DNA of 64,000 bases. Origin: a virus. Of the stretch, positions 1 through 64,000 are shown in pieces. The translations under genes were made by a program, and so were the position numbers. The stretch lies in IMG/VR virus record IMGVR_UViG_3300044956_001213, positions 6,118-70,117 of that record; one strand, 5' to 3'. The notes under the pieces were generated by a model. That model was not told the DNA's origin, made no database searches, and worked only from the letters and a program-made list of their open reading frames with translations. Position 1 is the stretch's first letter; each line of letters starts with the position of its first letter.

Positions 1-809
1 AAATGAGTTATTGTTTGCGAGTCTTTAAAGGATATCATTTCTGCCAAATTGTCATATATTCGATCTAAAAGCAATTCTTTTTTGATGCCTTTATTGTAGT
101 AAAAATATGAATGATCGTTTGTAAACACGTCTAGGTTTTTAAATTTATATGTAAAAACATTATCTAATTTAGATAGAGTATTTAGAAAATATTGATTATT
201 AGATCCTAAATGATAAGAATTTTTTGAATTAGATATTTTATCTTGAAAAATATTTAAAGAAGATATTAGAGGTTCATTTAACAGATTACAAAAATCATAA
301 TATCGAAACTGAACGCTATGATGATTGGTAGGAATAGAGTTCTTAAAGATGTTGTATCTTTTATAAACTTCGCTATTAAAAATTGGTCTTATTTCAGGCT
401 TAAATTTATCTTTTAAAAAAGATGTTGGGCAATAGTTGGGATACTTTATTACGTTAGGCGGTATAGTGATTTCATCACCATCTAAAAAAATGTCCCAAAA
501 GTGAACACCGGGCGTTTTTGGACCGTACTGGGTATGAATATATTTAGCACCGTTTAATATTAAATCGCAAGTTGAATACCGTTTAGTAGTAATTTTATCA
601 AATATATAAAAGCTGCTTATATCAAAAAGCTCTTCAAAATCACAATAACCGATATACTTATTACTAAAACTACTACTATTAAAGCAGAATTGCAACTCAG
701 TTTCATATCCTGCTTCCTTATATTTTTTTATAAAATTTAAATACTCAGTACAAGCACAATATAGATCGCCTAGACCGGTACTAAAATTATGCTGGATTAC
801 TATTTTCAT
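1..809 (-). CDS. Putative glycosyltransferase, fucosyltransferase-like GT-B fold (partial; runs off the window start; not in the ORF track)
   Basis: ATG at 809 overlaps the TGA of the upstream gene (ATGA). Reads MKIVIQHNFSTGLGDLYCAC... with an N-terminal GLGD motif and a downstream SVQFRYYD resembling the HxRxxD motif of GT11/GT23/NodZ-like enzymes. Confidence 0.55.
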   Translation of the reverse strand, partial: MKIVIQHNFSTGLGDLYCACTEYLNFIKKYKEAGYETELQFCFNSSSFSNKYIGYCDFEELFDISSFYIFDKITTKRYSTCDLILNGAKYIHTQYGPKTPGVHFWDIFLDGDEITIPPNVIKYPNYCPTSFLKDKFKPEIRPIFNSEVYKRYNIFKNSIPTNHHSVQFRYYDFCNLLNEPLISSLNIFQDKISNSKNSYHLGSNNQYFLNTLSKLDNVFTYKFKNLDVFTNDHSYFYYNKGIKKELLLDRIYDNLAEMISFKDSQTITH

Positions 810-1663
810 GGGAAAAACTTACCGTATATATTATGATCTTTGGTAATTTGTTTTTCGAGTAAAAATTTTTCTAAAAAATGTTTGTTGTTATTATGTGTAT
901 TAAAGTTAAATTTACCTCTTCTTATACATTCGGAGTATAAAAATAAAAGATAATCATCTTCTATGTTTCTTTCATCAAAAGAATAATTTTTAGTCAACTC
1001 AGTTTTTTTAAAAGCATACATATTAAAATCATAGTCCCAAAATCTCTCTGGCGTTTCCCAGAATTCGGTATTACTGCGGTGTCTTATTTCACCTCTAGTG
1101 TTTCTAACAAAAGTAATATCCATTTGATGGACTTCTAAGTTAGGGTTATGATAAAATAACTTAAGTAATGAACTCTTCTTCCAGATGCTCGGTTGTACAG
1201 AAAATAAGTGAAAGTAACTTGAATCAAATTTAATCAAAATATCATTAGGTAAATTATATTTTTGATAATTAGTTTTTAATGTATTCCAATCGTAATCATA
1301 TGCAAGAAATGAAAGATAATCAATATTGTTTTCAAGTACACAATTAAAAACATTTTTAAAATTTTCTATTTTAATATCTCTTATAAGTAGGTAATCCTCT
1401 AAAAAAAATAAAATATATTCAGTATCTATTTTATTAAGCGCATAAGTCATTACTTTTGCAAAATGAGATCCGTACTTATCTAGCGCAATATTACAGTCTA
1501 TTAAATTAAATCCTTCTATACTTTTGTATTCATCGTTTAATTTATTACATGCTATATATTTTTTAATATCTAATCCTTTTGAATGTAAATTAAATTGATC
1601 AGCAGCTAATTTTGCTATAGGTAAATACGTCTCATTAGTATACATCAAAAAAGATATACTCAT
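806..1663 (-). CDS. Putative GT-A fold glycosyltransferase
   Basis: EYILFFLEDY (DxD-like) and SVQPSIWKKSSL motifs typical of phage GT-A proteins; lies in a GT cluster. Confidence 0.6.
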   Translation of the reverse strand: MSISFLMYTNETYLPIAKLAADQFNLHSKGLDIKKYIACNKLNDEYKSIEGFNLIDCNIALDKYGSHFAKVMTYALNKIDTEYILFFLEDYLLIRDIKIENFKNVFNCVLENNIDYLSFLAYDYDWNTLKTNYQKYNLPNDILIKFDSSYFHLFSVQPSIWKKSSLLKLFYHNPNLEVHQMDITFVRNTRGEIRHRSNTEFWETPERFWDYDFNMYAFKKTELTKNYSFDERNIEDDYLLFLYSECIRRGKFNFNTHNNNKHFLEKFLLEKQITKDHNIYGKFFP

Positions 1664-1672
1664 AAGCGTATT

Positions 1673-1861
1673 TTAAAAAAAAATAAAATTTCTAGGCTTA
1701 CCAATATTATATCTATCAAATACTTCGCCTATAAAATGTTTAACACTGGGGTTAAAAGAATTAACGCTTTTATATGGAATTTCTACATTACATACAGCTT
1801 CAGCACCGTATTTACCAGTATAGTCATTACCAAAAAGACAAAACCCTATAACTTTTCTCAC
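1673..1861 (-). pseudogene. Internally deleted remnant of a GT-associated phage protein
   Basis: N-terminus MRKVIGFCLFG..KY...AVCNVE is joined directly to a C-terminal FIGEVFD. Both resemble the ends of a roughly 200-aa family (KVISFSLWG...FVGQVFD). A late promoter is retained. Confidence 0.4.
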
Positions 1862-2019
1862 TAATATATTTATAATCTATATTCCTGAATTTTTTTATAT
1901 ACCAATTATAGAGATTTTTATAATCTTTAATAATCATAGTGTTTAATTTTTTTTAAAATAAAGAAAAACACGTTTAACGTTCAGGTTAAACTTTATAGTA
2001 TATAGCTACTTTCGTATAG

Positions 2020-3309
2020 TCAACTAGGCCTGTCACCGATTTGTCCGGTGATCGGATCAGCCCAGCCTTTAGATACGCTATGTGGCCAGACAATCCAGCT
2101 GCGAGGCATTTCTTCTGCATTAAACTCACGCCAAACTTTACAATATTTGTCGGGGTCGTTAAACATTCTATCTATCTCAGCTCTATCTGCGTCTCTCCTG
2201 TATACATCCTTACCTTCATTATCCTTAAAAGCCACGCACCAAAAATCATAATCTTTCTCAGGTACTTGTTCATATCTTATATCAATACAGTGCTTAAAAA
2301 TTTTGAGAAACGATTTTTCATATTCTTCTAAAGATAATTTATCATTAGGATTAGGTGCAAGATTATTATCTAAAGTCCATCGTTGTACTGCGCGTTTCTT
2401 AAAGCATAAGCCAGAATACTTTTCATAATCTGCAACAGAACGAATCAAACCAAAGTCATATTTACCAAAATCTATATCTTTTTTTTCACCATCCATCTCA
2501 AACAACTTTCTATTTCTTAAATGGGATGCTTTGTTGAGATCGCCCCATTTATGCACATCATCCCAGTGTTTAGATCGGCCTTTTCTCGTATACTCATGCC
2601 AAGCTACGACAATATGGGGATGAAATAAATCATATCCCCACGTAAAAGAGCGCACAGCTAAATTAATTTCTTCGCCATGAAAATAATAAAAGGGGTCATA
2701 AGGCACTTCTTTGACCCATTTACCAAGAGTAAAGATGAAATGAGCTGAAACAAAGCGCGCAGGTAACGGTTCTGCTCTAGACTTATAATCATCAATAGAT
2801 GCAGGTAAGAAAAAAACTGCACCTTCAGGTATAAATCTATCAAAATTCATCTTCCACGGTGTTTGAATTCTCTCTGAAGGGTCGTTATCCGGATTAAAAC
2901 TAGAAATATAGCCGGTAAGAAGAGGTTTTTTATGACCCTTATTTTGTAACTGCTTAATCATTTCAATACACTTTTCATCCCAATTTTGTACAAATCTATG
3001 ATGACTATCTAATTGAAAATAATATTTTTCATTCTTAAACAATCTCTCTTGAATCATCGCTCTTGCCCAGCACGTGCCCTTACTCTCCGTATAATTAATA
3101 TTAATATATTTAACGCGTGGGTCATTTTGAAATTCTTCTAAAGATTCTTTTTCGTCGCGCTGCCAACAAATACCAAAAACTAAATTTTCTGGATTTTTGG
3201 CATTTTTCACACAATCTCTAAGCGTGGGAACTAGTTGAGGATCGCGATATGAGGCAATTGAAATAAAAATTTTATCTTTCGAAGCTTTTACAGAACCCTT
3301 CTTTTTCAC
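2020..3309 (-). CDS. GT60-like polypeptide alpha-N-acetylglucosaminyltransferase (Skp1/mucin-type GlcNAc transferase family)
   Basis: IFISIASYRDPQL, GTCWAR, QLDSHHRF and FHGEE..LAVRSFTWGYD motifs; GTG start. Confidence 0.85.
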   Translation of the reverse strand: MKKKGSVKASKDKIFISIASYRDPQLVPTLRDCVKNAKNPENLVFGICWQRDEKESLEEFQNDPRVKYININYTESKGTCWARAMIQERLFKNEKYYFQLDSHHRFVQNWDEKCIEMIKQLQNKGHKKPLLTGYISSFNPDNDPSERIQTPWKMNFDRFIPEGAVFFLPASIDDYKSRAEPLPARFVSAHFIFTLGKWVKEVPYDPFYYFHGEEINLAVRSFTWGYDLFHPHIVVAWHEYTRKGRSKHWDDVHKWGDLNKASHLRNRKLFEMDGEKKDIDFGKYDFGLIRSVADYEKYSGLCFKKRAVQRWTLDNNLAPNPNDKLSLEEYEKSFLKIFKHCIDIRYEQVPEKDYDFWCVAFKDNEGKDVYRRDADRAEIDRMFNDPDKYCKVWREFNAEEMPRSWIVWPHSVSKGWADPITGQIGDRPS

Positions 3310-3343
3310 TAATTTATTTTAATATAGTATAAGTAAAAATCAA
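3310..3343 (-). promoter_or_regulatory. Sigma70-type promoter TTGATT-N16-TAAAAT-N6-GTG (leaderless)
   Basis: -35 at 3338-3343, -10 at 3316-3321, start codon at 3309. Confidence 0.6.
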
Positions 3344-3365
3344 AGATTTTTTTTAAAAAAATAAA

Positions 3366-5669
3366 TTAGTAATGAAATCTTAAAGTTATATTTGAAAGAT
3401 CACCTGTGTCGATTAATTCAAAATCTTGTATATACACCTGCCAAGTACCGTTCGCATTTAATGATGAAATATTATTGTAAACATCTAGAGTGGTGTTATA
3501 TGGTCCAACGGGACAAGGCGCATCCATAGTAAATGTGTTGCCTATAGAATTTGGTCTATATGTTCCGCTGGAGAAACCATCCCAAAGCTGAGTAGCAGTT
3601 TGGTCAAGAACAACAGTAGTATTTTCTGCAGCGGTATTACCTATTCTACCGTTCAGTATGCTAGTTATACCTGTAGGTGATACTAGTATTATAACAACAT
3701 CTCCCATGAAAGTATGAGAGAGGTTGTTGAGTTGTACTGATACTCTCGAACTACTACTTACTAACCCGGAAACATTTATAGTAACAGGGTATGTATCAGC
3801 TGTCTGACCATCTCTTAATATAATGTTGGAAGCATTATTGGACACAAAAGAATAATAATTAGGTATAGTGGGTGTGGGTGTCGCCGTAGAAGTCTCTGAA
3901 GGTGTGAAAGGTATAGTAGGCGTGTTTGTAGGTGTTTCCGTGGGGGTAGGTGTATTTGTCTTGGTTGAGGTCGGGGTAAGGAGAGGTGAAACCTCAAATA
4001 TTCTAAGTTCTGCTGATTGTAAGGTACCAAAGTCACCACCAACTAGATCTTGAATAAACAACTTCCAAGTACCGTTTACTTCTGCAGGTGATATATATCC
4101 AAATGCATCATAAAGTGTAGTGCTGTGCGGACCTGAAGGGCATGGTGCGTCTAATATAAACTCATCAGAAATAGTATTTGGTTTAAATCTGCCAGAAGAA
4201 TAACCATTCCATAGAGTCGGGGAATCGTCATCCAATAAAACATAAACATCTACTGCATTGAATGCACCTATTCTTCCAGATATAACGCATGTTTTGCCTG
4301 TTGGTGAGACTAGTATCATAGCCACATCTGAAGGTGCAGTATGGTTATAACCGTTAAGCTTTATAGCTACTTTACTAATTGTATTGGTAATACCAGATAC
4401 ATTAAATTCAACAGGATATGGTATAGATGCAGTACTATCGGGAATATCTATATTTGTAGCTGTAGATAAGAAGTTAATCCAATCTGGTATAGTTGGTGTA
4501 ACCGTATGTGTAGGGGTTTGTGTTCTCGTTGGTGTTTGTGTTCTTGTAGGTGTATTGGTAGATGTTTGTGTTCTGGTAACAGAAGGTGTAATAGAAATAG
4601 TAGGTGTCATAGTAGGTGTTTGTGTCATTGTGGGTGTTAAAGTTGGTGTTAAAGTTGGTGTTCTTGTATTTGTAGGTGTCTTTGTTGGCGTTTTTGTTGG
4701 TGTCGCTGTTTTTGTAGGTGTAATTGTCGGTGTTTTAGTAAGTGTCGTTGTTGGAGTAATGGTTAATGTAGCTGTTTTTGTTGGTGTAATTGAAATAGTG
4801 GGTGTGCGTGTTGGTGTAATTGAAATAGTGGGTGTGCGTGTCGGTGTAATTGAAATAGTAGGTGTGCGTGTTGGTGTAATTGAAATAGTAGGTGTAACAG
4901 TCGGCGTTACTGTTCTAGTTGGTGTAACAGTCGGTGTAACTGTAGGTGTTAAGAATATTCCATTTTCCTGAATATTCTTAACAGCAAAATTTGTTAATAA
5001 TGCGCCGTTACTAAAAGATAATATAGGAGCAACACTAGCAGGTAAGCTTATAGGTAATTTTATATTTTTTAGTAATACAAACTTTTCATTAGGTTTTTTA
5101 TGTTCAATAATCACATTATTACCTAAATTTGTTATTCTTATTCTAAATCTGCTAAATGGCTTGGCGCTTGGTGATTGAGTGTATAGAGTAATATCTTCAA
5201 AGTCAGGATTGCCGCTAAGAGCGAACCTACCTATAGTATTAAAACCATTACTAGGACCCGATCTTAAAGTAATACTATTGGGCAACGCATCAGGATATCC
5301 ATCAGTCAATATTAAATCGTCGCTACCGAAATTACCTGTAATATCAAAACCTATTATTAACGCGGTGTTAGCAATTCCAGGATAATTTAGTCCTACTAAA
5401 ATAATAAACGGTGGATACGGAATGTAAACTGCTGACTGTGCAAAAAGTGTACAGACACCTAGACCCGGTCCGGGGCCGCCATATTTAAAACCATCTGTAC
5501 CCCCATTGCTATCTATAAAAGTTAGCGCAAAACCTTCAGTCCCTGAAGAATAAGGACCGTAGCACGAATAATCAAAAGAAATTAAAACATCTTTAGTGGT
5601 ATCAATAAACTTTAATGTTTTGTCGTAAATTAACCCTGTCTTATTGCTATCCGTAAGAGTAAATGGCAT
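3366..5669 (-). CDS. Virion surface protein: L-type lectin-like N-domain, Thr/Pro mucin-like linker, two proprotein-convertase P-domain-like modules
   Basis: EGFALTF...GGPGPGLG...IGFD (legume-lectin-like); long TPT repeats; two repeats of HT..(S/G)DV..ILVSPTG...NGTW...IQD....D.G.L. Confidence 0.7.
4779..4895. repeat. About 4 tandem copies of a 30-bp unit encoding [10 protein letters not shown], inside a larger Thr/Pro low-complexity region (about 4490-4950)
   Basis: The unit ggtgtgcgtgttggtgtaattgaaatagt(g/a) is directly visible at a 30-nt period. Confidence 0.9.
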
Positions 5670-5672
5670 ATA

Positions 5673-8600
5673 TTAGCTTCCTAAAATAAATGCTCCGTTT
5701 AAAATATTACCTGCACTGCTATTAAGTTGAAAAAACGTGCTGTAGTTGCTTAGCTGAGAAGAGGTTGTCAATAAGTTTAAAGTTTCTGTATTTGTCTGCA
5801 TTTTAAACATTGTGTTAAATATATTAGTTATTATACCGTTTACGTATTTAAAGAAGATTTTAAATATATAAAATATATTTGACAGGTCTTTACCGAGATA
5901 TGTAATACAGTATAATTGTGTCTCATCATCGTAGCTAAATAATGGCTTATCGATTTCTACAATATTAAAATCAAGCCCTGTTCCAGAAAGAGAAAACATT
6001 TTTACATCATTAAAAGTTAAATTTTTAGATTTTATTGTTGGAAATAATTTTAATAATTCTACTGTACCCACATTAAATGAATATATTTCGGGATAAATAG
6101 CTTTAAAATTAGTGCTACTTAAAGTGGGGTAAAGAACTGTTTTACAAAAAAATACAACATTATCTATTTCGCTATACCAAGCAGTTGAAATTTTTTCTAA
6201 TTCTTTATTTTCACCTCTCTTTACAAAAGTATCATTTTTTGTTGTGTTATTAATAATGTTTGTTTTATAGTCAAACTTTATCTTGTCAAACAAAATATAA
6301 TTTTCAGTTTCAAACTGAATAGTATCATAATAAACATCAAAGTTTATAAGGTTGTTATAAATTTCATTTACTATTTTATTATCATACTTTACAAACATGC
6401 CGCTAAGAGCAGCTGAAACCGGTAGTATGATGGAGGAGTTGGAATTTCTGTAGTATAAATCACCGTAGTCAACATACTTTGTTTCGTACAAGCTTTTCTT
6501 TGTTGATAACCCCGTCACGCCATTAATAACAGTAGTTTTTCTTAATGGTATTCTGTAATCCAGATAGTTACTCTCTTCCACGTACCTAACTACAAATTCT
6601 AAATCTGTACCGCATGGTTGTGCGCTGTTAGCTAAGAACACACTACCATCAATATCTACTAATGCAGAGACAGGCGGTTCAAAAGTAAATATACCAGGAT
6701 TTATTATGTTAGGTACATAGTCTTCTTCTAAAGGTGTAGCACCTCCATCAAGTAACTCAGCATAATAAACATTAGAAAACTCACTAAAGCCGGGTAAATC
6801 AGAAGGAAAATCTGGTAAAAGCCTAGGTCCTGCAGATCCTGGAGACGTAAATGTAACTCCGTCTCTAGAGCCACAAACAAATTTTATTTCAACCCTATCT
6901 GGACAATAAGTTTCAGGTTGAAACCTGTAAGATTGTAAAGGCACTTCTGCACCAGTAATTGCAAAATAGGGTATACCTTCTGTGTATTGAGATGCAGAAA
7001 GAGGAGAGGGGGTTAAATAATCTGGGCCTTGCGTGTAAAAACCTGTACCAGGCGGTATATTATCTACAGTTTTTAAAATTATACCTGAAAATCCTTTCTC
7101 GGCATTTTCTTCACTGTAATCAAAATTAAACCCCGATACAGGGTCTTTAAATAAATGCCCATCTATTGATTTACAATAAATAAAAATAACATTTTCTTGT
7201 TTTGGCCTTTCATTTACAGGTATTTTTTCTGGGTGTACATCTTTGTATAGGCTAAATTCGTTACCATATATATCATTTTTATATTGTACAACTGTTTTAT
7301 TAATTGATAACAATTTATCAATTCTGTTATCTATAGGAAAAATATTTGACTCGTAAGAAAAAACATCTCGGTTAGCCCAAAAAGATTTAAACTCTCCGTT
7401 AAAAAAATCCTGAGGGTCTGTATATCTAGTAACACCTTGTACGCTTGTATTAAGTGATTGGTCTCTACTTTGATATCCTCTAAAAATTTGATAATAAGAG
7501 CTAGTATCGGGGTCACCGAATCTATATTGGTTAGAAAAATCAATTTTATTTAGATAGTTATATTCAAAAAAATCTAACGGTGTATGGAAGGTTTCTTTAG
7601 TAAACCCTGTAATGTTTCCAAATTTGTAGGGATTTGGAAATATATAAATATTATTCGCACTTAATTTATTTAAATTGGTTTTAAATGTTTGTCCAAAATT
7701 ATTAAAATTACAAAACCCAATTTTATCTGGCTTAAAAAATAAACCTATTTGTTTAGATGTTTTTGTAAAATCTACACTTGGTATTGATGCAATAGAAGGG
7801 TATCGCTTATTAAGATAATTGGCGAATTCGTTTTCTGCAGTGAATAATACGCCAGAAACGTAATTTGTTTTAGTACTACCAGTTGAAAGAAAATAAAAAT
7901 CAGTACCAATAAATTTTTGAATTTGACTCTTTAAAACATTTAAATTTAAATTGCTTTCTGCTCCAGTATTAACTGTATTTATAAAGTCAGAATCTTTGAG
8001 AAAGTTTAATTGGGTAGCGTCTACCTGGGGTGTTATAGTAAAATTATTAGTACCAAGTTCTATTAAAAAAAACGGATAAGATGTGATTGCATCAACTATA
8101 GTGCTATTAAAATTTAAAAATACGTCTTTATCTATTTCAAAGACATTTAATGAAAAATATTTTTCTCTATCTCCTGAAACGTTGTAAGCGGAAACAGGTA
8201 CATTTGGACTTATATCTAAATAACCTGCATAGGTATCGTAAAGATCTTCAACATCAATTGTTGTATTATCTCTTACTTTAGCTAAATCTAAATTTAATGT
8301 TTTTATGAGGTCTGTTAAATCTCCTGTTTCTAATGACTTTGAAATTTCATTGTAAATAAGCTTCTCAATACCAAGATTTGATCCTTTTAAATTGTATCTT
8401 AAATTTGCTGTTGCTACATCATCGCGTAATGTACTATAGTAAAGACATATTTCTTTAATTTTTTGTGAAAAAAACGGAACAGCTACTGCAAGGTCTCTGT
8501 TATTATTTATATCTATATTTTTAAGAAATCGTCTTTCATCAGTTGAAGTAAAATTTAAAACTATTTCATTAATAAGATTGGTGTAAAGCTCTTTTATTTT

Positions 8601-8825
8601 ATCTTTCTTATTAATTTTTGTATTGTTTTTAATTTCATACCAGTTATTAATGTAGGATTGATATCTTACAAGAAAATCATTAGCGTTTGTATATAGGGTA
8701 TTATTATATTTTAACCATTCCTGAAAAGTCAAAGGCTCAGCAGCGTCAATAGGTGAGTCTGGTGGATTTAATGAGGTGATAGACAGTTCTAAGCGTTCAT
8801 CTATATATCTGTTGGTGCCTAACAT
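5673..8825 (-). CDS. Large structural protein, probable baseplate wedge component
   Basis: 1050 aa; adjacent to gp6; YNLKGSNLGIEKLI resembles the P2 gpI/gp7-type wedge motif; late promoter at 8831-8836. Confidence 0.5.
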   Translation of the reverse strand: MLGTNRYIDERLELSITSLNPPDSPIDAAEPLTFQEWLKYNNTLYTNANDFLVRYQSYINNWYEIKNNTKINKKDKIKELYTNLINEIVLNFTSTDERRFLKNIDINNNRDLAVAVPFFSQKIKEICLYYSTLRDDVATANLRYNLKGSNLGIEKLIYNEISKSLETGDLTDLIKTLNLDLAKVRDNTTIDVEDLYDTYAGYLDISPNVPVSAYNVSGDREKYFSLNVFEIDKDVFLNFNSTIVDAITSYPFFLIELGTNNFTITPQVDATQLNFLKDSDFINTVNTGAESNLNLNVLKSQIQKFIGTDFYFLSTGSTKTNYVSGVLFTAENEFANYLNKRYPSIASIPSVDFTKTSKQIGLFFKPDKIGFCNFNNFGQTFKTNLNKLSANNIYIFPNPYKFGNITGFTKETFHTPLDFFEYNYLNKIDFSNQYRFGDPDTSSYYQIFRGYQSRDQSLNTSVQGVTRYTDPQDFFNGEFKSFWANRDVFSYESNIFPIDNRIDKLLSINKTVVQYKNDIYGNEFSLYKDVHPEKIPVNERPKQENVIFIYCKSIDGHLFKDPVSGFNFDYSEENAEKGFSGIILKTVDNIPPGTGFYTQGPDYLTPSPLSASQYTEGIPYFAITGAEVPLQSYRFQPETYCPDRVEIKFVCGSRDGVTFTSPGSAGPRLLPDFPSDLPGFSEFSNVYYAELLDGGATPLEEDYVPNIINPGIFTFEPPVSALVDIDGSVFLANSAQPCGTDLEFVVRYVEESNYLDYRIPLRKTTVINGVTGLSTKKSLYETKYVDYGDLYYRNSNSSIILPVSAALSGMFVKYDNKIVNEIYNNLINFDVYYDTIQFETENYILFDKIKFDYKTNIINNTTKNDTFVKRGENKELEKISTAWYSEIDNVVFFCKTVLYPTLSSTNFKAIYPEIYSFNVGTVELLKLFPTIKSKNLTFNDVKMFSLSGTGLDFNIVEIDKPLFSYDDETQLYCITYLGKDLSNIFYIFKIFFKYVNGIITNIFNTMFKMQTNTETLNLLTTSSQLSNYSTFFQLNSSAGNILNGAFILGS

Positions 8826-8833
8826 TTAATTAT

Positions 8834-11800
8834 TTAGTTGTTATATATTATGTTACTGCCGCTCAAAAACAGTCTTAATCCTTTAGTAAGCTCATAACTT
8901 AATATAGTTTGCATTATACCGCTATCTCTTCTCCATTCATCAAAAGAGCTGTTTTTAAATGATAGAGTAGTTAATATGTTGTCCCAATCTATTATATTGT
9001 TATAATAAGAACCCTCATACTCTAAATTAAAGCTAAAAAAATTATAGTAGTTTGATATTTTTATACCTGAAAGAGATCTGGGTGCAATTAACCCCCATCC
9101 CCAATCATAATTATATCCTGATAGTTTTATCTCTTGACCTAAAGTATAGCCTACTATATTATTTTGATTAACAAGAGTATAAATATCAGAAAATATTTCT
9201 TGTGCAACTATAGGTACTCCTGATGAAATAACACTAGTTAAGGTTGAAAGTTGTGTTCCTAAATTACTAGGGACTTCAGAGTATATACCAGTACCGGGTT
9301 TATAAAAATTATTAGAATATTGATTAATTTCGCCCCATAAATTTTTATGCTTTATTGAAAGAATATTTACTAACCTCTTAAGCTGCGGTGGGTAAGGGTA
9401 ATTATATTGTTCAAATTGTATGGTTAACTCATCACAAAAAGAAATTAATTGATCTATATTAGTTTTATCGATATCAGAAACATTCTCTACAAAATTTGCA
9501 ATTTTTTCATAAACAGTCTTTCCTAATTCGTATGGCATTGCAGAAGCGCCACCTACTATAGTTCCAATAAAGTCGTTAAATAATATAAGCTTATCTTCTA
9601 AATTTTCTGTAAAAATTAAAGAATTATAAAATTCATTTGCATTAAAATTTTCATTTACTTTATTAATGTTATATTTTCCTTTATCGCTAAAAATATTAAA
9701 CAAATTTGATTCACCTGTAATGGTTCTTACTTTTGTAGAGCTTCCCATATATTTATTAATCCATCTTGTACCTAACCAATCTCCGTAAGCTTGAAATTGT
9801 TTATCTTCAAAAGTTAGAGATGGGTTTTCAATACTATCTTCAGGAAAATAAAGAGGCTCATATTTAACTAAATTTTCACTAGTTGGAGGTGGTGTTAGCG
9901 TATCAATCATATAAAGTTTGTTAGTAAAATTGTTTATTATCCAGATATAATCAGAAGTGTCTATAGCTATGCCCCCTATACTACCTATATAGTTTGTGTA
10001 ATTACCTGTACCTGCAATATAGTTATCCACCTTCACACCATCAGCTCCTATAAGGGTAACGGTTTCCCTATCTTGAATTATCCAAGCATTTTGCTTGCTA
10101 TCAAAAGTTAAATTACCTATGAAATTAAACCCACCTATAGGAAAGTTAGGATGTAAAATACCATTTGAATCAAACTTATATAAAAAGTCTTCTCTACCAG
10201 TAAGGCTTGTGACCGGGCCGCTTAAGTTAACATCATAATTATAAGCAGTAACCCAAACATTTTTATCTCTATCGACAACAGCCTCTACAGGGGTTATTAA
10301 AGCCGGAAAATTAATCACTTTTAATACACTGCCGTTTGTATCGTATTTTACTAAAAAGTTTGAAACAGGGTGTGTATATGTTACCCATATGTTATTATCA
10401 AAATCTGTGTCTATACTTGAAGGTAGTAGTAAATTTTCTCCAGCGTATCCTTTTAAAGCGTTAATATTGTAATCGGAGCTTAAATAATAAACAAAATTGC
10501 TTGTATTAGGATACGCTACTGCTTTTACACCGCCTGTGTTTCTATCAATTTTTATACAAGAAACTGAATCAAATAAAGCGACCCATAAATCGCTATTTCC
10601 ATCTAAAGCTATGCTACCAGGAGCAGCACTAGACAGCACCGGTGAAAGCAGATTTCTGTAAGTTAACTTATTTCCAGATAATATTGGGTAATTAGAAAAG
10701 CTAAAAGAAGAAAGTATTACACCTCTAGCGTCTAGTTTAAACAGCGTATCTTTTGAACCATCTGCAAACCATGTATGATAGTCGCCCATAAACCCCCCGC
10801 TGCCGGAAGGTGCTACCTGAATGGCGTATACATTTCTATTTTCATAATTATAAATAAAGCTTTGAACTGACGTGAGTGTCATAGTGAGCACACCTGGACA
10901 ATTTGTATAAATTTGACGATTAAAAAATCTTACTAACTGATTGTATTGAGGTGCAGCAATCCAACCCAAAATAGAGTCTTTTGTATAATTAGGGGGATCA
11001 ACGATAGTTACGGACGCTGTGAGCTTTGCATTTACTGTACTACTATTTGGTATAAAATATCCTTTATAAAAAGCGCCTATAGATTGTGGGGTGTCTGTAG
11101 AAAAATCTTGATAGAAATTTACAGTACTAAGTCTCTTAAATGTAGTACCGTTTTGAGTAACTAAATCAAATTTAACATCAAATGAAGTAAGGTAAGATAT
11201 ATTTGTATCAATTGTGCTGGAAGAAAGTGGTGGATAGGATTTTGTGGTAAAATTATTAACATCCTTTAATCTTATTACAAACGGAATTTCAGTATTTTGC
11301 CAGCTTATTTCAGGTATGTTAAATTTAGTAGTTGAAAGTGTGCCCTCACCAATAATACCAGTGGTAGAAATACTAAGATATTCCGCAGGGTTATGTCTAA
11401 TTTTAACTATGGGATAAACTGAAGGTCTTAAATTATTGTACCCGTATGGCGGGTATTGTACGTATTCATAGGAATTATTGTAAGTTGTATATTTATCGTT
11501 TAATTTTGAATTGTCTAAAATACCGTACAAAAATATAGGTTGATCTCTACCACTATAATTTTTTACTCTATCATCTGCATAATAAAATTCGCAAGACCCT
11601 GAAGTACCAGCAAAAACACTACCCTCATCTTCTTTTTTACAAATTTGTAATTTATTATTAAAAATTCTTGTATAAATTTCTGTATTAGAGGTTTTTATTT
11701 TATCTATTAAAATATATTCTTCATTTCCTTGAATACTATTGATCCTATAAAATCGACTTAGTGATCTTAAATGTGACCATTTGTCTTTATAAAAATTTTC

Positions 11801-12301
11801 TTCGTTTTGAAAATCTCCTAATGCACCGGACGCATAGAGAAGTATAGTATATTCTGAAGCGCTTAATGAGCTATACGATTGCCAACTGTTTAGTCTATCA
11901 ATATAAATAGGATCTCCTAATTTACCTGCTGGTAAATCGTAAATAAATTTGTCAAAATCTCTAAATTGATATTGATCGTGAATAAAGTTTAAAATTGTTA
12001 TTCTAGGTCTATAAGTACTATCATAACTCATTCCATTTTTATCGTAAACTGTAAGCCTTACATCATATTCCCCGGGCCATTTGTATTGATGCTTTGCTGT
12101 TAATCCGTTAGCATAAGTACCATCGCCAAAATCCCATCTTACAATTTTATTGCTTATAGCATTTTGCGAAGTTAAAATAGGGGTAGAAGTAAAATCAGGA
12201 ATAAACTCTAGAGGTGTATTAGGCAGAGTGTAGGAAGATAGAGTAAAGTTCCCCGAATAATCTTTTACGTAAAAAAAGACGTATGTATAGAGAACTGACA
12301 T
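8834..12301 (-). CDS. Baseplate-associated protein with PKD domain and beta-propeller repeats
   Basis: WDFGDGT...HQYKWPGEYDVRLTV (PKD); repeated IALDGNSDLWV / IDTDFDNNIWV / VDRDKNVWV / IAIDTSDYIWI (NHL/Vgb-like propeller blades). Confidence 0.7.
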   Translation of the reverse strand: MSVLYTYVFFYVKDYSGNFTLSSYTLPNTPLEFIPDFTSTPILTSQNAISNKIVRWDFGDGTYANGLTAKHQYKWPGEYDVRLTVYDKNGMSYDSTYRPRITILNFIHDQYQFRDFDKFIYDLPAGKLGDPIYIDRLNSWQSYSSLSASEYTILLYASGALGDFQNEENFYKDKWSHLRSLSRFYRINSIQGNEEYILIDKIKTSNTEIYTRIFNNKLQICKKEDEGSVFAGTSGSCEFYYADDRVKNYSGRDQPIFLYGILDNSKLNDKYTTYNNSYEYVQYPPYGYNNLRPSVYPIVKIRHNPAEYLSISTTGIIGEGTLSTTKFNIPEISWQNTEIPFVIRLKDVNNFTTKSYPPLSSSTIDTNISYLTSFDVKFDLVTQNGTTFKRLSTVNFYQDFSTDTPQSIGAFYKGYFIPNSSTVNAKLTASVTIVDPPNYTKDSILGWIAAPQYNQLVRFFNRQIYTNCPGVLTMTLTSVQSFIYNYENRNVYAIQVAPSGSGGFMGDYHTWFADGSKDTLFKLDARGVILSSFSFSNYPILSGNKLTYRNLLSPVLSSAAPGSIALDGNSDLWVALFDSVSCIKIDRNTGGVKAVAYPNTSNFVYYLSSDYNINALKGYAGENLLLPSSIDTDFDNNIWVTYTHPVSNFLVKYDTNGSVLKVINFPALITPVEAVVDRDKNVWVTAYNYDVNLSGPVTSLTGREDFLYKFDSNGILHPNFPIGGFNFIGNLTFDSKQNAWIIQDRETVTLIGADGVKVDNYIAGTGNYTNYIGSIGGIAIDTSDYIWIINNFTNKLYMIDTLTPPPTSENLVKYEPLYFPEDSIENPSLTFEDKQFQAYGDWLGTRWINKYMGSSTKVRTITGESNLFNIFSDKGKYNINKVNENFNANEFYNSLIFTENLEDKLILFNDFIGTIVGGASAMPYELGKTVYEKIANFVENVSDIDKTNIDQLISFCDELTIQFEQYNYPYPPQLKRLVNILSIKHKNLWGEINQYSNNFYKPGTGIYSEVPSNLGTQLSTLTSVISSGVPIVAQEIFSDIYTLVNQNNIVGYTLGQEIKLSGYNYDWGWGLIAPRSLSGIKISNYYNFFSFNLEYEGSYYNNIIDWDNILTTLSFKNSSFDEWRRDSGIMQTILSYELTKGLRLFLSGSNIIYNN

Positions 12302-14154
12302 TAGAACTCTTTCTCAAGCGTCTGTATAGATGGTGTAACAACCTGTATTTTTTTAGTAAACTCAAGGGAATTATTTAAAAACGGAAACTTAAAGTAGGGG
12401 AGCTTTATATCTTGCGTAGTTATTATTGCGTCTTCTTCGGGATATACAGGGTTATATATCAAGAGACTAATACCGGGTATTGTTATTGTTTCATCACCTT
12501 CTGTTCTAATGGTTTTTATATCTTTGACGCCTTCTAAAGATAAAATGTCATTAGTAATTTCAGTAATGTTAAGAGTCAAGCCTAAATTATCTTTTAAATT
12601 AGAAAAATAATTTGAAAATATTTCGGAAATTTGCTGCTTTAAAGTTTCAGAATTTCTTTTAGCTGTAATGTCTCTTGTAATTTCTAAAAATGTATTTTCT
12701 GAAATGCTAGGTCCAATTATTTCACCTGGAAACTTTACTCCTACATCTATTGCAACGTAAACAGGGTCATTAATTATAATTTCTGCTGTAGTTAATTTTA
12801 CGCTTTGTAAATCATTTAATAAAAGCTGTTTTTGTGCAGAATTTAAATAATTAGCTCTAGTTGTTAGTGAAGTTAATTTCTCAAGCTTAGGTATTGCATA
12901 AATGTATACGTTATTAAAATTGCATGAATCTGAAAATTTGACTTGATTGAAGAGTACTCTACTTTCTTTACTTGGTTTAGATACACCCATATCAAAGAAA
13001 TATTTTAGATGACCAGAGATATAATCCCAATTGTTTACTGTGGCTACAGAGGAGATAATATTACTATAGTTTTTGGTAACATAGTTTGTAAAATCGTTAG
13101 CTGTAATTAACCTATATTGACTTCTAAATGTATTAACGGCGTTATTTTTTATAGATGAAACATCTTCGCGAGTTACAAAAGAAGTGGAAGAATCAATATT
13201 AGTAAATTCAATTAAATTGGATTGGCTTGGTGTAATTAATGTTAGGTTTTCCGGTGTGGTGTCTGTCTGAATCTGTAGAGATCTGTTTGTTTTAAAATAA
13301 AACATTTTATTATTATTAAGCAACCCTGGTCCGATTTCACCTCTTATGCCGTCTGACTTAATATAGTAGATTGCGATTTCATCTCCTTGTTTTAGTTGTT
13401 TACCAGTGACATTATTACCAAATTTAAACTCATACCTTTCATTTTCATTGAGTCTTACTTCATAAACTTTTGAATTAGATCTCTCTAGAAATAATGATTG
13501 TGTTGATGACCATTTTTCCCATCTAGGTGTTTCTACTGAATTCTCCTTAACGTAAATATCTATATTAAAATGGTCTATAGTTAAATTAGTACCGTTATTA
13601 TCAACTAAAGTCATTGTAATTATCTCAAAAGGTTCGCCTGTTGCTTGATATGTGGGGTATTCTTGGTATGTACCTTGATATAATAAATTATTTTCTTGAA
13701 GATTTACTAATGCTTCTCTTGCATTAGAATTTTTAGAAAATGTTACATCTTGATTAAACGAATAGTTAACTCCATTAATAGTAAAAAAAGAATATCTAGG
13801 AATTGTATAAGTTCCTTGCGCTAATGTATCTTTTGAAGTAGCTAAAAATGAAAGAATAGCTGTCTGGTTGCCAATAGGATTATAACTTATAAGTTTTACT
13901 ATTTTATTTACATTTTCATATAGCTCAGCTGTACTAAAAGTGCTTTCAGAACCTGTTCTGTTGAGATAGAAAATTAAAACATGATATGCATAGGCTATAA
14001 TATCTATAAGAGAAGATAAATTGCTGCCTTCAAAATTTTGATCAGTAAAAATGTTATTAGTATTAAGCCTGGTAGTTATTAAACTTTTGAGGCTTAATGC
14101 ATCAAAAGCTACATACCCATCTTCAGGTAGATTGTAATTATTAAATTCAGCCAT
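12301..14154 (-). CDS. gp6: Baseplate wedge subunit (T4 gp6-like)
   Basis: FTDQNFEGSNLSSLIDIIAY, FGNNVTGK and QYRLITANDF motifs. Confidence 0.9.
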   Translation of the reverse strand: MAEFNNYNLPEDGYVAFDALSLKSLITTRLNTNNIFTDQNFEGSNLSSLIDIIAYAYHVLIFYLNRTGSESTFSTAELYENVNKIVKLISYNPIGNQTAILSFLATSKDTLAQGTYTIPRYSFFTINGVNYSFNQDVTFSKNSNAREALVNLQENNLLYQGTYQEYPTYQATGEPFEIITMTLVDNNGTNLTIDHFNIDIYVKENSVETPRWEKWSSTQSLFLERSNSKVYEVRLNENERYEFKFGNNVTGKQLKQGDEIAIYYIKSDGIRGEIGPGLLNNNKMFYFKTNRSLQIQTDTTPENLTLITPSQSNLIEFTNIDSSTSFVTREDVSSIKNNAVNTFRSQYRLITANDFTNYVTKNYSNIISSVATVNNWDYISGHLKYFFDMGVSKPSKESRVLFNQVKFSDSCNFNNVYIYAIPKLEKLTSLTTRANYLNSAQKQLLLNDLQSVKLTTAEIIINDPVYVAIDVGVKFPGEIIGPSISENTFLEITRDITAKRNSETLKQQISEIFSNYFSNLKDNLGLTLNITEITNDILSLEGVKDIKTIRTEGDETITIPGISLLIYNPVYPEEDAIITTQDIKLPYFKFPFLNNSLEFTKKIQVVTPSIQTLEKEF

Positions 14155-14155
14155 A

Positions 14156-14638
14156 TTAATTATTTACAAAGTTGAACCCAGTATTACTTAATACCCCTAC
14201 TAATTTAAAGCTAATAGGATCTATTGCTAGCATTGTTAATATAAGGGTAATTACATACTGTTGATTTACTTCATCAGTAGCTACATTTATATTTTCAATC
14301 TTTACTCTTGGTTCAAATGTGTTTATTCCTCTTAAAATTTCGTTACCTATGGCTAATCCTGTATCTTCATTTACAGGTAAAAATAAATATTTTTGCACTC
14401 CTAATCCAAAATTTGGGTTTAAAATACGCTGACCTGGTATAGTTGTAAGGATATTGTAGATAGAGTTGCGTATAGCAGCGTAGTCATAATCAATTTTAAG
14501 GTCTTTTATTTCTTTTTTCTTTAAAAACTCATTACTTTTAGTAAAATCGAGTTTAATATCAAGAAGTAAATCAGTATATGTAAAGTTGCTTTTAGCTCTT
14601 GCAGGCTGTTGAATAGACTGTACCTTTATTGTTGCCAC
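14156..14638 (-). CDS. gp25: Baseplate wedge subunit (T4 gp25-like)
   Basis: AIRNSIYNILTTIPGQRILNPNFG...FEPRV. Confidence 0.9.
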   Translation of the reverse strand: MATIKVQSIQQPARAKSNFTYTDLLLDIKLDFTKSNEFLKKKEIKDLKIDYDYAAIRNSIYNILTTIPGQRILNPNFGLGVQKYLFLPVNEDTGLAIGNEILRGINTFEPRVKIENINVATDEVNQQYVITLILTMLAIDPISFKLVGVLSNTGFNFVNN

Positions 14639-14708
14639 ATAGTTATTTATGTCATTTTTATTTTTTTAAAAATAGTTTTATTTGCATAAAAAGTAATAAA
14701 TAATTAAA

Positions 14709-15317
14709 ATGAAGCGAAATTTTGTCAAATTATTCGAATCTGCTATGCAACGTTATACTTTAGGTGGGCTATTAGTAGGTGATGTAGTGGTTTTTAAAAA
14801 AGGTGCTTTTAATGATAGTTGGTTTAAGAGTCTAGGCACTAATACACAAGAAAAATTAAAGAATATGGCAAATAGTGGATTAAATTTACGTATTTCTGCT
14901 ATTAAAAACGTTTTACCTAATGTTATGGGTGCTAATAACACAGATTACACTGGAACTGATTTTAATGTTGATATAACATCAGAAATCGCACCGGGTCGTT
15001 ACATGGATTTTGCTACAATTCCTGGTAGATTATTGGAACCAAAAAGCTCTGTTCCTAATTTACCTGGAGTTCCAGAGGTTTTAAAGAAAGATGACCCAGG
15101 TAAAAGAGCTCACATTAAAGCAAAGAAAGTTTCAAATGAACAAGAAGAAGTTCCTTTTTATTCACCTGTACAAACCAGGCTTTCTGATATTGGAAAGAAT
15201 AAATTGAACACTGGTGACAGAGAGCTAAATAACAAAAACGTTAAAATACCTTCATCTCCCGCCTCAGGAGCAACAGACCCTGCAAGCTATACTGCTAAAT
15301 ATCTGCCAAAGCAATAA
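14709..15317 (+). CDS. Hypothetical late protein (capsid-targeting-like N-terminus)
   Basis: ATAAATA at 14696-14702; begins MKRNFVKLFE. Confidence 0.6.
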   Translation: MKRNFVKLFESAMQRYTLGGLLVGDVVVFKKGAFNDSWFKSLGTNTQEKLKNMANSGLNLRISAIKNVLPNVMGANNTDYTGTDFNVDITSEIAPGRYMDFATIPGRLLEPKSSVPNLPGVPEVLKKDDPGKRAHIKAKKVSNEQEEVPFYSPVQTRLSDIGKNKLNTGDRELNNKNVKIPSSPASGATDPASYTAKYLPKQ

Positions 15318-16221
15318 AACAAGAATAGCAATTAATTTCTTGATCTATAACAAAACTGCTTCTGTATATATATTCGGAAAGTGTTAGCAAATACTTCTTT
15401 TTCTTACTATTATCTAAATCTAAACCATCAATATAGTTAAAAAGATTTCTCATAAGCATAACGTAATCATTATTAAATTGATGCCCGTTCTCAATTAGTG
15501 CCTTTCTCAAAGCTACAGCGCTATTTTTACTTATTTCACTGAAAATTAATGCATTGACATTATTATTATCATTTTCAATAAGCTTTAAAGTACCATTAGA
15601 TGAATATTTCTGTAGCTCGTTAATGCATTTACGCAGATCAGGGTAGTTTGTTTTAATAAAATCGAGTAATTTTTGCTTTTCGGAAGCAGGTATTTCTATT
15701 TTTTCTGCTTTTAATATGTGTGCGCACCTCTTAACAATACCCTCCAAAGGTGGAGTAAGGTCAATTGATTGACATCTGCTTTGTAAAGCGGTTATAACTC
15801 TATATTTAAAATTAGCAGTTAAAATAAATCTTGTAATTTTTGCAAATTCTTCCATTGTATTGCGAAGAGCGCGTTGTGCATCAAGAGAAAGGCCGTCAGT
15901 TTCATCAAGAATAATAACTTTTATCTTTCCGTCTATGCTTTTTGTTTGTGCAAAGCTTGTAACTTTGTTTCTTATAGTATCAATTCCGTTTTCATCACTA
16001 GCATTAATATAAAGATACTGACATTCCAGTATATCATTAACAAGAATTTTAGCTAAAGTCGTTTTACCGAGCCCCGGGGTACCCAAGAACAAGAGATTAG
16101 GTATTTCTTTTTTAGTTTTAAACGATTCAATTACAGGTCTGTTTTTTTCAGCAATAATAAAATCGTCAAGCTTCAAAGGTCGGTATTTTTCAACCCATAA
16201 ACTATCAAAATTAAGGTTCAT
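15295..16221 (-). CDS. gp44: Sliding clamp loader AAA+ subunit (gp44/RFC small subunit-like)
   Basis: LWVEKYRP, GTPGLGKT, INASDENG, ILDETD and LQSRC motifs. Confidence 0.92.
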   Translation of the reverse strand: MNLNFDSLWVEKYRPLKLDDFIIAEKNRPVIESFKTKKEIPNLLFLGTPGLGKTTLAKILVNDILECQYLYINASDENGIDTIRNKVTSFAQTKSIDGKIKVIILDETDGLSLDAQRALRNTMEEFAKITRFILTANFKYRVITALQSRCQSIDLTPPLEGIVKRCAHILKAEKIEIPASEKQKLLDFIKTNYPDLRKCINELQKYSSNGTLKLIENDNNNVNALIFSEISKNSAVALRKALIENGHQFNNDYVMLMRNLFNYIDGLDLDNSKKKKYLLTLSEYIYRSSFVIDQEINCYSCFIALADI

Positions 16222-16682
16222 TATCTTCCAGAAGAACCAAACCCCTTTTCATTTCTATTTGTTTCTTCAACTTTACCCCACTCTACATTCATTGAAATAT
16301 TAAAGTATATAACCAGCTGTGCAACCCTATCTCCTATTTTAATTTGATAATCTGTATCTGTTAAATTATATAGTTTTACGCCTGCGGATCCTCTGTATCC
16401 ATTGTCGATAATACCTGGATGTGCACTTATTCCGTATTTAAAGCCTAATCCGCTACGAGACTCAACTTTTAACCAATAGCCTTCCGGTATAAAAGCGAAT
16501 TTTAAACCTACATCGATTACAGCGCTTTGTCTCGCTGTAATAATCTTATCTTCTATACTATATAAATCGTAACCAGTGTCGTCTTCATGGTTTTTTGTAG
16601 GTAATTTAGCTAAGTCATGTACTTTTTCAAACTTTAGTACAGGTATATAAGCGGTTTCCGTTAAAGTATCTTTACTAAACAT
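16221..16682 (-). CDS. dut: Trimeric dUTPase
   Basis: GYDLYS, RSGLG, GIIDNGYRG, RVAQL and RNEKGFGSSG. Start reassigned to ATG 16682, 6 nt after a TATAAT box. Confidence 0.92.
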   Translation of the reverse strand: MFSKDTLTETAYIPVLKFEKVHDLAKLPTKNHEDDTGYDLYSIEDKIITARQSAVIDVGLKFAFIPEGYWLKVESRSGLGFKYGISAHPGIIDNGYRGSAGVKLYNLTDTDYQIKIGDRVAQLVIYFNISMNVEWGKVEETNRNEKGFGSSGR

Positions 16683-16735
16683 ACTCATATTATAGCATAT
16701 ATTTGTATAAATCAATACTATTATTAAATATTGTT

Positions 16736-17212
16736 ATGAGTGAAGAGCTAAACGAGATGGTAGGTGATTTGCTAGAACAACTACAAGATGCTAACAAAAA
16801 AGCGGAAGAAATAAAAAAAGAAACTAACCCATTAACTAAAGAAAATATGGAAAAGTTTGTAGTTGAAAAAGCTGGAAGATTGGTAGAGGAAAGTTTAGAC
16901 GTAGTTTCTAACGTAAAAGAATATATTTCTAGTGCTCCTGAAAGTAAGGATGTAGGATCTTTAGCTGAATTAATTGCAGCTACATCTACGGCAATAGAGA
17001 CTTTAAATAAAATTATAGTTACTGATAAGAAAAATGAAACTATTATTAAAGCTAAGGAGATGGATATAGCCTCTAGAAAAGAGTTAAAAAAAGCTGATAA
17101 TACTACTAAACTTTTAACCACACGAGAACAAATTTTCAAGATGTTAATAGATAGTGCAAATCAGAGTGCAAAGATAATTGACGCAGAAATAATCGAAGAT
17201 AAGAATAATTAA
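16736..17212 (+). CDS. Helical late protein, possible terminase small subunit
   Basis: TAAATA-N5-ATG at 16725-16738; size and helical pattern are compatible with gp16, but there is no diagnostic motif. Confidence 0.35.
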   Translation: MSEELNEMVGDLLEQLQDANKKAEEIKKETNPLTKENMEKFVVEKAGRLVEESLDVVSNVKEYISSAPESKDVGSLAELIAATSTAIETLNKIIVTDKKNETIIKAKEMDIASRKELKKADNTTKLLTTREQIFKMLIDSANQSAKIIDAEIIEDKNN

Positions 17213-19356
17213 TCCTTCTTATTATTACATTCAAACCAAGTTTTGTAAAAGTCTTTCCATATTTCCTTAAAGTCAGGTACCAAGTCTTCAAGAAACTTCT
17301 TAAACCCATCTTTTCTAAATATCTTAGGAATTAAGCTTTCAAGTTTATCTCCTATTTTATCTAAATCAAAATCATCTATATCAAAAATTTCATCAAATTT
17401 AAACTCTCCTATAACAGGAAGCTTGAAATCACAAATTATGTTTTTTAATTCTTGTGCAGACTGTACTACAGATCCAATACTAGGGTTTTTATAATCTAAC
17501 CCTGAAATAAGAGAATATATTTGAGGAAAAGAACCTGGGTCAACAGATGGTAGAACTGATGGAAGGTTGTTAATAGGTGATGTAACTAATGATGGTAAAC
17601 TATTTATAGACTGAGAAAGCTCTAATAATGGTGCTGCAGCTCCTTGTAGTGGCGAAGAGAGTCTTTCTAAACCAGGTATAGCTGTAATACCGGTATTTTG
17701 AATTAAAGCGTCGAGTTTTGATAGCTCTTGAACTGGCGCCTGTAAAGCAGCTACAGCAGTTTCTATTTTAGATGTTGCTGCTTCGGTGTAAGAGATTGGT
17801 GTTTTTATCTTAAATTCTCTCACCTGATATAAAAATCGTTCATTAATGTAATTGCTATCTAAATTTTCTTTATTATCGCTACACGCATCAACACATAAAA
17901 ATCTATCTATTGTTAATGTACTCATAGAATGTCTATATTTTTTCTGTAAAATATCTACTAGCTGCACTGTACCCTCTACATTAATACTATAGTAAATATC
18001 ATCCATTTTTTGTAGATTAGCTTTTTTAAGATCTCTTGGATTATAAGCAGGCTTATTATTCATAGTGCTATAAAAATTAGTAGAAACTCCTGTATTAGGA
18101 AACTGCTCTAAAGCAGATTTAACAACTTCAGATTGATTAGATACCTGAGTATTGTATGTTTTAATATCGGAAACTAAATTCAAGCCGTGAGGTGTTGTTG
18201 GATCAGCTGATGCATCAGTATCTTCATTATTGTAAAAAATTTTATGAATATTTTCTTTTAATTTTTGAAGTGATTTGTTATTAAATTCTTGAGCTGATTT
18301 ATGCAAATCTGGAGGCATTTTGCTCTCTAATTGTGGAGGCACTAATTGAGTAGGACCATATTGCCCAGCTAAATCAAATATAGGCATTACTGATTCATTG
18401 TAATTTCTATTAGATAGTGTAGCAAAAGAATCAGAAGGAGGAAACAAAAACGAATCTAAGCTCATCCAGTTTGTATCTAAACCGCCGTCATTGACGAGCC
18501 CTACATTTGATTTTACATCCCCTACTACTTGACCATTGAAAGATTTAAACCATCCATAGGTGTAATAGTTATCATACTCACTCCCTTTAAGTTCTGTATC
18601 TAGATTATTAAAAAAGTCTGTTTGTTCTTTTACTACATCTGGCGAAGTTTTTGTTTTATTGTACTCAATACCCTTTTCAATCATTTTGTCTAAATTACCA
18701 GATGAATTAGTAGTTTTAGGGGTAAATTTATTATTAGGCAGGTAGTTGTTTGCAGTGGGAACAAATGAATGAGGTATCTCGCTTGATCTTATTTCCCAAT
18801 GAATCTTATCATTAGGTTTTCCGTTTTTATCATATAATGTTTTAAACCCGTATTTACCACCATTTAAAAATAACCAGTTTAAAGTTTTAGGATCGCTTCT
18901 AATATCTATGTCTACTGCTAGTCCTAGACCGTGATTACTCTTGCCTGGCTCTGCAACCGGGTATCTATTTGCAGCTCTATTAGCGTATAAACTTGCTTGC
19001 TTACTGTAATCCCTGTAAGACGAAACTACTCTTAAATTTATTCCTTGAGCTGCAGCTGCAGCTTTCATTTTAGATAACTGCTCTGCAACATATGGATTTA
19101 AATAATGACCTTCACCTATACTAGTAAGCTGATTTGGATTGTTGATATTCAATCTGCCATTTAAATTTTTAGAAAGACTTTCACGCGTATTTAAACTACC
19201 AGAAGTACCGCTTTTAGGGGCTCCTAAATCACCTGGTGATAAAGAATTGCTGCCTATAGATTGAGGAAATGTAGTGTTTTTAAAGACTGTATCTTTATTT
19301 TTAGTAGGAGCAAGCCTAGTTAAATCCATTGGTGTCGTTCTTACATTATGCTTCAT
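17209..19356 (-). CDS. Tail/baseplate-associated protein with M15 (VanY-like) Zn-peptidase domain
   Basis: SSYRDYSKQ...AEPGKSNHGLGLAVDI...HWE (H-x6-D...H); sits in the baseplate-hub gene run. Confidence 0.75.
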   Translation of the reverse strand: MKHNVRTTPMDLTRLAPTKNKDTVFKNTTFPQSIGSNSLSPGDLGAPKSGTSGSLNTRESLSKNLNGRLNINNPNQLTSIGEGHYLNPYVAEQLSKMKAAAAAQGINLRVVSSYRDYSKQASLYANRAANRYPVAEPGKSNHGLGLAVDIDIRSDPKTLNWLFLNGGKYGFKTLYDKNGKPNDKIHWEIRSSEIPHSFVPTANNYLPNNKFTPKTTNSSGNLDKMIEKGIEYNKTKTSPDVVKEQTDFFNNLDTELKGSEYDNYYTYGWFKSFNGQVVGDVKSNVGLVNDGGLDTNWMSLDSFLFPPSDSFATLSNRNYNESVMPIFDLAGQYGPTQLVPPQLESKMPPDLHKSAQEFNNKSLQKLKENIHKIFYNNEDTDASADPTTPHGLNLVSDIKTYNTQVSNQSEVVKSALEQFPNTGVSTNFYSTMNNKPAYNPRDLKKANLQKMDDIYYSINVEGTVQLVDILQKKYRHSMSTLTIDRFLCVDACSDNKENLDSNYINERFLYQVREFKIKTPISYTEAATSKIETAVAALQAPVQELSKLDALIQNTGITAIPGLERLSSPLQGAAAPLLELSQSINSLPSLVTSPINNLPSVLPSVDPGSFPQIYSLISGLDYKNPSIGSVVQSAQELKNIICDFKLPVIGEFKFDEIFDIDDFDLDKIGDKLESLIPKIFRKDGFKKFLEDLVPDFKEIWKDFYKTWFECNNKKD

Positions 19357-19357
19357 A

Positions 19358-20947
19358 TTATCTTGAGTCAGTTGTTAGTTGTAAATTATCATAACTATAG
19401 GTTTTTACACACCTTATTTCATTAAAGTATTCATTACCCTCAAATATATGTCTAACCTCTAAGATTAAGTATACTCCAAGTAATTTACTGTCAAAATCAC
19501 TAAATGCATATGCCCCCTCCCTGTTTACACCAACAAAAGACCCTGCTTGGCGATGAGATGAACCGGGTACTCTAAAAACTATAGTATTATTTAAAAATAT
19601 ACTGTTAAATAAAACTCTGTTTCTACCTGCAGAAAACCTTGCATTTTCATCTGGTATTATAGTAAAAACGTTTTTGATATTTTTTTGTGTTGTTCTGTAT
19701 TCACCTGGAAAAAAGTTTGGATATGCGACCAAATAACTTACAGGGTTAAATGGCTTAACATAGTTTAAATCGTAAACGCTTAAAGTACTTTGAATAGTAT
19801 GTCTTACCATGTCTATATTAAATTGTTTTTCATAAAATTCATAATTATGAACTAAAACAGATACAATATTTTGTTGAGAATACAATCCCGGGATAGGATC
19901 ATAAGAAAAATTATTTATAGTGCCATATTTGTCTAAAAATAAAGCGTTTGCAGGGGTAAATTCTACTGATTCAATTTGAAATTCCTGATTAGTATCAGAA
20001 TACATCCCTAGTTTAAACGTCTCAAGATAATTATCTCCTATGCCCGATGAGTTGATACCATCTTTACTATCTAAAGCTTTTAAAAACAAATTTTTTAAGC
20101 TTGTAAATTTAAAAACGGATGTATTTCTCTCTATTCTTAAAAAAGACTGATCAAAGTTACTTTCTGGGCTTGAAACATGTCTTGATAAAAGATATTGCAA
20201 GCAATCTATGCCTTTAAATCCTGCGGGTGCAGAAAAAAATATGTCTGCTCCGCCATCATCAAAATCATTTTCATCTACTGTCGCAGCCCACCCATCATCT
20301 TGATTAAAAAATTCTCTTAAAAAGGTCTTAATTGCATAGCCTGTAGGGACACCACGTGCTGTATCAGTACTGTTAATAATATCATCATTTAATAAAACAT
20401 AGTTTGCAGTAGAATAATATGAGTTTTTCTCTCTTAAAAGCTCATAATGAATATCCCAAAAATATAATTTTTTAAATTTTTGCCCGGGGCTAGTCCCCGG
20501 TATTTCTTCCGTATTATATATGGAAAAAATAAATGAAAGCTTAAATGCTTTTTCTGCATCTTTATCGCTTTCAAACATAAATTTGTTATCATTTTCATCT
20601 AAAACAGGCATAATATCAACTATTAGCATATCGCGAGAATCGCCCTTAAATATAAATCCTTTATCGGGGGTAAAAGAATTTGTGTTTACAGAGGTAGCTT
20701 TTTCTTGATTTGAAAAATCGGAAATTCTTTCGACAGCATCAAAAGTATTGTTTATTACTATGTAGCCTTTATGATAAAAATTAGTAAATGCATCTTCTAG
20801 TACCAGCTTATTAATAGCACCAATCTTTAACTCTTGATATCTACCATCAGAAGTGAAAAGACCTATATTATACTTGTAAGGGTTGTTGTTAATTATGTTT
20901 ATTGACTGATTGTTAGTCTTCTCAGGTGTTGTAATTAAACTAGCCAT
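19358..20947 (-). CDS. Baseplate hub protein (gp27/VgrG-hub-like)
   Basis: C-terminal VPG...AG...GVYLILEVRHIF pattern; position between gp53 and the lysin. Confidence 0.55.
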   Translation of the reverse strand: MASLITTPEKTNNQSINIINNNPYKYNIGLFTSDGRYQELKIGAINKLVLEDAFTNFYHKGYIVINNTFDAVERISDFSNQEKATSVNTNSFTPDKGFIFKGDSRDMLIVDIMPVLDENDNKFMFESDKDAEKAFKLSFIFSIYNTEEIPGTSPGQKFKKLYFWDIHYELLREKNSYYSTANYVLLNDDIINSTDTARGVPTGYAIKTFLREFFNQDDGWAATVDENDFDDGGADIFFSAPAGFKGIDCLQYLLSRHVSSPESNFDQSFLRIERNTSVFKFTSLKNLFLKALDSKDGINSSGIGDNYLETFKLGMYSDTNQEFQIESVEFTPANALFLDKYGTINNFSYDPIPGLYSQQNIVSVLVHNYEFYEKQFNIDMVRHTIQSTLSVYDLNYVKPFNPVSYLVAYPNFFPGEYRTTQKNIKNVFTIIPDENARFSAGRNRVLFNSIFLNNTIVFRVPGSSHRQAGSFVGVNREGAYAFSDFDSKLLGVYLILEVRHIFEGNEYFNEIRCVKTYSYDNLQLTTDSR

Positions 20948-20953
20948 AAATTA

Positions 20954-21316
20954 TTATTTTAATGCTATTCTTATTTCGTTTAAAATAGAGCCAACATAAT
21001 CAGGCTTTATAACTTTTAATAAAATACCCTGTTCGGGAAATTTAAGAGGATTATATATTTTATTAGTAAGACATATTAACCACCACAAATCTATAGTTTT
21101 ATAAGCATTGTAGCTAATAGTTGTCCAAGGCATTTTTTTGTTAATTTGTTGATAGTATAAGTAGTCTTCGTTAATATTTTCCGGTAAAAAAATAGACTGT
21201 ATTAAATTATAATAATATTGATTAATATTGGTTTTATATAATTTAAAAATATTTTCATATCTAGTATTCTTTAAACCGGGTAATGAAGAAATATTATTTT
21301 GAAATTGACCTTTCAT
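20954..21316 (-). CDS. gp53: Baseplate wedge protein (gp53/LysM-like)
   Basis: TISYNAYKTIDLWWLICLTNKIYNP. Confidence 0.75.
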   Translation of the reverse strand: MKGQFQNNISSLPGLKNTRYENIFKLYKTNINQYYYNLIQSIFLPENINEDYLYYQQINKKMPWTTISYNAYKTIDLWWLICLTNKIYNPLKFPEQGILLKVIKPDYVGSILNEIRIALK

Positions 21317-21360
21317 TAAAATATTTATAAAGAAAAACTTGAATTACCTTTAAGTGTATA

Positions 21361-22701
21361 TTAATTATTTGGAAGACCGGGTACTGGAATATTTGTGTCT
21401 ATAGGGTTACTAGCAGGTGCACTACTATTTTGTCTTGAAGTATTTACATAAGGATTTAAAATTGAATTTATACCCACTCCCAGGGTATTAGTAGTGACTA
21501 AGCTCTTTTTATTTAAAACCGAATACATAAAATTTTTAGATTCAGGTAGTAGGCTCTTTATATTAATTTTTACCATGTAAGCATCGGGAATAATAGTGGT
21601 TATATTTCTAAAAACATTATTATTATTAAAACCTCTTACTATAAAATCCCGGGGCATACCTGGTTGTGTAGGTCCAGTTAGAGGTACAGAAACATCTACA
21701 TTTAATTGATCTGCTACATTCAAATCAAATGAAAGTTCTCTTCTTGAACCTTGAAATTCTACTGTTATGCTGTTAATGTAAGCGAAAGGTAAAAACTTTA
21801 CTCCAGGTATTTCAACCTGATAAATTACAGGTGGATCAATTACTGATACATTTTTTCTGGCTGGCTTGTTATTGTAAAGTAGTAAGAAAAGTAATTCCCA
21901 GTTTCTGATTACATCCTCATAAGTTGCAGAGCCAGTGTTAATAAGAGGGAAGCTAAAACTAAATTCTTCTCCTTCAGTAGGATAATTATAAAATTTAGCT
22001 CTCTCTACAAATGTTATTTGGGTGGGGTTGTTTAGTGCGCTAAATGTATCTGCGATATCGGTGACTAAATCAACACCTTGTTTTAAGAAGCTTAAAGCAG
22101 CGCTGCCTCCTATATCATTAGAAAATGCATTAGCTGCTGCGTTGTTGTAGTTATCAAAATATGGCATTATAAACGTCCACCCTGTGGGTTCAGTAATGTA
22201 AAGGTTTTGATAAGGTAGTAGATATGGATTTGATGTGTATACATCATTATTATCTTGTAAGAATGGTAAATTGTTTACATAGTTTGTTACTGCTTGACCT
22301 GCATCAGATTCGCGAACAGAAGTTATTTGTTTCTTTAAAAATGAATTAATTGGGTTAGACATATTTGTGGGTAAATTATTAATAAACTGCTTTACTCCTG
22401 CTTTTGAAACACCGAAAGAATATTTTAATTGAGAGATAAGAGCGTTAGCTTTTAGTCTCTTCTCAATTAAAATAATTCTAGGTACTTCCTGTCTTCCTTC
22501 GTTAAGCTTAGAATAAGTCCAATAGAAGTCTCTAACTACATTAACAAGGCTTCCTTGCGAATTTGACGTAGTGGCTGCTATACCTGATCCTAAAGGTGTA
22601 TTGTTAGGGCTTATTAAAATAGGTGGTTCAACATCTATAGTATTATCCTTTTTAAAATCTGAATAATTTTTAGTTCTTGACACCGAGAATATGTGATTCA
22701 T
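21361..22701 (-). CDS. Baseplate-tail tube junction protein (gp48/gp54-like)
   Basis: FSFSFPLIN...DPPVIYQVEIPG...AYINSITVEF tube-like fold pattern; gene context. Confidence 0.5.
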   Translation of the reverse strand: MNHIFSVSRTKNYSDFKKDNTIDVEPPILISPNNTPLGSGIAATTSNSQGSLVNVVRDFYWTYSKLNEGRQEVPRIILIEKRLKANALISQLKYSFGVSKAGVKQFINNLPTNMSNPINSFLKKQITSVRESDAGQAVTNYVNNLPFLQDNNDVYTSNPYLLPYQNLYITEPTGWTFIMPYFDNYNNAAANAFSNDIGGSAALSFLKQGVDLVTDIADTFSALNNPTQITFVERAKFYNYPTEGEEFSFSFPLINTGSATYEDVIRNWELLFLLLYNNKPARKNVSVIDPPVIYQVEIPGVKFLPFAYINSITVEFQGSRRELSFDLNVADQLNVDVSVPLTGPTQPGMPRDFIVRGFNNNNVFRNITTIIPDAYMVKINIKSLLPESKNFMYSVLNKKSLVTTNTLGVGINSILNPYVNTSRQNSSAPASNPIDTNIPVPGLPNN

Positions 22702-22702
22702 A

Positions 22703-24532
22703 TTAGAAATTGGCTAAAAACGATAGCTCCTTTCTGTAATCTAAATTAGTAGAACCCTTTTCATTAAACACAGTGTTGCTATTTGAATTTTGAACTATAA
22801 CATTGTTACCTGCATCTTTATCTCTTATAGATTTTAATAGATTAACGTTTTCTATCATTATTTTTTGTTCTGCTTGTTGCAAAGTTGTTGATGTCTTAAT
22901 ATAACTGGTTAAACTTTTGCTTAAATCTGAGACAACACGAGTAAGATTATCCACAGATTTATTAGTTTCTTCGGTATTTGCTCTTATAATATTATCTATA
23001 GGACCTCCATTTTTAATAGCTAATATTTCATCATTTTTATCAAATGAATAAGATTGCCCTTGTGAATACATAGTTCTATCTCCTGTGTCTAGAAAATCGC
23101 TTACTTTTTTAGGCTCTTTAGTTTCTGTTTCCTTAGACCTCAAGCTATTCAAGTCAAGAGTAATAAGTTTCTTGAGATTATCCCAAGTAATGTTATCCGC
23201 AACCCATCCTAAAAGCCCTTTTAAAAATCCTGTAATTTTATCCCAAAGCCCTACGACCCAATTCTTTACTGCAGAAAACGCTTTACCAGTTAATTCAACT
23301 AAATCAAAATCCTTAAAGAATTTTTGAGTTTTTTCTCCTAAATCTTTATTAAAAAATCCTATTAACCAACCTACTACTTTTCCTCCTAAGCCAACTATAA
23401 ACGAAACTACTTGATTTAATATTTGATTGAGTCCTTCTAACCACTTTCCCTCTCTAAACGGTTTAAATATTTTTTCTATTCTATCTCTTATTTCATCAAA
23501 AGAAATTAGATTTAGCCCAAAAATCTCAAAAATATCAAAAAATTCTAATATACCTGAGATAAATCCTGTTAAAAGTTTTTGAAAAAATGATTTATCTTTT
23601 AATTTATCGTCATTAAAGGCTTTAAAAAGACCTGTAACTATTTCTATTACTAAAAACAAAGGTGCTAAAAGTTTACCAAAAATTTTACCAGCCTTAAGTC
23701 CTAAATTAAAAAAGCCTCCTAGCTTAGATAAAAACCCTAAAAATCCTTTAAAAGCTATGCCAGGTAATTTAAGTTTTCCAAACAGGCTAGTAATTGGTTT
23801 AAAGAAATTTTTTACTTTAAAAAGTAAGCTTTTTACTGCGTTAAAAATTGAAATTACTCTAGTGCTTAAAATATTAAAAAACCCCTTTACTGATTTTACA
23901 ATTTTAGAGTCTGAAATTGCAGCTCTCCAGCTCAATACAGTTTGTTTTATAGAGTTAAAAAAGCCCTTTACAATCTTACCAATTTTTGAATCTTTTATTA
24001 AAGTAATACCTTGAATTATTTTAGACTTAATAGCTTTAAACAAGCCTGTAATAAATTTTCCTATATTTGTTTCTTTAAAAATACCATATAATCCTTGAAT
24101 AGATGTTTTTAAAAATTTAAAAAACTTTCTAATTTGATCTAGAAAACCTAACACCGCTCCAATAATAAATCCTATTACAAAAGCTAAAATAAAGAATAAT
24201 TTAGCCCATGGGCCGCTTTTTACATCAGGTTTTTTACTGTCCATATCAAAAGAAAACAATCCCTTAAGCGTTTTTTGTATTTCTCTTTTACCGTCGGGTG
24301 TTATAGAATCTATTGAAATAGGAACTGCCTGATATGATTTTTGCTTTTGTTTTAATCTTCTAAATCTACCTCTATTTTCTTTTTCTTCTGGAAATAGTTG
24401 ATCTTGTAACGATTTCAAAAACTCTGGATTATTGTTTTTATCATTAGATTTTAATTTTTGCATTAATGCAAAGACGCCTGCATTAGAATTACTTGTGTCT
24501 CCCCCAATACCTGAGGTACCATCGTTGTTCAT
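22703..24532 (-). CDS. Putative tape measure protein
   Basis: 609 aa of amphipathic G/F/K-rich helices with hydrophobic segments; lies in the tail module; late promoter at 24539-24544. Confidence 0.6.
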   Translation of the reverse strand: MNNDGTSGIGGDTSNSNAGVFALMQKLKSNDKNNNPEFLKSLQDQLFPEEKENRGRFRRLKQKQKSYQAVPISIDSITPDGKREIQKTLKGLFSFDMDSKKPDVKSGPWAKLFFILAFVIGFIIGAVLGFLDQIRKFFKFLKTSIQGLYGIFKETNIGKFITGLFKAIKSKIIQGITLIKDSKIGKIVKGFFNSIKQTVLSWRAAISDSKIVKSVKGFFNILSTRVISIFNAVKSLLFKVKNFFKPITSLFGKLKLPGIAFKGFLGFLSKLGGFFNLGLKAGKIFGKLLAPLFLVIEIVTGLFKAFNDDKLKDKSFFQKLLTGFISGILEFFDIFEIFGLNLISFDEIRDRIEKIFKPFREGKWLEGLNQILNQVVSFIVGLGGKVVGWLIGFFNKDLGEKTQKFFKDFDLVELTGKAFSAVKNWVVGLWDKITGFLKGLLGWVADNITWDNLKKLITLDLNSLRSKETETKEPKKVSDFLDTGDRTMYSQGQSYSFDKNDEILAIKNGGPIDNIIRANTEETNKSVDNLTRVVSDLSKSLTSYIKTSTTLQQAEQKIMIENVNLLKSIRDKDAGNNVIVQNSNSNTVFNEKGSTNLDYRKELSFLANF

Positions 24533-24559
24533 TTATAATATTTAAAGAAAAACGTGGGT

Positions 24560-25309
24560 TTAAACTGTAAAAAGAGTAGGGTCAATATCAATATCTATAT
24601 CTTTACCACCGCTAACGAAATACTTCTTTTCAAACAGTTTAACCTCATTAATATAATTAACAATTTTAGAATTTAAAGTAAGAGGAAGTTTTTCCGCAAT
24701 TTGCACTCTTTGAGAAAAGGGAATATCATTAAAAATAACGTCTATAGGTTGATTACCATCGTTAATAGTAATTTTATCTATATATTTTAAGAGCTCATTT
24801 ATAAACATTTCACCAACTGCTTCCTTGGGTAAGTCGTCATTTTCTGGTAGAGGTTGTATCTTCTTTTTTGTCTCGTTATTAATAAAAGTATCTTTTATTA
24901 ACTGAGGTATAGAGCATGAAACTTTCAACCCGCTATCAGCTAATTCAATTGCTTTTATGTCTTCAGGTACTTGAATGTTATTATTTACGATAAAAGAAAT
25001 ATCTAGATTACCTTCTTCAGAAGTAATTGTTGAAGAAAGCGACAAAGCTCTTAAAGTAACTAAGATATAACTTCTATCAATTAATAAAAAATTAATTTTT
25101 TCTAAGCAATTTTCAATTATAATTGAATTAGCTAAATTTGAAAAAGTTAACCCTGCTAGACTTTTATCAAGCGCAGCTTTAACTGCTTCCTTTTGCTGCT
25201 TAGTTGTTAGTCCTTTGAATTTTATTTTTTTATTAATTGAAGGTACATAAACATCGAAAACTTTATTTAAATTGTCAAGTGATGAAAGTACATTAGAAAT
25301 GTTTTCCAT
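24560..25309 (-). CDS. Baseplate hub assembly protein (gp26-like)
   Basis: VYVPSINKKIKFKGLTTKQQK...DRSYILVTLRALS. Confidence 0.6.
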   Translation of the reverse strand: MENISNVLSSLDNLNKVFDVYVPSINKKIKFKGLTTKQQKEAVKAALDKSLAGLTFSNLANSIIIENCLEKINFLLIDRSYILVTLRALSLSSTITSEEGNLDISFIVNNNIQVPEDIKAIELADSGLKVSCSIPQLIKDTFINNETKKKIQPLPENDDLPKEAVGEMFINELLKYIDKITINDGNQPIDVIFNDIPFSQRVQIAEKLPLTLNSKIVNYINEVKLFEKKYFVSGGKDIDIDIDPTLFTV

Positions 25310-25314
25310 AAAAA

Positions 25315-26163
25315 CTATTTAGTTGGCGGTCCCTGTTTTTCAATTGGAAATGATTTAGCCTGCTCTTCATTTAATTTCTTTACTTCAGCTTCATAAATAT
25401 TGGCTAATACTAAGTTTTCTGCTAATGTGTTCTTATCTACATATTCTGGTGAATAAAACATTTTACTTACAAGTAAGTATTGAAGTTCCATTATGCTTTT
25501 TAAATTAGCAGAATACAGAGCTTTTAAAATTTCAATGAAAGACAGATTAAAGGGTGTGATTGTTATCTTTTCTTCTTTAGATAAGCCTATATTAAGTACT
25601 ATTTTTTTAAACATCTCTGTAGTTTCATCGGCAAATTTTTTTAAATGATTAGTAATTTCCGCGGGAAGCATTTCAATTAGCTTAGATCGATCGTGTGGAT
25701 ATACTATCTCTTTTTCATTATAAAATACCTTATTAATACTATCATAATAAATGTCAAACATATTTTCAAAGGCTAATTGCTTAGGTAGTGATAATGTAAT
25801 TTTTATATTCTCATCCAATTTAATAGTTTTTAAAAAATCAATTTTAAAATCTAAACAAGTTTTAAGAAAAGGCATTAAAGAAGCTTTAGAGTTAATTTTA
25901 TCTTTTTTAAATTCAACTTCTGGTGAAACACTTATACATCTTAATAAAAACAAAGCACAAAATTTATCAAAATTTGTTAATTGAGTAAAAAATTCTTTTT
26001 CTATTAAACAATCATTTAAAATAACATCAAAATATTCTGAAATATGAAAATTATTATTGTTAATTAAAAATTTGTTTAAAATTCTATATTTTTCAAAACT
26101 AACTTCTTTTAGTTTTAAGCTTTTGTTTAATGTAGGTGAGTCAAAATTTAAGTAAAATTCCAT
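25315..26163 (-). CDS. Baseplate hub assembly protein paralogue (gp26/gp51-like)
   Basis: LTNFDKFCALFLLRCISV; C-terminal gp51-like segment. Confidence 0.45.
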   Translation of the reverse strand: MEFYLNFDSPTLNKSLKLKEVSFEKYRILNKFLINNNNFHISEYFDVILNDCLIEKEFFTQLTNFDKFCALFLLRCISVSPEVEFKKDKINSKASLMPFLKTCLDFKIDFLKTIKLDENIKITLSLPKQLAFENMFDIYYDSINKVFYNEKEIVYPHDRSKLIEMLPAEITNHLKKFADETTEMFKKIVLNIGLSKEEKITITPFNLSFIEILKALYSANLKSIMELQYLLVSKMFYSPEYVDKNTLAENLVLANIYEAEVKKLNEEQAKSFPIEKQGPPTK

Positions 26164-26164
26164 G

Positions 26165-27073
26165 TTAGATAAACCCTAAAGGATTTATACTACCAATTCC
26201 ATTTTGAAAGGTGGTAACTCTTGGAATAGCTCCGTTTGATATTCTGTTTACTATATCCACCACTGGTAAGTATAGGCTAGTTTCTACTGTATAATTACTG
26301 TAAGTCCAGCGAGTACTGTATGTAGTGAGTTTTTCATCAACATAGTCTAGTGATTCCTCGCTGACTTGATACGGTATGCAATTATAGAATGTAAATACCT
26401 TTCTAGGTATCATAGAGATACTATTAATTGTTCTTGAATATTGTAATAAGGTCATATTACATTTCATATTACGTAAATCTTTTTTACCTTTTATATCACC
26501 AGGTCTAGCTGTCATACCGTAATGAGATCCTAAGATTACCCACGGTCTTATAACAAAATCTATAAACGATGTGTTTGTTTCTTTAAAATCTATTATTAAC
26601 TCTGAAGGATCAGTTCTTCTATTTTTAGCAATAATACCTGGCAAAAAGCCCCTATTATTTGAAACAGAAATACCATCTACATTATAGTATTCAGCAGGAA
26701 TAGTAACTTCATGAGCAAACAGACATCCAATTATTTTTTGAAGAGGAAAGCTTTTTAAAATGTTTACTGCTGTATCTATGTTAAATCCTTTTTTACTACC
26801 ATCTATTCTTTCCAAGCCTTGAATTAAGCTTGTTCTTATAGCGGGTGGATAGCGATCTATAACAACAATCCATTGAGTTGAAGTGGGTATGGAAGTAAAC
26901 CACGATTCCATTTGTACAAGAAAATAATCACGAACGCTAATTAACGGTACTCCAGGTATATTAAACCCAAATAGCTCAGTAATTTGAGGCGAGAAGGCTG
27001 GGTTTGTTCCGTCTAAAAGGCCGTTAAAATTTCGACCTATTCCGTTAAGCGCATCCGTAATCGGATTATTCAC
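26165..27073 (-). CDS. Tail tube-like baseplate protein
   Basis: Tube-fold pattern FTFYNCIPYQVS; adjacent to the tail tube gene; late promoter at 27079-27085. Confidence 0.55.
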   Translation of the reverse strand: MNNPITDALNGIGRNFNGLLDGTNPAFSPQITELFGFNIPGVPLISVRDYFLVQMESWFTSIPTSTQWIVVIDRYPPAIRTSLIQGLERIDGSKKGFNIDTAVNILKSFPLQKIIGCLFAHEVTIPAEYYNVDGISVSNNRGFLPGIIAKNRRTDPSELIIDFKETNTSFIDFVIRPWVILGSHYGMTARPGDIKGKKDLRNMKCNMTLLQYSRTINSISMIPRKVFTFYNCIPYQVSEESLDYVDEKLTTYSTRWTYSNYTVETSLYLPVVDIVNRISNGAIPRVTTFQNGIGSINPLGFI

Positions 27074-27081
27074 TTAATTAT

Positions 27082-27630
27082 TTATCCAATATTACGCCAG
27101 TAGTGATAAGAAACGGTAGCAGTGAATTCAATTGTTTCACCAGTACCAGAAGCTATATTATAGGTAATAGGACCTACATTGCGTACTGATACACCAACTA
27201 ATTGATATTGAGCTACTTTATTAAGCTGATTATCTAGCTGTACTAAATCCATAATAGCTGTCTGCTTAGGTGCAAAGTAATTACCGGTTGAATTAGCATC
27301 ATTAAAAATGTCAAACGACCATTGTTCAAATTTTTGACGGATTTGTGAATTAGCATCAGCATAAAATGTAAGGTCATACGCATCACTACCCGGGTATTGA
27401 GAGACACCAGGAATATTAAAGTTTAACCCCATATAAGGTACTTCTACATTCTTAATTGAACGTGCGGGTAAGGTAGCAGTTTTTACAAAAACTAAATCAT
27501 CTTGATCAAACGTCACATTACTTGCGCCACCAGTATTAATTGATAATACTCTAAAATTAAAATCGCGTGCGAATTCACGAGTAGCTGCTACTCTGTAAAA
27601 ATCTGTAATAAGTTGATTTACGTCTGCCAT
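27082..27630 (-). CDS. gp19: Tail tube protein
   Basis: KTATLPAR...VPYMG...PG...LVQLD...EFTATVSYHYW. Confidence 0.85.
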   Translation of the reverse strand: MADVNQLITDFYRVAATREFARDFNFRVLSINTGGASNVTFDQDDLVFVKTATLPARSIKNVEVPYMGLNFNIPGVSQYPGSDAYDLTFYADANSQIRQKFEQWSFDIFNDANSTGNYFAPKQTAIMDLVQLDNQLNKVAQYQLVGVSVRNVGPITYNIASGTGETIEFTATVSYHYWRNIG

Positions 27631-27655
27631 AAAATTATTTATTTATCTATTATGA

Positions 27656-29962
27656 TTACGTTACAATCTCCTGGAAGTTTGTACCGGTTCTTGTAGCGTA
27701 GAAATTAACTAAAATATATTCTGCAGCTCTTACCGGTTTAATGTATATATCTATTACTACTGTATTGTCATCAATAATAGCAGGTGTATTGTTGCGCTCA
27801 TCACAAATTAATAGATAATCGTATATACCTTGAGTATTTTTAGCATTATCAAATATTGGTGATAGGCTATTTAAAATTTGTGTGCGTGTGAATAACGTGT
27901 TGGGCTCGAATAAGAAATACTTAACTGTATCTCTTGTTGCGACTTCTAGATTTAAAAATAATCTACGTACGTTAATTCGATCAAAAGCGCCGGGCTTTTT
28001 CTGTAATGTCTTTTGTCCAAAAATTACAAAGCCTTCGGCTGGAAAAAACGCAACAGGGTTGATATTAATCCTATAGAGTTGATCACGCTGCTTTTGCTTG
28101 GGATATATCCCTAGATCAGCAACACCTGCTAGCGTACCGCGTGTGAACCCGGCTGGCGCATACCACGGTTGATATGTATTATCAGTATTTGCCATAGCTG
28201 CAGCTGCAAAACCAGAAAAAGGTACCCATACTTGTTGATTTGTTGCAATATCGGCAACTTTTGCAATATTACCAAATACACAAGCATAGCTCGTATCAAT
28301 TCCAGAGAACTGATTTTTTAGTGGCCAAAAAATATCGGATGAAAATGAAGTTCCTGGATTATCTAACGTCCTTACGTTAGCCCCTTGTATAAAAATATTA
28401 GATATAGCATCAGCTATAAATAAGTGATCTTTGCGGCTATTAGCAAGATTAAGAAACACACCAGCAACAGAATTATATAAATCCACAGTTGTTGAAGGTG
28501 TTAAAGGGTTTTGACTCTTAAGTTCTGTTGCAACAGTATCATAAAAAACTGTATCATCAAAATAACCGAACGTTGAGGGATTGAATGAATTTATATAAAT
28601 TGTTCCTAAACCAGCTTCGAGAACGAGATTAATAGGAAATAAATCAACATTGCTAATTTTCTCACTGGCAGCTGTAAGCTTTGCAGGTATATTACCAATA
28701 ACTTTTGTTGCTAAATTTGTATCTGAATAATCTCCTAGTGCGTAAAGTGAAGACGTTGTACCGTAATCTACAACTAGCTGTTCAACAACATTGTTAGGTG
28801 CACCGACACGCAATAGGTACTCAGATAAATCTTCGCCTTCTAGTAGATTAGATAATGCTTGTGTCAAAAAGCGAGTTTTTTTCGTTGGTGTTCCGTTAAG
28901 ATTAAGCCATGTTGTACCATTCTTGTTCGAAATAAATGGATTAATAATTGTTGTTACGTTTAAAGAGTTTTGATCAACATTCTCCATAAAATAACTAACT
29001 GCAGGTCCACCGTTAATGCTATTAATTTCTCTATTAGCATCGAAAGAAGCTGTATAACCTTCCTGAAGCACAAAATCGAGTGCAATTGTGTCGGGTGAAA
29101 AGACAGATTGTCTTAACTTAAATACACCTAACGTTACAGTATCGTCAAACTGTCTCGATGAAATATCAAAGGAAGGTATATTTTCTAAAACTTCAGATAC
29201 ACTGCCCTGTAGACCTGTTGAATCAGCTGAAAGTGTAAAGTTAAGCCTTACTTGAGGTATTTCAACAAAATTATTTAATGAAAACTGCGAAATAGCTGTA
29301 GCAGCGCTATTAATAGTTAATACACTGTTAACATCATTAAACGGCGTAGCAGGATTTAAGTTTGTATTGTCTATAAAGCTAATGTATGTTCCTTCAAATT
29401 TTGTATTAATTGTAGATTGTGCCTTGTTTAATACTATAACGCCTGCACCGGAAAGCGAAGCAATAGAGTCAAATAGCTTTGCCCCACCAGTGTCAGAGCT
29501 CCATTCAAAACCATCACCCTTAAGAATAGAAAGATATTCAGACTGAGTTAATTTCAAGTGCGTTGGCGCACCAAAGAAATATGTACTATCAGTGTTAGTA
29601 AGGTTAGTTGTTGTAGAGCCAAGAAAAGACGAATAAGCAACTACTGGAAACACCAGTGCACTATATTCTTCGCTCGTATCTACCCCAGCATTTTCACCGT
29701 ACGGTAAACGATATACTATAACGTTAGCAGGTGATTGTAAGGTAGCTTTGACTGTGTGATAAAAATATCTTTCTGCAGAATTTGTTGATGCACCGAATAT
29801 CTGTTCAAACTCTGATAATGATGAAATGCTAATCGGTTCAGATATAGGGCCTTTTGCGGCAAAACCGGGGATAAATACGGTTGTTGCTGGGGTTCCAACA
29901 CCTCTTAATGATAAATCTATTTCTTGAATCTGTACCCCAGGGCTTTGAATTGTGCGTGCCAT
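27656..29962 (-). CDS. gp18: Tail sheath protein
   Basis: SPGVQIQEIDLS, WYAPAGFTRG, INPV, GQKTLQ and FDRINVRRLF. Confidence 0.95.
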   Translation of the reverse strand: MARTIQSPGVQIQEIDLSLRGVGTPATTVFIPGFAAKGPISEPISISSLSEFEQIFGASTNSAERYFYHTVKATLQSPANVIVYRLPYGENAGVDTSEEYSALVFPVVAYSSFLGSTTTNLTNTDSTYFFGAPTHLKLTQSEYLSILKGDGFEWSSDTGGAKLFDSIASLSGAGVIVLNKAQSTINTKFEGTYISFIDNTNLNPATPFNDVNSVLTINSAATAISQFSLNNFVEIPQVRLNFTLSADSTGLQGSVSEVLENIPSFDISSRQFDDTVTLGVFKLRQSVFSPDTIALDFVLQEGYTASFDANREINSINGGPAVSYFMENVDQNSLNVTTIINPFISNKNGTTWLNLNGTPTKKTRFLTQALSNLLEGEDLSEYLLRVGAPNNVVEQLVVDYGTTSSLYALGDYSDTNLATKVIGNIPAKLTAASEKISNVDLFPINLVLEAGLGTIYINSFNPSTFGYFDDTVFYDTVATELKSQNPLTPSTTVDLYNSVAGVFLNLANSRKDHLFIADAISNIFIQGANVRTLDNPGTSFSSDIFWPLKNQFSGIDTSYACVFGNIAKVADIATNQQVWVPFSGFAAAAMANTDNTYQPWYAPAGFTRGTLAGVADLGIYPKQKQRDQLYRININPVAFFPAEGFVIFGQKTLQKKPGAFDRINVRRLFLNLEVATRDTVKYFLFEPNTLFTRTQILNSLSPIFDNAKNTQGIYDYLLICDERNNTPAIIDDNTVVIDIYIKPVRAAEYILVNFYATRTGTNFQEIVT

Positions 29963-29968
29963 ATAAAG

Positions 29969-29975
29969 TATTTAT
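29969..29975 (-). promoter_or_regulatory. T4-like late promoter ATAAATA, 6 nt upstream of the sheath ATG (representative of at least 18 sites)
   Basis: Same motif 5-7 nt before starts at 1861, 8825, 14638, 14709, 16736, 21316, 24532, 27073, 27630, 30619, 32358, 33343, 36179, 36213, 37864, 45685, 59576 and 60596. A gp55 sigma factor is encoded in the window. Confidence 0.85.
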
Positions 29976-30004
29976 GTTTTTTCAGATAAAACTTTTAATT
30001 TTTT

Positions 30005-30619
30005 TTACAAAGTATCTATTTGTTCTACTAAAGAAATAGATAGTTGAGAATAACTAAAAGAAAAAGATGTCTCTACTTCGCCGTTATCTCTATTATTAAA
30101 AATAATACCACCTAAAGATATAGGAAACGCGTCGGTATATAAAAATTCTACAACTCTTTTGTCATATTCGTCTAATGCAAATATAGAAAGGTTGGCCCTA
30201 TATAATAAATTGTCTCTGTTTGCAGATTGTGTTTTAACAGGATCAGTTAAATTGTCTTTGTCAAATATACTTCTTTTAGAGTCGTTTAATAAATCTAACC
30301 ATTTATAAATGGTCCAATAATTATTAAATCTATTATCAACAGTAAAGTTAACAGTGACCGGGGGGTATGGCTCTCGCGAGTGGCTAGAGGCTGCAAGTGT
30401 TTGACCTGCGTAACGTATGTTAACAACAGGAACTTCTATATCAGGTACTACAGCTCCGTAAACTGAAAACTGCAATGCATCGGGTAATATAGTTGAATTA
30501 TCTCTAGAAGTTTTTTTAGAAATTTTTTTAAGCCCTTCTGGAAAATTTAAAACAAGTAAAAATTTATCTTTACGAGATTTATTAAACGGACTTTGAACAT
30601 AGGGTTCTAGATTTGCCAT
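30005..30619 (-). CDS. gp3: Tail completion / tube terminator protein (gp3-like)
   Basis: VNFTVDNRFNNYWTIYKWL...FLYTDAFPISLG...FSYS. Confidence 0.7.
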   Translation of the reverse strand: MANLEPYVQSPFNKSRKDKFLLVLNFPEGLKKISKKTSRDNSTILPDALQFSVYGAVVPDIEVPVVNIRYAGQTLAASSHSREPYPPVTVNFTVDNRFNNYWTIYKWLDLLNDSKRSIFDKDNLTDPVKTQSANRDNLLYRANLSIFALDEYDKRVVEFLYTDAFPISLGGIIFNNRDNGEVETSFSFSYSQLSISLVEQIDTL

Positions 30620-30627
30620 AAAATTAT

Positions 30628-32346
30628 TTATCTTAATTGACGCCAGCCCTGAGCTTCTAAATCATTTATTTCATTATAATTGTTAGAATTATCACCTTCA
30701 ATAACTATAGGAAGCGGTGGAATACCATCATGATAATTTTTTTCGTTACTATAAATTGAAGCAGGATTAATAAAATATTTTATACCATAATCTAACGATT
30801 TAAGTTTTAATGGTTTTTGATTGTTGTCGTATTGAGCTATTTCAAAATATTTTTCAACTAGACCGTTTTCTAGTATTATTAATGCCCATAATAAACTCAT
30901 CACTCTATCGTCCCAACTGTCTACACCTTGCTTTGCAGCCCACGTACCGTTTGGATATCTTACAAATCCTTTTAATTCGTTTAAAGTTTTCATATCTCTA
31001 ATTTTTAAAACTTTTAACTCTGATAACCAATATCTCATATTTATAACACCCTTGTATTTTGTGTTAGTATGAGCTTGTACACCAATTTTATTAAAACTTA
31101 CAGGACCTGCCTTTATACCATATGAAACTATATTTTCATACCCTAATGTATTTTTAAGTTGATCTACCACTTGAGCGCCGCAATTGTTTCTTTCTATTAA
31201 AGCAAAAGGTGATCCCCAATGTTTTAAGATTTCGTGCAACTTAGTTGTAAAATTGTAGGGGCTAATTGTACGGTCATGATAAATGGCTACTTGTTTAATT
31301 TCTCTAAGATCGGTAATATCTAAAATCTGTATTACGCTTGCTGCTTCGCCGACACCCTCACTTATATCAACACCCGCTACATATATGTGATCTTTATCAG
31401 GTTCATCCCACATTAAATATTTTCCTTCTTCAAAAATAAAATTAGGTTCAATACATTCTAATCTCATTTCTTCGAAAAGCTTTTCATCTAATGCGCTCTC
31501 CCCAGCTTGTAAGAAAACATTTCCAAATTCCTGATCGAAAACTTCTCTACTACCTAGAGTACGAATAGTTTTTTCTTTCCACGCATTATCTCGCCCAGGA
31601 AACTCCCACCAATCAACCTTTTCGGCATGCCAATCGTTTTTACCTTCTATAGCGCCTGAATAAAGTTCATGAAAAAGATTATCTGTTCCGTTTGGTGTTG
31701 AAGCAACAAATATCTTAGACTTTTTAGAAGATGAAATAATAGGATATACAGAGCTCCAGAATTGCTCAACAAGATGATTGTCAATAAATGCCAACTCGTC
31801 CAAAATAAGAACATTACAGCTATCACCTCGCCCAGCATCGCTACTAGTCGTTGAAATACCGATACTAGATCCATTTCCTAGCGACATTGACGTTTTTCCG
31901 TATTCTACTGTTCCAGGTTTTAAGTAGTTAGGTAGTTTCTCATAAGCTAAACGAACTCTCTTAAAAATATTAATAGCAGTTTGTTCTTTGTTAGCTACAA
32001 TAAGAATACGCTGATCTTCAAAAAAGCTAGCAATCCATAGAGCATATATTGTCATAAGAGTGGTTTTTCCAATTTGGCGACTTGCTAATAAACAAACAAA
32101 CCTATTATCTCTTAAACTCCTTAAAATGCGTTTTTGATACGAATGTAACTTAATTTTTATTTTACCTTCATCTAGATTTGTTATAAAAAAGAAGTTTTCT
32201 GCAAAATAAAGAATATTTTTTCTACACTTAGCTATATCTTCAATCCATTCCGGATGTGCTTCATAATCAAATACCGCATCTGTATTGGGTAAATTTTGAT
32301 TACCTAAATAAAATTGACTTTCTTGTTTTTTAAGCATATATAACAT
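30628..32346 (-). CDS. gp17: Terminase large subunit
   Basis: ASRQIGKTT (Walker A), ILDELAF (Walker B), STPNG, GVDISEG and DDRVM nuclease motifs. Confidence 0.95.
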   Translation of the reverse strand: MLYMLKKQESQFYLGNQNLPNTDAVFDYEAHPEWIEDIAKCRKNILYFAENFFFITNLDEGKIKIKLHSYQKRILRSLRDNRFVCLLASRQIGKTTLMTIYALWIASFFEDQRILIVANKEQTAINIFKRVRLAYEKLPNYLKPGTVEYGKTSMSLGNGSSIGISTTSSDAGRGDSCNVLILDELAFIDNHLVEQFWSSVYPIISSSKKSKIFVASTPNGTDNLFHELYSGAIEGKNDWHAEKVDWWEFPGRDNAWKEKTIRTLGSREVFDQEFGNVFLQAGESALDEKLFEEMRLECIEPNFIFEEGKYLMWDEPDKDHIYVAGVDISEGVGEAASVIQILDITDLREIKQVAIYHDRTISPYNFTTKLHEILKHWGSPFALIERNNCGAQVVDQLKNTLGYENIVSYGIKAGPVSFNKIGVQAHTNTKYKGVINMRYWLSELKVLKIRDMKTLNELKGFVRYPNGTWAAKQGVDSWDDRVMSLLWALIILENGLVEKYFEIAQYDNNQKPLKLKSLDYGIKYFINPASIYSNEKNYHDGIPPLPIVIEGDNSNNYNEINDLEAQGWRQLR

Positions 32347-32357
32347 AAATACTTAAT

Positions 32358-33275
32358 ATGAACGGCACCAGAACGCTAGTCGAAATGGGAGAACATTATG
32401 AGAAAACAGTTATTGAAGAAAAGAAGTCTGCTTTTCCTAATAAAGATACGTTTAAAGCTGTTACGGATAAAGTGCCTGTGGAAGCTAAGGCAGATAAAAA
32501 TGCATTTGTTCCTAAAAATTCTGGCCCTGAAAATGCTGATGGTTTTAAGAAGAATATTATAGATCCTAAGACATCTACTAATAAAAAAAACTTCTATGAG
32601 CCTAAAAAATACTCGCAAAACTATGAAAAAACAGAAGCAGAAACAATAAATAATTTTATGAATAAATCTATTTTTGACAAACTGTATGAGGATGTAATGT
32701 CCGATCAGTTGGAAGGCGATACCCAAGACGCAGAGGCTCTTGGTCTTCCTTCTGATGATACCGGTTCTGAAGATACCGGTGAAGAAGTAAGCTTTACGCT
32801 ACCTCGTGAAGCTGCTCAAAAGCTTCATGATGCTCTAGCTGCTGCTCTCGGTGGTGAAGAAGAGAAAGCAGATGAAGAGAGTGATCTAGATGTTGGTGAT
32901 GATGAAGCTAACGAAGAAAAAGACAAGAACGAGAAGGAAAAAGCTTCTGATGAAGACGCGGAAGAGAACGCTGAAGACGAAGAAAGCGAAGGTGTTGCTA
33001 AAGAAGCTACAGAGCTTAAGGAACTTCCCGATTCAGCCGGTCAATCTCTACAAAAGAAAGACAATAAAGTTGGCGACGTTACAAAGAGTTTGGTAGCCCA
33101 TGGTGCTGGTGATGGCAAAGTCACTGACAAAGTTGGTAACGATGGTGAAAAAGGTCATGCTCTAGTAGGTGCAGGTGTTAAAGGTGGCGCTCCTACATCT
33201 CCCAAGGGTAAGGCAAATGTAGTTGTTAATGCAAAGACCTCTAAGGTAGGTGCTTACCTAGCTGGATTAAAATAA
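32358..33275 (+). CDS. Acidic low-complexity late protein (possible prohead core/internal protein)
   Basis: ATAAATA at 32345-32351; E/D-rich centre; several L/I-x-E sites; followed by a terminator. Confidence 0.5.
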   Translation: MNGTRTLVEMGEHYEKTVIEEKKSAFPNKDTFKAVTDKVPVEAKADKNAFVPKNSGPENADGFKKNIIDPKTSTNKKNFYEPKKYSQNYEKTEAETINNFMNKSIFDKLYEDVMSDQLEGDTQDAEALGLPSDDTGSEDTGEEVSFTLPREAAQKLHDALAAALGGEEEKADEESDLDVGDDEANEEKDKNEKEKASDEDAEENAEDEESEGVAKEATELKELPDSAGQSLQKKDNKVGDVTKSLVAHGAGDGKVTDKVGNDGEKGHALVGAGVKGGAPTSPKGKANVVVNAKTSKVGAYLAGLK

Positions 33276-33304
33276 ATTAGCGCTAGTCAAAAATAGTAAA
33301 AATT

Positions 33305-33328
33305 AGGGCCTAATAGGCCCTTTTTTTT
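33305..33328 (+). terminator. Rho-independent terminator
   Basis: AGGGCCTA-A-TAGGCCCT inverted repeat followed by a T run. Confidence 0.85.
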
Positions 33329-33342
33329 GCTTAAATACTATT

Positions 33343-33663
33343 GTGAACACTTTTAAAGACCATTGGAGAAAATTCAATAAAAAAGGCGATTTTGTTAGTA
33401 AACGCCATGAAGGTCTAGGTACAACAATCGCCTCACAAAGTAGATTTGTACCAAAGTCACATAGATCAATACATAAAAATCAAAAGGTAGTTGGCTTGTT
33501 AAGAAAAACCAGTGGTAAAACAATTCTTAACAGCGCTGAAATAAAGCAAATAGAAGATGAGTTTAACATTAAGTATACTAGTACCACGCCTAAGAAACTT
33601 GGAAATACAGGTATATCGCTAAGGTTTGATCCAGTAATACAAAAGCCTGTATTGGAGAAATAA
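33343..33663 (+). CDS. Hypothetical basic late protein
   Basis: TAAATA-N5-GTG; abuts the neck gene. Confidence 0.6.
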   Translation: MNTFKDHWRKFNKKGDFVSKRHEGLGTTIASQSRFVPKSHRSIHKNQKVVGLLRKTSGKTILNSAEIKQIEDEFNIKYTSTTPKKLGNTGISLRFDPVIQKPVLEK

Positions 33664-34389
33664 ATGTATACATCCTACTACACCGGCAATAAAGATCCAA
33701 AAGTGTATCCGTTTTTATTTGAAAATAACGTCTGCTTTAGGTATACAAATAAAGAAAATAATCAATGTGAGCGAAATATGGTATCAAATTGGTGGAGAGA
33801 GCAAATTAACCTTTATGGTCAGAAAGTAGGTTATATAGTTAATAGCACATCTACTTTAAGCGCAGATATGCTTTATGGAGAGCAACCAACTCAAAAGTAT
33901 GAAGAGCCGCAAAATATAATAATAGCTATTAATTTAAATGAAAACGCTTTAATGCTTAGTAAATTTGGAATGGTTTCTGATGATGAGGTAACTGCTTTTA
34001 TTCATATAAGTTCATTTTATGCAACGTTTGGTCGAGATACGGAGCCTAAATCAGGCGATTTATTTCAGCTAATAGAATATGGAAGTGACCGACCTGGTAG
34101 TAGAAATGGTAACATTTATGAAATTACACAGAGATTAGATCAAGATATAGCTCAAATAAATCCGCTAGCAGGCCATTACGTTTGGTTAATAAAAGCTAAG
34201 AGATTTGAATATTCGTTCGAACCGGGGGTAAATCAAGAAGCTCAGAATAATCAAATTTTTGAAGATACAAAATACGCATTTGCATCTGGTGCAAATAAGC
34301 CTTACGACTATAATGTAAGTGAGGCCAGTAAAAAAGTTTTTGATTATACTAAAACCGATTATAGTGATGTGTATGGTGGGTATAATTAA
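33664..34389 (+). CDS. gp14: Neck/head-closure protein (gp14-like)
   Basis: EQINLYGQKVGYI...LYGE...LSKFG...PKSGDL...FEYS. Confidence 0.75.
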   Translation: MYTSYYTGNKDPKVYPFLFENNVCFRYTNKENNQCERNMVSNWWREQINLYGQKVGYIVNSTSTLSADMLYGEQPTQKYEEPQNIIIAINLNENALMLSKFGMVSDDEVTAFIHISSFYATFGRDTEPKSGDLFQLIEYGSDRPGSRNGNIYEITQRLDQDIAQINPLAGHYVWLIKAKRFEYSFEPGVNQEAQNNQIFEDTKYAFASGANKPYDYNVSEASKKVFDYTKTDYSDVYGGYN

Positions 34390-34658
34390 TCACTTATTGT
34401 ATCAATAATATTGTCCTCTACTTTTTCGTAATTTGGAAGCTTTTCATTTTTAAATTTGGAGATAAACAAATCTGCTTCTCTACACGATTTAAATTCTACT
34501 TGAATTTTTTCTTTTAAAGAATTTAAAAAAGTATATAGAACTTTATTATCTTTTTTAGAAATAGATATAAGTGAAAACGTTAACCCGGGTCTAAATCGCT
34601 TATCACCAGTTAAAATTTTTTGAGCTACTGTAAAGCTGGTTCCGGCGATGTAATGCAT
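34386..34658 (-). CDS. Hypothetical protein
   Basis: ORF in an overlapping minus-strand operon. Confidence 0.55.
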   Translation of the reverse strand: MHYIAGTSFTVAQKILTGDKRFRPGLTFSLISISKKDNKVLYTFLNSLKEKIQVEFKSCREADLFISKFKNEKLPNYEKVEDNIIDTISD

Positions 34659-34939
34659 TTTGTTTTCTTAATTTTAAAATTAACACCTTCGTTAGATACT
34701 ACTTCATTTATCATTGAATCAAATCTTTCTACAATATATTTTTGAAAAGCTAGCGGCTTAACCCAATCTATGTCTTTATTACGTAAGTCTACTTTAAACA
34801 GTATTGCCTTGCGAGAAATAATGTCTAAAGCTTCAATAAGACAGAGCCATCTTGTATATTCTTCAGGCTTTAATTTTATTTTACCTTTAGAAGTTTCAAT
34901 TACTATATTCTTTCTTAAGGAGTCCGATTGCATATCCAA
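34625..34939 (-). CDS. Hypothetical protein
   Basis: ORF in an overlapping operon. Confidence 0.55.
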   Translation of the reverse strand: MDMQSDSLRKNIVIETSKGKIKLKPEEYTRWLCLIEALDIISRKAILFKVDLRNKDIDWVKPLAFQKYIVERFDSMINEVVSNEGVNFKIKKTKCITSPEPALQ

Positions 34940-35348
34940 GAATTATTAAGGTAATATTATTAGCGTCAAGCAAATTTTTATTAATATTTAAATTTGTTAA
35001 AATATTATAATGAGATTCAAAATTTTGTCTTAAAGTATTAATAATATTTTTTATCTCAAAGGAGATAGTGTCTTTATAATTAGAATTAATATCGCTATCA
35101 GCTATAGCCTTGCAAACCGCTTCAGAAAGTAAACTTATAAGATTTTTAATAATATTTTTTGACGACGTAATATCATGCTTAGAAAACATAACACCTAAGT
35201 CAAATGAAGCTAGCTCCTTTGAGTTACAAGCTCTACGAATTACAGTAATAATGTCTTCTAAGGGGATGGGTGAAGATGTAGCTATTGACATTAACGGGTC
35301 AGGTGGTACCGTTGTAATTAGCTTTTCTATGCTTTCAGATATTTGCAT
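34896..35348 (-). CDS. Hypothetical protein
   Basis: ORF in an overlapping operon. Confidence 0.55.
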   Translation of the reverse strand: MQISESIEKLITTVPPDPLMSIATSSPIPLEDIITVIRRACNSKELASFDLGVMFSKHDITSSKNIIKNLISLLSEAVCKAIADSDINSNYKDTISFEIKNIINTLRQNFESHYNILTNLNINKNLLDANNITLIILGYAIGLLKKEYSN

Positions 35349-35769
35349 TGATTAAGCCTTTTGCAAGTACAGTTTCAATATGCTGTAAGCTAGAATCTGC
35401 GGGTTCTGTTACTATCGCGGTTTCAGAACTAATATACACACCTATATTTTTCTTACACTCTGTACATTTATAATAGTTAGATGTATTTAATTTAATGGGA
35501 ACAAACTCTTTAATTTGCTTGTGACAAGGGCATATGACTTCCAAGCCTTGAAAAGAGAGTTGTCTTAGTTTTTCTATTTCTAGTTTTTTATTTTTAAAAG
35601 AAGCAACTATATCTAGGATAGATGAGAATCCATAAAAAACAGCATATTGAAAAATAGTTCCTACTAAAAACCCAACTACTAAATTAATAGAAAAATAATT
35701 TAAAAATATTGCAATAATAGTGGAAACAGTAAATAAAAATAAAAGCTGTAATGCTAACTTTTTAAACAT
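35335..35769 (-). CDS. Membrane protein with two N-terminal TM helices and a CPC...CxxC putative Zn ribbon
   Basis: Hydrophobic residues about 5-50; ICPCHK...KCTECK; promoter TTGATA-N16-TATAAT-N6-ATG. Confidence 0.6.
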   Translation of the reverse strand: MFKKLALQLLFLFTVSTIIAIFLNYFSINLVVGFLVGTIFQYAVFYGFSSILDIVASFKNKKLEIEKLRQLSFQGLEVICPCHKQIKEFVPIKLNTSNYYKCTECKKNIGVYISSETAIVTEPADSSLQHIETVLAKGLINANI

Positions 35770-35789
35770 TTAATTATTATATAATATTA

Positions 35790-36179
35790 TTACTTTTTAT
35801 CAACTTTTTTGTCAACAGGCACTCTGGTGTCAGCAAATATAGATTTTAATTCATTAATAATTTTAGTTAACTTTTCAATTATATTTAGTACTTGAAGTTT
35901 TGCGGCTTTATTTTCTTGCACTACTGGATTCTTCAATGCCTGCATAAATAGCATTTTTGAATTGCATGCATTAATGTATAGATCACCAAGCTGCTGTATT
36001 ACTCCATTGATAGGGTAGGGTAATACTTTGTCCGCTTGTGCATTATTAGGAAATTGATCTACAGTTTTATCAAATAAATCTTTTAATGTAACTTGTTGTG
36101 TTGCAAGCTCTCTAGAGGCTATACCTGAAACCCATTTATTATAATTCATAATCTCTTCAAATAAAAGCTTTGATTTCAC
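35790..36179 (-). CDS. Hypothetical late protein
   Basis: ATAAATA-N5-GTG; begins MKSKLLFE. Confidence 0.6.
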   Translation of the reverse strand: MKSKLLFEEIMNYNKWVSGIASRELATQQVTLKDLFDKTVDQFPNNAQADKVLPYPINGVIQQLGDLYINACNSKMLFMQALKNPVVQENKAAKLQVLNIIEKLTKIINELKSIFADTRVPVDKKVDKK

Positions 36180-36212
36180 AAGATTATTTATTCAAATAAA
36201 ATAAATATTTTT

Positions 36213-36614
36213 ATGAAGTTTTTCGAACATAAGTTTAATACGTTGTTGGAAGCAGATTTAGAATCGCCAGATCAAAAACCAGCTACAGATAAAGAAGCTA
36301 TGGCACAGGCTCTTGATACGGCTAAGCCAGAGGATTTTAACGTTAGGGGTGGTAGAGAGCAAGTACAGGATCACAAAAAAAATGAACAAATTCAAAAATT
36401 AAATGTTTGGATAAGTCGTATAGATGAATTTATAAATTTTTTGAATAGCACAGATGCTAGTAGTATGCAAGTTCAATTACACACTGCAGCATGCGATTCG
36501 ATTTTTGAAGACATAGCAAGAAGTGAAAAAAAGAAGATAGCAAGGTTAGCCGCAGAACTTAGCTCATTAAGCGAATCATTAAAAGGCTATTTAATTTCAG
36601 CTAACGACAGATAA
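36213..36614 (+). CDS. Hypothetical late protein (capsid-targeting-like N-terminus)
   Basis: ATAAATA-N5-ATG; begins MKFFEHKFNTLLE. Confidence 0.6.
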   Translation: MKFFEHKFNTLLEADLESPDQKPATDKEAMAQALDTAKPEDFNVRGGREQVQDHKKNEQIQKLNVWISRIDEFINFLNSTDASSMQVQLHTAACDSIFEDIARSEKKKIARLAAELSSLSESLKGYLISANDR

Positions 36615-37635
36615 CAGAAGACAATAAATTAGCTTTTAAACCTTGATGAGAATTTTCTATAAAAAATCCCGGATCAATATTGTCGAAATTTTTATCTATA
36701 CAATATTCATTAACATCTTTATAAGATTTTCCTAAGTCTTCGGGCCATATAAAAACCCTTTCACCACTATCAATTAATTTTTTTGTTTTAGTTTTACTAG
36801 CTTTATCTTGCCATTGACTATCTAGTACCCATATTTTTTTATAAAAAGGAAATAAAGATAATTGTTTTTGCTGGAGTGCCGAAAACGTGTTATGGCTATT
36901 TTCTTGAATTCCTGCGACGGCTATGCCGTTTTTAACAAAAAATGCATCAATAGGTCCTTCAAAAATAAATATGTAATCGAGTTCTTCGGATATTTTATTT
37001 ATATTATACAAAGACTTTTCACCGTTTATCTTGCTTAGATATTTGGGATAAAGTTTTGCATCTTTATCATAAATTAACCTGGTTTGATAAAAAATAACTT
37101 CATTATTTTCATTATAAAATGGTATTATTATTCTGTTTTTATGAACTTTATCATTTAGAGATACAAATAACGCATCAGGTCTATTAATGGCAGTATCAAG
37201 TCTACGCTTTTTAACTAGCGATACTGCATCCCTAATCACTGTATTGTTGTTAAAATATTTTATTTGATTGCTATCAAATATGTTAATGCAGTCAGCGGGG
37301 AGCCGATGAGGTGTTTTCGGAATAAAAATATCGCTATCAGAAATAAGACTGTTGAGCGGTAATATATCAAATTCTTTAGATTCATTTAATATTTCATTAA
37401 ATCTAAGACCAGTTACTTCCGTTATCCATTTAATGGGATCACTATACCATCCGCAATTATGACAACATATAGCATTGTCATCTACTATATAAACGCATCT
37501 TCTTTTCTTACCCCAAGATTTGCCCTCGCGACATATTGGGCAGCCAGCAATATACGTATTACTATTTTTTTTAAATTGAGGATATCCCGCGTGTTGATAG
37601 AATTTTTGTAAAAAATATTCAAACGGTATTAGCAC
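36601..37635 (-). CDS. gp61: DNA primase
   Basis: CPIC...CHNCG Zn finger, RIIIPFY, TOPRIM FEGPIDA and KDVNE. Confidence 0.9.
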   Translation of the reverse strand: MLIPFEYFLQKFYQHAGYPQFKKNSNTYIAGCPICREGKSWGKKRRCVYIVDDNAICCHNCGWYSDPIKWITEVTGLRFNEILNESKEFDILPLNSLISDSDIFIPKTPHRLPADCINIFDSNQIKYFNNNTVIRDAVSLVKKRRLDTAINRPDALFVSLNDKVHKNRIIIPFYNENNEVIFYQTRLIYDKDAKLYPKYLSKINGEKSLYNINKISEELDYIFIFEGPIDAFFVKNGIAVAGIQENSHNTFSALQQKQLSLFPFYKKIWVLDSQWQDKASKTKTKKLIDSGERVFIWPEDLGKSYKDVNEYCIDKNFDNIDPGFFIENSHQGLKANLLSSVICR

Positions 37636-37669
37636 ATTACAATTATAGTCAAAAATCTATAAAAAACAA
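37636..37669 (-). promoter_or_regulatory. Sigma70-type promoter TTGTTT-N16-TATAAT-N6-GTG (leaderless)
   Basis: -35 at 37664-37669; -10 at 37642-37647. Confidence 0.7.
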
Positions 37670-37672
37670 GGA

Positions 37673-37864
37673 TTATTTATTCTCTTTGTCTTTTACGATG
37701 TCTTTTACTGATACTGTTCCTTTTCTAATAAAAGTACCGCTAGCTGGATCAATATATTCTGCTTCTACAATCTCTTTACCTTCGCGTATTTGCGTGCGAA
37801 GTCTCGGTTTAACTAGCTGCCCGCTAATAGGTGAAACAATAGGCTTAGGGGTAATAAAGTCCAT
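37673..37864 (-). CDS. Small hypothetical late protein
   Basis: ATAAATA-N5-ATG. Confidence 0.6.
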   Translation of the reverse strand: MDFITPKPIVSPISGQLVKPRLRTQIREGKEIVEAEYIDPASGTFIRKGTVSVKDIVKDKENK

Positions 37865-37887
37865 AAAGCTATTTATGCTAATGATAT

Positions 37888-38172
37888 CTAATTTAAAGAT
37901 GTGTTTTTATTGTATTGCGCTCTACACACATCGTATACATTTAAAGGCATTTTATCTGCAATATCAATAATTCTTTCGGTTAACCCAAACTCAAATTTCT
38001 TTATAGGTACTTCCCTTATTTTCATTTCAGGTAAAGATAGAAAGTAATACGTTTTTTCCTTAGTTTCCATATAAACGAACAGTTCTCCTAAATAAACACC
38101 CCTAGTAATCGCATAAACATACTTTTTCTTTGGGTGTTTTATAAAATTAAAAATCATAATACTTTTATACAA
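37888..38172 (-). CDS. Hypothetical protein
   Basis: ORF in an operon with the rhamnose synthase. Confidence 0.5.
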   Translation of the reverse strand: MYKSIMIFNFIKHPKKKYVYAITRGVYLGELFVYMETKEKTYYFLSLPEMKIREVPIKKFEFGLTERIIDIADKMPLNVYDVCRAQYNKNTSLN

Positions 38173-38993
38173 TCTTCTACAGATTTAAAAGATCCTGGTA
38201 ATTCTAGGCCCATAGTTTTAATTTTATTGGTAGATAAAACACAATTAGATCTACCTGCAATAATATTTAAATCTGAAATATCTACAAAATTCCAATTAGG
38301 ATTGACTTTGTTGTGTTTCTTGAAAATATCAACAACCTCTTTTGCATCCATAGGCCCGGGGTTGACAACATTAAAAATACCTGGTGAATAAAATTCTGTA
38401 ATAAATTTTTCTGTAAAAAGACAGAGATCATATACATTAGTAAAGCTGTTTTTAAAACTAATTAGATTGTCATATTTTAAAATTTTATAAAGATAATTTT
38501 TATTTTCTTTAGTATTAGTAAAAGGCATTCTTATTCTAAAAATAGCAGAATGGTTTTTATTAAAAATAGTTTCAAACGCATGTTTACATTTAGAATAAAA
38601 ACTTGACACGTTGCTGTAAAGTCCAAAATTGGGAATATCGATTTCTGAATATTCTGTATCATAACCTGAGTAAATACACCCGCTGGAAATATGAACACAT
38701 TTAATATTGTAGTCGCTACATACTTTATCAATAGTATTAGGAGCCACAACATTATAAAGCCAGCACAAGTCTTTGTTAAGCTCGCAAGCATCAACGTTTG
38801 GTACCCCGGTATAGCCTGAGCAATTTATAACAACATAAAAGTTATTATCTCTAATAAATTTTGCGAGTTTATAGTCACTTTTATAATCAATTATATCTTG
38901 ACTGGCAAAAAATACATTGTGATTTTTGTCGTTTAAAAAATTGTTTAGGTGGGTTCCAATAAAGCCGCGACCTAGTATTAAAATTTTATTCAC
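38154..38993 (-). CDS. NDP-4-keto-6-deoxyglucose 3,5-epimerase/4-reductase (RmlD/NRS-ER family, NDP-rhamnose synthesis)
   Basis: GRGFIG Rossmann motif, GYTGVPNVDACE, SSGCIY, FYSKCK (YxxxK) and RIRMP. Confidence 0.8.
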   Translation of the reverse strand: MNKILILGRGFIGTHLNNFLNDKNHNVFFASQDIIDYKSDYKLAKFIRDNNFYVVINCSGYTGVPNVDACELNKDLCWLYNVVAPNTIDKVCSDYNIKCVHISSGCIYSGYDTEYSEIDIPNFGLYSNVSSFYSKCKHAFETIFNKNHSAIFRIRMPFTNTKENKNYLYKILKYDNLISFKNSFTNVYDLCLFTEKFITEFYSPGIFNVVNPGPMDAKEVVDIFKKHNKVNPNWNFVDISDLNIIAGRSNCVLSTNKIKTMGLELPGSFKSVEDCIKVL

Positions 38994-39016
38994 TAATTAT
39001 TTTAAGATAAAAAAAA

Positions 39017-39343
39017 TCAGTCTCCAGGCAAATCTTTTTCCCTGTTGTTATACATAAACTTATTAAGTAAAGCCCCCAATGAATCAGCTTCTTGTTGATT
39101 ATGAGCGGAAATCACAGTTACCGGTTCGCCGCTAAAATTGTAACCTATCAAAATAAAACAGCTTAAAAATTCTAAAATCTCACTACTAAGAGCATCTAGA
39201 TCAATTTTATTTGACGCTCTTTCGTTTATCTTGTCATTAATATAAGACTTTAAAGCTTTATGAGTAAGCTCTTTGATATCCTTATTTGCATTAGGATCAA
39301 ATTTTTGCTTTTTGCTATCATCAGATGACTTGTTTTTCATCAT
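39017..39343 (-). CDS. Hypothetical protein
   Basis: ORF track; operon context. Confidence 0.55.
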   Translation of the reverse strand: MMKNKSSDDSKKQKFDPNANKDIKELTHKALKSYINDKINERASNKIDLDALSSEILEFLSCFILIGYNFSGEPVTVISAHNQQEADSLGALLNKFMYNNREKDLPGD

Positions 39344-39695
39344 AGTTATTTAATCCTTTTGACAAGTATCTATTGCGGCCATGGTAATCTATATTATTTG
39401 AAACACCATGTCTAATCAAATAATCAATAATGACTTCTATACTGTCTGTTTTAATATAGAAATTTTTAGGTATTCTTCTGCCACCATCATTAAATTCAAA
39501 CAAAACTTCGTTTATATTTTCTTTATTTAAATAACAAGTAATTAAAACAGAAGATTCGCTAGGATTGACCATTACAGTCCACTGTCTGGGATCTTGCTTA
39601 GAATATACATTAAAAATTTTAATTACAATAAACCCATTATCGCGTAGCCTCTTTATAAAATAACTAGGTGTGCGTACTTTATTTTTGCTGCTCAT
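39321..39695 (-). CDS. Hypothetical protein
   Basis: ORF track; coupled to the clamp gene. Confidence 0.6.
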   Translation of the reverse strand: MSSKNKVRTPSYFIKRLRDNGFIVIKIFNVYSKQDPRQWTVMVNPSESSVLITCYLNKENINEVLFEFNDGGRRIPKNFYIKTDSIEVIIDYLIRHGVSNNIDYHGRNRYLSKGLNNYDEKQVI

Positions 39696-40426
39696 TAATT
39701 TGCTAAAGCAGATATAATAAATTTAAACTTTGCAATATCAAAGGTTAAATCAAATGTAACTACTCCTAATTTTGTTATTATTTGAGAATTTATTTCATTA
39801 AATCTCATAGAAGAAATTATTCTAAATACTTCAAAATTCAAGGGTACCGGGACAGCAAACTGTGTTCCTTCATAGCTTGAAGATATATTAATACCATAAG
39901 AATCAACATTAGGGCGCATTTTATCAGTAAGTTCACCATATACAATATTGTCCTTTACCGAAAGATAAACTTTGTTCGTCTCAGTAGTAATAGAACTCCC
40001 TTTAATTAATCCTAATAATGAGTTATATGTGAATGAAAATTTACCGTCAAATTCAAAAGCTTTTAGCTTATCGATATTAAGCTTTGGCGATGAAATAATA
40101 TTATCATCGAACAAATAATATTTAAATCTTACGTTAGATGATTTATAGCCTATAAAATTCGAAGATATGTCGAGCTCTATAGATTTTTCCTCTATGCAAG
40201 AAATGACTCTACAAAGCTTTTTTAAGTCAGGAATATTAAGTGTTTTAAAAGATATATTTTCCGACTCTATATATTCTGAAAAAACAATAACTGTATTATC
40301 AGAAGTTGATACTAAAGAAGTAATTTTTTCTTTATCGATTTTTACTACTGCGCTATCTGAAATTTTGCTTAATGGTATTAAAAAATTATTTAAAAATTTC
40401 TCTCTGTCAGCTATCTTGAGCATCAT
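39695..40426 (-). CDS. gp45: Sliding clamp (gp45-like)
   Basis: 243 aa with a two-domain beta-alpha-beta pattern (LNIPDLKKL, FIISAL C-terminus); replication cluster. Confidence 0.65.
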   Translation of the reverse strand: MMLKIADREKFLNNFLIPLSKISDSAVVKIDKEKITSLVSTSDNTVIVFSEYIESENISFKTLNIPDLKKLCRVISCIEEKSIELDISSNFIGYKSSNVRFKYYLFDDNIISSPKLNIDKLKAFEFDGKFSFTYNSLLGLIKGSSITTETNKVYLSVKDNIVYGELTDKMRPNVDSYGINISSSYEGTQFAVPVPLNFEVFRIISSMRFNEINSQIITKLGVVTFDLTFDIAKFKFIISALAN

Positions 40427-40451
40427 TTAATAATAATAACATACATATATA

Positions 40452-40865
40452 CTATTTCAAGGTGTTAAGTAAATTTTCTATTCTAATTAATTTATTGTTT
40501 ATGGCGTCTAAATGATCAAAAATAGACTTTGCGTAAGATGATTTTTCAAAATCAAACGTTAATTGATTGGGATCTTCTACCTGCTGTAAAGGCTGAAAAG
40601 GAATTGATACTTGACGCGTTTGAATACCGTTTTGAATAGATATATCTTTATTAATATTTATCCCTGCATTAACAATATTAGCGTTAGGAGGGCCTGCAAT
40701 AGAATTAATAACTTTTACTGGGTCAATTGTCATGCCCCTTAATGTAGAGCTTTCACCAATAATATTTTTGTTAAGCTCCTTCATTTCCCCAGTAAGATGC
40801 TGACCCATAAACTGAAGGGTAGCAATCTTTATTTCTTCTGGAGTAAGAGCTTTAAAAGTTTCCAT
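40452..40865 (-). CDS. Hypothetical protein
   Basis: Coupled to gp32; contains QLTFDF. Confidence 0.55.
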   Translation of the reverse strand: METFKALTPEEIKIATLQFMGQHLTGEMKELNKNIIGESSTLRGMTIDPVKVINSIAGPPNANIVNAGININKDISIQNGIQTRQVSIPFQPLQQVEDPNQLTFDFEKSSYAKSIFDHLDAINNKLIRIENLLNTLK

Positions 40866-41716
40866 TATAGATCTTTAAGAAGCTCATTAATAGAAGCATC
40901 ATCTTCTTCACTAGCCTTTAAAGGCGCTGACTTGACTACTGGCTTTACAGCTGGTGTAGGTGATGAAACAATTACTGAAGCGCTTTGCAAATCTTCATCA
41001 ATATCCTCAGTACTATGGTAATGAGTGTCTAAAATCTCTTTAAGCTCGTCGTAGCTTTTTACAGATACATACGACTCTAGATCAAATGCGCTACTGTAAA
41101 TCTTTTTAAACGAATCTTCATCTAAGCCCTCAATTTCTTTAGATGTAGAAAACTTCGAAGAGACGTAAGTGGGATATTCCCCTTGCTTTTCAACCTTAAT
41201 TCTCAAATTACACCCCTTAGAGGAAAGGTCAAAAATACGAGGACCGAGCTCTGTAGCTTCTTCTCCTTCAATAGCGTTCATAATAATTTTGTGAAGCTGT
41301 CTACCAAAGCGAAGCAGCTTTACTTTACCGTTATTGTCTGAATTAACAGGGTCATAAACGACATACACATTTACAAGCCAATTTTCACGGCGCCTTATAG
41401 CAAGTGCCTTTTCTTTTTCCTTTTCAGAACCTGTGCGTAAAATACGGTAACGTTCTTCAGCAATCGGGTCGCGTTGATTCCATGTAGTAGGGCTTACAAC
41501 AGTTACAAGTTGACCTGTAGAAAAGCTATTCCACCCATATGAATAATAGTGAAAAAATGTCTTAGCAGGGTCTTTTACATTAGGAAGCAATCTCACTATG
41601 TAAGTATTGCCTACCTCGCATCGCAAATAATCTTTAACCTTAGAGCTAATGTTCTCGTTGTTTTTTGTAAGCGCGCCCTTAATACTCTCAAACATGGAAT
41701 TGGTAAATGTATTCAT
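40865..41716 (-). CDS. gp32: Single-stranded DNA-binding protein
   Basis: IVRLLP, NVYVVYDP...NNGKVKLLRFGRQL, IFDLSSKGCNLRIK, SYDELK and an acidic tail. Confidence 0.88.
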   Translation of the reverse strand: MNTFTNSMFESIKGALTKNNENISSKVKDYLRCEVGNTYIVRLLPNVKDPAKTFFHYYSYGWNSFSTGQLVTVVSPTTWNQRDPIAEERYRILRTGSEKEKEKALAIRRRENWLVNVYVVYDPVNSDNNGKVKLLRFGRQLHKIIMNAIEGEEATELGPRIFDLSSKGCNLRIKVEKQGEYPTYVSSKFSTSKEIEGLDEDSFKKIYSSAFDLESYVSVKSYDELKEILDTHYHSTEDIDEDLQSASVIVSSPTPAVKPVVKSAPLKASEEDDASINELLKDL

Positions 41717-41747
41717 AAAAAAGATAATAGCATAAACTATTTTTAAA

Positions 41748-42404
41748 TCAAGTATTATTTGTAATTTTTTTTAAGCCTAAATCTACAAGCTTAATTGCTT
41801 TCTTTGAATTATAAAGCCTAGTTCTAAATAGTTGAATATTATTATAAAGATCTTCGCCAATAATATATTTTACTACTTCTGTGTCTCTTGAGCGTAGGTT
41901 CCTTTCAAAATTTTTATAATTTAATAGAGGATATACACACACATTGTGTTCTCTTAAGTGTAAGATAAAGGAAAATTCATTATTAGTTTTATGATCTATA
42001 TAAAACAACGGATTAATACCTTGCTTCCTGCAAAACTGGTTAATAAAAACAATAGACTTCTTAATATTGTTTAATTGTTCGTCACTGTCGGGATCTAAAT
42101 TTTCCTGTCTTTTATTAAACAATGTATAGGCTTTGGTAGCTTTTAATGAAAGGAAAAATTCTAACGGAAAGTATTTTTCGTCTGTATAAAGTGCGAAAGG
42201 AGCGCGAAAGAAATCTTCAACTTTAATATGAGGAAATCTTTTTAAAAAAGAAGATATCTTCTTAATAGATACAAAGCTCTTATCATCAAGTTTTTCGAAA
42301 TCTTTTCTTATTTTAAAGGGTAACTTATTATTGCTTCGTGAAACTCTTAAATAAGTATTGTAAATAAATTTATCAAATTCGGTAATCAATTGTAATATTT
42401 CCAT
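41748..42404 (-). CDS. Hypothetical protein, possibly a gp59-like helicase loader
   Basis: 218 aa, basic/aromatic, directly upstream of gp32 as gene 59 is in T4; no firm motif. Confidence 0.3.
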   Translation of the reverse strand: MEILQLITEFDKFIYNTYLRVSRSNNKLPFKIRKDFEKLDDKSFVSIKKISSFLKRFPHIKVEDFFRAPFALYTDEKYFPLEFFLSLKATKAYTLFNKRQENLDPDSDEQLNNIKKSIVFINQFCRKQGINPLFYIDHKTNNEFSFILHLREHNVCVYPLLNYKNFERNLRSRDTEVVKYIIGEDLYNNIQLFRTRLYNSKKAIKLVDLGLKKITNNT

Positions 42405-42598
42405 TTATTTCTAAATAATTGTTTTTTAATTTTTTTTAAAGCGCTAGGCTTATAGTAACGTTTTTTTAGTCTAAGTTCATCCAAAACCCCTGACTTTAAA
42501 AATTCTCTGCTAAATTTAATATACATTTTATCAAAATATGCTTTATCAGTACATTTTTGTTTATTTAGCGTTACCGACGCGTTAATTATCTTGCCCAT
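42386..42598 (-). CDS. rpsU: Ribosomal protein bS21 homologue
   Basis: 70 aa, basic; FDKMYIKFSREFLKSGVLDELRLKKRYYKPS matches the bS21 consensus (alrrFkr...kaGvl.E.r.r..YeKPs). Confidence 0.75.
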   Translation of the reverse strand: MGKIINASVTLNKQKCTDKAYFDKMYIKFSREFLKSGVLDELRLKKRYYKPSALKKIKKQLFRNKWKYYN

Positions 42599-42887
42599 TA
42601 AGCACTTTTCTTTTGTTATTGTTTAAGAATTTCATTATATATTTACTTTTATACAAACTTGATTCAAATTGCAAGAAAAATTTAATAGCAGCAAAATCGC
42701 TCTTTAAATCAATATATTCTTTAAATAATTCTCTATGAACACTGCTTTTAAGTAATTGTATTAACACGTTAGCTAAATTTAATTTTTTAGTATTTAAAAG
42801 AGTTACTAGTGTACAATAAGATAAGAATAAATGATTTTGTTCGTATTCAGTAATTTGCTCTGAAGGGTCGTAACCTTTCATTGTCAA
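42582..42887 (-). CDS. Hypothetical protein
   Basis: ORF track. Confidence 0.5.
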   Translation of the reverse strand: MTMKGYDPSEQITEYEQNHLFLSYCTLVTLLNTKKLNLANVLIQLLKSSVHRELFKEYIDLKSDFAAIKFFLQFESSLYKSKYIMKFLNNNKRKVLNGQDN

Positions 42888-42915
42888 AATTTAATTATTG
42901 AATATGAACAAGAAA

Positions 42916-44244
42916 TCAATTATCTAAAGATAATTTGGTCAAAGTATTAATAGTAGATGCGCTTGCTTCTGTGTCGTTAATATGCTCATCTTCAGTAATT
43001 GTAAGTGTCGAATAGTCAATTCGCATTGTACAATGACCGTAATTTGGCCCAAATCTATTTTTCATTAGACCCATTTTTACAATACCGAGTTCTTTATCTG
43101 TGTCCTCTTGCCAAATGCTCATAATTACATCGCCAGTCATAGCAAGACCCATACTTTCAGAAATGGTTTTTAATCCAGGGTCAGTAATCTGATACCCTTC
43201 ACGATTTAATTGTGTAGCAGAAATAATAGGGCAATTAAACACATAAGACAAAGCTCTAAGCTGCTCTGTACAAACTTTAATCCGCTCGTAACTAGAATCA
43301 CCTAATGTAGAGTGAAGAAGATTAACATAATCTAAAACTATTACATCTATCTTGATACCTTTTTGAACAATTTTCTTTATAAAAGCTTTAAGATGATTGG
43401 ATGTAATAGTCGCTGGTGGAAATTCTTTTATAATTACCTTAGACTCGGGCTTTTCAACGCAATATTCATTAATTTGATTCTTAAGAGTATCACATTCTAT
43501 TTTAAGTTGACCGAGAGGAATCTTTGTAACGTTGGAGTAAAGTCTCTTTGCATAAATTAGTTCTGGCATTTCAAGAGAAACGAGTAAAACTGTCTTACCC
43601 TGTGCAGCGATATTAAGAGTAATATTGCCTAGAAATATACTCTTTCCGATATTTGTTTCCCCAGCGAACAAATACAATGCTCTGCCGTCTTCTAAAAATC
43701 CCCCACCAATCTTATCATCAAGCCACTTCCATCCGGATGAAATGTATTTCTCATTTGAATTTAAATTAGCAACAACTTTATCAATATCACTAAATAAATC
43801 TAAACCGATCTCAGTAGCGAGTGTAATAGAACAAGCTTTTTCAAATTTAGATAAAATCTTGGATGTGTCAACTTCGCTTTTATTAATATCATCAACCACA
43901 TCCATCATTGTAAAATAAACTGATTTTTCTTTAAGAAATGTTTCAGTATTAGCAGCTAATTCATCACTATTAAGATTTTTATCTACATTACTAAACAGAG
44001 AAACAACATTTTTTAAAGAGGTTTTAAGCTCTTCTGTAATTAAATAAGATTTAATCTCGGTAATAGTTGGCTTTGTATTACGCTTTTCATAAAAATCTCG
44101 AATTATCGTAAAAACAGATTTAATATCTTTATTTTTAAAAAAACTAGGTTTCACATAGTCGATAATCGAAGCTAAATATATTTCATCCGTAAGAGATTTA
44201 TACGCTATAACAACTTCAAAAAAATCTAAGTCTAGTTTAGACAT
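42916..44244 (-). CDS. gp41: Replicative DnaB-like helicase
   Basis: GETNIGKS, SLEM, VLDYVNL, SATQLNR, ISES and KNRFG. Confidence 0.93.
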   Translation of the reverse strand: MSKLDLDFFEVVIAYKSLTDEIYLASIIDYVKPSFFKNKDIKSVFTIIRDFYEKRNTKPTITEIKSYLITEELKTSLKNVVSLFSNVDKNLNSDELAANTETFLKEKSVYFTMMDVVDDINKSEVDTSKILSKFEKACSITLATEIGLDLFSDIDKVVANLNSNEKYISSGWKWLDDKIGGGFLEDGRALYLFAGETNIGKSIFLGNITLNIAAQGKTVLLVSLEMPELIYAKRLYSNVTKIPLGQLKIECDTLKNQINEYCVEKPESKVIIKEFPPATITSNHLKAFIKKIVQKGIKIDVIVLDYVNLLHSTLGDSSYERIKVCTEQLRALSYVFNCPIISATQLNREGYQITDPGLKTISESMGLAMTGDVIMSIWQEDTDKELGIVKMGLMKNRFGPNYGHCTMRIDYSTLTITEDEHINDTEASASTINTLTKLSLDN

Positions 44245-44275
44245 CTATATAATAATATATTAAACTTTAAATTAA

Positions 44276-44959
44276 TCAATGAGACGAATATTCATTTAAA
44301 AATTTTTCTTGACTACTTACAAATTTTTCATCATTTATATTTAAAAGACCGGGTGAGTTGTGTGCAACCCATATAGGAACTACACCTAATTTAAGCATCT
44401 TGCTATTGGCATCTATACTGCTTGCAATATCATAGTGATGAAATTCATAATTTTCATTAAATTGCCATCCTGCATTTAGGATAGATTTTGTTTTTACACT
44501 AATAAAAAGACCATCAAGAATAGCCACCCTCGAGGGTGTTGGGCCAAAGCTTGTCATAGTTATTTGTCCTTTTGAATAAGGATGTGCAACAGCTCCTCTT
44601 AGATTACCGCTACCGAAACCACCGCACATTATATGCCATAAAGCAGGCTCTTTTATAGCAGGGTTAATTCCCCCAGCGAGACCAACTAAATCAAACCTCA
44701 AATGCCCGTCATGTAATTTGTCAACAACATTAAAGTCGTCTACATGTACATCATCATGAAGAAATACTATGTTATCATAATCAGTACCATATTCATTTAA
44801 AATTTTATTATAGTTATAGCTAAGTCCCTTGGTGTTATTACTGTTGTAATAAAGAGAGAAGTTTTTAGGAAATTTATTTAAAATCTTTTCTAAAGATTGA
44901 TGCGCTAAGGTATCCTTAGGGTTGTCTTTACGTGTGCAAAAATAAAATGCTGTTTTCAA
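44276..44959 (-). CDS. GT-A fold glycosyltransferase (GT2-like)
   Basis: GLSYNYN, VFLHDDV, VGLAG, ILDGLF and FHHYD; TTG start overlaps the amidotransferase stop. Confidence 0.75.
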   Translation of the reverse strand: MKTAFYFCTRKDNPKDTLAHQSLEKILNKFPKNFSLYYNSNNTKGLSYNYNKILNEYGTDYDNIVFLHDDVHVDDFNVVDKLHDGHLRFDLVGLAGGINPAIKEPALWHIMCGGFGSGNLRGAVAHPYSKGQITMTSFGPTPSRVAILDGLFISVKTKSILNAGWQFNENYEFHHYDIASSIDANSKMLKLGVVPIWVAHNSPGLLNINDEKFVSSQEKFLNEYSSH

Positions 44960-45636
44960 AGCGTAAAAAACGGTGAGTTGGGTTTAAATTGACCTACAGA
45001 AGTAAGTCCTTCTTTAGTTATTAAAAAAAGAACACCTTCCTCTAATGAAATGTACTCCTTCTCTTTAATAGATGAAAAATCATTTGTAATAAAATCTGCA
45101 TATAGCGTACTACCGGATCTCGCTAGATAGATATTAGTTGACTCCTGATTATATATCCAAAGCCCAAAAGTACCTTGCAGTTGTGAGAGAGCTTCACATA
45201 TAGCTTTTACTTCATCAGTTGTTTTCTTAAAACATTTATTTATTAATGGGGCAATAACTGATGAATCAACAACATTATACGATCTTTTATCTAATCTTTT
45301 CTTAAGCTCTTTATCGTTTGTAAGGACCCCATTATGCGCAACAATCCAGTTTTTGTATTGAAAGGGATGGCTTGTAGATGGAGAAAATTTTCTTTGTAAA
45401 GATGTAGGTGCTTGTGTATGTCCTAAAAAAATATTAAAATCGGTTATACTCTTTTTCTTTTTATCATATTCTATAACTAATTTATTAGTAAGAGTTACAA
45501 CACCGGGGCTCTTCAAGACCGCATGTACATGTGAGCCGACCAGCAACCCACCATAAGAGAAAGTACCCCTTTCCTTATTGCCTTTATAAAGCTTTACATA
45601 TGTTGTAAAATCTTTAGATCCAAATATACCGCAAAT
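44956..45636 (-). CDS. Class II (Ntn) glutamine amidotransferase with inferred ATT start
   Basis: (M)CGIFGS N-terminal nucleophile, ERG, GHTQAPT, SHPF, AHNGVLTN and DS. ATT at 45634-45636 directly precedes the Cys codon, 8 nt after AGGAGG. Confidence 0.85.
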   Translation of the reverse strand: MCGIFGSKDFTTYVKLYKGNKERGTFSYGGLLVGSHVHAVLKSPGVVTLTNKLVIEYDKKKKSITDFNIFLGHTQAPTSLQRKFSPSTSHPFQYKNWIVAHNGVLTNDKELKKRLDKRSYNVVDSSVIAPLINKCFKKTTDEVKAICEALSQLQGTFGLWIYNQESTNIYLARSGSTLYADFITNDFSSIKEKEYISLEEGVLFLITKEGLTSVGQFKPNSPFFTL

Positions 45637-45644
45637 AGTAATAA

Positions 45645-45683
45645 CCTCCTGATTTATTATATTTAAAAGAATAAATAATTCAA
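45645..45683 (-). promoter_or_regulatory. Promoter TTGAAT-N16-TATAAT plus Shine-Dalgarno AGGAGG for the amidotransferase
   Basis: -35 at 45678-45683, -10 at 45656-45661, SD at 45645-45650. Confidence 0.8.
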
Positions 45684-45684
45684 G

Positions 45685-46581
45685 ATGAATAAGGACTCGC
45701 AATTAATTTTCGAAGCATATCTAGAAAAAAAAGCTGCAATTTTAAAAGAAGCTCCTATTTATGGCGATTTAGACACTGGCTATACAGGTGATATAGAAAA
45801 AGCACCGGGCGATGGTTATGGTGTAGGTGCAGCTGCAAAAAGAGAAGGTAAGTCTAAGAAAGAAATAGCTGATAAACTTTTAAATGTTATTAAAACAAAA
45901 TTATTTAAACAAGTCAAAAATGTTGTAAACGGAAAAGAATATCAGTTATTTTACCCTGGCAGTAAAATGAAATTCAGATCAGATCTAGAGAAACTTATTA
46001 AAAATGAATTAAAAATAGGTGGTACACAGGCAAGATATACTGCTAGAATTGTAGATAATCTTTTAAATGTTCTAAGAGTCGATCCTGAAGGCGGAGTTGT
46101 TACTGAGCCTAGGCAGGTTGAAAAAGCTTTAGACGCCGGTGTTGAAGGTAAATCTACCGCAATAGAAGTACAGCCTTCAGCACCCGTCTCTACTGCAAAT
46201 AAATTTGTAAAAAATGAAAATGTTAGATTCATAAAAGAATGGCAGCCAATATTTATAGAGCTACCTGAAGAGATAGAAGTACAGAAAGGCGATTTGTATG
46301 ATTCACCTGAACTAAAAAATGAAGTTATAGAAGCAATAACGCGTGCTTATGACAAGAAGATGGCTTCAGATAACGAAGTTGTTCAAGACTTTATCGATTC
46401 GTTAAAATATAAAAACAGTTATGTTCCTTATACAGAGAAACCTGAAGGTGAGGGCTCAGGCGAGGTTGAAACAGTAGAAGAGTATCCTGAGGATGATGAT
46501 GCAACTGCAGAGCTACGAAATATGGGAGCTATTCCTGGCCGCCGGGGATATGATCCAGGTGGGTTTAGTTATAGTGACTAA
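45685..46581 (+). CDS. Hypothetical late protein (capsid-targeting-like N-terminus)
   Basis: ATAAATA at 45671-45677; begins MNKDSQLIFEAYLE...ILKE. Confidence 0.6.
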   Translation: MNKDSQLIFEAYLEKKAAILKEAPIYGDLDTGYTGDIEKAPGDGYGVGAAAKREGKSKKEIADKLLNVIKTKLFKQVKNVVNGKEYQLFYPGSKMKFRSDLEKLIKNELKIGGTQARYTARIVDNLLNVLRVDPEGGVVTEPRQVEKALDAGVEGKSTAIEVQPSAPVSTANKFVKNENVRFIKEWQPIFIELPEEIEVQKGDLYDSPELKNEVIEAITRAYDKKMASDNEVVQDFIDSLKYKNSYVPYTEKPEGEGSGEVETVEEYPEDDDATAELRNMGAIPGRRGYDPGGFSYSD

Positions 46582-46583
46582 TT

Positions 46584-46805
46584 ATGGCTGATGTAACAAT
46601 TTCAGATTTAGGTACCGGTACCCCTGTAGGGGGTGATGTAGTTCCATATTCAACTGGCACAAGAACAAATAAAGTTACAATTTCTAGTTTACCTGTTGCA
46701 TGGAGTTCAATCACAGGTAAACCTGCGGTAACTGTTAGCACACAAGCTGGTCCGCCTTCTAATACTGTCGGGAATAATGGCGATATTTACTATCAAGTTA
46801 GCTGA
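46584..46805 (+). CDS. Small fibre-like/adaptor protein
   Basis: MADVTISDL...GDVVP...TNKVT (fibre attachment-type N-terminus), WSSITGKP repeat unit and GNNGDIYYQ tip motif. Confidence 0.6.
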   Translation: MADVTISDLGTGTPVGGDVVPYSTGTRTNKVTISSLPVAWSSITGKPAVTVSTQAGPPSNTVGNNGDIYYQVS

Positions 46806-46827
46806 TAATAATTAAATAATTTAGTAT

Positions 46828-47745
46828 ATGTCTTTATATATTAAAAACGCTGGATCGTGGAAAAATATTAACAAGATATTTGTTAAAGATGCAAATTTAT
46901 GGAAGACTGTTAGTAAGGGGTGGATAAAGGATGGCGGAGTTTGGAAGCAATTTTTTAGTTCAGCTATTACAATCACAGGTACAAGATATAATATTAATTT
47001 AAGAAATGAATTTAATCAAGTTTATCCAGGTCAAACACCTACGGGTACTGTACAATTTATAGTAGATAATGCATTAATAGGAAGCTCGAGTACATCAAAT
47101 TACGCGTTGGTTACAGGTAATTGGCCAGGTGACGTAACATTAATTTTAACTATAAATTCTAATTCTATAATAGCTGGAGCGGGGGGTGCAGGTGGAATAG
47201 CTCAAGTCAGCAGCACAACGTGGAACGGCTATGCTGGACCCGGGAGATCAGGTGGGGCGGCAATTAATTTAAATTATAATTTAACTTTAAATAATTCTGG
47301 AATTGTAGGAGGAGGAGGCGGGGGGGGAGGAGGTGCTATGTTTACATTTACATATAACGGTGGATTTGCCATGTTTGCACTTGGCGGTGGAGGAGGGGGT
47401 GCAGGTATAAACGGTGGTGTAGGTACTACTACTAACTGTACAACTAATTGTAATGCTGGTGTCACAGGTAGTACACAAATTGGTGGAACGGGTGGAAGTT
47501 TTGCTTGGACTACTGGAGGTCTTTTTAGAGCTATTGGTGGTACTGGTGGTAATTTAGGTCAAGGTGGAACTGCAGGCACCCCTGCAAACGGATATGTGTA
47601 TCGAGGATCAAACTATTCAGGTAATATTGAACGAGTATATAATGTGGGGGCATCCGCATCAGGTGGTAGTGCGGGAGCAGCAATAGTAAGAGGGGGATTT
47701 ACATTAACAGGCACTACAGGTGATATAAGAGGTGCAATTACCTAA
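46828..47745 (+). CDS. Glycine-rich receptor-binding adhesin (T-even gp38-like)
   Basis: Trp-repeat N-terminus (IK..G.W x3); IAGAGGAGG...GGAAI...LNNSGIVGGGGGGGG polyglycine motifs separated by variable loops. Confidence 0.7.
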   Translation: MSLYIKNAGSWKNINKIFVKDANLWKTVSKGWIKDGGVWKQFFSSAITITGTRYNINLRNEFNQVYPGQTPTGTVQFIVDNALIGSSSTSNYALVTGNWPGDVTLILTINSNSIIAGAGGAGGIAQVSSTTWNGYAGPGRSGGAAINLNYNLTLNNSGIVGGGGGGGGGAMFTFTYNGGFAMFALGGGGGGAGINGGVGTTTNCTTNCNAGVTGSTQIGGTGGSFAWTTGGLFRAIGGTGGNLGQGGTAGTPANGYVYRGSNYSGNIERVYNVGASASGGSAGAAIVRGGFTLTGTTGDIRGAIT

Positions 47746-48478
47746 TTACTTCACACTTATATTTTTCCCAAGGTATTGAGATTTTATAAGGTAATGGGTC
47801 TATATATCCTGCATCCAAAAAGCCTTTTATTCTCAAAGAACATGCAGTGCATTCACCGCATGCTTGTTCTTGACCTTCATAGCAAGTCCAAGTGTTACTA
47901 AAATTTACACCAAGCTTTATACCGATTTTTATAATTTCTTCTTTAGATTTGTCAATTAAAGGTGCCTGTACTGTAATTCTGTTTCTCCGGTTGAGAGCTG
48001 AAACTTTATTAATTTGCTCGAGAAATTCTTCACTACCATCCCAAAACCCTGCAACGCTATCAGCTTGTGCAGCTCCATGAAAAACAGTGCTAGCTCCTGC
48101 ATTCTCCGCTATTGCCAGGGATATACTAAGAAGCATTAAGTTTCTATAAGGAACATAGTTTACCGTCTGAGGATCACCCATTACATCCTTGGCCTTAGCT
48201 ATGGCAATCTTGTTATTGAGAAGTGAAGATATTTGACAGACATCCTTAAAAAACGGTAAATCTATACGCCGATATTCAACAGGCATATCAAGCGATTCAA
48301 TCTGGAGAGCAGCACAGTTTAGTTCCTTGTCCTTATGCTTTTGTCCATAATTATAGCTAATAGCTACTATTTCATCATAACGACTAGCCGCTAAATGTAG
48401 CAGCACAGTACTGTCCATTCCCCCGGAAACGGGGACTACAGCTTTACTCGACGGGTTCTTCTTCGCCTTGCGCTTCAT
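47738..48478 (-). CDS. queC: QueC-family ATPase (7-cyano-7-deazaguanine synthase-like)
   Basis: SGGMDS, YGQKH..E, VPYRN, APL and TWTCY...CGECTAC..R. Confidence 0.9.
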   Translation of the reverse strand: MKRKAKKNPSSKAVVPVSGGMDSTVLLHLAASRYDEIVAISYNYGQKHKDKELNCAALQIESLDMPVEYRRIDLPFFKDVCQISSLLNNKIAIAKAKDVMGDPQTVNYVPYRNLMLLSISLAIAENAGASTVFHGAAQADSVAGFWDGSEEFLEQINKVSALNRRNRITVQAPLIDKSKEEIIKIGIKLGVNFSNTWTCYEGQEQACGECTACSLRIKGFLDAGYIDPLPYKISIPWEKYKCEVIR

Positions 48479-49562
48479 TTACGTTATATTTGTATTCTTC
48501 AGCCAAGCGCTTGTCGAGTTCAGGAATAATGAATTCCTCGTAAAAAGCGGGGTCTTTTGCAAAAGTCTTTGCATAACCGAGTTTATCTCCCTTTTTATAC
48601 TTACCACTTGTTACACCAACAGTATACGTTGCGCCGTTTTGTTCAACGATGCCTCTTACTGCTGCCATACCGAGCAAACCGCTATACTTGTTGAGACCAG
48701 TCTTAAAAGAAAGATACATTTCTGTCTCTAAAAACGGAGGAAGAAAGCGATTCTTTACAGTTAATGCTCGAAGGGTTGTACCACTATATTTGTTTGCTTC
48801 AGCGAGTTTTTTGTCATCAGTATCCATTGAATCACCTTCGCCTTCCTTCTCATGGCGCTTGGCAAGCTGTACAAGAATACTAGCCATATACACCGGACCT
48901 GAGCCACCAGCCTGATTCTTTACAAGACTAGGAAACATTGCAGACGGATCATCGTATGTGTGGTTTGTAAACAGAATCGTCACACCGGCCTTAGCTGCCT
49001 TAAAAGTTAAAGTACGAAACATACTCTTTAAAGACTTTGCACGGAGTCCCATATCTGAGGCGGATTTATCTTTAGCAACATCATCTAACTCTTTTTGCGA
49101 AGCTAGATTACCAAGACTATCAATACTAATAATAAACCTACCTTTTGCATCATTCTCTATAATACTATCAAGTAAAGCGCTAACTTGATTTCGACACTGA
49201 TCAATAGTATCTACTGGTACATATTTAGTATTTTTTGAATCTAACCCAACACCTTTAGTACTATTTTCATCAATAGCAATTTCTGTATCAAATATGACCG
49301 GAGTAAGGCCTTTCTTTTGAGCAGTGGCAAGAATTTTATTAACAATAAATGTTTTGCCAGTCTGGCTAGGCCCAGAAAACCCAATTATTCTTCCTTTAGG
49401 AACGCCACCAGCCCTACAACTACCGCCAAGTATAGCGTTAAGAGCGTAACATCCAGTATCAAACCACTCATCAACTTTACTAAGTGCATTTTCGTTTAAA
49501 AAAGAAGCTTCAGAATTTAGTTTATCTAGTGATGCAAATATCTTATTAAGATCTTTACTCAT
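48444..49562 (-). CDS. uvsX: RecA-like recombinase
   Basis: DTGCYALNAIL, GPSQTGKT, FDTE, IDSLGNL, NHTY and GGSG. Confidence 0.92.
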   Translation of the reverse strand: MSKDLNKIFASLDKLNSEASFLNENALSKVDEWFDTGCYALNAILGGSCRAGGVPKGRIIGFSGPSQTGKTFIVNKILATAQKKGLTPVIFDTEIAIDENSTKGVGLDSKNTKYVPVDTIDQCRNQVSALLDSIIENDAKGRFIISIDSLGNLASQKELDDVAKDKSASDMGLRAKSLKSMFRTLTFKAAKAGVTILFTNHTYDDPSAMFPSLVKNQAGGSGPVYMASILVQLAKRHEKEGEGDSMDTDDKKLAEANKYSGTTLRALTVKNRFLPPFLETEMYLSFKTGLNKYSGLLGMAAVRGIVEQNGATYTVGVTSGKYKKGDKLGYAKTFAKDPAFYEEFIIPELDKRLAEEYKYNVNEAQGEEEPVE

Positions 49563-49596
49563 ACTCTTATTATAAAGAAAGTAGAATTAAAAACAA
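49563..49596 (-). promoter_or_regulatory. Sigma70-type promoter TTGTTT-N16-TATAAT-N6-ATG (leaderless)
   Basis: -35 at 49591-49596; -10 at 49569-49574. Confidence 0.7.
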
Positions 49597-49604
49597 GTAA
49601 TAAA

Positions 49605-49955
49605 TTATTCGTCAAATAACTTAATAACAGGCTCATGAGAAGTGACAGCAGGAGCCTTACCAAAAAGTTTATTATACTGATCTAAGAGCCTAGTATCGTT
49701 ATCAATATCTACACCTAAAACAATACTAGCAAGATTGAACTTCCAGACTGTACCTTCGTTGCGGGCCTTTTCACCGACAAACTCTCTAAAAAAGACAGGA
49801 ATTGTCTGAACGTTAAGCTGTCCGTTCTGTGTGGGTTGCACGTGAATAATGGCGGGATTCTTAACAGTTAATGTAGTTTTGTCTACAGAAACTTGCTCCG
49901 CTAAAATTGTTCTTCCAATATGGTCAATAAATGTTACAATAGTTGTATCGTTCAT
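49605..49955 (-). CDS. Hypothetical protein (Sm-like beta fold possible)
   Basis: Own promoter TTGATT-N16-TAAAAT-N6-ATG; GRTILAE...LTVKNPAII. Confidence 0.6.
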   Translation of the reverse strand: MNDTTIVTFIDHIGRTILAEQVSVDKTTLTVKNPAIIHVQPTQNGQLNVQTIPVFFREFVGEKARNEGTVWKFNLASIVLGVDIDNDTRLLDQYNKLFGKAPAVTSHEPVIKLFDE

Positions 49956-49991
49956 GTAGTTATTTTATATTAGTGTAGAGTAAAATCAACA

Positions 49992-52577
49992 TTATTCGTG
50001 TAATAATGCAAATAAATCGGTTTGAACTTGGCTACCGGGTGACTGAAGCTTCCAGCCTACCGCCTCATAAAACCTTTCAATAGAAGAAAAAATAATTTTT
50101 TTAAACATTAGCTCGTGATCAATTTCAAATATCTCTGCAAACTCTTTTGGATATGTATATTTGTAACCTATTGTTGATATACCAAACCGGTTTGGTTGCT
50201 TTGCATAAAAAAATCTTACTTTATCACCGGAAGATATCTTTTCATACTTTTTTCCTGTATTAAACCTATCTAAAAGTAAATTGTAAAAGTAAGCTGCTTT
50301 AACGTGAATAGGCATATGCTTAACAGTTTTAAATCCTTCACACTGTGCAGAATACTTTTCATATCCTTTTATACCCATTACAAAAGCTATATCTTCTGCT
50401 AAAAGATTTTTGAAAATGTCATATGTTTCGTTAAATATTTTGTTAGTCTGAGCTAAGTCTTGAGTCATTAGCATTGTTTCAATAATCTTCTTCACATACG
50501 GTTTGATAGGAGTTGGCATAGTGGTTCTTACAACCTCTACACCAGTATACTTAAACTTATCACAAGGTATGCCTTCTTCATCTAGCACATGTAAAACATA
50601 TCTTTTCTTCTGAAGAAAGAGTCCTACATCTGCTATAGTTTCTCTCTTAAAATTTAGCCTGCAATCTTGAGAGCCTAATGCTAATTGTCCCCACTTCATA
50701 ATATTTTCGTTTAAGTGGTCTTCTATATCTCGTACTTGTTTATAGTATTCAGATGTAATTCTTCCTTTACTATCAAACATCTTTAATCCTGTTTTCCTTA
50801 CAAGATATTTAATTGAAACATATGAGCTATCAGTATCATTATAGATAATGGGTGTATCGTTCTTTAAATCATCATCAGATAAATTTGCTTTGTTTTTAAT
50901 ATACTCTTCAAGTAGTCTATTTGATTCCTTAATAACAGCTTGCCCGGTTAGTGTAATTGATTCTGCTAGTTCGTCGTCACCTAGAGGGCTATGTTTGTTA
51001 CCAAAATAGCCGTAGATTGTATTAATTAAAATCTTTATAGTATGTTGAGTAATATTTAAATTTTCTATCTGAAGTTTAAGCTTTTGATAATCGCTTGTTG
51101 TTTTATCTAGTGTAATAAGTTTTCTTTTTGCTACAGCTAGCTGTTTTTTAATGGCAACGCGCTTTTTATAAAAATGATCTACGGTTTCAGGTATAATACC
51201 TTTCTCTTTTTGTGTAAAAAGTACTTTAGCCTTAGAAATGGCTATTTTTTCTTTTTCAATAAAATCTACGAAATGTTTATTAGAAAGTTTAAACGTTTGA
51301 CCATTTACGTGTTGTAATGTTATCTCTTTATCTGTCCTATCTACAATTACACCTACTTTTGTTTCGGGAGATAAGTTTAGCGTTATCATAACGTTAGGAT
51401 ACAGGCTATTAGCATCAAACGATACAACGTTTTCTTGAATCCCTTTCTTAGGATCACTAACATAAGCTCCAGCATTTTGTTCATCGCTTGTATGCGTTTT
51501 ATTAAAGGTAGGTATGCGCTGGTTTCTCATCCTAGCTCTAATTGCGCATAGTCCTGTAATAACAGACAATGATCCTAGCGCGCCTTCGAAAGTAGTTAAC
51601 CCCGCGTATGCTATTATTCTTAAAAGCTTCAAATATTGAAGCTTTTCTTCTAGTCTAACAAGAAGATTTACGTCCTGAATGTTATATTGTACAAATAATT
51701 CCCAGTTTTCATCAGCTAGACTGGTAAGATTTGTATCACCGTAATCAATCTTATTCTCACCTAATTCTGTCTCACCAATTGCATCTAGTTTGTATGATTC
51801 TCTTAGTGCAGGGCAAAAACGCTTATAAATATCTAGATAGTCAACACACGAAATACCTTCAATATGCCAATGCACTTGCTCTTTACCGAACTTACCTTTA
51901 AATACTATAGGTCTTATATAGCCAACCGGAGAAAGCTTCTTAACCTCATCTTCACCTAAAATTCTTGTTATTCTATTGATAATATAAGGGACATCAAAGA
52001 ATTCACTGTTCCATCCAGAAAGTATATCTGGGTAATCGGAGATAAAATAACTTATAAATTTTGAAAGTAATTCTTTTTCCGACTTACAGTGAATGTATGT
52101 TGAATGCTCTCTATTATTATAATATGTCTTCAGCCCCCACGTGATAAAGTGCTTTCTCAAAGTATCATAAACGGTAATAATGTTTATGGGATGTTGCGGA
52201 TCGTCAGGCTTAGGAAACTCATCTGGGCTATAAGTTTCAATGTCAATAAACAAAACTCTAATAGGGTGTTTTGAAAATTCTTCGTTTTCATACTCGTTCC
52301 AAAAACTGTCTATCAGAAATTGTTGCTGAATGTTTAAATTTTCAAATATTCTAATAATTTTATTATTTTTCAAATACCTTGAGCGTTCGGCTTGATTGCG
52401 AAACTTTTTCTTTTTGAGTTTTGTATTAAATATACTGGTAGTATCGGGTTTATTATTTGTTTCTAGATAAATGTAAGGCTCGAAAGTGGTATCTAAAGCA
52501 ACGCGTTTACCCTCACTATCCCAGGTAAAAAGACGCATAAGCTGGCTTTTTGGTAAATATGCAACATTTCTGTACAC
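49992..52577 (-). CDS. gp43: Family B DNA polymerase
   Basis: DIET, GWNSEFFDVPY, YNIQDV, SFDANSLYP, KILINTIYG, YNDTDS and KKRY. Confidence 0.96.
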   Translation of the reverse strand: MYRNVAYLPKSQLMRLFTWDSEGKRVALDTTFEPYIYLETNNKPDTTSIFNTKLKKKKFRNQAERSRYLKNNKIIRIFENLNIQQQFLIDSFWNEYENEEFSKHPIRVLFIDIETYSPDEFPKPDDPQHPINIITVYDTLRKHFITWGLKTYYNNREHSTYIHCKSEKELLSKFISYFISDYPDILSGWNSEFFDVPYIINRITRILGEDEVKKLSPVGYIRPIVFKGKFGKEQVHWHIEGISCVDYLDIYKRFCPALRESYKLDAIGETELGENKIDYGDTNLTSLADENWELFVQYNIQDVNLLVRLEEKLQYLKLLRIIAYAGLTTFEGALGSLSVITGLCAIRARMRNQRIPTFNKTHTSDEQNAGAYVSDPKKGIQENVVSFDANSLYPNVMITLNLSPETKVGVIVDRTDKEITLQHVNGQTFKLSNKHFVDFIEKEKIAISKAKVLFTQKEKGIIPETVDHFYKKRVAIKKQLAVAKRKLITLDKTTSDYQKLKLQIENLNITQHTIKILINTIYGYFGNKHSPLGDDELAESITLTGQAVIKESNRLLEEYIKNKANLSDDDLKNDTPIIYNDTDSSYVSIKYLVRKTGLKMFDSKGRITSEYYKQVRDIEDHLNENIMKWGQLALGSQDCRLNFKRETIADVGLFLQKKRYVLHVLDEEGIPCDKFKYTGVEVVRTTMPTPIKPYVKKIIETMLMTQDLAQTNKIFNETYDIFKNLLAEDIAFVMGIKGYEKYSAQCEGFKTVKHMPIHVKAAYFYNLLLDRFNTGKKYEKISSGDKVRFFYAKQPNRFGISTIGYKYTYPKEFAEIFEIDHELMFKKIIFSSIERFYEAVGWKLQSPGSQVQTDLFALLHE

Positions 52578-52611
52578 AAAAGTATTATAACAGCTTTATT
52601 TCAAAGTACAA
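52578..52611 (-). promoter_or_regulatory. Sigma70-type promoter TTGTAC-N16-TATAAT-N6-GTG (extended -10 TG; leaderless)
   Basis: -35 at 52606-52611; -10 at 52584-52589. Confidence 0.7.
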
Positions 52612-52791
52612 TTACAAATGTAAAACTATTTTAAATAGAACAATAGCAGAACAAATTGCTGCGATTAGGCTTGTAAATGTTCTGAGTAATTCAAGCTTAT
52701 GATTATGCTTATCGACCCATATTTCAACTAAATCCCTCAAGCATCCCTCCTCTTCAAGTCTTCTGGTTTCCTTCTTAGAAAGCTTTCTCAT
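52612..52791 (-). CDS. 59-aa protein with a C-terminal TM helix (not in the ORF track)
   Basis: MRKLSKKETRRLEEEGCLRDLVEIWVDKHNHKLELLRTFTSLIAAICSAIVLFKIVLHL*; ATGA overlap with the upstream GT stop; fills the gap exactly. Confidence 0.7.
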   Translation of the reverse strand: MRKLSKKETRRLEEEGCLRDLVEIWVDKHNHKLELLRTFTSLIAAICSAIVLFKIVLHL

Positions 52792-53999
52792 AACCCGTTA
52801 GCTTTATTAATTAATTTACGACCTAAATCACCGTACGGTAGTGTATAAAGCTCGGAATACATATTAAGATTACATTCATTCTCTAACCATCTTGACTCTG
52901 CAACCTTACGATATTTTGCACACTGATTCATATATCTACCTTTCTTAGACAGCGTTTCCTCAATACAGCCAATCATTTCATCGCCTGTATTAAATTTTAT
53001 AGGAGCATTTTCATATGTTACTAAATCCTGACAGGCAATTGGTAATCCGAAGCTACACGCTTCAATGTATTTTAAATCACTCTTAGCTTTATTAAATGTG
53101 TTGTTCTGAAGAGGCGCAACCATCATATTAACTCTTAGATTATAAATTTTTTCAGGATAGGTATAAAGCTGTTGCCAAGGATGAAATTCGAGCGTACCAT
53201 CGCGTATAAATTGCTGCAGAGGTAAAGGAAAAGCACCAAGAAAAACCCACTGGTATTTATCTTTAGTTTTAACTATAGCATCGAGAACATGATAAAAATC
53301 ATCCTTTTGATTGACACGATTATCCACGTCAAAATGTGCTCCTGAGCCTGCATATAATATTCTTGGCTTCTTTTGAAAAACATCAAAATTTTCTGAAATA
53401 CGTTTTTCACTATAATAATTACCGAGCCAGAATTTAGGCGGAAAATTTGGAATAACAGTAATATTTTTATTACTTGTTTTACCCATATAATACTGTTTCA
53501 TAAAATTACAAGTAACAGTTATCTCGTCACACATTTCCATAATTTGCTGTGACGTCTTACGTATTTCAGAATCTGTAAAGGCAGGTTTAAACTTATTATA
53601 CTCAGGAATATCTTCACTAAAAACTAAATCATCAATTTCATAAACTAATCTAAATCCAAGTTGCTTACTAACTTCCTTTAAAAATGTTACGAACTTTAAT
53701 TGGCTGGTTGTAGCTTGACGCTGAATACGTACACATTTTGTAGTTCTATAATAATTAGGATCAAAACACATTACTGTACTGCCGTGAACTACTAACTTTT
53801 GATGGGCGTTAAGAATATGCTCTGGCCATATCATGCGCCAAAATCCGCATCCGCTATAATCTGCATAAAAATTCATAGCTCTAGATAAATCAAGCTCTGG
53901 TGGTCTGGGTAAGTCTGCGAATGTGTTCTTACTGGCTACTAAGGGATTGACAGGTGTAAAAGGTAAAGCAAACGGCTGCGGAAAAGGTGAAACAAACAT
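52788..53999 (-). CDS. GT-B fold glycosyltransferase
   Basis: GCGFWRMIWP, YEIDDL, APLQNNTFNKAKSDLKYIEA..G.P; start likely ATG 53999 (MFVSP). Confidence 0.8.
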   Translation of the reverse strand: MFVSPFPQPFALPFTPVNPLVASKNTFADLPRPPELDLSRAMNFYADYSGCGFWRMIWPEHILNAHQKLVVHGSTVMCFDPNYYRTTKCVRIQRQATTSQLKFVTFLKEVSKQLGFRLVYEIDDLVFSEDIPEYNKFKPAFTDSEIRKTSQQIMEMCDEITVTCNFMKQYYMGKTSNKNITVIPNFPPKFWLGNYYSEKRISENFDVFQKKPRILYAGSGAHFDVDNRVNQKDDFYHVLDAIVKTKDKYQWVFLGAFPLPLQQFIRDGTLEFHPWQQLYTYPEKIYNLRVNMMVAPLQNNTFNKAKSDLKYIEACSFGLPIACQDLVTYENAPIKFNTGDEMIGCIEETLSKKGRYMNQCAKYRKVAESRWLENECNLNMYSELYTLPYGDLGRKLINKANGL

Positions 54000-54006
54000 A
54001 TATATA

Positions 54007-55818
54007 TTAACTATTATATTCCTTGTAATCAACTCTTCTTGTAATTCCGTTAGCTTTTTCTAGAAAAATAATTTCACCTGTTGCCGCTTTAATACTTTCT
54101 TTTCTATGGCTAATTACCATAATAGACTCGTTATATTTGTCTACACGTTCTTTCAATATATTAATTACCAATTCTACACCCCTTTCATCTAAACTTGAAT
54201 CAAAAAGCTCATCATATATGCTAAAATTAAAAGATACATCGCCTTGTAACTTTCTAATATCCATAAATGTAAATAAACAAGCAAAGTCAATATTTTTTCG
54301 TTCTGCACCGCTAAAATTAAAATAAGAACAAGACTTACCTTTATTATCAACTATTTCGTCTTCAAAATATTCATTAAATGTGCATATACAATTAGCATCC
54401 ATTTTTTTAAGATAATATGCAAGTTTACTATTAAACAGTTGAAGAATTTTTTTAACAATATAGGATTTTACACCTTCTTCAGAAACAACAAACTTTACTA
54501 TGTCTAAAGTATTAATTTTGTCTTTTATTAACTCAAGTTCTTGTTTTGTCTTTTCTAATCTTTCTTTTTGTTCCTTAATAACAGAATCAAAAGTATTGGA
54601 ATCGATTTCAATTTCTTTTAAATCTTGCTCAAGCTCTGCTTGCCATTGATTAAGCTGGGCAAGCCTGTCTTCATAATTTTGCTTTTCTTTAAGTTTTAAT
54701 TTATATGAATTATGAGAATCGCGAAGCTTTTGTATCTTTAATTCAATTTTATTTAAAAAAGAAATAAATTGCTTTTCCTCTGTCTTAGAGCTGTTAATAT
54801 TATCCTCGTGATCAGATATTTCATCATTTATTTTCTTTTTTTCCATTTTAATGTGGTTTCTATCAATATCCTCAATGCTTCTTAGACATGTGGGGCATAT
54901 ATCCTTATCAGTGCCTACAGATAATATTTTCTTTTGAAGCTGGCTTATTAGAGTACTGTTTTCAGAAATTGAATGTCTTATCTCTTGTAGCTTTTTATCT
55001 ACTTTTGTATTGCTTGCTTCGAGTTCTTCAATCTCTGTCTTAATCTTGTCTACATCAGGCAGTTCAAAGGAGTTAAGCTTTTTACTAATTTCAAAAATTT
55101 CTTTACTATTGTTTTGTTGTCTAATAATATATTTTTCTTTCTTCTTCTGTCTTTCAATAGAAAAATTTTCCTTTTGTTTTTCTAGAGAAATAATACCTTT
55201 GTATATTTCATCGTGCTTAGTGGTTTCAGTGTCAAAAGATTTTTTATTATCGTTAGCATCGCTTTTAAGCAAATTAAGCATATCACTAAAAACACCTAAA
55301 TTAAAAATATCTTCAATAAATTTTCTCTTCTCTTGCTTTTTTTTAGCCATAAACGGAATAGTATTGTTTATGGTCATAATAACACAGTTTTGAAATATTT
55401 CCGGTGTACAATTAAGCTTAGACATTATAAAAGAATTTGTATTCGAGATACTATCTCTTGTTTTATCTTCACCGTTAACAAATATAAAACATTTTGATGG
55501 TTCAAGTGTTCTAATAATTTGTATGTTTTCTTTTAAATCATAACTCTGTATTGTAATATCTATAGTAACTTCACAGCTTTTTCTGTTAACATTGTTAATA
55601 ATATTTTCTTTCTTTAAATCTCTTAAAGTTTCACCAAATACTGCAAAGTATACAGCATCAGCGACAGTAGATTTACCCACACCGTTACGCCTATCCTCTT
55701 TGTCTTTGTTAATTCCCGTTATAATGTGAAGGCCTTTCTTAAAATCTACTACAACAGGCTGATTGCCAACAGATAGAAAATTTTTAATACTAATTCTATT
55801 AAACGTAATATTTTTCAT
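54007..55818 (-). CDS. gp46: Recombination endonuclease ATPase subunit (Rad50/SbcC-like)
   Basis: KNFLSVG, NGVGKS, CPTC hook, FSGAE, DELFDSSLD and ISH. Confidence 0.93.
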   Translation of the reverse strand: MKNITFNRISIKNFLSVGNQPVVVDFKKGLHIITGINKDKEDRRNGVGKSTVADAVYFAVFGETLRDLKKENIINNVNRKSCEVTIDITIQSYDLKENIQIIRTLEPSKCFIFVNGEDKTRDSISNTNSFIMSKLNCTPEIFQNCVIMTINNTIPFMAKKKQEKRKFIEDIFNLGVFSDMLNLLKSDANDNKKSFDTETTKHDEIYKGIISLEKQKENFSIERQKKKEKYIIRQQNNSKEIFEISKKLNSFELPDVDKIKTEIEELEASNTKVDKKLQEIRHSISENSTLISQLQKKILSVGTDKDICPTCLRSIEDIDRNHIKMEKKKINDEISDHEDNINSSKTEEKQFISFLNKIELKIQKLRDSHNSYKLKLKEKQNYEDRLAQLNQWQAELEQDLKEIEIDSNTFDSVIKEQKERLEKTKQELELIKDKINTLDIVKFVVSEEGVKSYIVKKILQLFNSKLAYYLKKMDANCICTFNEYFEDEIVDNKGKSCSYFNFSGAERKNIDFACLFTFMDIRKLQGDVSFNFSIYDELFDSSLDERGVELVINILKERVDKYNESIMVISHRKESIKAATGEIIFLEKANGITRRVDYKEYNS

Positions 55819-56888
55819 GTTGTATACGCTCTTTTATACAAATCTAAGCAATACTTGGACACATCGCTTTTTTTATCTATATCTAAAAGCGAAACAAACT
55901 CTTCTATAGCTTTACTCATATCAACACCAGAAAAATCTACAGCCTGATCTTCATTTATAACAATACTGTCATTGTATAGAGAATAATCTACTGATAAGTT
56001 AAAAGGATTATGAGTGGCCATCTTTTGAATTAACAACTCAATATTGTCTGTTGTTATTTTTTTATCTACTATTAGTTTAACTATATTATTATTCACTATC
56101 TGTTTTACTTCAGATGCAGTAAGAGTCTTAAAAGTTGTTAAATCAGATAATAATATTTTTTTATGTTTTGGTGAAAACAAATTTTCATAAAAAATATAAG
56201 AAAGATCGTTAAAATCAAGTATATAATAACCTTTAGTTGATCCTGTATCTCCAAAATCCATTTCAAAAGGGTTACCTACATATATAATAGTCTTAGAATC
56301 ATATCTACGCTCGTCACGGAGATGAAAATGCCCCGTCATGATTAAATCTGCTTTAGAAAGAAGATCTGATGATTTCATACCATTATCACAATGCTTATGA
56401 CTGTTCATCTTAAAGCTTTCTATCTCTAAATGACCAAAGAGTACGTCAGATTTGTTTATTTTTTCAACTGATGAACCCCATGGAAGGAGTGATACAGTTT
56501 TACCTAAAATTGTAAATTCAGAAGGCTCACTAATTACTTGAATGTTTTTCCACCCATCGAGAATAGAAAGTGAATTAATATCTGACCTATCTTTATAGAA
56601 AGCGTCGTGATTACCAACTAGTATAACTAAATTAAAGTTAGACCATAAATTTAAAATTTGATTTACTACATGAATAGTGTTTACTGCTATTTCATCTCTG
56701 TAATGATACAAATCACCTAGTATAAAGATATCTTTAATACCCTTATGGTTAAGTTCTCCTTTTAGCCATGTAGCCCATTTTAATGCAGTTTCATGCCAAA
56801 ATATGCTATTTTGATGTACACCAATATGAAGATCTGCTATACAGCAAACCTTGTTATTGTTTATATTAAGATCTTTTATTGTTCTCAC
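55815..56888 (-). CDS. gp47: Recombination endonuclease nuclease subunit (Mre11/SbcD-like)
   Basis: DLHIG, LGDL, GNHD, GHFH and YVGNP. Confidence 0.93.
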   Translation of the reverse strand: MRTIKDLNINNNKVCCIADLHIGVHQNSIFWHETALKWATWLKGELNHKGIKDIFILGDLYHYRDEIAVNTIHVVNQILNLWSNFNLVILVGNHDAFYKDRSDINSLSILDGWKNIQVISEPSEFTILGKTVSLLPWGSSVEKINKSDVLFGHLEIESFKMNSHKHCDNGMKSSDLLSKADLIMTGHFHLRDERRYDSKTIIYVGNPFEMDFGDTGSTKGYYILDFNDLSYIFYENLFSPKHKKILLSDLTTFKTLTASEVKQIVNNNIVKLIVDKKITTDNIELLIQKMATHNPFNLSVDYSLYNDSIVINEDQAVDFSGVDMSKAIEEFVSLLDIDKKSDVSKYCLDLYKRAYTT

Positions 56889-57478
56889 TCTATACTATTG
56901 TAGTTATCGTCGTTCGGCTCGACGTATATGTGTGCTCCGCTGGAACCGTCAAGATTAAGCATTAAATCTGTATAAACTTTATCACGATATTCATTTAATA
57001 CGGCGTGATGTTTGTTTTCTTTTTTAATTCTATTAATAAAAGCATGAAATGCGATTGTGGTAAAATATGAAAAAGGACTGAATCCGGAATCAAGTTTAAA
57101 CTTCTTGTTGCGTAATGCAGAGAACATTTTTACAACAGCATCACCAATCATGTCGTCTTTATAAGAGTAGTTAATAAAGTTAGGCGCGTAAGAGAGTCCA
57201 TGTGCAATTTTAGTTAAGCTTTCGCCTAATTTTTGTGTAACTAAACCAGATTTATAATATGCGCGAATTTCCTCTTCAAATTCTCTACTATTTACATAAT
57301 GCACCTTTTCCTTGGGTTTCAGTTTCTTACTAGGTGCGGCTATCTGTTGATCAATAGTGGTTTTAAGTATTTTTTGAAGCTCGGGATCATTAATAATGTC
57401 TTTACCGTCATTAACAGCTGTAGCTGTTTTAAGCTTCTTTAATTTCTTTAATGATGTGCTTGATTTTTTCTTTTTCAT
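56885..57478 (-). CDS. gp55: Late transcription sigma factor
   Basis: HYVNSREF, IAHGLSYAPNFINYSYKDDMIGDA and PFSYFTTIAFHAFINRIKKE. Confidence 0.9.
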   Translation of the reverse strand: MKKKKSSTSLKKLKKLKTATAVNDGKDIINDPELQKILKTTIDQQIAAPSKKLKPKEKVHYVNSREFEEEIRAYYKSGLVTQKLGESLTKIAHGLSYAPNFINYSYKDDMIGDAVVKMFSALRNKKFKLDSGFSPFSYFTTIAFHAFINRIKKENKHHAVLNEYRDKVYTDLMLNLDGSSGAHIYVEPNDDNYNSIE

Positions 57479-58886
57479 AAAGCATTATGCGTTTTTCCAT
57501 ATGCGAAGTACTATATTTAAAGTCATCCGCAATGTCGAATATTATAAGCTTATCTTTATCCTTGTGCAAGCGAAGACCTCTGCCTATAGATTGAACAATT
57601 TTTATTTTAGCTTTTCCGCTGCATGCAAAAACAATATAATGAAGATTCTTGATATTAATACCAGTTGAAAATATTTTAGAAATTGCAACAACAACAACAT
57701 CTGTTCTATCTTCCATTAGCTTTCTAATTTTTTCTCTTTCAGATATTTCTACCTCACCTCTAATAAAATATACGTGTTTATCCGGGCAAGCCGATTTAAT
57801 TGATGAATATAAAAGCTCACCATGCACAATAAAATCGACAAGAACAAGAGTATTATTTTGTACTTTACACACAAGTTTACTAATAATATTATTTCTAAAT
57901 GTATTTCTTATAAGAAAATTTTGCTCTGCTCTATAGAGGTTAGTTTTAGAAAAAACTAAATCCTTAAAAGGATCTTCTTTATAGCAAAGTTTTAATATTT
58001 GAATTTGTACATTACTTATAAAGTTTTCAAGTCTCAGCTCATAACTATTTTTCTCATAAACTATAGGTCCAATCTTACCTATAATATTCCACTGATCTAG
58101 AAGATTCTCTGGCATTGTACCGGTAAATCCATATCTAATAGGTGTTTTAATTAATTTAATAATCTTATTAATTTCATTTCCTTTTCTTATTTTATGAACC
58201 TCATCAACTATTAAAGCATCAATATTTTGAATCCAAGAGAGATCAGAATTTTTACTCTGCAATATTCCTAAATTGGCTACAATAATATTACAGGAAACAT
58301 CTAACGCATTTGTACCTGTCCATTTACTTACAGAAAAAGGCACATTATAGGTTTGAAAATCTTTTGATGTTTGTTCTACCAGCCCTAAATCAGGTACTAT
58401 ATAAAGACACTTAAAAGATTGCCCGTAGAGAAGAAAGAGTTTTGTTAATAAGGAAGCAGCAGTAAGTGTTTTTCCGCCTGCAGTTGCTAGTACAATAGTA
58501 CCTCTACCAATATTAAGAGCTTTCTTAACAATCTCTTCTTGATAGTCTCTTAAAGGAAGAGATAAGGGAACTAAATCAGTAGAATATTGTGGGTTTTTTT
58601 CCCAGCGTTTAGAAGGCTTAATAACAGTAAGTAACTGTTCATCTGTGTTAACCTCTCCAACAAATTGTTTATTAGTTAAAAATTTTCGTATTTCAAAGTA
58701 AAGACCGGGCTCAAATCTACCGGCGGGGGTAATGGCATAAGTGCGCTGAGGTAAATACCTGCCATATTTTTGTCTAATGAAAAAAGCTGCTTCATTTTTA
58801 ACAGAAAAAGCTTCTCTTATGTCTTCAAACATTTCACCAGATAGCAAGCCTGTACCCCTCTTGGGATCGTAGGTAAAGTTTATCAT
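57429..58886 (-). CDS. uvsW: SF2 DNA helicase
   Basis: LRDYQ, ATAGGKT, DEVH, GFTGT, FSTGINIKNL and QSIGRGLR. Confidence 0.92.
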   Translation of the reverse strand: MINFTYDPKRGTGLLSGEMFEDIREAFSVKNEAAFFIRQKYGRYLPQRTYAITPAGRFEPGLYFEIRKFLTNKQFVGEVNTDEQLLTVIKPSKRWEKNPQYSTDLVPLSLPLRDYQEEIVKKALNIGRGTIVLATAGGKTLTAASLLTKLFLLYGQSFKCLYIVPDLGLVEQTSKDFQTYNVPFSVSKWTGTNALDVSCNIIVANLGILQSKNSDLSWIQNIDALIVDEVHKIRKGNEINKIIKLIKTPIRYGFTGTMPENLLDQWNIIGKIGPIVYEKNSYELRLENFISNVQIQILKLCYKEDPFKDLVFSKTNLYRAEQNFLIRNTFRNNIISKLVCKVQNNTLVLVDFIVHGELLYSSIKSACPDKHVYFIRGEVEISEREKIRKLMEDRTDVVVVAISKIFSTGINIKNLHYIVFACSGKAKIKIVQSIGRGLRLHKDKDKLIIFDIADDFKYSTSHMEKRIMLYEKEKIKHIIKEIKEA

Positions 58887-59275
58887 GTCGTTTCAAGCTT
58901 TATAATATCAATTAAATTTTTAATATCATAAGATGCAGAGCTTAAGATCTTTTCTGCTTTTTCTAAGAGCTCAATAATAAGCTCTAATTCATTAATTTTA
59001 TTGTCTGTGTCTAATATTTCATTGCATTTTTCTGCAGTTCTTTCAACTACAGAAAAAGCTAATTTAACAGGGCTTTGCTCATTTAATTTATCTACTACTA
59101 ACTTTTTTGTATGCTCTCTCTTTTTACGTAACTCGTTGATTTCCAATTTATGTCTAATACATCTGCCCGCCCATTTATGCTTAATACCGGGTAATTTTAA
59201 TTGATAATCTTTTAATATAAGCTCATCAATTTTTAAGTCTGTTTCAAGTTCTTTTATGTATTCATCAATTAGCAT
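58883..59275 (-). CDS. uvsY: Recombination mediator
   Basis: DLKIDE...KHKW...YDIKNLID; adjacent to uvsW; start reassigned to ATG 59275. Confidence 0.75.
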   Translation of the reverse strand: MLIDEYIKELETDLKIDELILKDYQLKLPGIKHKWAGRCIRHKLEINELRKKREHTKKLVVDKLNEQSPVKLAFSVVERTAEKCNEILDTDNKINELELIIELLEKAEKILSSASYDIKNLIDIIKLETT

Positions 59276-59301
59276 TTTATTAAATAATAATATATAAATA
59301 A

Positions 59302-59571
59302 ATGAAATCAAATAATTTATTTGAGCAAAAATTTTTAAAGGTCCTTGAAGAAAATATAGTTTCAGGAGGTCCTAATAGCGCTTTTGGCACGGGAACTATA
59401 GCATCTATAGGATCATTTGGCAATCAGTTCCCCTCTCAAAATGATAATGCTTATTCACCTAATGATACTAGAATACCTAAAATACTAGGAGCGAAAAAAA
59501 AGAAAAAAAAATTAAAAATACCTATTCAAAGGCGTTCTCTTCCAGGCTTAACACTATATAGCGGTAAATAA
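59302..59571 (+). CDS. Hypothetical late protein (capsid-targeting-like N-terminus, basic tail)
   Basis: Begins MKSNNLFEQKFLKVLEE; TATAAATA upstream. Confidence 0.55.
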   Translation: MKSNNLFEQKFLKVLEENIVSGGPNSAFGTGTIASIGSFGNQFPSQNDNAYSPNDTRIPKILGAKKKKKKLKIPIQRRSLPGLTLYSGK

Positions 59572-59575
59572 ATTA

Positions 59576-59989
59576 ATGGATTTAGGTCATTGGATAATAG
59601 CAGAAGATGTTCAAATAAAAGAAGACACTTTTGGCTTTATTTACGAAATAACTAATTTAGTTAATAACAAAAAATATATTGGAAAAAAACAATGTGTCTC
59701 AAGAATAAAAAAAAAGCCGTTAAAAGGTAAAAAAAACAAAAGAATTGAGTTAAAAGAATCTGACTGGAGACTATATACTAGTTCATCTAATGAACTAAAT
59801 GAAGATATAAGAAATTTTGGTAAAGATAAATTTTTATTTAAAATTATAAAAGTATGTGGATCAAAATGGGAGTTAGCTTACTTTGAAATATCAGAGCAAA
59901 TAAAAAATAATGTACTATTGAGAGATGACTATTACAATGGTATTATAAATGTAAGAATTGGAAGGCCTCCAAAAAAATTTCTTGAATAA
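59576..59989 (+). CDS. GIY-YIG family endonuclease (catalytic domain only)
   Basis: FGFIYEITN...KYIGKK...E...YYNG. Confidence 0.75.
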   Translation: MDLGHWIIAEDVQIKEDTFGFIYEITNLVNNKKYIGKKQCVSRIKKKPLKGKKNKRIELKESDWRLYTSSSNELNEDIRNFGKDKFLFKIIKVCGSKWELAYFEISEQIKNNVLLRDDYYNGIINVRIGRPPKKFLE

Positions 59990-60018
59990 TAATTTTTTTT
60001 AAATTATAATAATAATTT

Positions 60019-60579
60019 ATGTATCAGTCCATTGACTTTAAGCAGTATAATTTAAAAATTATTAACTTTAATAATTTATTTAAAGAAATAGAAATAAAGA
60101 TAATTAATGATTTACATAAGTTTAATTTACTTGATAAAAACTTAGGAACTTCATCTAAAAAATTTTTTTATCATCATGTTTTTTATGGTATCTGTGAATC
60201 GCTGTTAAATATAAAATCTAAAGAGAAGTGTATTTTGTATTTTGATAATAAACAGATAGAAAATTTTAATATTCTTAATCATTATTCGGATGAAAAAATT
60301 CTCAAGCTTTTAACTGTAATTTTAAAGAAAATTAAAACATTATTACCAATAAAAGTTTTTATATCAGAAATTTCGTTTGACTACTTTAATTATTTGTTAA
60401 GTAAAAATGATGGTAGAGGTGAAGAGCTTGTTTCAAGCATTCGTAGCTATGTTGATTCGGTAAACCTTGAAAGATATACATTTAACAAAGTACAAGCGTT
60501 TACTAAAAATATGGGTCTAAGTTTTCTTAATAAAGAGTACTTTAACAAACTAAGAGCTAAGCAACTTATTATTGTATAG
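60019..60579 (+). CDS. Hypothetical protein
   Basis: ORF track; preceded by TTGAAT-N17-TATAAT. Confidence 0.55.
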   Translation: MYQSIDFKQYNLKIINFNNLFKEIEIKIINDLHKFNLLDKNLGTSSKKFFYHHVFYGICESLLNIKSKEKCILYFDNKQIENFNILNHYSDEKILKLLTVILKKIKTLLPIKVFISEISFDYFNYLLSKNDGRGEELVSSIRSYVDSVNLERYTFNKVQAFTKNMGLSFLNKEYFNKLRAKQLIIV

Positions 60580-60595
60580 TTTAATAAATAATATT

Positions 60596-61015
60596 ATGGC
60601 ATTTAATGATTTAATAAACCGTTACAAATCTATTCTTTTTGAACAAGATCGGGAATCACAGAATGCTGCAGTACCTCAAACTAGTCAAGCTGCAGAAGCA
60701 CAGCCTACTGCTATTCCTCCAGAGGGATATGTAGATATGGTTAGAATGTTAGCTAAGGCTTTAGTAATGAATATCCCTGCAGGTTCTATAGATGCATTGT
60801 TTTCTACGCCTATAACCAAAGAAAACGCTAATAATATTAGAGAAGGTCTTCAAGATGCAATTAAATCAAGCGAGAATTATGAAGATAACCCTCAGAGAAT
60901 TATTAACCCTAATTTTAAAACATTTGTCGGTTCAATAAATGAAAATAATTTTATGGCAAAATATAAAGAAATTTTGAACATTATGAAGCGGTATAGCAAT
61001 GATATTGTTACATAA
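60596..61015 (+). CDS. Hypothetical late protein (capsid-targeting-like N-terminus)
   Basis: ATAAATA-N5-ATG at 60584-60598; begins MAFNDLINRYKSILFE. Confidence 0.6.
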   Translation: MAFNDLINRYKSILFEQDRESQNAAVPQTSQAAEAQPTAIPPEGYVDMVRMLAKALVMNIPAGSIDALFSTPITKENANNIREGLQDAIKSSENYEDNPQRIINPNFKTFVGSINENNFMAKYKEILNIMKRYSNDIVT

Positions 61016-61017
61016 CA

Positions 61018-62130
61018 ATGAAACAAAAGTCTTACAAAAGCTTATATCAAGTCTATCTATCTGAATCGTTTGCAAAGACTATACCTCTGTTACCTAGACA
61101 AACAGTAAATTTAATTTTTGAAGCAATTGCTGATGCGCCGCCGCCTACAGCAAGCTCGGCTTACGTTCAGCTTTTTATTAAAGATCCTTCTAAGCAAGAG
61201 CAACAATTTGTAGGGAATATAGATATTGACTATTTTAATAAAATAGTAAAACCTGTTTTAAGTAGAGGTGAGAAGGGGGCTATAGATATAAATCGTTTAG
61301 TTGAAAAGCGGCTATTAGATGCAAATATTACCAAAGAAAACTTAATTTTTATTTTTGATTTTATACAAAATACAAAAATGCAAATATCCTCTGAAAATTT
61401 TGCAAAATGTCAAAGTATATTTAAAGATGCAATAGTATCACAATCGCCGTTTAATATTGCTAATATTCTTTCGGAAAGCTTTAATGCTCCTTTCGATAGT
61501 ATAAGTAGTAAAAAAGAAAGTTTGGCAACTTTAATGGACTTAAAAGCTAAATCTGGTTCGGCAGATCGCTCAAATAGATCGGGAGAAGCTGGACCCGGTG
61601 AAGTAGTTATTGCTTTTTTTGGTAATGGAAGAAAATTAATAATTTCAAGCTCTAAGATAAAACAGCAAATTGATCGTGGTGACGTTGCTTTGGGTGAACT
61701 GTTTTTAGAAGTAAAAGGTGGAGAGGGTAGAGTATATCCCACAAAAGAAAAAAATGCTACTCAGGGAACGCCAGGTGCTTATTATGCTAAAAACTTTAAG
61801 GAAAATCCTGTGAATGTAGTAAAATACTTAACATTTGGAGATGCGGGGTTAGCAGAAGCTCGTTTCGACAGCGAAATAAATTCTGGATTAAAACAAGGAA
61901 TAGATCCTAGAACTCTTGCAACGGGATTGTCTTTAAGAGAATATCAAATAAAAGGTGGGTTTCATTATTATGTTTTTATCAATAAAGCCAGCTTTAAGTG
62001 TATAGGGTTAACTTGTGCTGATAAAGATATTGCTGAAATAAGTAAATTCTATACAACGTATTTAGGAAATAGAAATCTTGGTTTTGATTTTAACGAAGGT
62101 CATCAACTACCCAAGTCATATAAGTTCTAA
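61018..62130 (+). CDS. Putative PD-(D/E)XK nuclease-fold protein
   Basis: GPGEV...RGDVALGELFLEVKG (E...D...ExK). Confidence 0.55.
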   Translation: MKQKSYKSLYQVYLSESFAKTIPLLPRQTVNLIFEAIADAPPPTASSAYVQLFIKDPSKQEQQFVGNIDIDYFNKIVKPVLSRGEKGAIDINRLVEKRLLDANITKENLIFIFDFIQNTKMQISSENFAKCQSIFKDAIVSQSPFNIANILSESFNAPFDSISSKKESLATLMDLKAKSGSADRSNRSGEAGPGEVVIAFFGNGRKLIISSSKIKQQIDRGDVALGELFLEVKGGEGRVYPTKEKNATQGTPGAYYAKNFKENPVNVVKYLTFGDAGLAEARFDSEINSGLKQGIDPRTLATGLSLREYQIKGGFHYYVFINKASFKCIGLTCADKDIAEISKFYTTYLGNRNLGFDFNEGHQLPKSYKF

Positions 62131-63341
62131 TGATAACGTTTAAGCAATTCCTGCTTGAAGGTGGTGTTGCTGGTCACATGGCACATCCTTTTGATCTACC
62201 TAATATTAATACTGGAAAAGACCTTATAAATTTTTTTAATAAAGCTGTAAATAGTTTATCTAAGAAACCCGCAGCAGTAAAAATTGACGGAATTAACGCT
62301 TCTATTAAGTTAATTACAAATAAGAGCGGTAAAAAAGAATTTGCTTTAGACAGGGGTTCAAATAAGCCAGAGGACGTAGAAGGCGTTACTATTGAAAACC
62401 TTGCAAGTAGATTTCCCCCGGGTCATGGTATGCTAGAGATAGGTAAAACTGTTATATCCATTTTTAACACTTCAATATCAAATATAGAAAAGGAATTAAA
62501 GGCGCTAAAAATGTTGGATAATCCTAATATTCTTTTTAATATGGAATATGTTAAAGGCACAATAAACGTTATTGGTTATGCAAATAATTTTCTTGTTATT
62601 CACGGGCTAAATGAAATAATACAGGTAAAAAGTCCCGTGAAAGGTAGTACTAGCAGAGCTTCAAGAGAAATATCTTTTAATAAAGATTCATTAAATAAAT
62701 TAATAGAAAAAATTAAACCTGTAGCAAAAAAACAAGGATTCGACGTCGAACACGAATTTACTGTAAATCTTAAAGAAAAAGTTAATTTTAATAATGCATT
62801 AAATTCAACCTTTAATGTAAATTATGATTCAAAGAATTCTGTTTCTAAGCTGCTTAAAGATTGGTTATCTAAAGCTAAAAATCCTAGAGCAGAAAAAATA
62901 AAATTAGCTTCTGGTAAAACTATAAGTGCTATGAGCTTAGAAAATTTTAAAAACATTTCTGCAGGGGTTCCCTTAGATCATTACCTTGGAGATAATAAAA
63001 AAGCTATAGAGCCTGCAATAAATGGGGCAGTTTTTTACCAAGCTACTATATTATTAGGAGATGCAATTAAAAACGCTGCTAACTCTATGCTCGGATCTCT
63101 TAATACACAGGAAGGTATTGTCATTCGTGACCCTTCTTTATCTAGTAATCCTGTAAAAATTACCGGTAATTTTATTACAGGTAAAGAAGCAAGTAGATTT
63201 AGAAAAACAGAAAATGAGGAAGGGTTAAATGGCTTTTTGTCAAATGTAAATAGAGTAAATAATTCTAATAACTATCAAACTAATCCACCTTTTGGTAAAG
63301 AAGGCGCAAAGCTGATGCAGACGCCGGGAGTACAGCTATGA
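62130..63341 (+). CDS. Ligase-like covalent nucleotidyltransferase (ATP-dependent RNA/DNA ligase superfamily)
   Basis: VKIDG (motif I KxDG), NMEY (III), QEGIVIRD (IV) and VKITG (V); N-terminus MITFKQFLLEGG..GHMAHP. Confidence 0.55.
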   Translation: MITFKQFLLEGGVAGHMAHPFDLPNINTGKDLINFFNKAVNSLSKKPAAVKIDGINASIKLITNKSGKKEFALDRGSNKPEDVEGVTIENLASRFPPGHGMLEIGKTVISIFNTSISNIEKELKALKMLDNPNILFNMEYVKGTINVIGYANNFLVIHGLNEIIQVKSPVKGSTSRASREISFNKDSLNKLIEKIKPVAKKQGFDVEHEFTVNLKEKVNFNNALNSTFNVNYDSKNSVSKLLKDWLSKAKNPRAEKIKLASGKTISAMSLENFKNISAGVPLDHYLGDNKKAIEPAINGAVFYQATILLGDAIKNAANSMLGSLNTQEGIVIRDPSLSSNPVKITGNFITGKEASRFRKTENEEGLNGFLSNVNRVNNSNNYQTNPPFGKEGAKLMQTPGVQL

Positions 63342-63994
63342 GATTTGACGATTTAGTTAATGAAATCTTAATGCCACAGAAAAACAACCTAATAGTTATT
63401 TTTCCTGGTAGATTTCAGCCATTTCATACAGGGCATAAAAAACTATATGATCTTGCTAAAAAGAAATTTCCTGGAGCTGATTTCTTTGTAGCTACATCTG
63501 ATATTCCGCGAAAAGGTTTAGATAAAGATCCGAGCCGATATCCATTTAATTTTGATGAAAAAAAAGCTATTATTATAGCAGCAGATGTTCCGGAAAATGA
63601 AATTGTTCAAGTTGCACAACCGTACAAGCCTATAGAAATTTTAAAAAATTATGATTCAAATGTAGCTAAAGTTATCTACATATTAGGAGAAAAAGACATG
63701 AAAGATGATCCAAGGTTTTCATTTAAATTTAAAAAAGATGGTACTGCTTCTTATTTTCAGCCTTTTGTTGATTTGACTCAAATGAAACCTTTTAAAGAAC
63801 AAGGTGGTCATGGGTATATATTTTCACCGGGAACTATACAATTTAATGTAAATGGTGAAAATATTACAAGTGCAACTGAATTAAGAAATTTATATAAAAA
63901 TAGCGATGAATCTGTAAGAAAAAATATTATAACTAGCGTGTTAGGTAAATTTGATAAAAATATTTATAGTTTGTTTAACAAAAAATTAGACTAA
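63338..63994 (+). CDS. HxGH nucleotidyltransferase (cytidylyltransferase/NMNAT-like)
   Basis: PGRFQPFHTGH, YPFNF.EK and SATELR. Confidence 0.8.
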   Translation: MRFDDLVNEILMPQKNNLIVIFPGRFQPFHTGHKKLYDLAKKKFPGADFFVATSDIPRKGLDKDPSRYPFNFDEKKAIIIAADVPENEIVQVAQPYKPIEILKNYDSNVAKVIYILGEKDMKDDPRFSFKFKKDGTASYFQPFVDLTQMKPFKEQGGHGYIFSPGTIQFNVNGENITSATELRNLYKNSDESVRKNIITSVLGKFDKNIYSLFNKKLD

Positions 63995-64000
63995 TTTTTT

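What the first reader, a model, noticed from the sequence alone, without database searches (positions are those of the whole stretch)
45631..45683. The only obvious SD-led gene starts at a non-canonical AUU codon: possible translational switch
Seen (minus strand): TTGAAT-N16-TATAAT-AAATC-AGGAGG-TTATTACT-ATT-TGC-GGT-ATA-TTT-GGA. The Ntn amidotransferase needs Cys at position 2, and the codon before Cys is ATT, optimally spaced (8 nt) from a perfect SD. The predicted transcript would begin right at the SD (leader of about 14 nt). The ORF caller's upstream start would bury the catalytic Cys and lies upstream of the promoter. Other promoter-proximal genes examined are leaderless and lack an SD. 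Known: AUU initiation (infC) is repressed by IF3 and acts as a sensor of initiation fidelity. Inference: GATase and the coupled GT are made only in a particular ribosome state (low IF3 or free anti-SD, perhaps set by the phage bS21), gating the modification pathway.
Basis: partly seen in the sequence, partly recalled or inferred. Interest (0 to 1): 0.85.

Follow-up and report, generated by a model that had tools for sequence, protein, structure and literature searches.

The report
Phage gene that starts at AUU
A lake-water phage enzyme gene really does begin at the rare start codon AUU behind a strong ribosome-binding site, and its relatives have switched several times between this arrangement and a normal AUG with no leader at all.

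Summary
On the minus strand, TTGAAT-N16-TATAAT-N5-AGGAGG-N8-ATT-TGC precedes a class-II (Ntn) glutamine amidotransferase (GATase, 44956-45636) whose stop overlaps the start of a glycosyltransferase (GT). All 34 close IMG/VR relatives keep ATT plus AGGAGG. None has a canonical in-frame upstream start, and many have a stop 1-7 codons upstream; the window's TTG at 45702 is private. Codons 2-30 are under purifying selection (pN/pS 0.17). The window holds no other SD-led gene (0 of 68 heuristic ORFs reach -7 kcal/mol against -11.0 here), and 39 of 68 have a -10-like box 4-8 nt before the start (leaderless type). Among 89 distinct homologues, 53 of 53 ATT starts carry a strong SD, 31 of 35 ATG starts carry none (mostly leaderless type), and strong well-spaced SD+ATG does not occur. 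A tree needs at least 8 ATT/ATG switches. Ancestrally the gene directly followed QueC. IF3 sensitivity is plausible, since leaderless, AUU and SD-less re-initiation are all IF3-repressed in E. coli, but it is untested. The host is unknown and no RNA data exist.

The parts
45678..45683 (-). -35-like hexamer TTGAAT of the GATase promoter (it overlaps the 7-nt spacer between the divergent gene's TAAATA box and its ATG)
   Evidence: TTGAAT or TTGAAA, 16 nt, then TATAAT in 25 of 25 distinct upstream regions of the close clade. Promoter function is inferred, not mapped.
45656..45661 (-). -10 hexamer TATAAT
   Evidence: It lies 5-6 nt before the first G of GGAGG, the same spacing that other genes show between their -10 box and start codon. 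The predicted transcript therefore begins at the SD.
45644..45650 (-). Shine-Dalgarno AGGAGGT
   Evidence: Anti-SD duplex -11.0 kcal/mol. Conserved in 34 of 34 IMG/VR relatives, 8-10 nt before ATT, and in 53 of 53 distinct ATT-start homologues.
45634..45636 (-). Initiation codon ATT (AUU)
   Evidence: No canonical in-frame start upstream in any of 34 IMG/VR relatives. An in-frame stop lies 2-7 codons upstream in 8 of the first 15 examined.
45631..45633 (-). Cys codon TGC, the N-terminal nucleophile after Met removal
   Evidence: C2 is invariant in alignments A1 and A3. The model has an Ntn glutaminase fold.
44956..45636 (-). Stand-alone class-II (Ntn) glutamine amidotransferase domain, 226 aa including the initiator residue; stop TGA at 44956-44958
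   Evidence: Pfam GATase_6 and GATase_7. PDB profile hits to GlmS, GFAT and PurF. Foldseek TM 0.65-0.73 to GlmS/GFAT glutaminase domains.
44276..44959 (-). Glycosyltransferase (Glyco_tranf_2_5); its TTG start at 44957-44959 overlaps the GATase stop (TTGA)
   Evidence: 27.5 bits, cut-off 27. The overlap is conserved in 15 of 15 relatives.
45700..45702 (-). TTG used by the ORF caller; not a real start
   Evidence: None of the 34 IMG/VR relatives has any canonical in-frame upstream start. It lies upstream of the -35 hexamer.
45685..46581 (+). Divergent gene 'div298' of unknown function, with a TAAATA box (45672-45677) 7 nt before its ATG. It is the opposite-strand gene that separates QueC from the GATase.
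   Evidence: no family. Present between QueC and GATase in 12 of 12 clade loci. The Atlas search gave nothing usable.
47738..48478 (-). QueC (7-cyano-7-deazaguanine synthase family), the ancestral upstream neighbour of the GATase
   Evidence: PF06508 at 191.6 bits. In outgroups QueC ends 2-3 nt before the GATase ATG.
42386..42598 (-). Phage bS21 gene, downstream in the same gene array; shown here not to be required for SD+ATT
   Evidence: PF01165 at 26.3 bits, phrog_21469. Present in 5 of 5 long clade contigs. Absent from G011, which has SD+ATT.
45614..45634 (-). Out-of-frame (+2) TTG mini-ORF of 6 codons created by ATT-TGY, ending in TAA
   Evidence: Read. The T that makes the TAA is present in 22 of 23 distinct sequences. 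Significance unknown.

Best explanation
The GATase gene is translated from AUU (ATT 45636-45634) by SD-directed 30S initiation. fMet is then removed to expose the catalytic Cys. Ribosomes terminating at the GATase stop re-initiate on the overlapping GT start, so both proteins depend on the AUU event. The predicted transcript starts at or within a base or two of the SD, giving a leader of about 14-16 nt. This arrangement is derived. Ancestrally the gene followed QueC directly and began with ATG. After an opposite-strand gene was inserted between them, the GATase was served by its own sigma-70-type promoter as a leaderless-type AUG gene. In several lineages a short insertion, or a swapped upstream module, then added an SD, each time together with AUG changing to AUU. 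Shown here: the real start, its conservation, the coupling, the exclusivity of SD with ATT, and the repeated switching. Inferred: the transcript start, and that SD+AUU sets a low or conditional output. My split for the purpose is about 45% a plain throttle (SD+AUG would make too much) and about 35-40% retention of IF3-sensitive initiation, the regime of the phage's leaderless genes. A role for bS21 gets 10% or less.
For: Sequence as described. ATT plus SD in 34 of 34 close IMG/VR relatives with N-termini, and ATG without SD in 6 of 6 distant ones. No canonical in-frame upstream start in any of the 34; among the first 15 examined, 8 have a stop 2-7 codons upstream, and in L002 and L004 only one codon lies between that stop and the ATT. 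Codons 2-30 have pN/pS 0.166 at pS 0.57, and the first downstream canonical start varies between codon 13 and codon 134, so a downstream start is excluded. Cys2, HNG and Asp are conserved and the fold is the GlmS-type glutaminase domain. Stop/start overlap with GT in 15 of 15. SD census. Leaderless-type boxes. The metagenome scan of 80 loci gave 48 ATT, all with an SD of 5 nt or more; 27 ATG without SD, of which 25 have a -10-like box 4-8 nt before ATG; 4 ATG with weak or distant SD-like motifs; and 1 aberrant locus. Among 89 distinct proteins the counts are 53 ATT_SD, 31 ATG_noSD, 4 ATG_SD and 1 ATA. The tree needs at least 8 ATT/ATG changes, 7 of them forced by well-supported branches, and the window's clade has one origin, sister to leaderless ATG lineages. 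L210 and L199 (ATG) and L203 and L206 (ATT) share the same promoter and differ by an insertion of about 13 nt that puts GGAGG where transcription should start. QueC is directly upstream in outgroups, and div298 is inserted in 12 of 12 clade loci. Literature, passages read: AUU starts are rare and IF3-repressed (PMC5499595); excess IF3 also inhibits leaderless mRNAs and SD-less re-initiation (PMC9031893, PMC2268962).
Against: There is no direct evidence of translation or of the transcript's 5' end. No RNA run holds the locus and the host is unknown. The independent-pairs test is underpowered: 6 pairs, with the SD changing the same way in 3-4, the opposite way in 0, and no difference in 2-3; p = 0.125. 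The tree is a quick search with 26 of 86 inner branches weakly supported. Upstream modules clearly recombine (L205 against L210), so 'changes' may be exchanges rather than mutations. My SD classes come from a simple regular expression. If leaderless translation is the efficient default in this host, SD+AUU need not equal it in output, so the equivalence argument is not compelling. AUU strength in this host is unknown. The gene-start list is heuristic (longest ORFs, first start).
Confidence: 0.85

Rival explanations
1. IF3- and bS21-gated switch: the pair GATase+GT is made only in a particular ribosome state, with low IF3 or a free anti-SD set by the phage bS21.
For: AUU initiation is IF3-repressed in E. 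coli (PMC5499595). In F. johnsoniae only rpsU has an obvious SD, and bS21-less ribosomes translate it preferentially (PMC9976891, passages read). bS21 lies about 3 kb downstream in 5 of 5 long clade contigs. All three IF3-sensitive initiation modes occur in this module.
Against: G011 has SD+ATT, is collinear with the window, and has no bS21 in the slot or anywhere in 79 kb; positive controls worked. The phage bS21 genes have no SD. The phage encodes no IF3 or IF1 in 5 of 5 contigs. Full sigma-70-type promoters sit at gene starts, and TAnnTTTG is not associated with starts, which argues against a Bacteroidota host.
Confidence: 0.12
2. Translation starts at the upstream TTG (45702) and the N-terminal 22 residues are removed autocatalytically, as a propeptide is in some Ntn amidotransferases (B. 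subtilis PurF; recalled, not looked up).
For: The frame is open from TTG 45702 in the window.
Against: None of the 34 IMG/VR relatives has a canonical in-frame upstream start, and many have stops 1-7 codons upstream. The TTG lies upstream of the conserved -35 hexamer and inside the divergent gene.
Confidence: 0.01
3. Sequencing error, pseudogene, or a truncated non-catalytic protein that starts at a downstream canonical codon.
For: One locus (L179, a 2.7-kb contig) has lost the Cys frame at the start, so defective copies or assembly errors do exist.
Against: ATT is found in 53 distinct homologues and the reads agree. pN/pS is 0.166 over codons 2-30. Downstream canonical starts are not conserved in position. 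The whole ORF is intact in the relatives.
Confidence: 0.02
4. The GATase is reached mainly by coupling to a short upstream or overlapping ORF rather than by free 30S binding at the SD. Candidates are the leaderless-type 11-codon uORF that runs through the SD and stops 4 nt before ATT in the L109/L205 lineage, and the +2-frame TTG mini-ORF in the window's clade.
For: The uORF upstream sequence recurs in 9 loci (L109, L194-196, L201, L202, L204, L205, L208). The mini-ORF's TAA is kept in 22 of 23 distinct sequences.
Against: In the window's clade the predicted transcript starts at the SD, so no uORF is possible upstream. The mini-ORF is broken in L052 and L061. The T could simply reflect codon bias.
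Confidence: 0.05

Closest known systems
infC (IF3 gene) and pcnB of E. coli: AUU-initiated genes
   Same: A near-cognate AUN start codon kept by selection behind a functional SD. The AUU is the target of IF3 discrimination (PMC5499595 and PMC7797042, passages read).
   Different: This is a phage metabolic gene, not a translation factor, so there is no autoregulatory loop, and no IF3 domain is found in the phage. Here AUU alternates evolutionarily with leaderless AUG; my literature searches returned no report of that for infC or pcnB.
rpsU of Flavobacterium johnsoniae: the only SD-led gene in an SD-less genome (PMC9976891)
   Same: A single conspicuous SD in a genome whose other genes lack one. 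bS21 is present in the system.
   Different: rpsU starts at a canonical codon as far as I read. Its logic needs a ribosome that hides the anti-SD. Here the host is unknown, the promoters look sigma-70-type, and SD+ATT occurs without the phage bS21.
Leaderless mRNAs such as lambda cI
   Same: Sister lineages of this very gene, and most other genes of the phage, have a -10 box 4-8 nt before the start codon. Leaderless initiation is IF3-antagonised like AUU initiation (PMC9031893, PMC2268962).
   Different: The window's gene is the exception: it has a short leader that begins with the SD.
Gat-QueC fusion proteins of phages with 7-deazaguanine DNA (PMC6884629, search listing and abstract only)
   Same: A class-II GATase works beside QueC. 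The two window proteins match the two halves of phrog_10428, and they are adjacent in outgroups.
   Different: The proteins are split, and in this clade separated by an opposite-strand gene. A GT is coupled to the GATase. No TGT/DpdA was found in 5 of 5 contigs.
sigR of Streptomyces: non-canonical GTC start repressed by IF3 (PMC5472188, abstract only)
   Same: A regulatory use of a non-canonical start codon outside infC.
   Different: Different codon, a cellular regulator, and no SD/leaderless alternation reported in the abstract.

Membership tests
Class-II (Ntn) glutamine amidotransferase | Cys as the first residue after the initiator Met | tested here: met
   C2 is invariant in A1 (13 sequences) and A3 (10 sequences). 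Cys follows the start codon in 79 of 80 metagenome loci; L179 is the exception.
Class-II (Ntn) glutamine amidotransferase | Ntn glutaminase fold | tested here: met
   AF2 model with pLDDT 79.5 and pTM 0.82. Foldseek against 1xff gave E 9e-12 and TMq 0.65; GFAT up to 0.73; PurF and EgtC also match.
Class-II (Ntn) glutamine amidotransferase | Oxyanion Asn-Gly (HNG) and the conserved Asp | tested here: met
   In the profile alignment to GlmS, 'ahnG' aligns with 'vhnG' and 'vDssvia' with 'tDteviA'. H101, N102, G103 and D124 are invariant.
Class-II (Ntn) glutamine amidotransferase | Glutamine-binding Arg (Arg73 of GlmS and PurF; residue number recalled) | tested here: inconclusive
   The N-terminal 80 residues were not aligned in the best PDB hits. 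By eye the clade has GHTQAPT where outgroup L018 has HSRGPT. No tool tested this.
Gat-QueC type amidotransferase of 7-deazaguanine pathways | GATase and QueC in one polypeptide | tested here: not met
   They are separate genes at 44956-45636 and 47738-48478, 2 kb apart. In outgroups they are adjacent but still separate.
Gat-QueC type amidotransferase of 7-deazaguanine pathways | Similarity of both halves to the fusion family | tested here: met
   For phrog_10428 (476 positions), the GATase matches positions 102-188 (E 3.4e-5) and QueC matches 254-460 (E 1.6e-27).
Gat-QueC type amidotransferase of 7-deazaguanine pathways | A DNA or tRNA guanine transglycosylase (DpdA/TGT) in the same genome | tested here: not met
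   PF01702 was found in 0 of 5 contigs of 70-158 kb. The contigs are 33-74% complete and divergent DpdA could be missed. QueD was found in 4 of 5.
infC-type IF3-sensed near-cognate start | Conserved AUN start codon behind an SD | tested here: met
   53 of 53 distinct ATT-start homologues have an SD, 7-10 nt upstream.
infC-type IF3-sensed near-cognate start | Output repressed by IF3 | not testable with these tools
   Needs reporters or cell-free translation with titrated IF3.
infC-type IF3-sensed near-cognate start | The product feeds back on IF3 (autoregulation) | tested here: not met
   The product is a GATase. IF3_C and IF1 families were found in 0 of 5 contigs each.
Bacteroidia rpsU-type SD sensing of bS21-less ribosomes | Host ribosome sequesters the anti-SD (Bacteroidota host) | tested here: inconclusive
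   The host is unknown. Five of 7 full TTGAnn-N16-18-TAWAAT sites sit at gene starts, and only 3 of 118 TAnnTTTG sites lie within 60 nt upstream of a start. This leans against Bacteroidota.
Bacteroidia rpsU-type SD sensing of bS21-less ribosomes | Association with bS21 | tested here: not met
   G011 has SD+ATT but no bS21 in 79 kb, and orf101 and orf218 abut where bS21 lies in the window.
Leaderless mRNA (other genes of the window and ATG sister lineages) | Transcript starts at or within a few nt of the start codon | tested here: inconclusive
   Only the promoter geometry was tested. A -10-like box lies 4-8 nt upstream in 39 of 68 ORFs against 14% of random positions, and in 25 of 27 ATG no-SD homologues. 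No transcript ends are available.

The most novel reading that the evidence does not exclude
In these phages leaderless-AUG and SD-plus-AUU are interchangeable solutions that both keep a gene inside an IF3-sensitive initiation regime, one dependent on the IF2 and fMet-tRNA supply. This is the same regime that governs the phage's many leaderless genes and its SD-less coupled genes. Whenever the GATase gene acquires an SD-bearing leader, selection converts AUG to AUU so that it does not escape that regime. This would be a natural, repeatedly evolved demonstration that start-codon weakness and leaderlessness are equivalent inputs to one translational control system exploited by a virus.
Probability: 0.3. 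Interest if true: 0.85.

Novelty: new variant of a known kind. Interest (0 to 1): 0.72.

Why it matters
Conserved AUU starts are textbook rarities: infC and pcnB in E. coli (PMC5499595). My full-text searches for an AUU or ATT start in phages found 5 and 4 papers, and none of their listings reported a phage gene with one. Here a phage gene keeps AUU across 53 distinct homologues. The same gene has moved at least 7-8 times between two non-standard initiation designs, while the standard design (a strong, well-spaced SD with AUG) was not seen. That gives translation researchers matched natural sequence pairs (for example L210 against L203) for testing how SD, start codon and leader length trade off, and whether IF3 links them. 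Practically, gene callers mis-start or truncate this family, since the window's call begins at a spurious TTG. The phage group also appears to run largely on leaderless-type gene starts, which matters for annotating uncultured T4-like lake phages.

Tried and rejected
Host identification failed. tblastn of the phage bS21 against cultured phages gave no match. The genome-contig scan with the bS21 alignment found no relative. All 80 bS21 homologues in the large protein database are metagenomic; one short contig is labelled 'MAG Proteobacteria bacterium', which I treat as no evidence. The nearest cultured phages for DNA polymerase and UvsX are cyanomyophages at about 30-34% identity. No RNA holder was listed for the locus, so nothing can be said about expression or transcript ends.

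RNA structure: the first 80 nt of the predicted mRNA fold no better than shuffles (z = -0.05), so masking by structure is rejected.

A second SD+ATT candidate in G004 (+54539) was rejected. The real gene starts at an internal ATG at codon 28 and matches window ORF 16703-17212.

The phage tRNA-Met genes of G004 do not look initiator-like by the recalled three-G:C rule, so there is no phage initiator tRNA in view.

div298 has no Pfam or PHROG family and no usable Atlas hit.

The pattern scan for SD+ATG found 6 loci. All are unrelated GATases; only L080 shows any similarity, at 29% identity. Of the 33 non-clade ATT-pattern hits, 32 are chance matches in short, long-internal or truncated ORFs.

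I first read G011's lack of bS21 as uninformative because I thought the contig ended in the GT gene. One search showed the locus is internal to the contig, and I corrected this.

My script printed the overlapping TTG ORF in the wrong frame. The frame given in this report (+2) is read, and the third-position counts stand.

Supplementary files of the papers were not opened. The host tables of PMC9723584 might bear on the host question.
Full report
WHAT IS THERE. The window is 64 kb of a 70-kb IMG/VR virus record with 31.6% G+C. It belongs to an uncultured T4-like myophage. It carries a gp43-type DNA polymerase, UvsX, gp32, a DnaB-like helicase, gp46/47-like proteins, a UvsW-like helicase and a T4-type large terminase. 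The nearest cultured phages are only about 30-34% identical. Runs that hold the locus are lake-water metagenomes.

TTGAAT (45683-45678) is followed by 16 nt, TATAAT (45661-45656), AAATC, AGGAGG (45650-45645), TTATTACT, ATT (45636-45634), TGC, GGT, ATA, TTT and GGA. The ORF from ATT encodes a 226-residue stand-alone class-II glutamine amidotransferase (GATase) domain. The evidence is Pfam GATase_6/7, a profile match to GlmS, GFAT and PurF with the HNG and Asp motifs aligned, and an AlphaFold model (pTM 0.82) whose best structural matches are GlmS/GFAT glutaminase domains (TM 0.65-0.73, E about 1e-11).

THE START CODON IS REAL. Two protein-pattern scans of IMG/VR gave 42 loci, 40 of which cover the N-terminus. 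All 34 at 62-75% identity have ATT-TGY preceded by AGGAGG, GGGAGG or AAGGAGG. All 6 at 33-41% identity have ATG-TGY and no SD. One of the patterns contained the N-terminal Ile and so was biased towards ATT. The other pattern, and all six patterns, were not.

No relative has an ATG, GTG or TTG in frame between the nearest upstream stop and the Cys codon. Among the first 15 examined, 8 have that stop 2-7 codons upstream, and in L002 and L004 only one codon lies between it and the ATT. The window's TTG at 45702 is therefore private and spurious. An independent DNA-pattern scan recovered the same 34 contigs, with SD present in 34 of 34 and a canonical upstream start in 0 of 34.

Codons 2-30 show pN/pS = 0.166 at pS = 0.57. 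The first downstream canonical codon varies between codon 13 and codon 134, so translation must begin at or before Cys2. Assemblies of three lake samples at about 50x depth, which may be the source, and a short contig from a fourth sample agree with the window base for base.

THE CONTEXT. The GATase stop overlaps the start of a Glyco_tranf_2_5 glycosyltransferase (GT): TTGA in the window, and NTGA or TAATG in 15 of 15 relatives. The GT therefore depends on GATase translation. The window has no other SD-led gene. SD-like pairing is in fact weaker at gene starts than at random positions.

Instead, 39 of 68 heuristic ORFs have a -10-like hexamer ending 4-8 nt before the start codon, against 14% of random positions. 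A TAAATA type resembles the T4 late-promoter box, which is my recollection rather than a tool result. A TATAAT type is also present, and both peak sharply at 5-6 nt. That geometry predicts leaderless or nearly leaderless mRNAs.

In the GATase the same 5-6 nt spacing separates TATAAT from the first G of GGAGG, in 25 of 25 distinct upstream regions. The predicted transcript therefore begins at the SD. The 5' region shows no significant RNA structure. In the 158-kb relative G004 only one other ORF is SD-led, a 60-aa ATG gene beside a tRNA-Met.

HOW IT AROSE. In the outgroups QueC ends 2-3 nt before the GATase ATG in L056, L059 and L060, and a GT follows. In 12 of 12 clade loci an opposite-strand gene of unknown function (div298) lies between QueC and the GATase.

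A metagenome scan with a broader alignment returned 80 loci at 44-75% identity. Forty-eight have ATT, always with an SD of at least 5 nt. Twenty-seven have ATG without SD; 25 of these have a -10-like box 4-8 nt before the ATG, and many share the same divergent-gene junction and the same TTGAAW...TATAAT promoter as the window. Four have ATG with weak or distant SD-like motifs, 10-13 nt from the ATG. One short contig has lost the Cys frame.

After merging with the IMG/VR loci and removing identical proteins, 89 sequences remain: 53 ATT_SD, 31 ATG_noSD, 4 ATG_SD and 1 ATA. A quick maximum-likelihood tree, built with the first column removed, needs at least 8 ATT/ATG changes; 7 are forced by well-supported branches, and the shuffled mean is 28. 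The window's clade (43 rows) is a single origin, sister to leaderless-type ATG lineages.

Near-identical proteins carry different leaders. L210 and L199 read TATAAT-ATTAATGAA-ATG. L203 and L206 read TATAAT-ATTAAT-GGAGG-TACAATATT-ATT. L205 has the same coding start behind an unrelated upstream module, with a long SD and a short uORF. The test on phylogenetically independent pairs goes the right way but is underpowered: 3-4 pairs agree, 0 disagree, 2-3 show no difference, p = 0.125.

WHAT IT MEANS. I regard the following as shown: AUU is the initiation codon, it depends on an SD, the GT is coupled to it, and SD+AUU and leaderless-type AUG have replaced each other repeatedly, while a strong well-spaced SD with AUG was not seen. 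Reversion from ATT to ATG is a single base change. Its absence in 53 distinct homologues, in a region where synonymous sites are more than half saturated, means ATG behind this SD is selected against.

The simplest reason is dosage. A richer reading comes from E. coli work: excess IF3 inhibits non-canonical starts, leaderless mRNAs and SD-less re-initiation alike (PMC2268962 and PMC9031893, passages read). All three modes occur in this module and its relatives, so the switch may preserve membership of one IF3-sensitive regime. Neither reading can be tested with the tools at hand.

THE bS21 IDEA. bS21 lies about 3 kb downstream in the window and in 5 of 5 long clade contigs. However, G011 has SD+ATT and is collinear with the window from GATase to gp32, and it has no bS21 in the slot or anywhere in 79 kb; positive controls worked. 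The phage bS21 genes lack an SD, and the phage encodes no IF3 or IF1. The Flavobacterium precedent (PMC9976891; PMC7797042) requires a host whose ribosome hides the anti-SD. Here full sigma-70-type promoters sit at gene starts, and the Bacteroidota -7 motif is not associated with starts. I therefore rate a bS21 role at 10% or less.

PATHWAY. The GATase and QueC match the two halves of phrog_10428, a fusion-type family. QueD is present in 4 of 5 contigs, but no TGT/DpdA in 5 of 5. A 7-deazaguanine-related amidotransfer is therefore plausible, but DNA modification is not shown.

LIMITS. There are no transcript or protein data, and the host is unknown. The gene list and the SD classes are heuristic. 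The tree is a quick search, and recombination of upstream modules is evident.

Noticed in passing
window, whole (examples: 49992-52577(-) GTG start, 48444-49562(-), 5673-8825(-)): Most genes have a -10-like box (TAAATA or TATAAT type) 5-6 nt before the start codon, and no SD. This includes genes with GTG and TTG starts. The phage seems to run largely on leaderless-type gene starts: 39 of 68 ORFs against 14% of random positions.
   Followed up: partly
window 45614-45634 (-): ATT-TGY creates an out-of-frame (+2) TTG, 9-11 nt from the SD, that opens a 6-codon ORF ending in TAA. The T that makes the TAA is kept in 22 of 23 distinct sequences and broken in L052 and L061. It could be a decoy start or merely codon bias.
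   Followed up: partly
L109 (GATase ATT at 1121-1119, minus strand), L194-196, L201, L202, L204, L205, L208: A second SD+ATT lineage has a longer leader. An 11-codon uORF starts a few nt after a TTGATA-N16-TATAAT promoter, runs through an extended SD (AGGAGAGGAGGG), and stops 4 nt before the ATT. This suggests termination-linked initiation.
   Followed up: partly
window 42386-42598 (-) and L230 (G011:46000-58000) 6634-7577: The bS21 gene sits between orf101 and orf218 in the window's clade. It is missing in G011, where those two genes abut, so bS21 looks like an insertion specific to part of this phage group.
   Followed up: yes
window 46584-47745 (+): A small ORF and a Gly-rich tail-fibre-like gene (phrog_11439; Pfam GP38 matched only below its cut-off, 17.9 of 25 bits) lie between div298 and QueC in the window. 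They are absent from G004 and from several relatives, so the QueC-GATase gap is a variable cassette site.
   Followed up: partly
window GATase residues 72-78 (GHTQAPT); L018: Where I recall an Arg that binds glutamine in GlmS and PurF, the ATT clade has Gln, while outgroup L018 has Arg (HSRGPT). The enzyme may have changed substrate. This rests on a recalled motif and on reading by eye, not on a tool.
   Followed up: no
L179 (2.7-kb metagenome contig), start region 896: One close relative reads ATA TTT GCA instead of ATT TGC GGC after the same SD, losing the Cys frame. It is either a defective copy or an assembly error.
   Followed up: no
G004 157453 (-), tRNAs at 6689, 7373, 14018, 157490: The 158-kb relative carries four tRNA genes (Glu, Thr and two Met-CAT that do not look initiator-like) and one more SD-led gene, a 60-aa ATG ORF next to a tRNA-Met in a higher-GC end module.
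   Followed up: partly
window 38154-38993 (-), 63338-63994 (+): An RmlD/epimerase-like gene and a cytidylyltransferase-like gene are present. Outgroup L057 has an epimerase/dehydratase right after its GATase. Sugar-nucleotide genes may belong with the GT.
   Followed up: no
window 52750 (-), inside ORF 52612-52791: There is an internal AGGAGG followed by TTG (a 42-codon frame), the only other strong anti-SD match near a possible start. I judged it to be chance.
   Followed up: no
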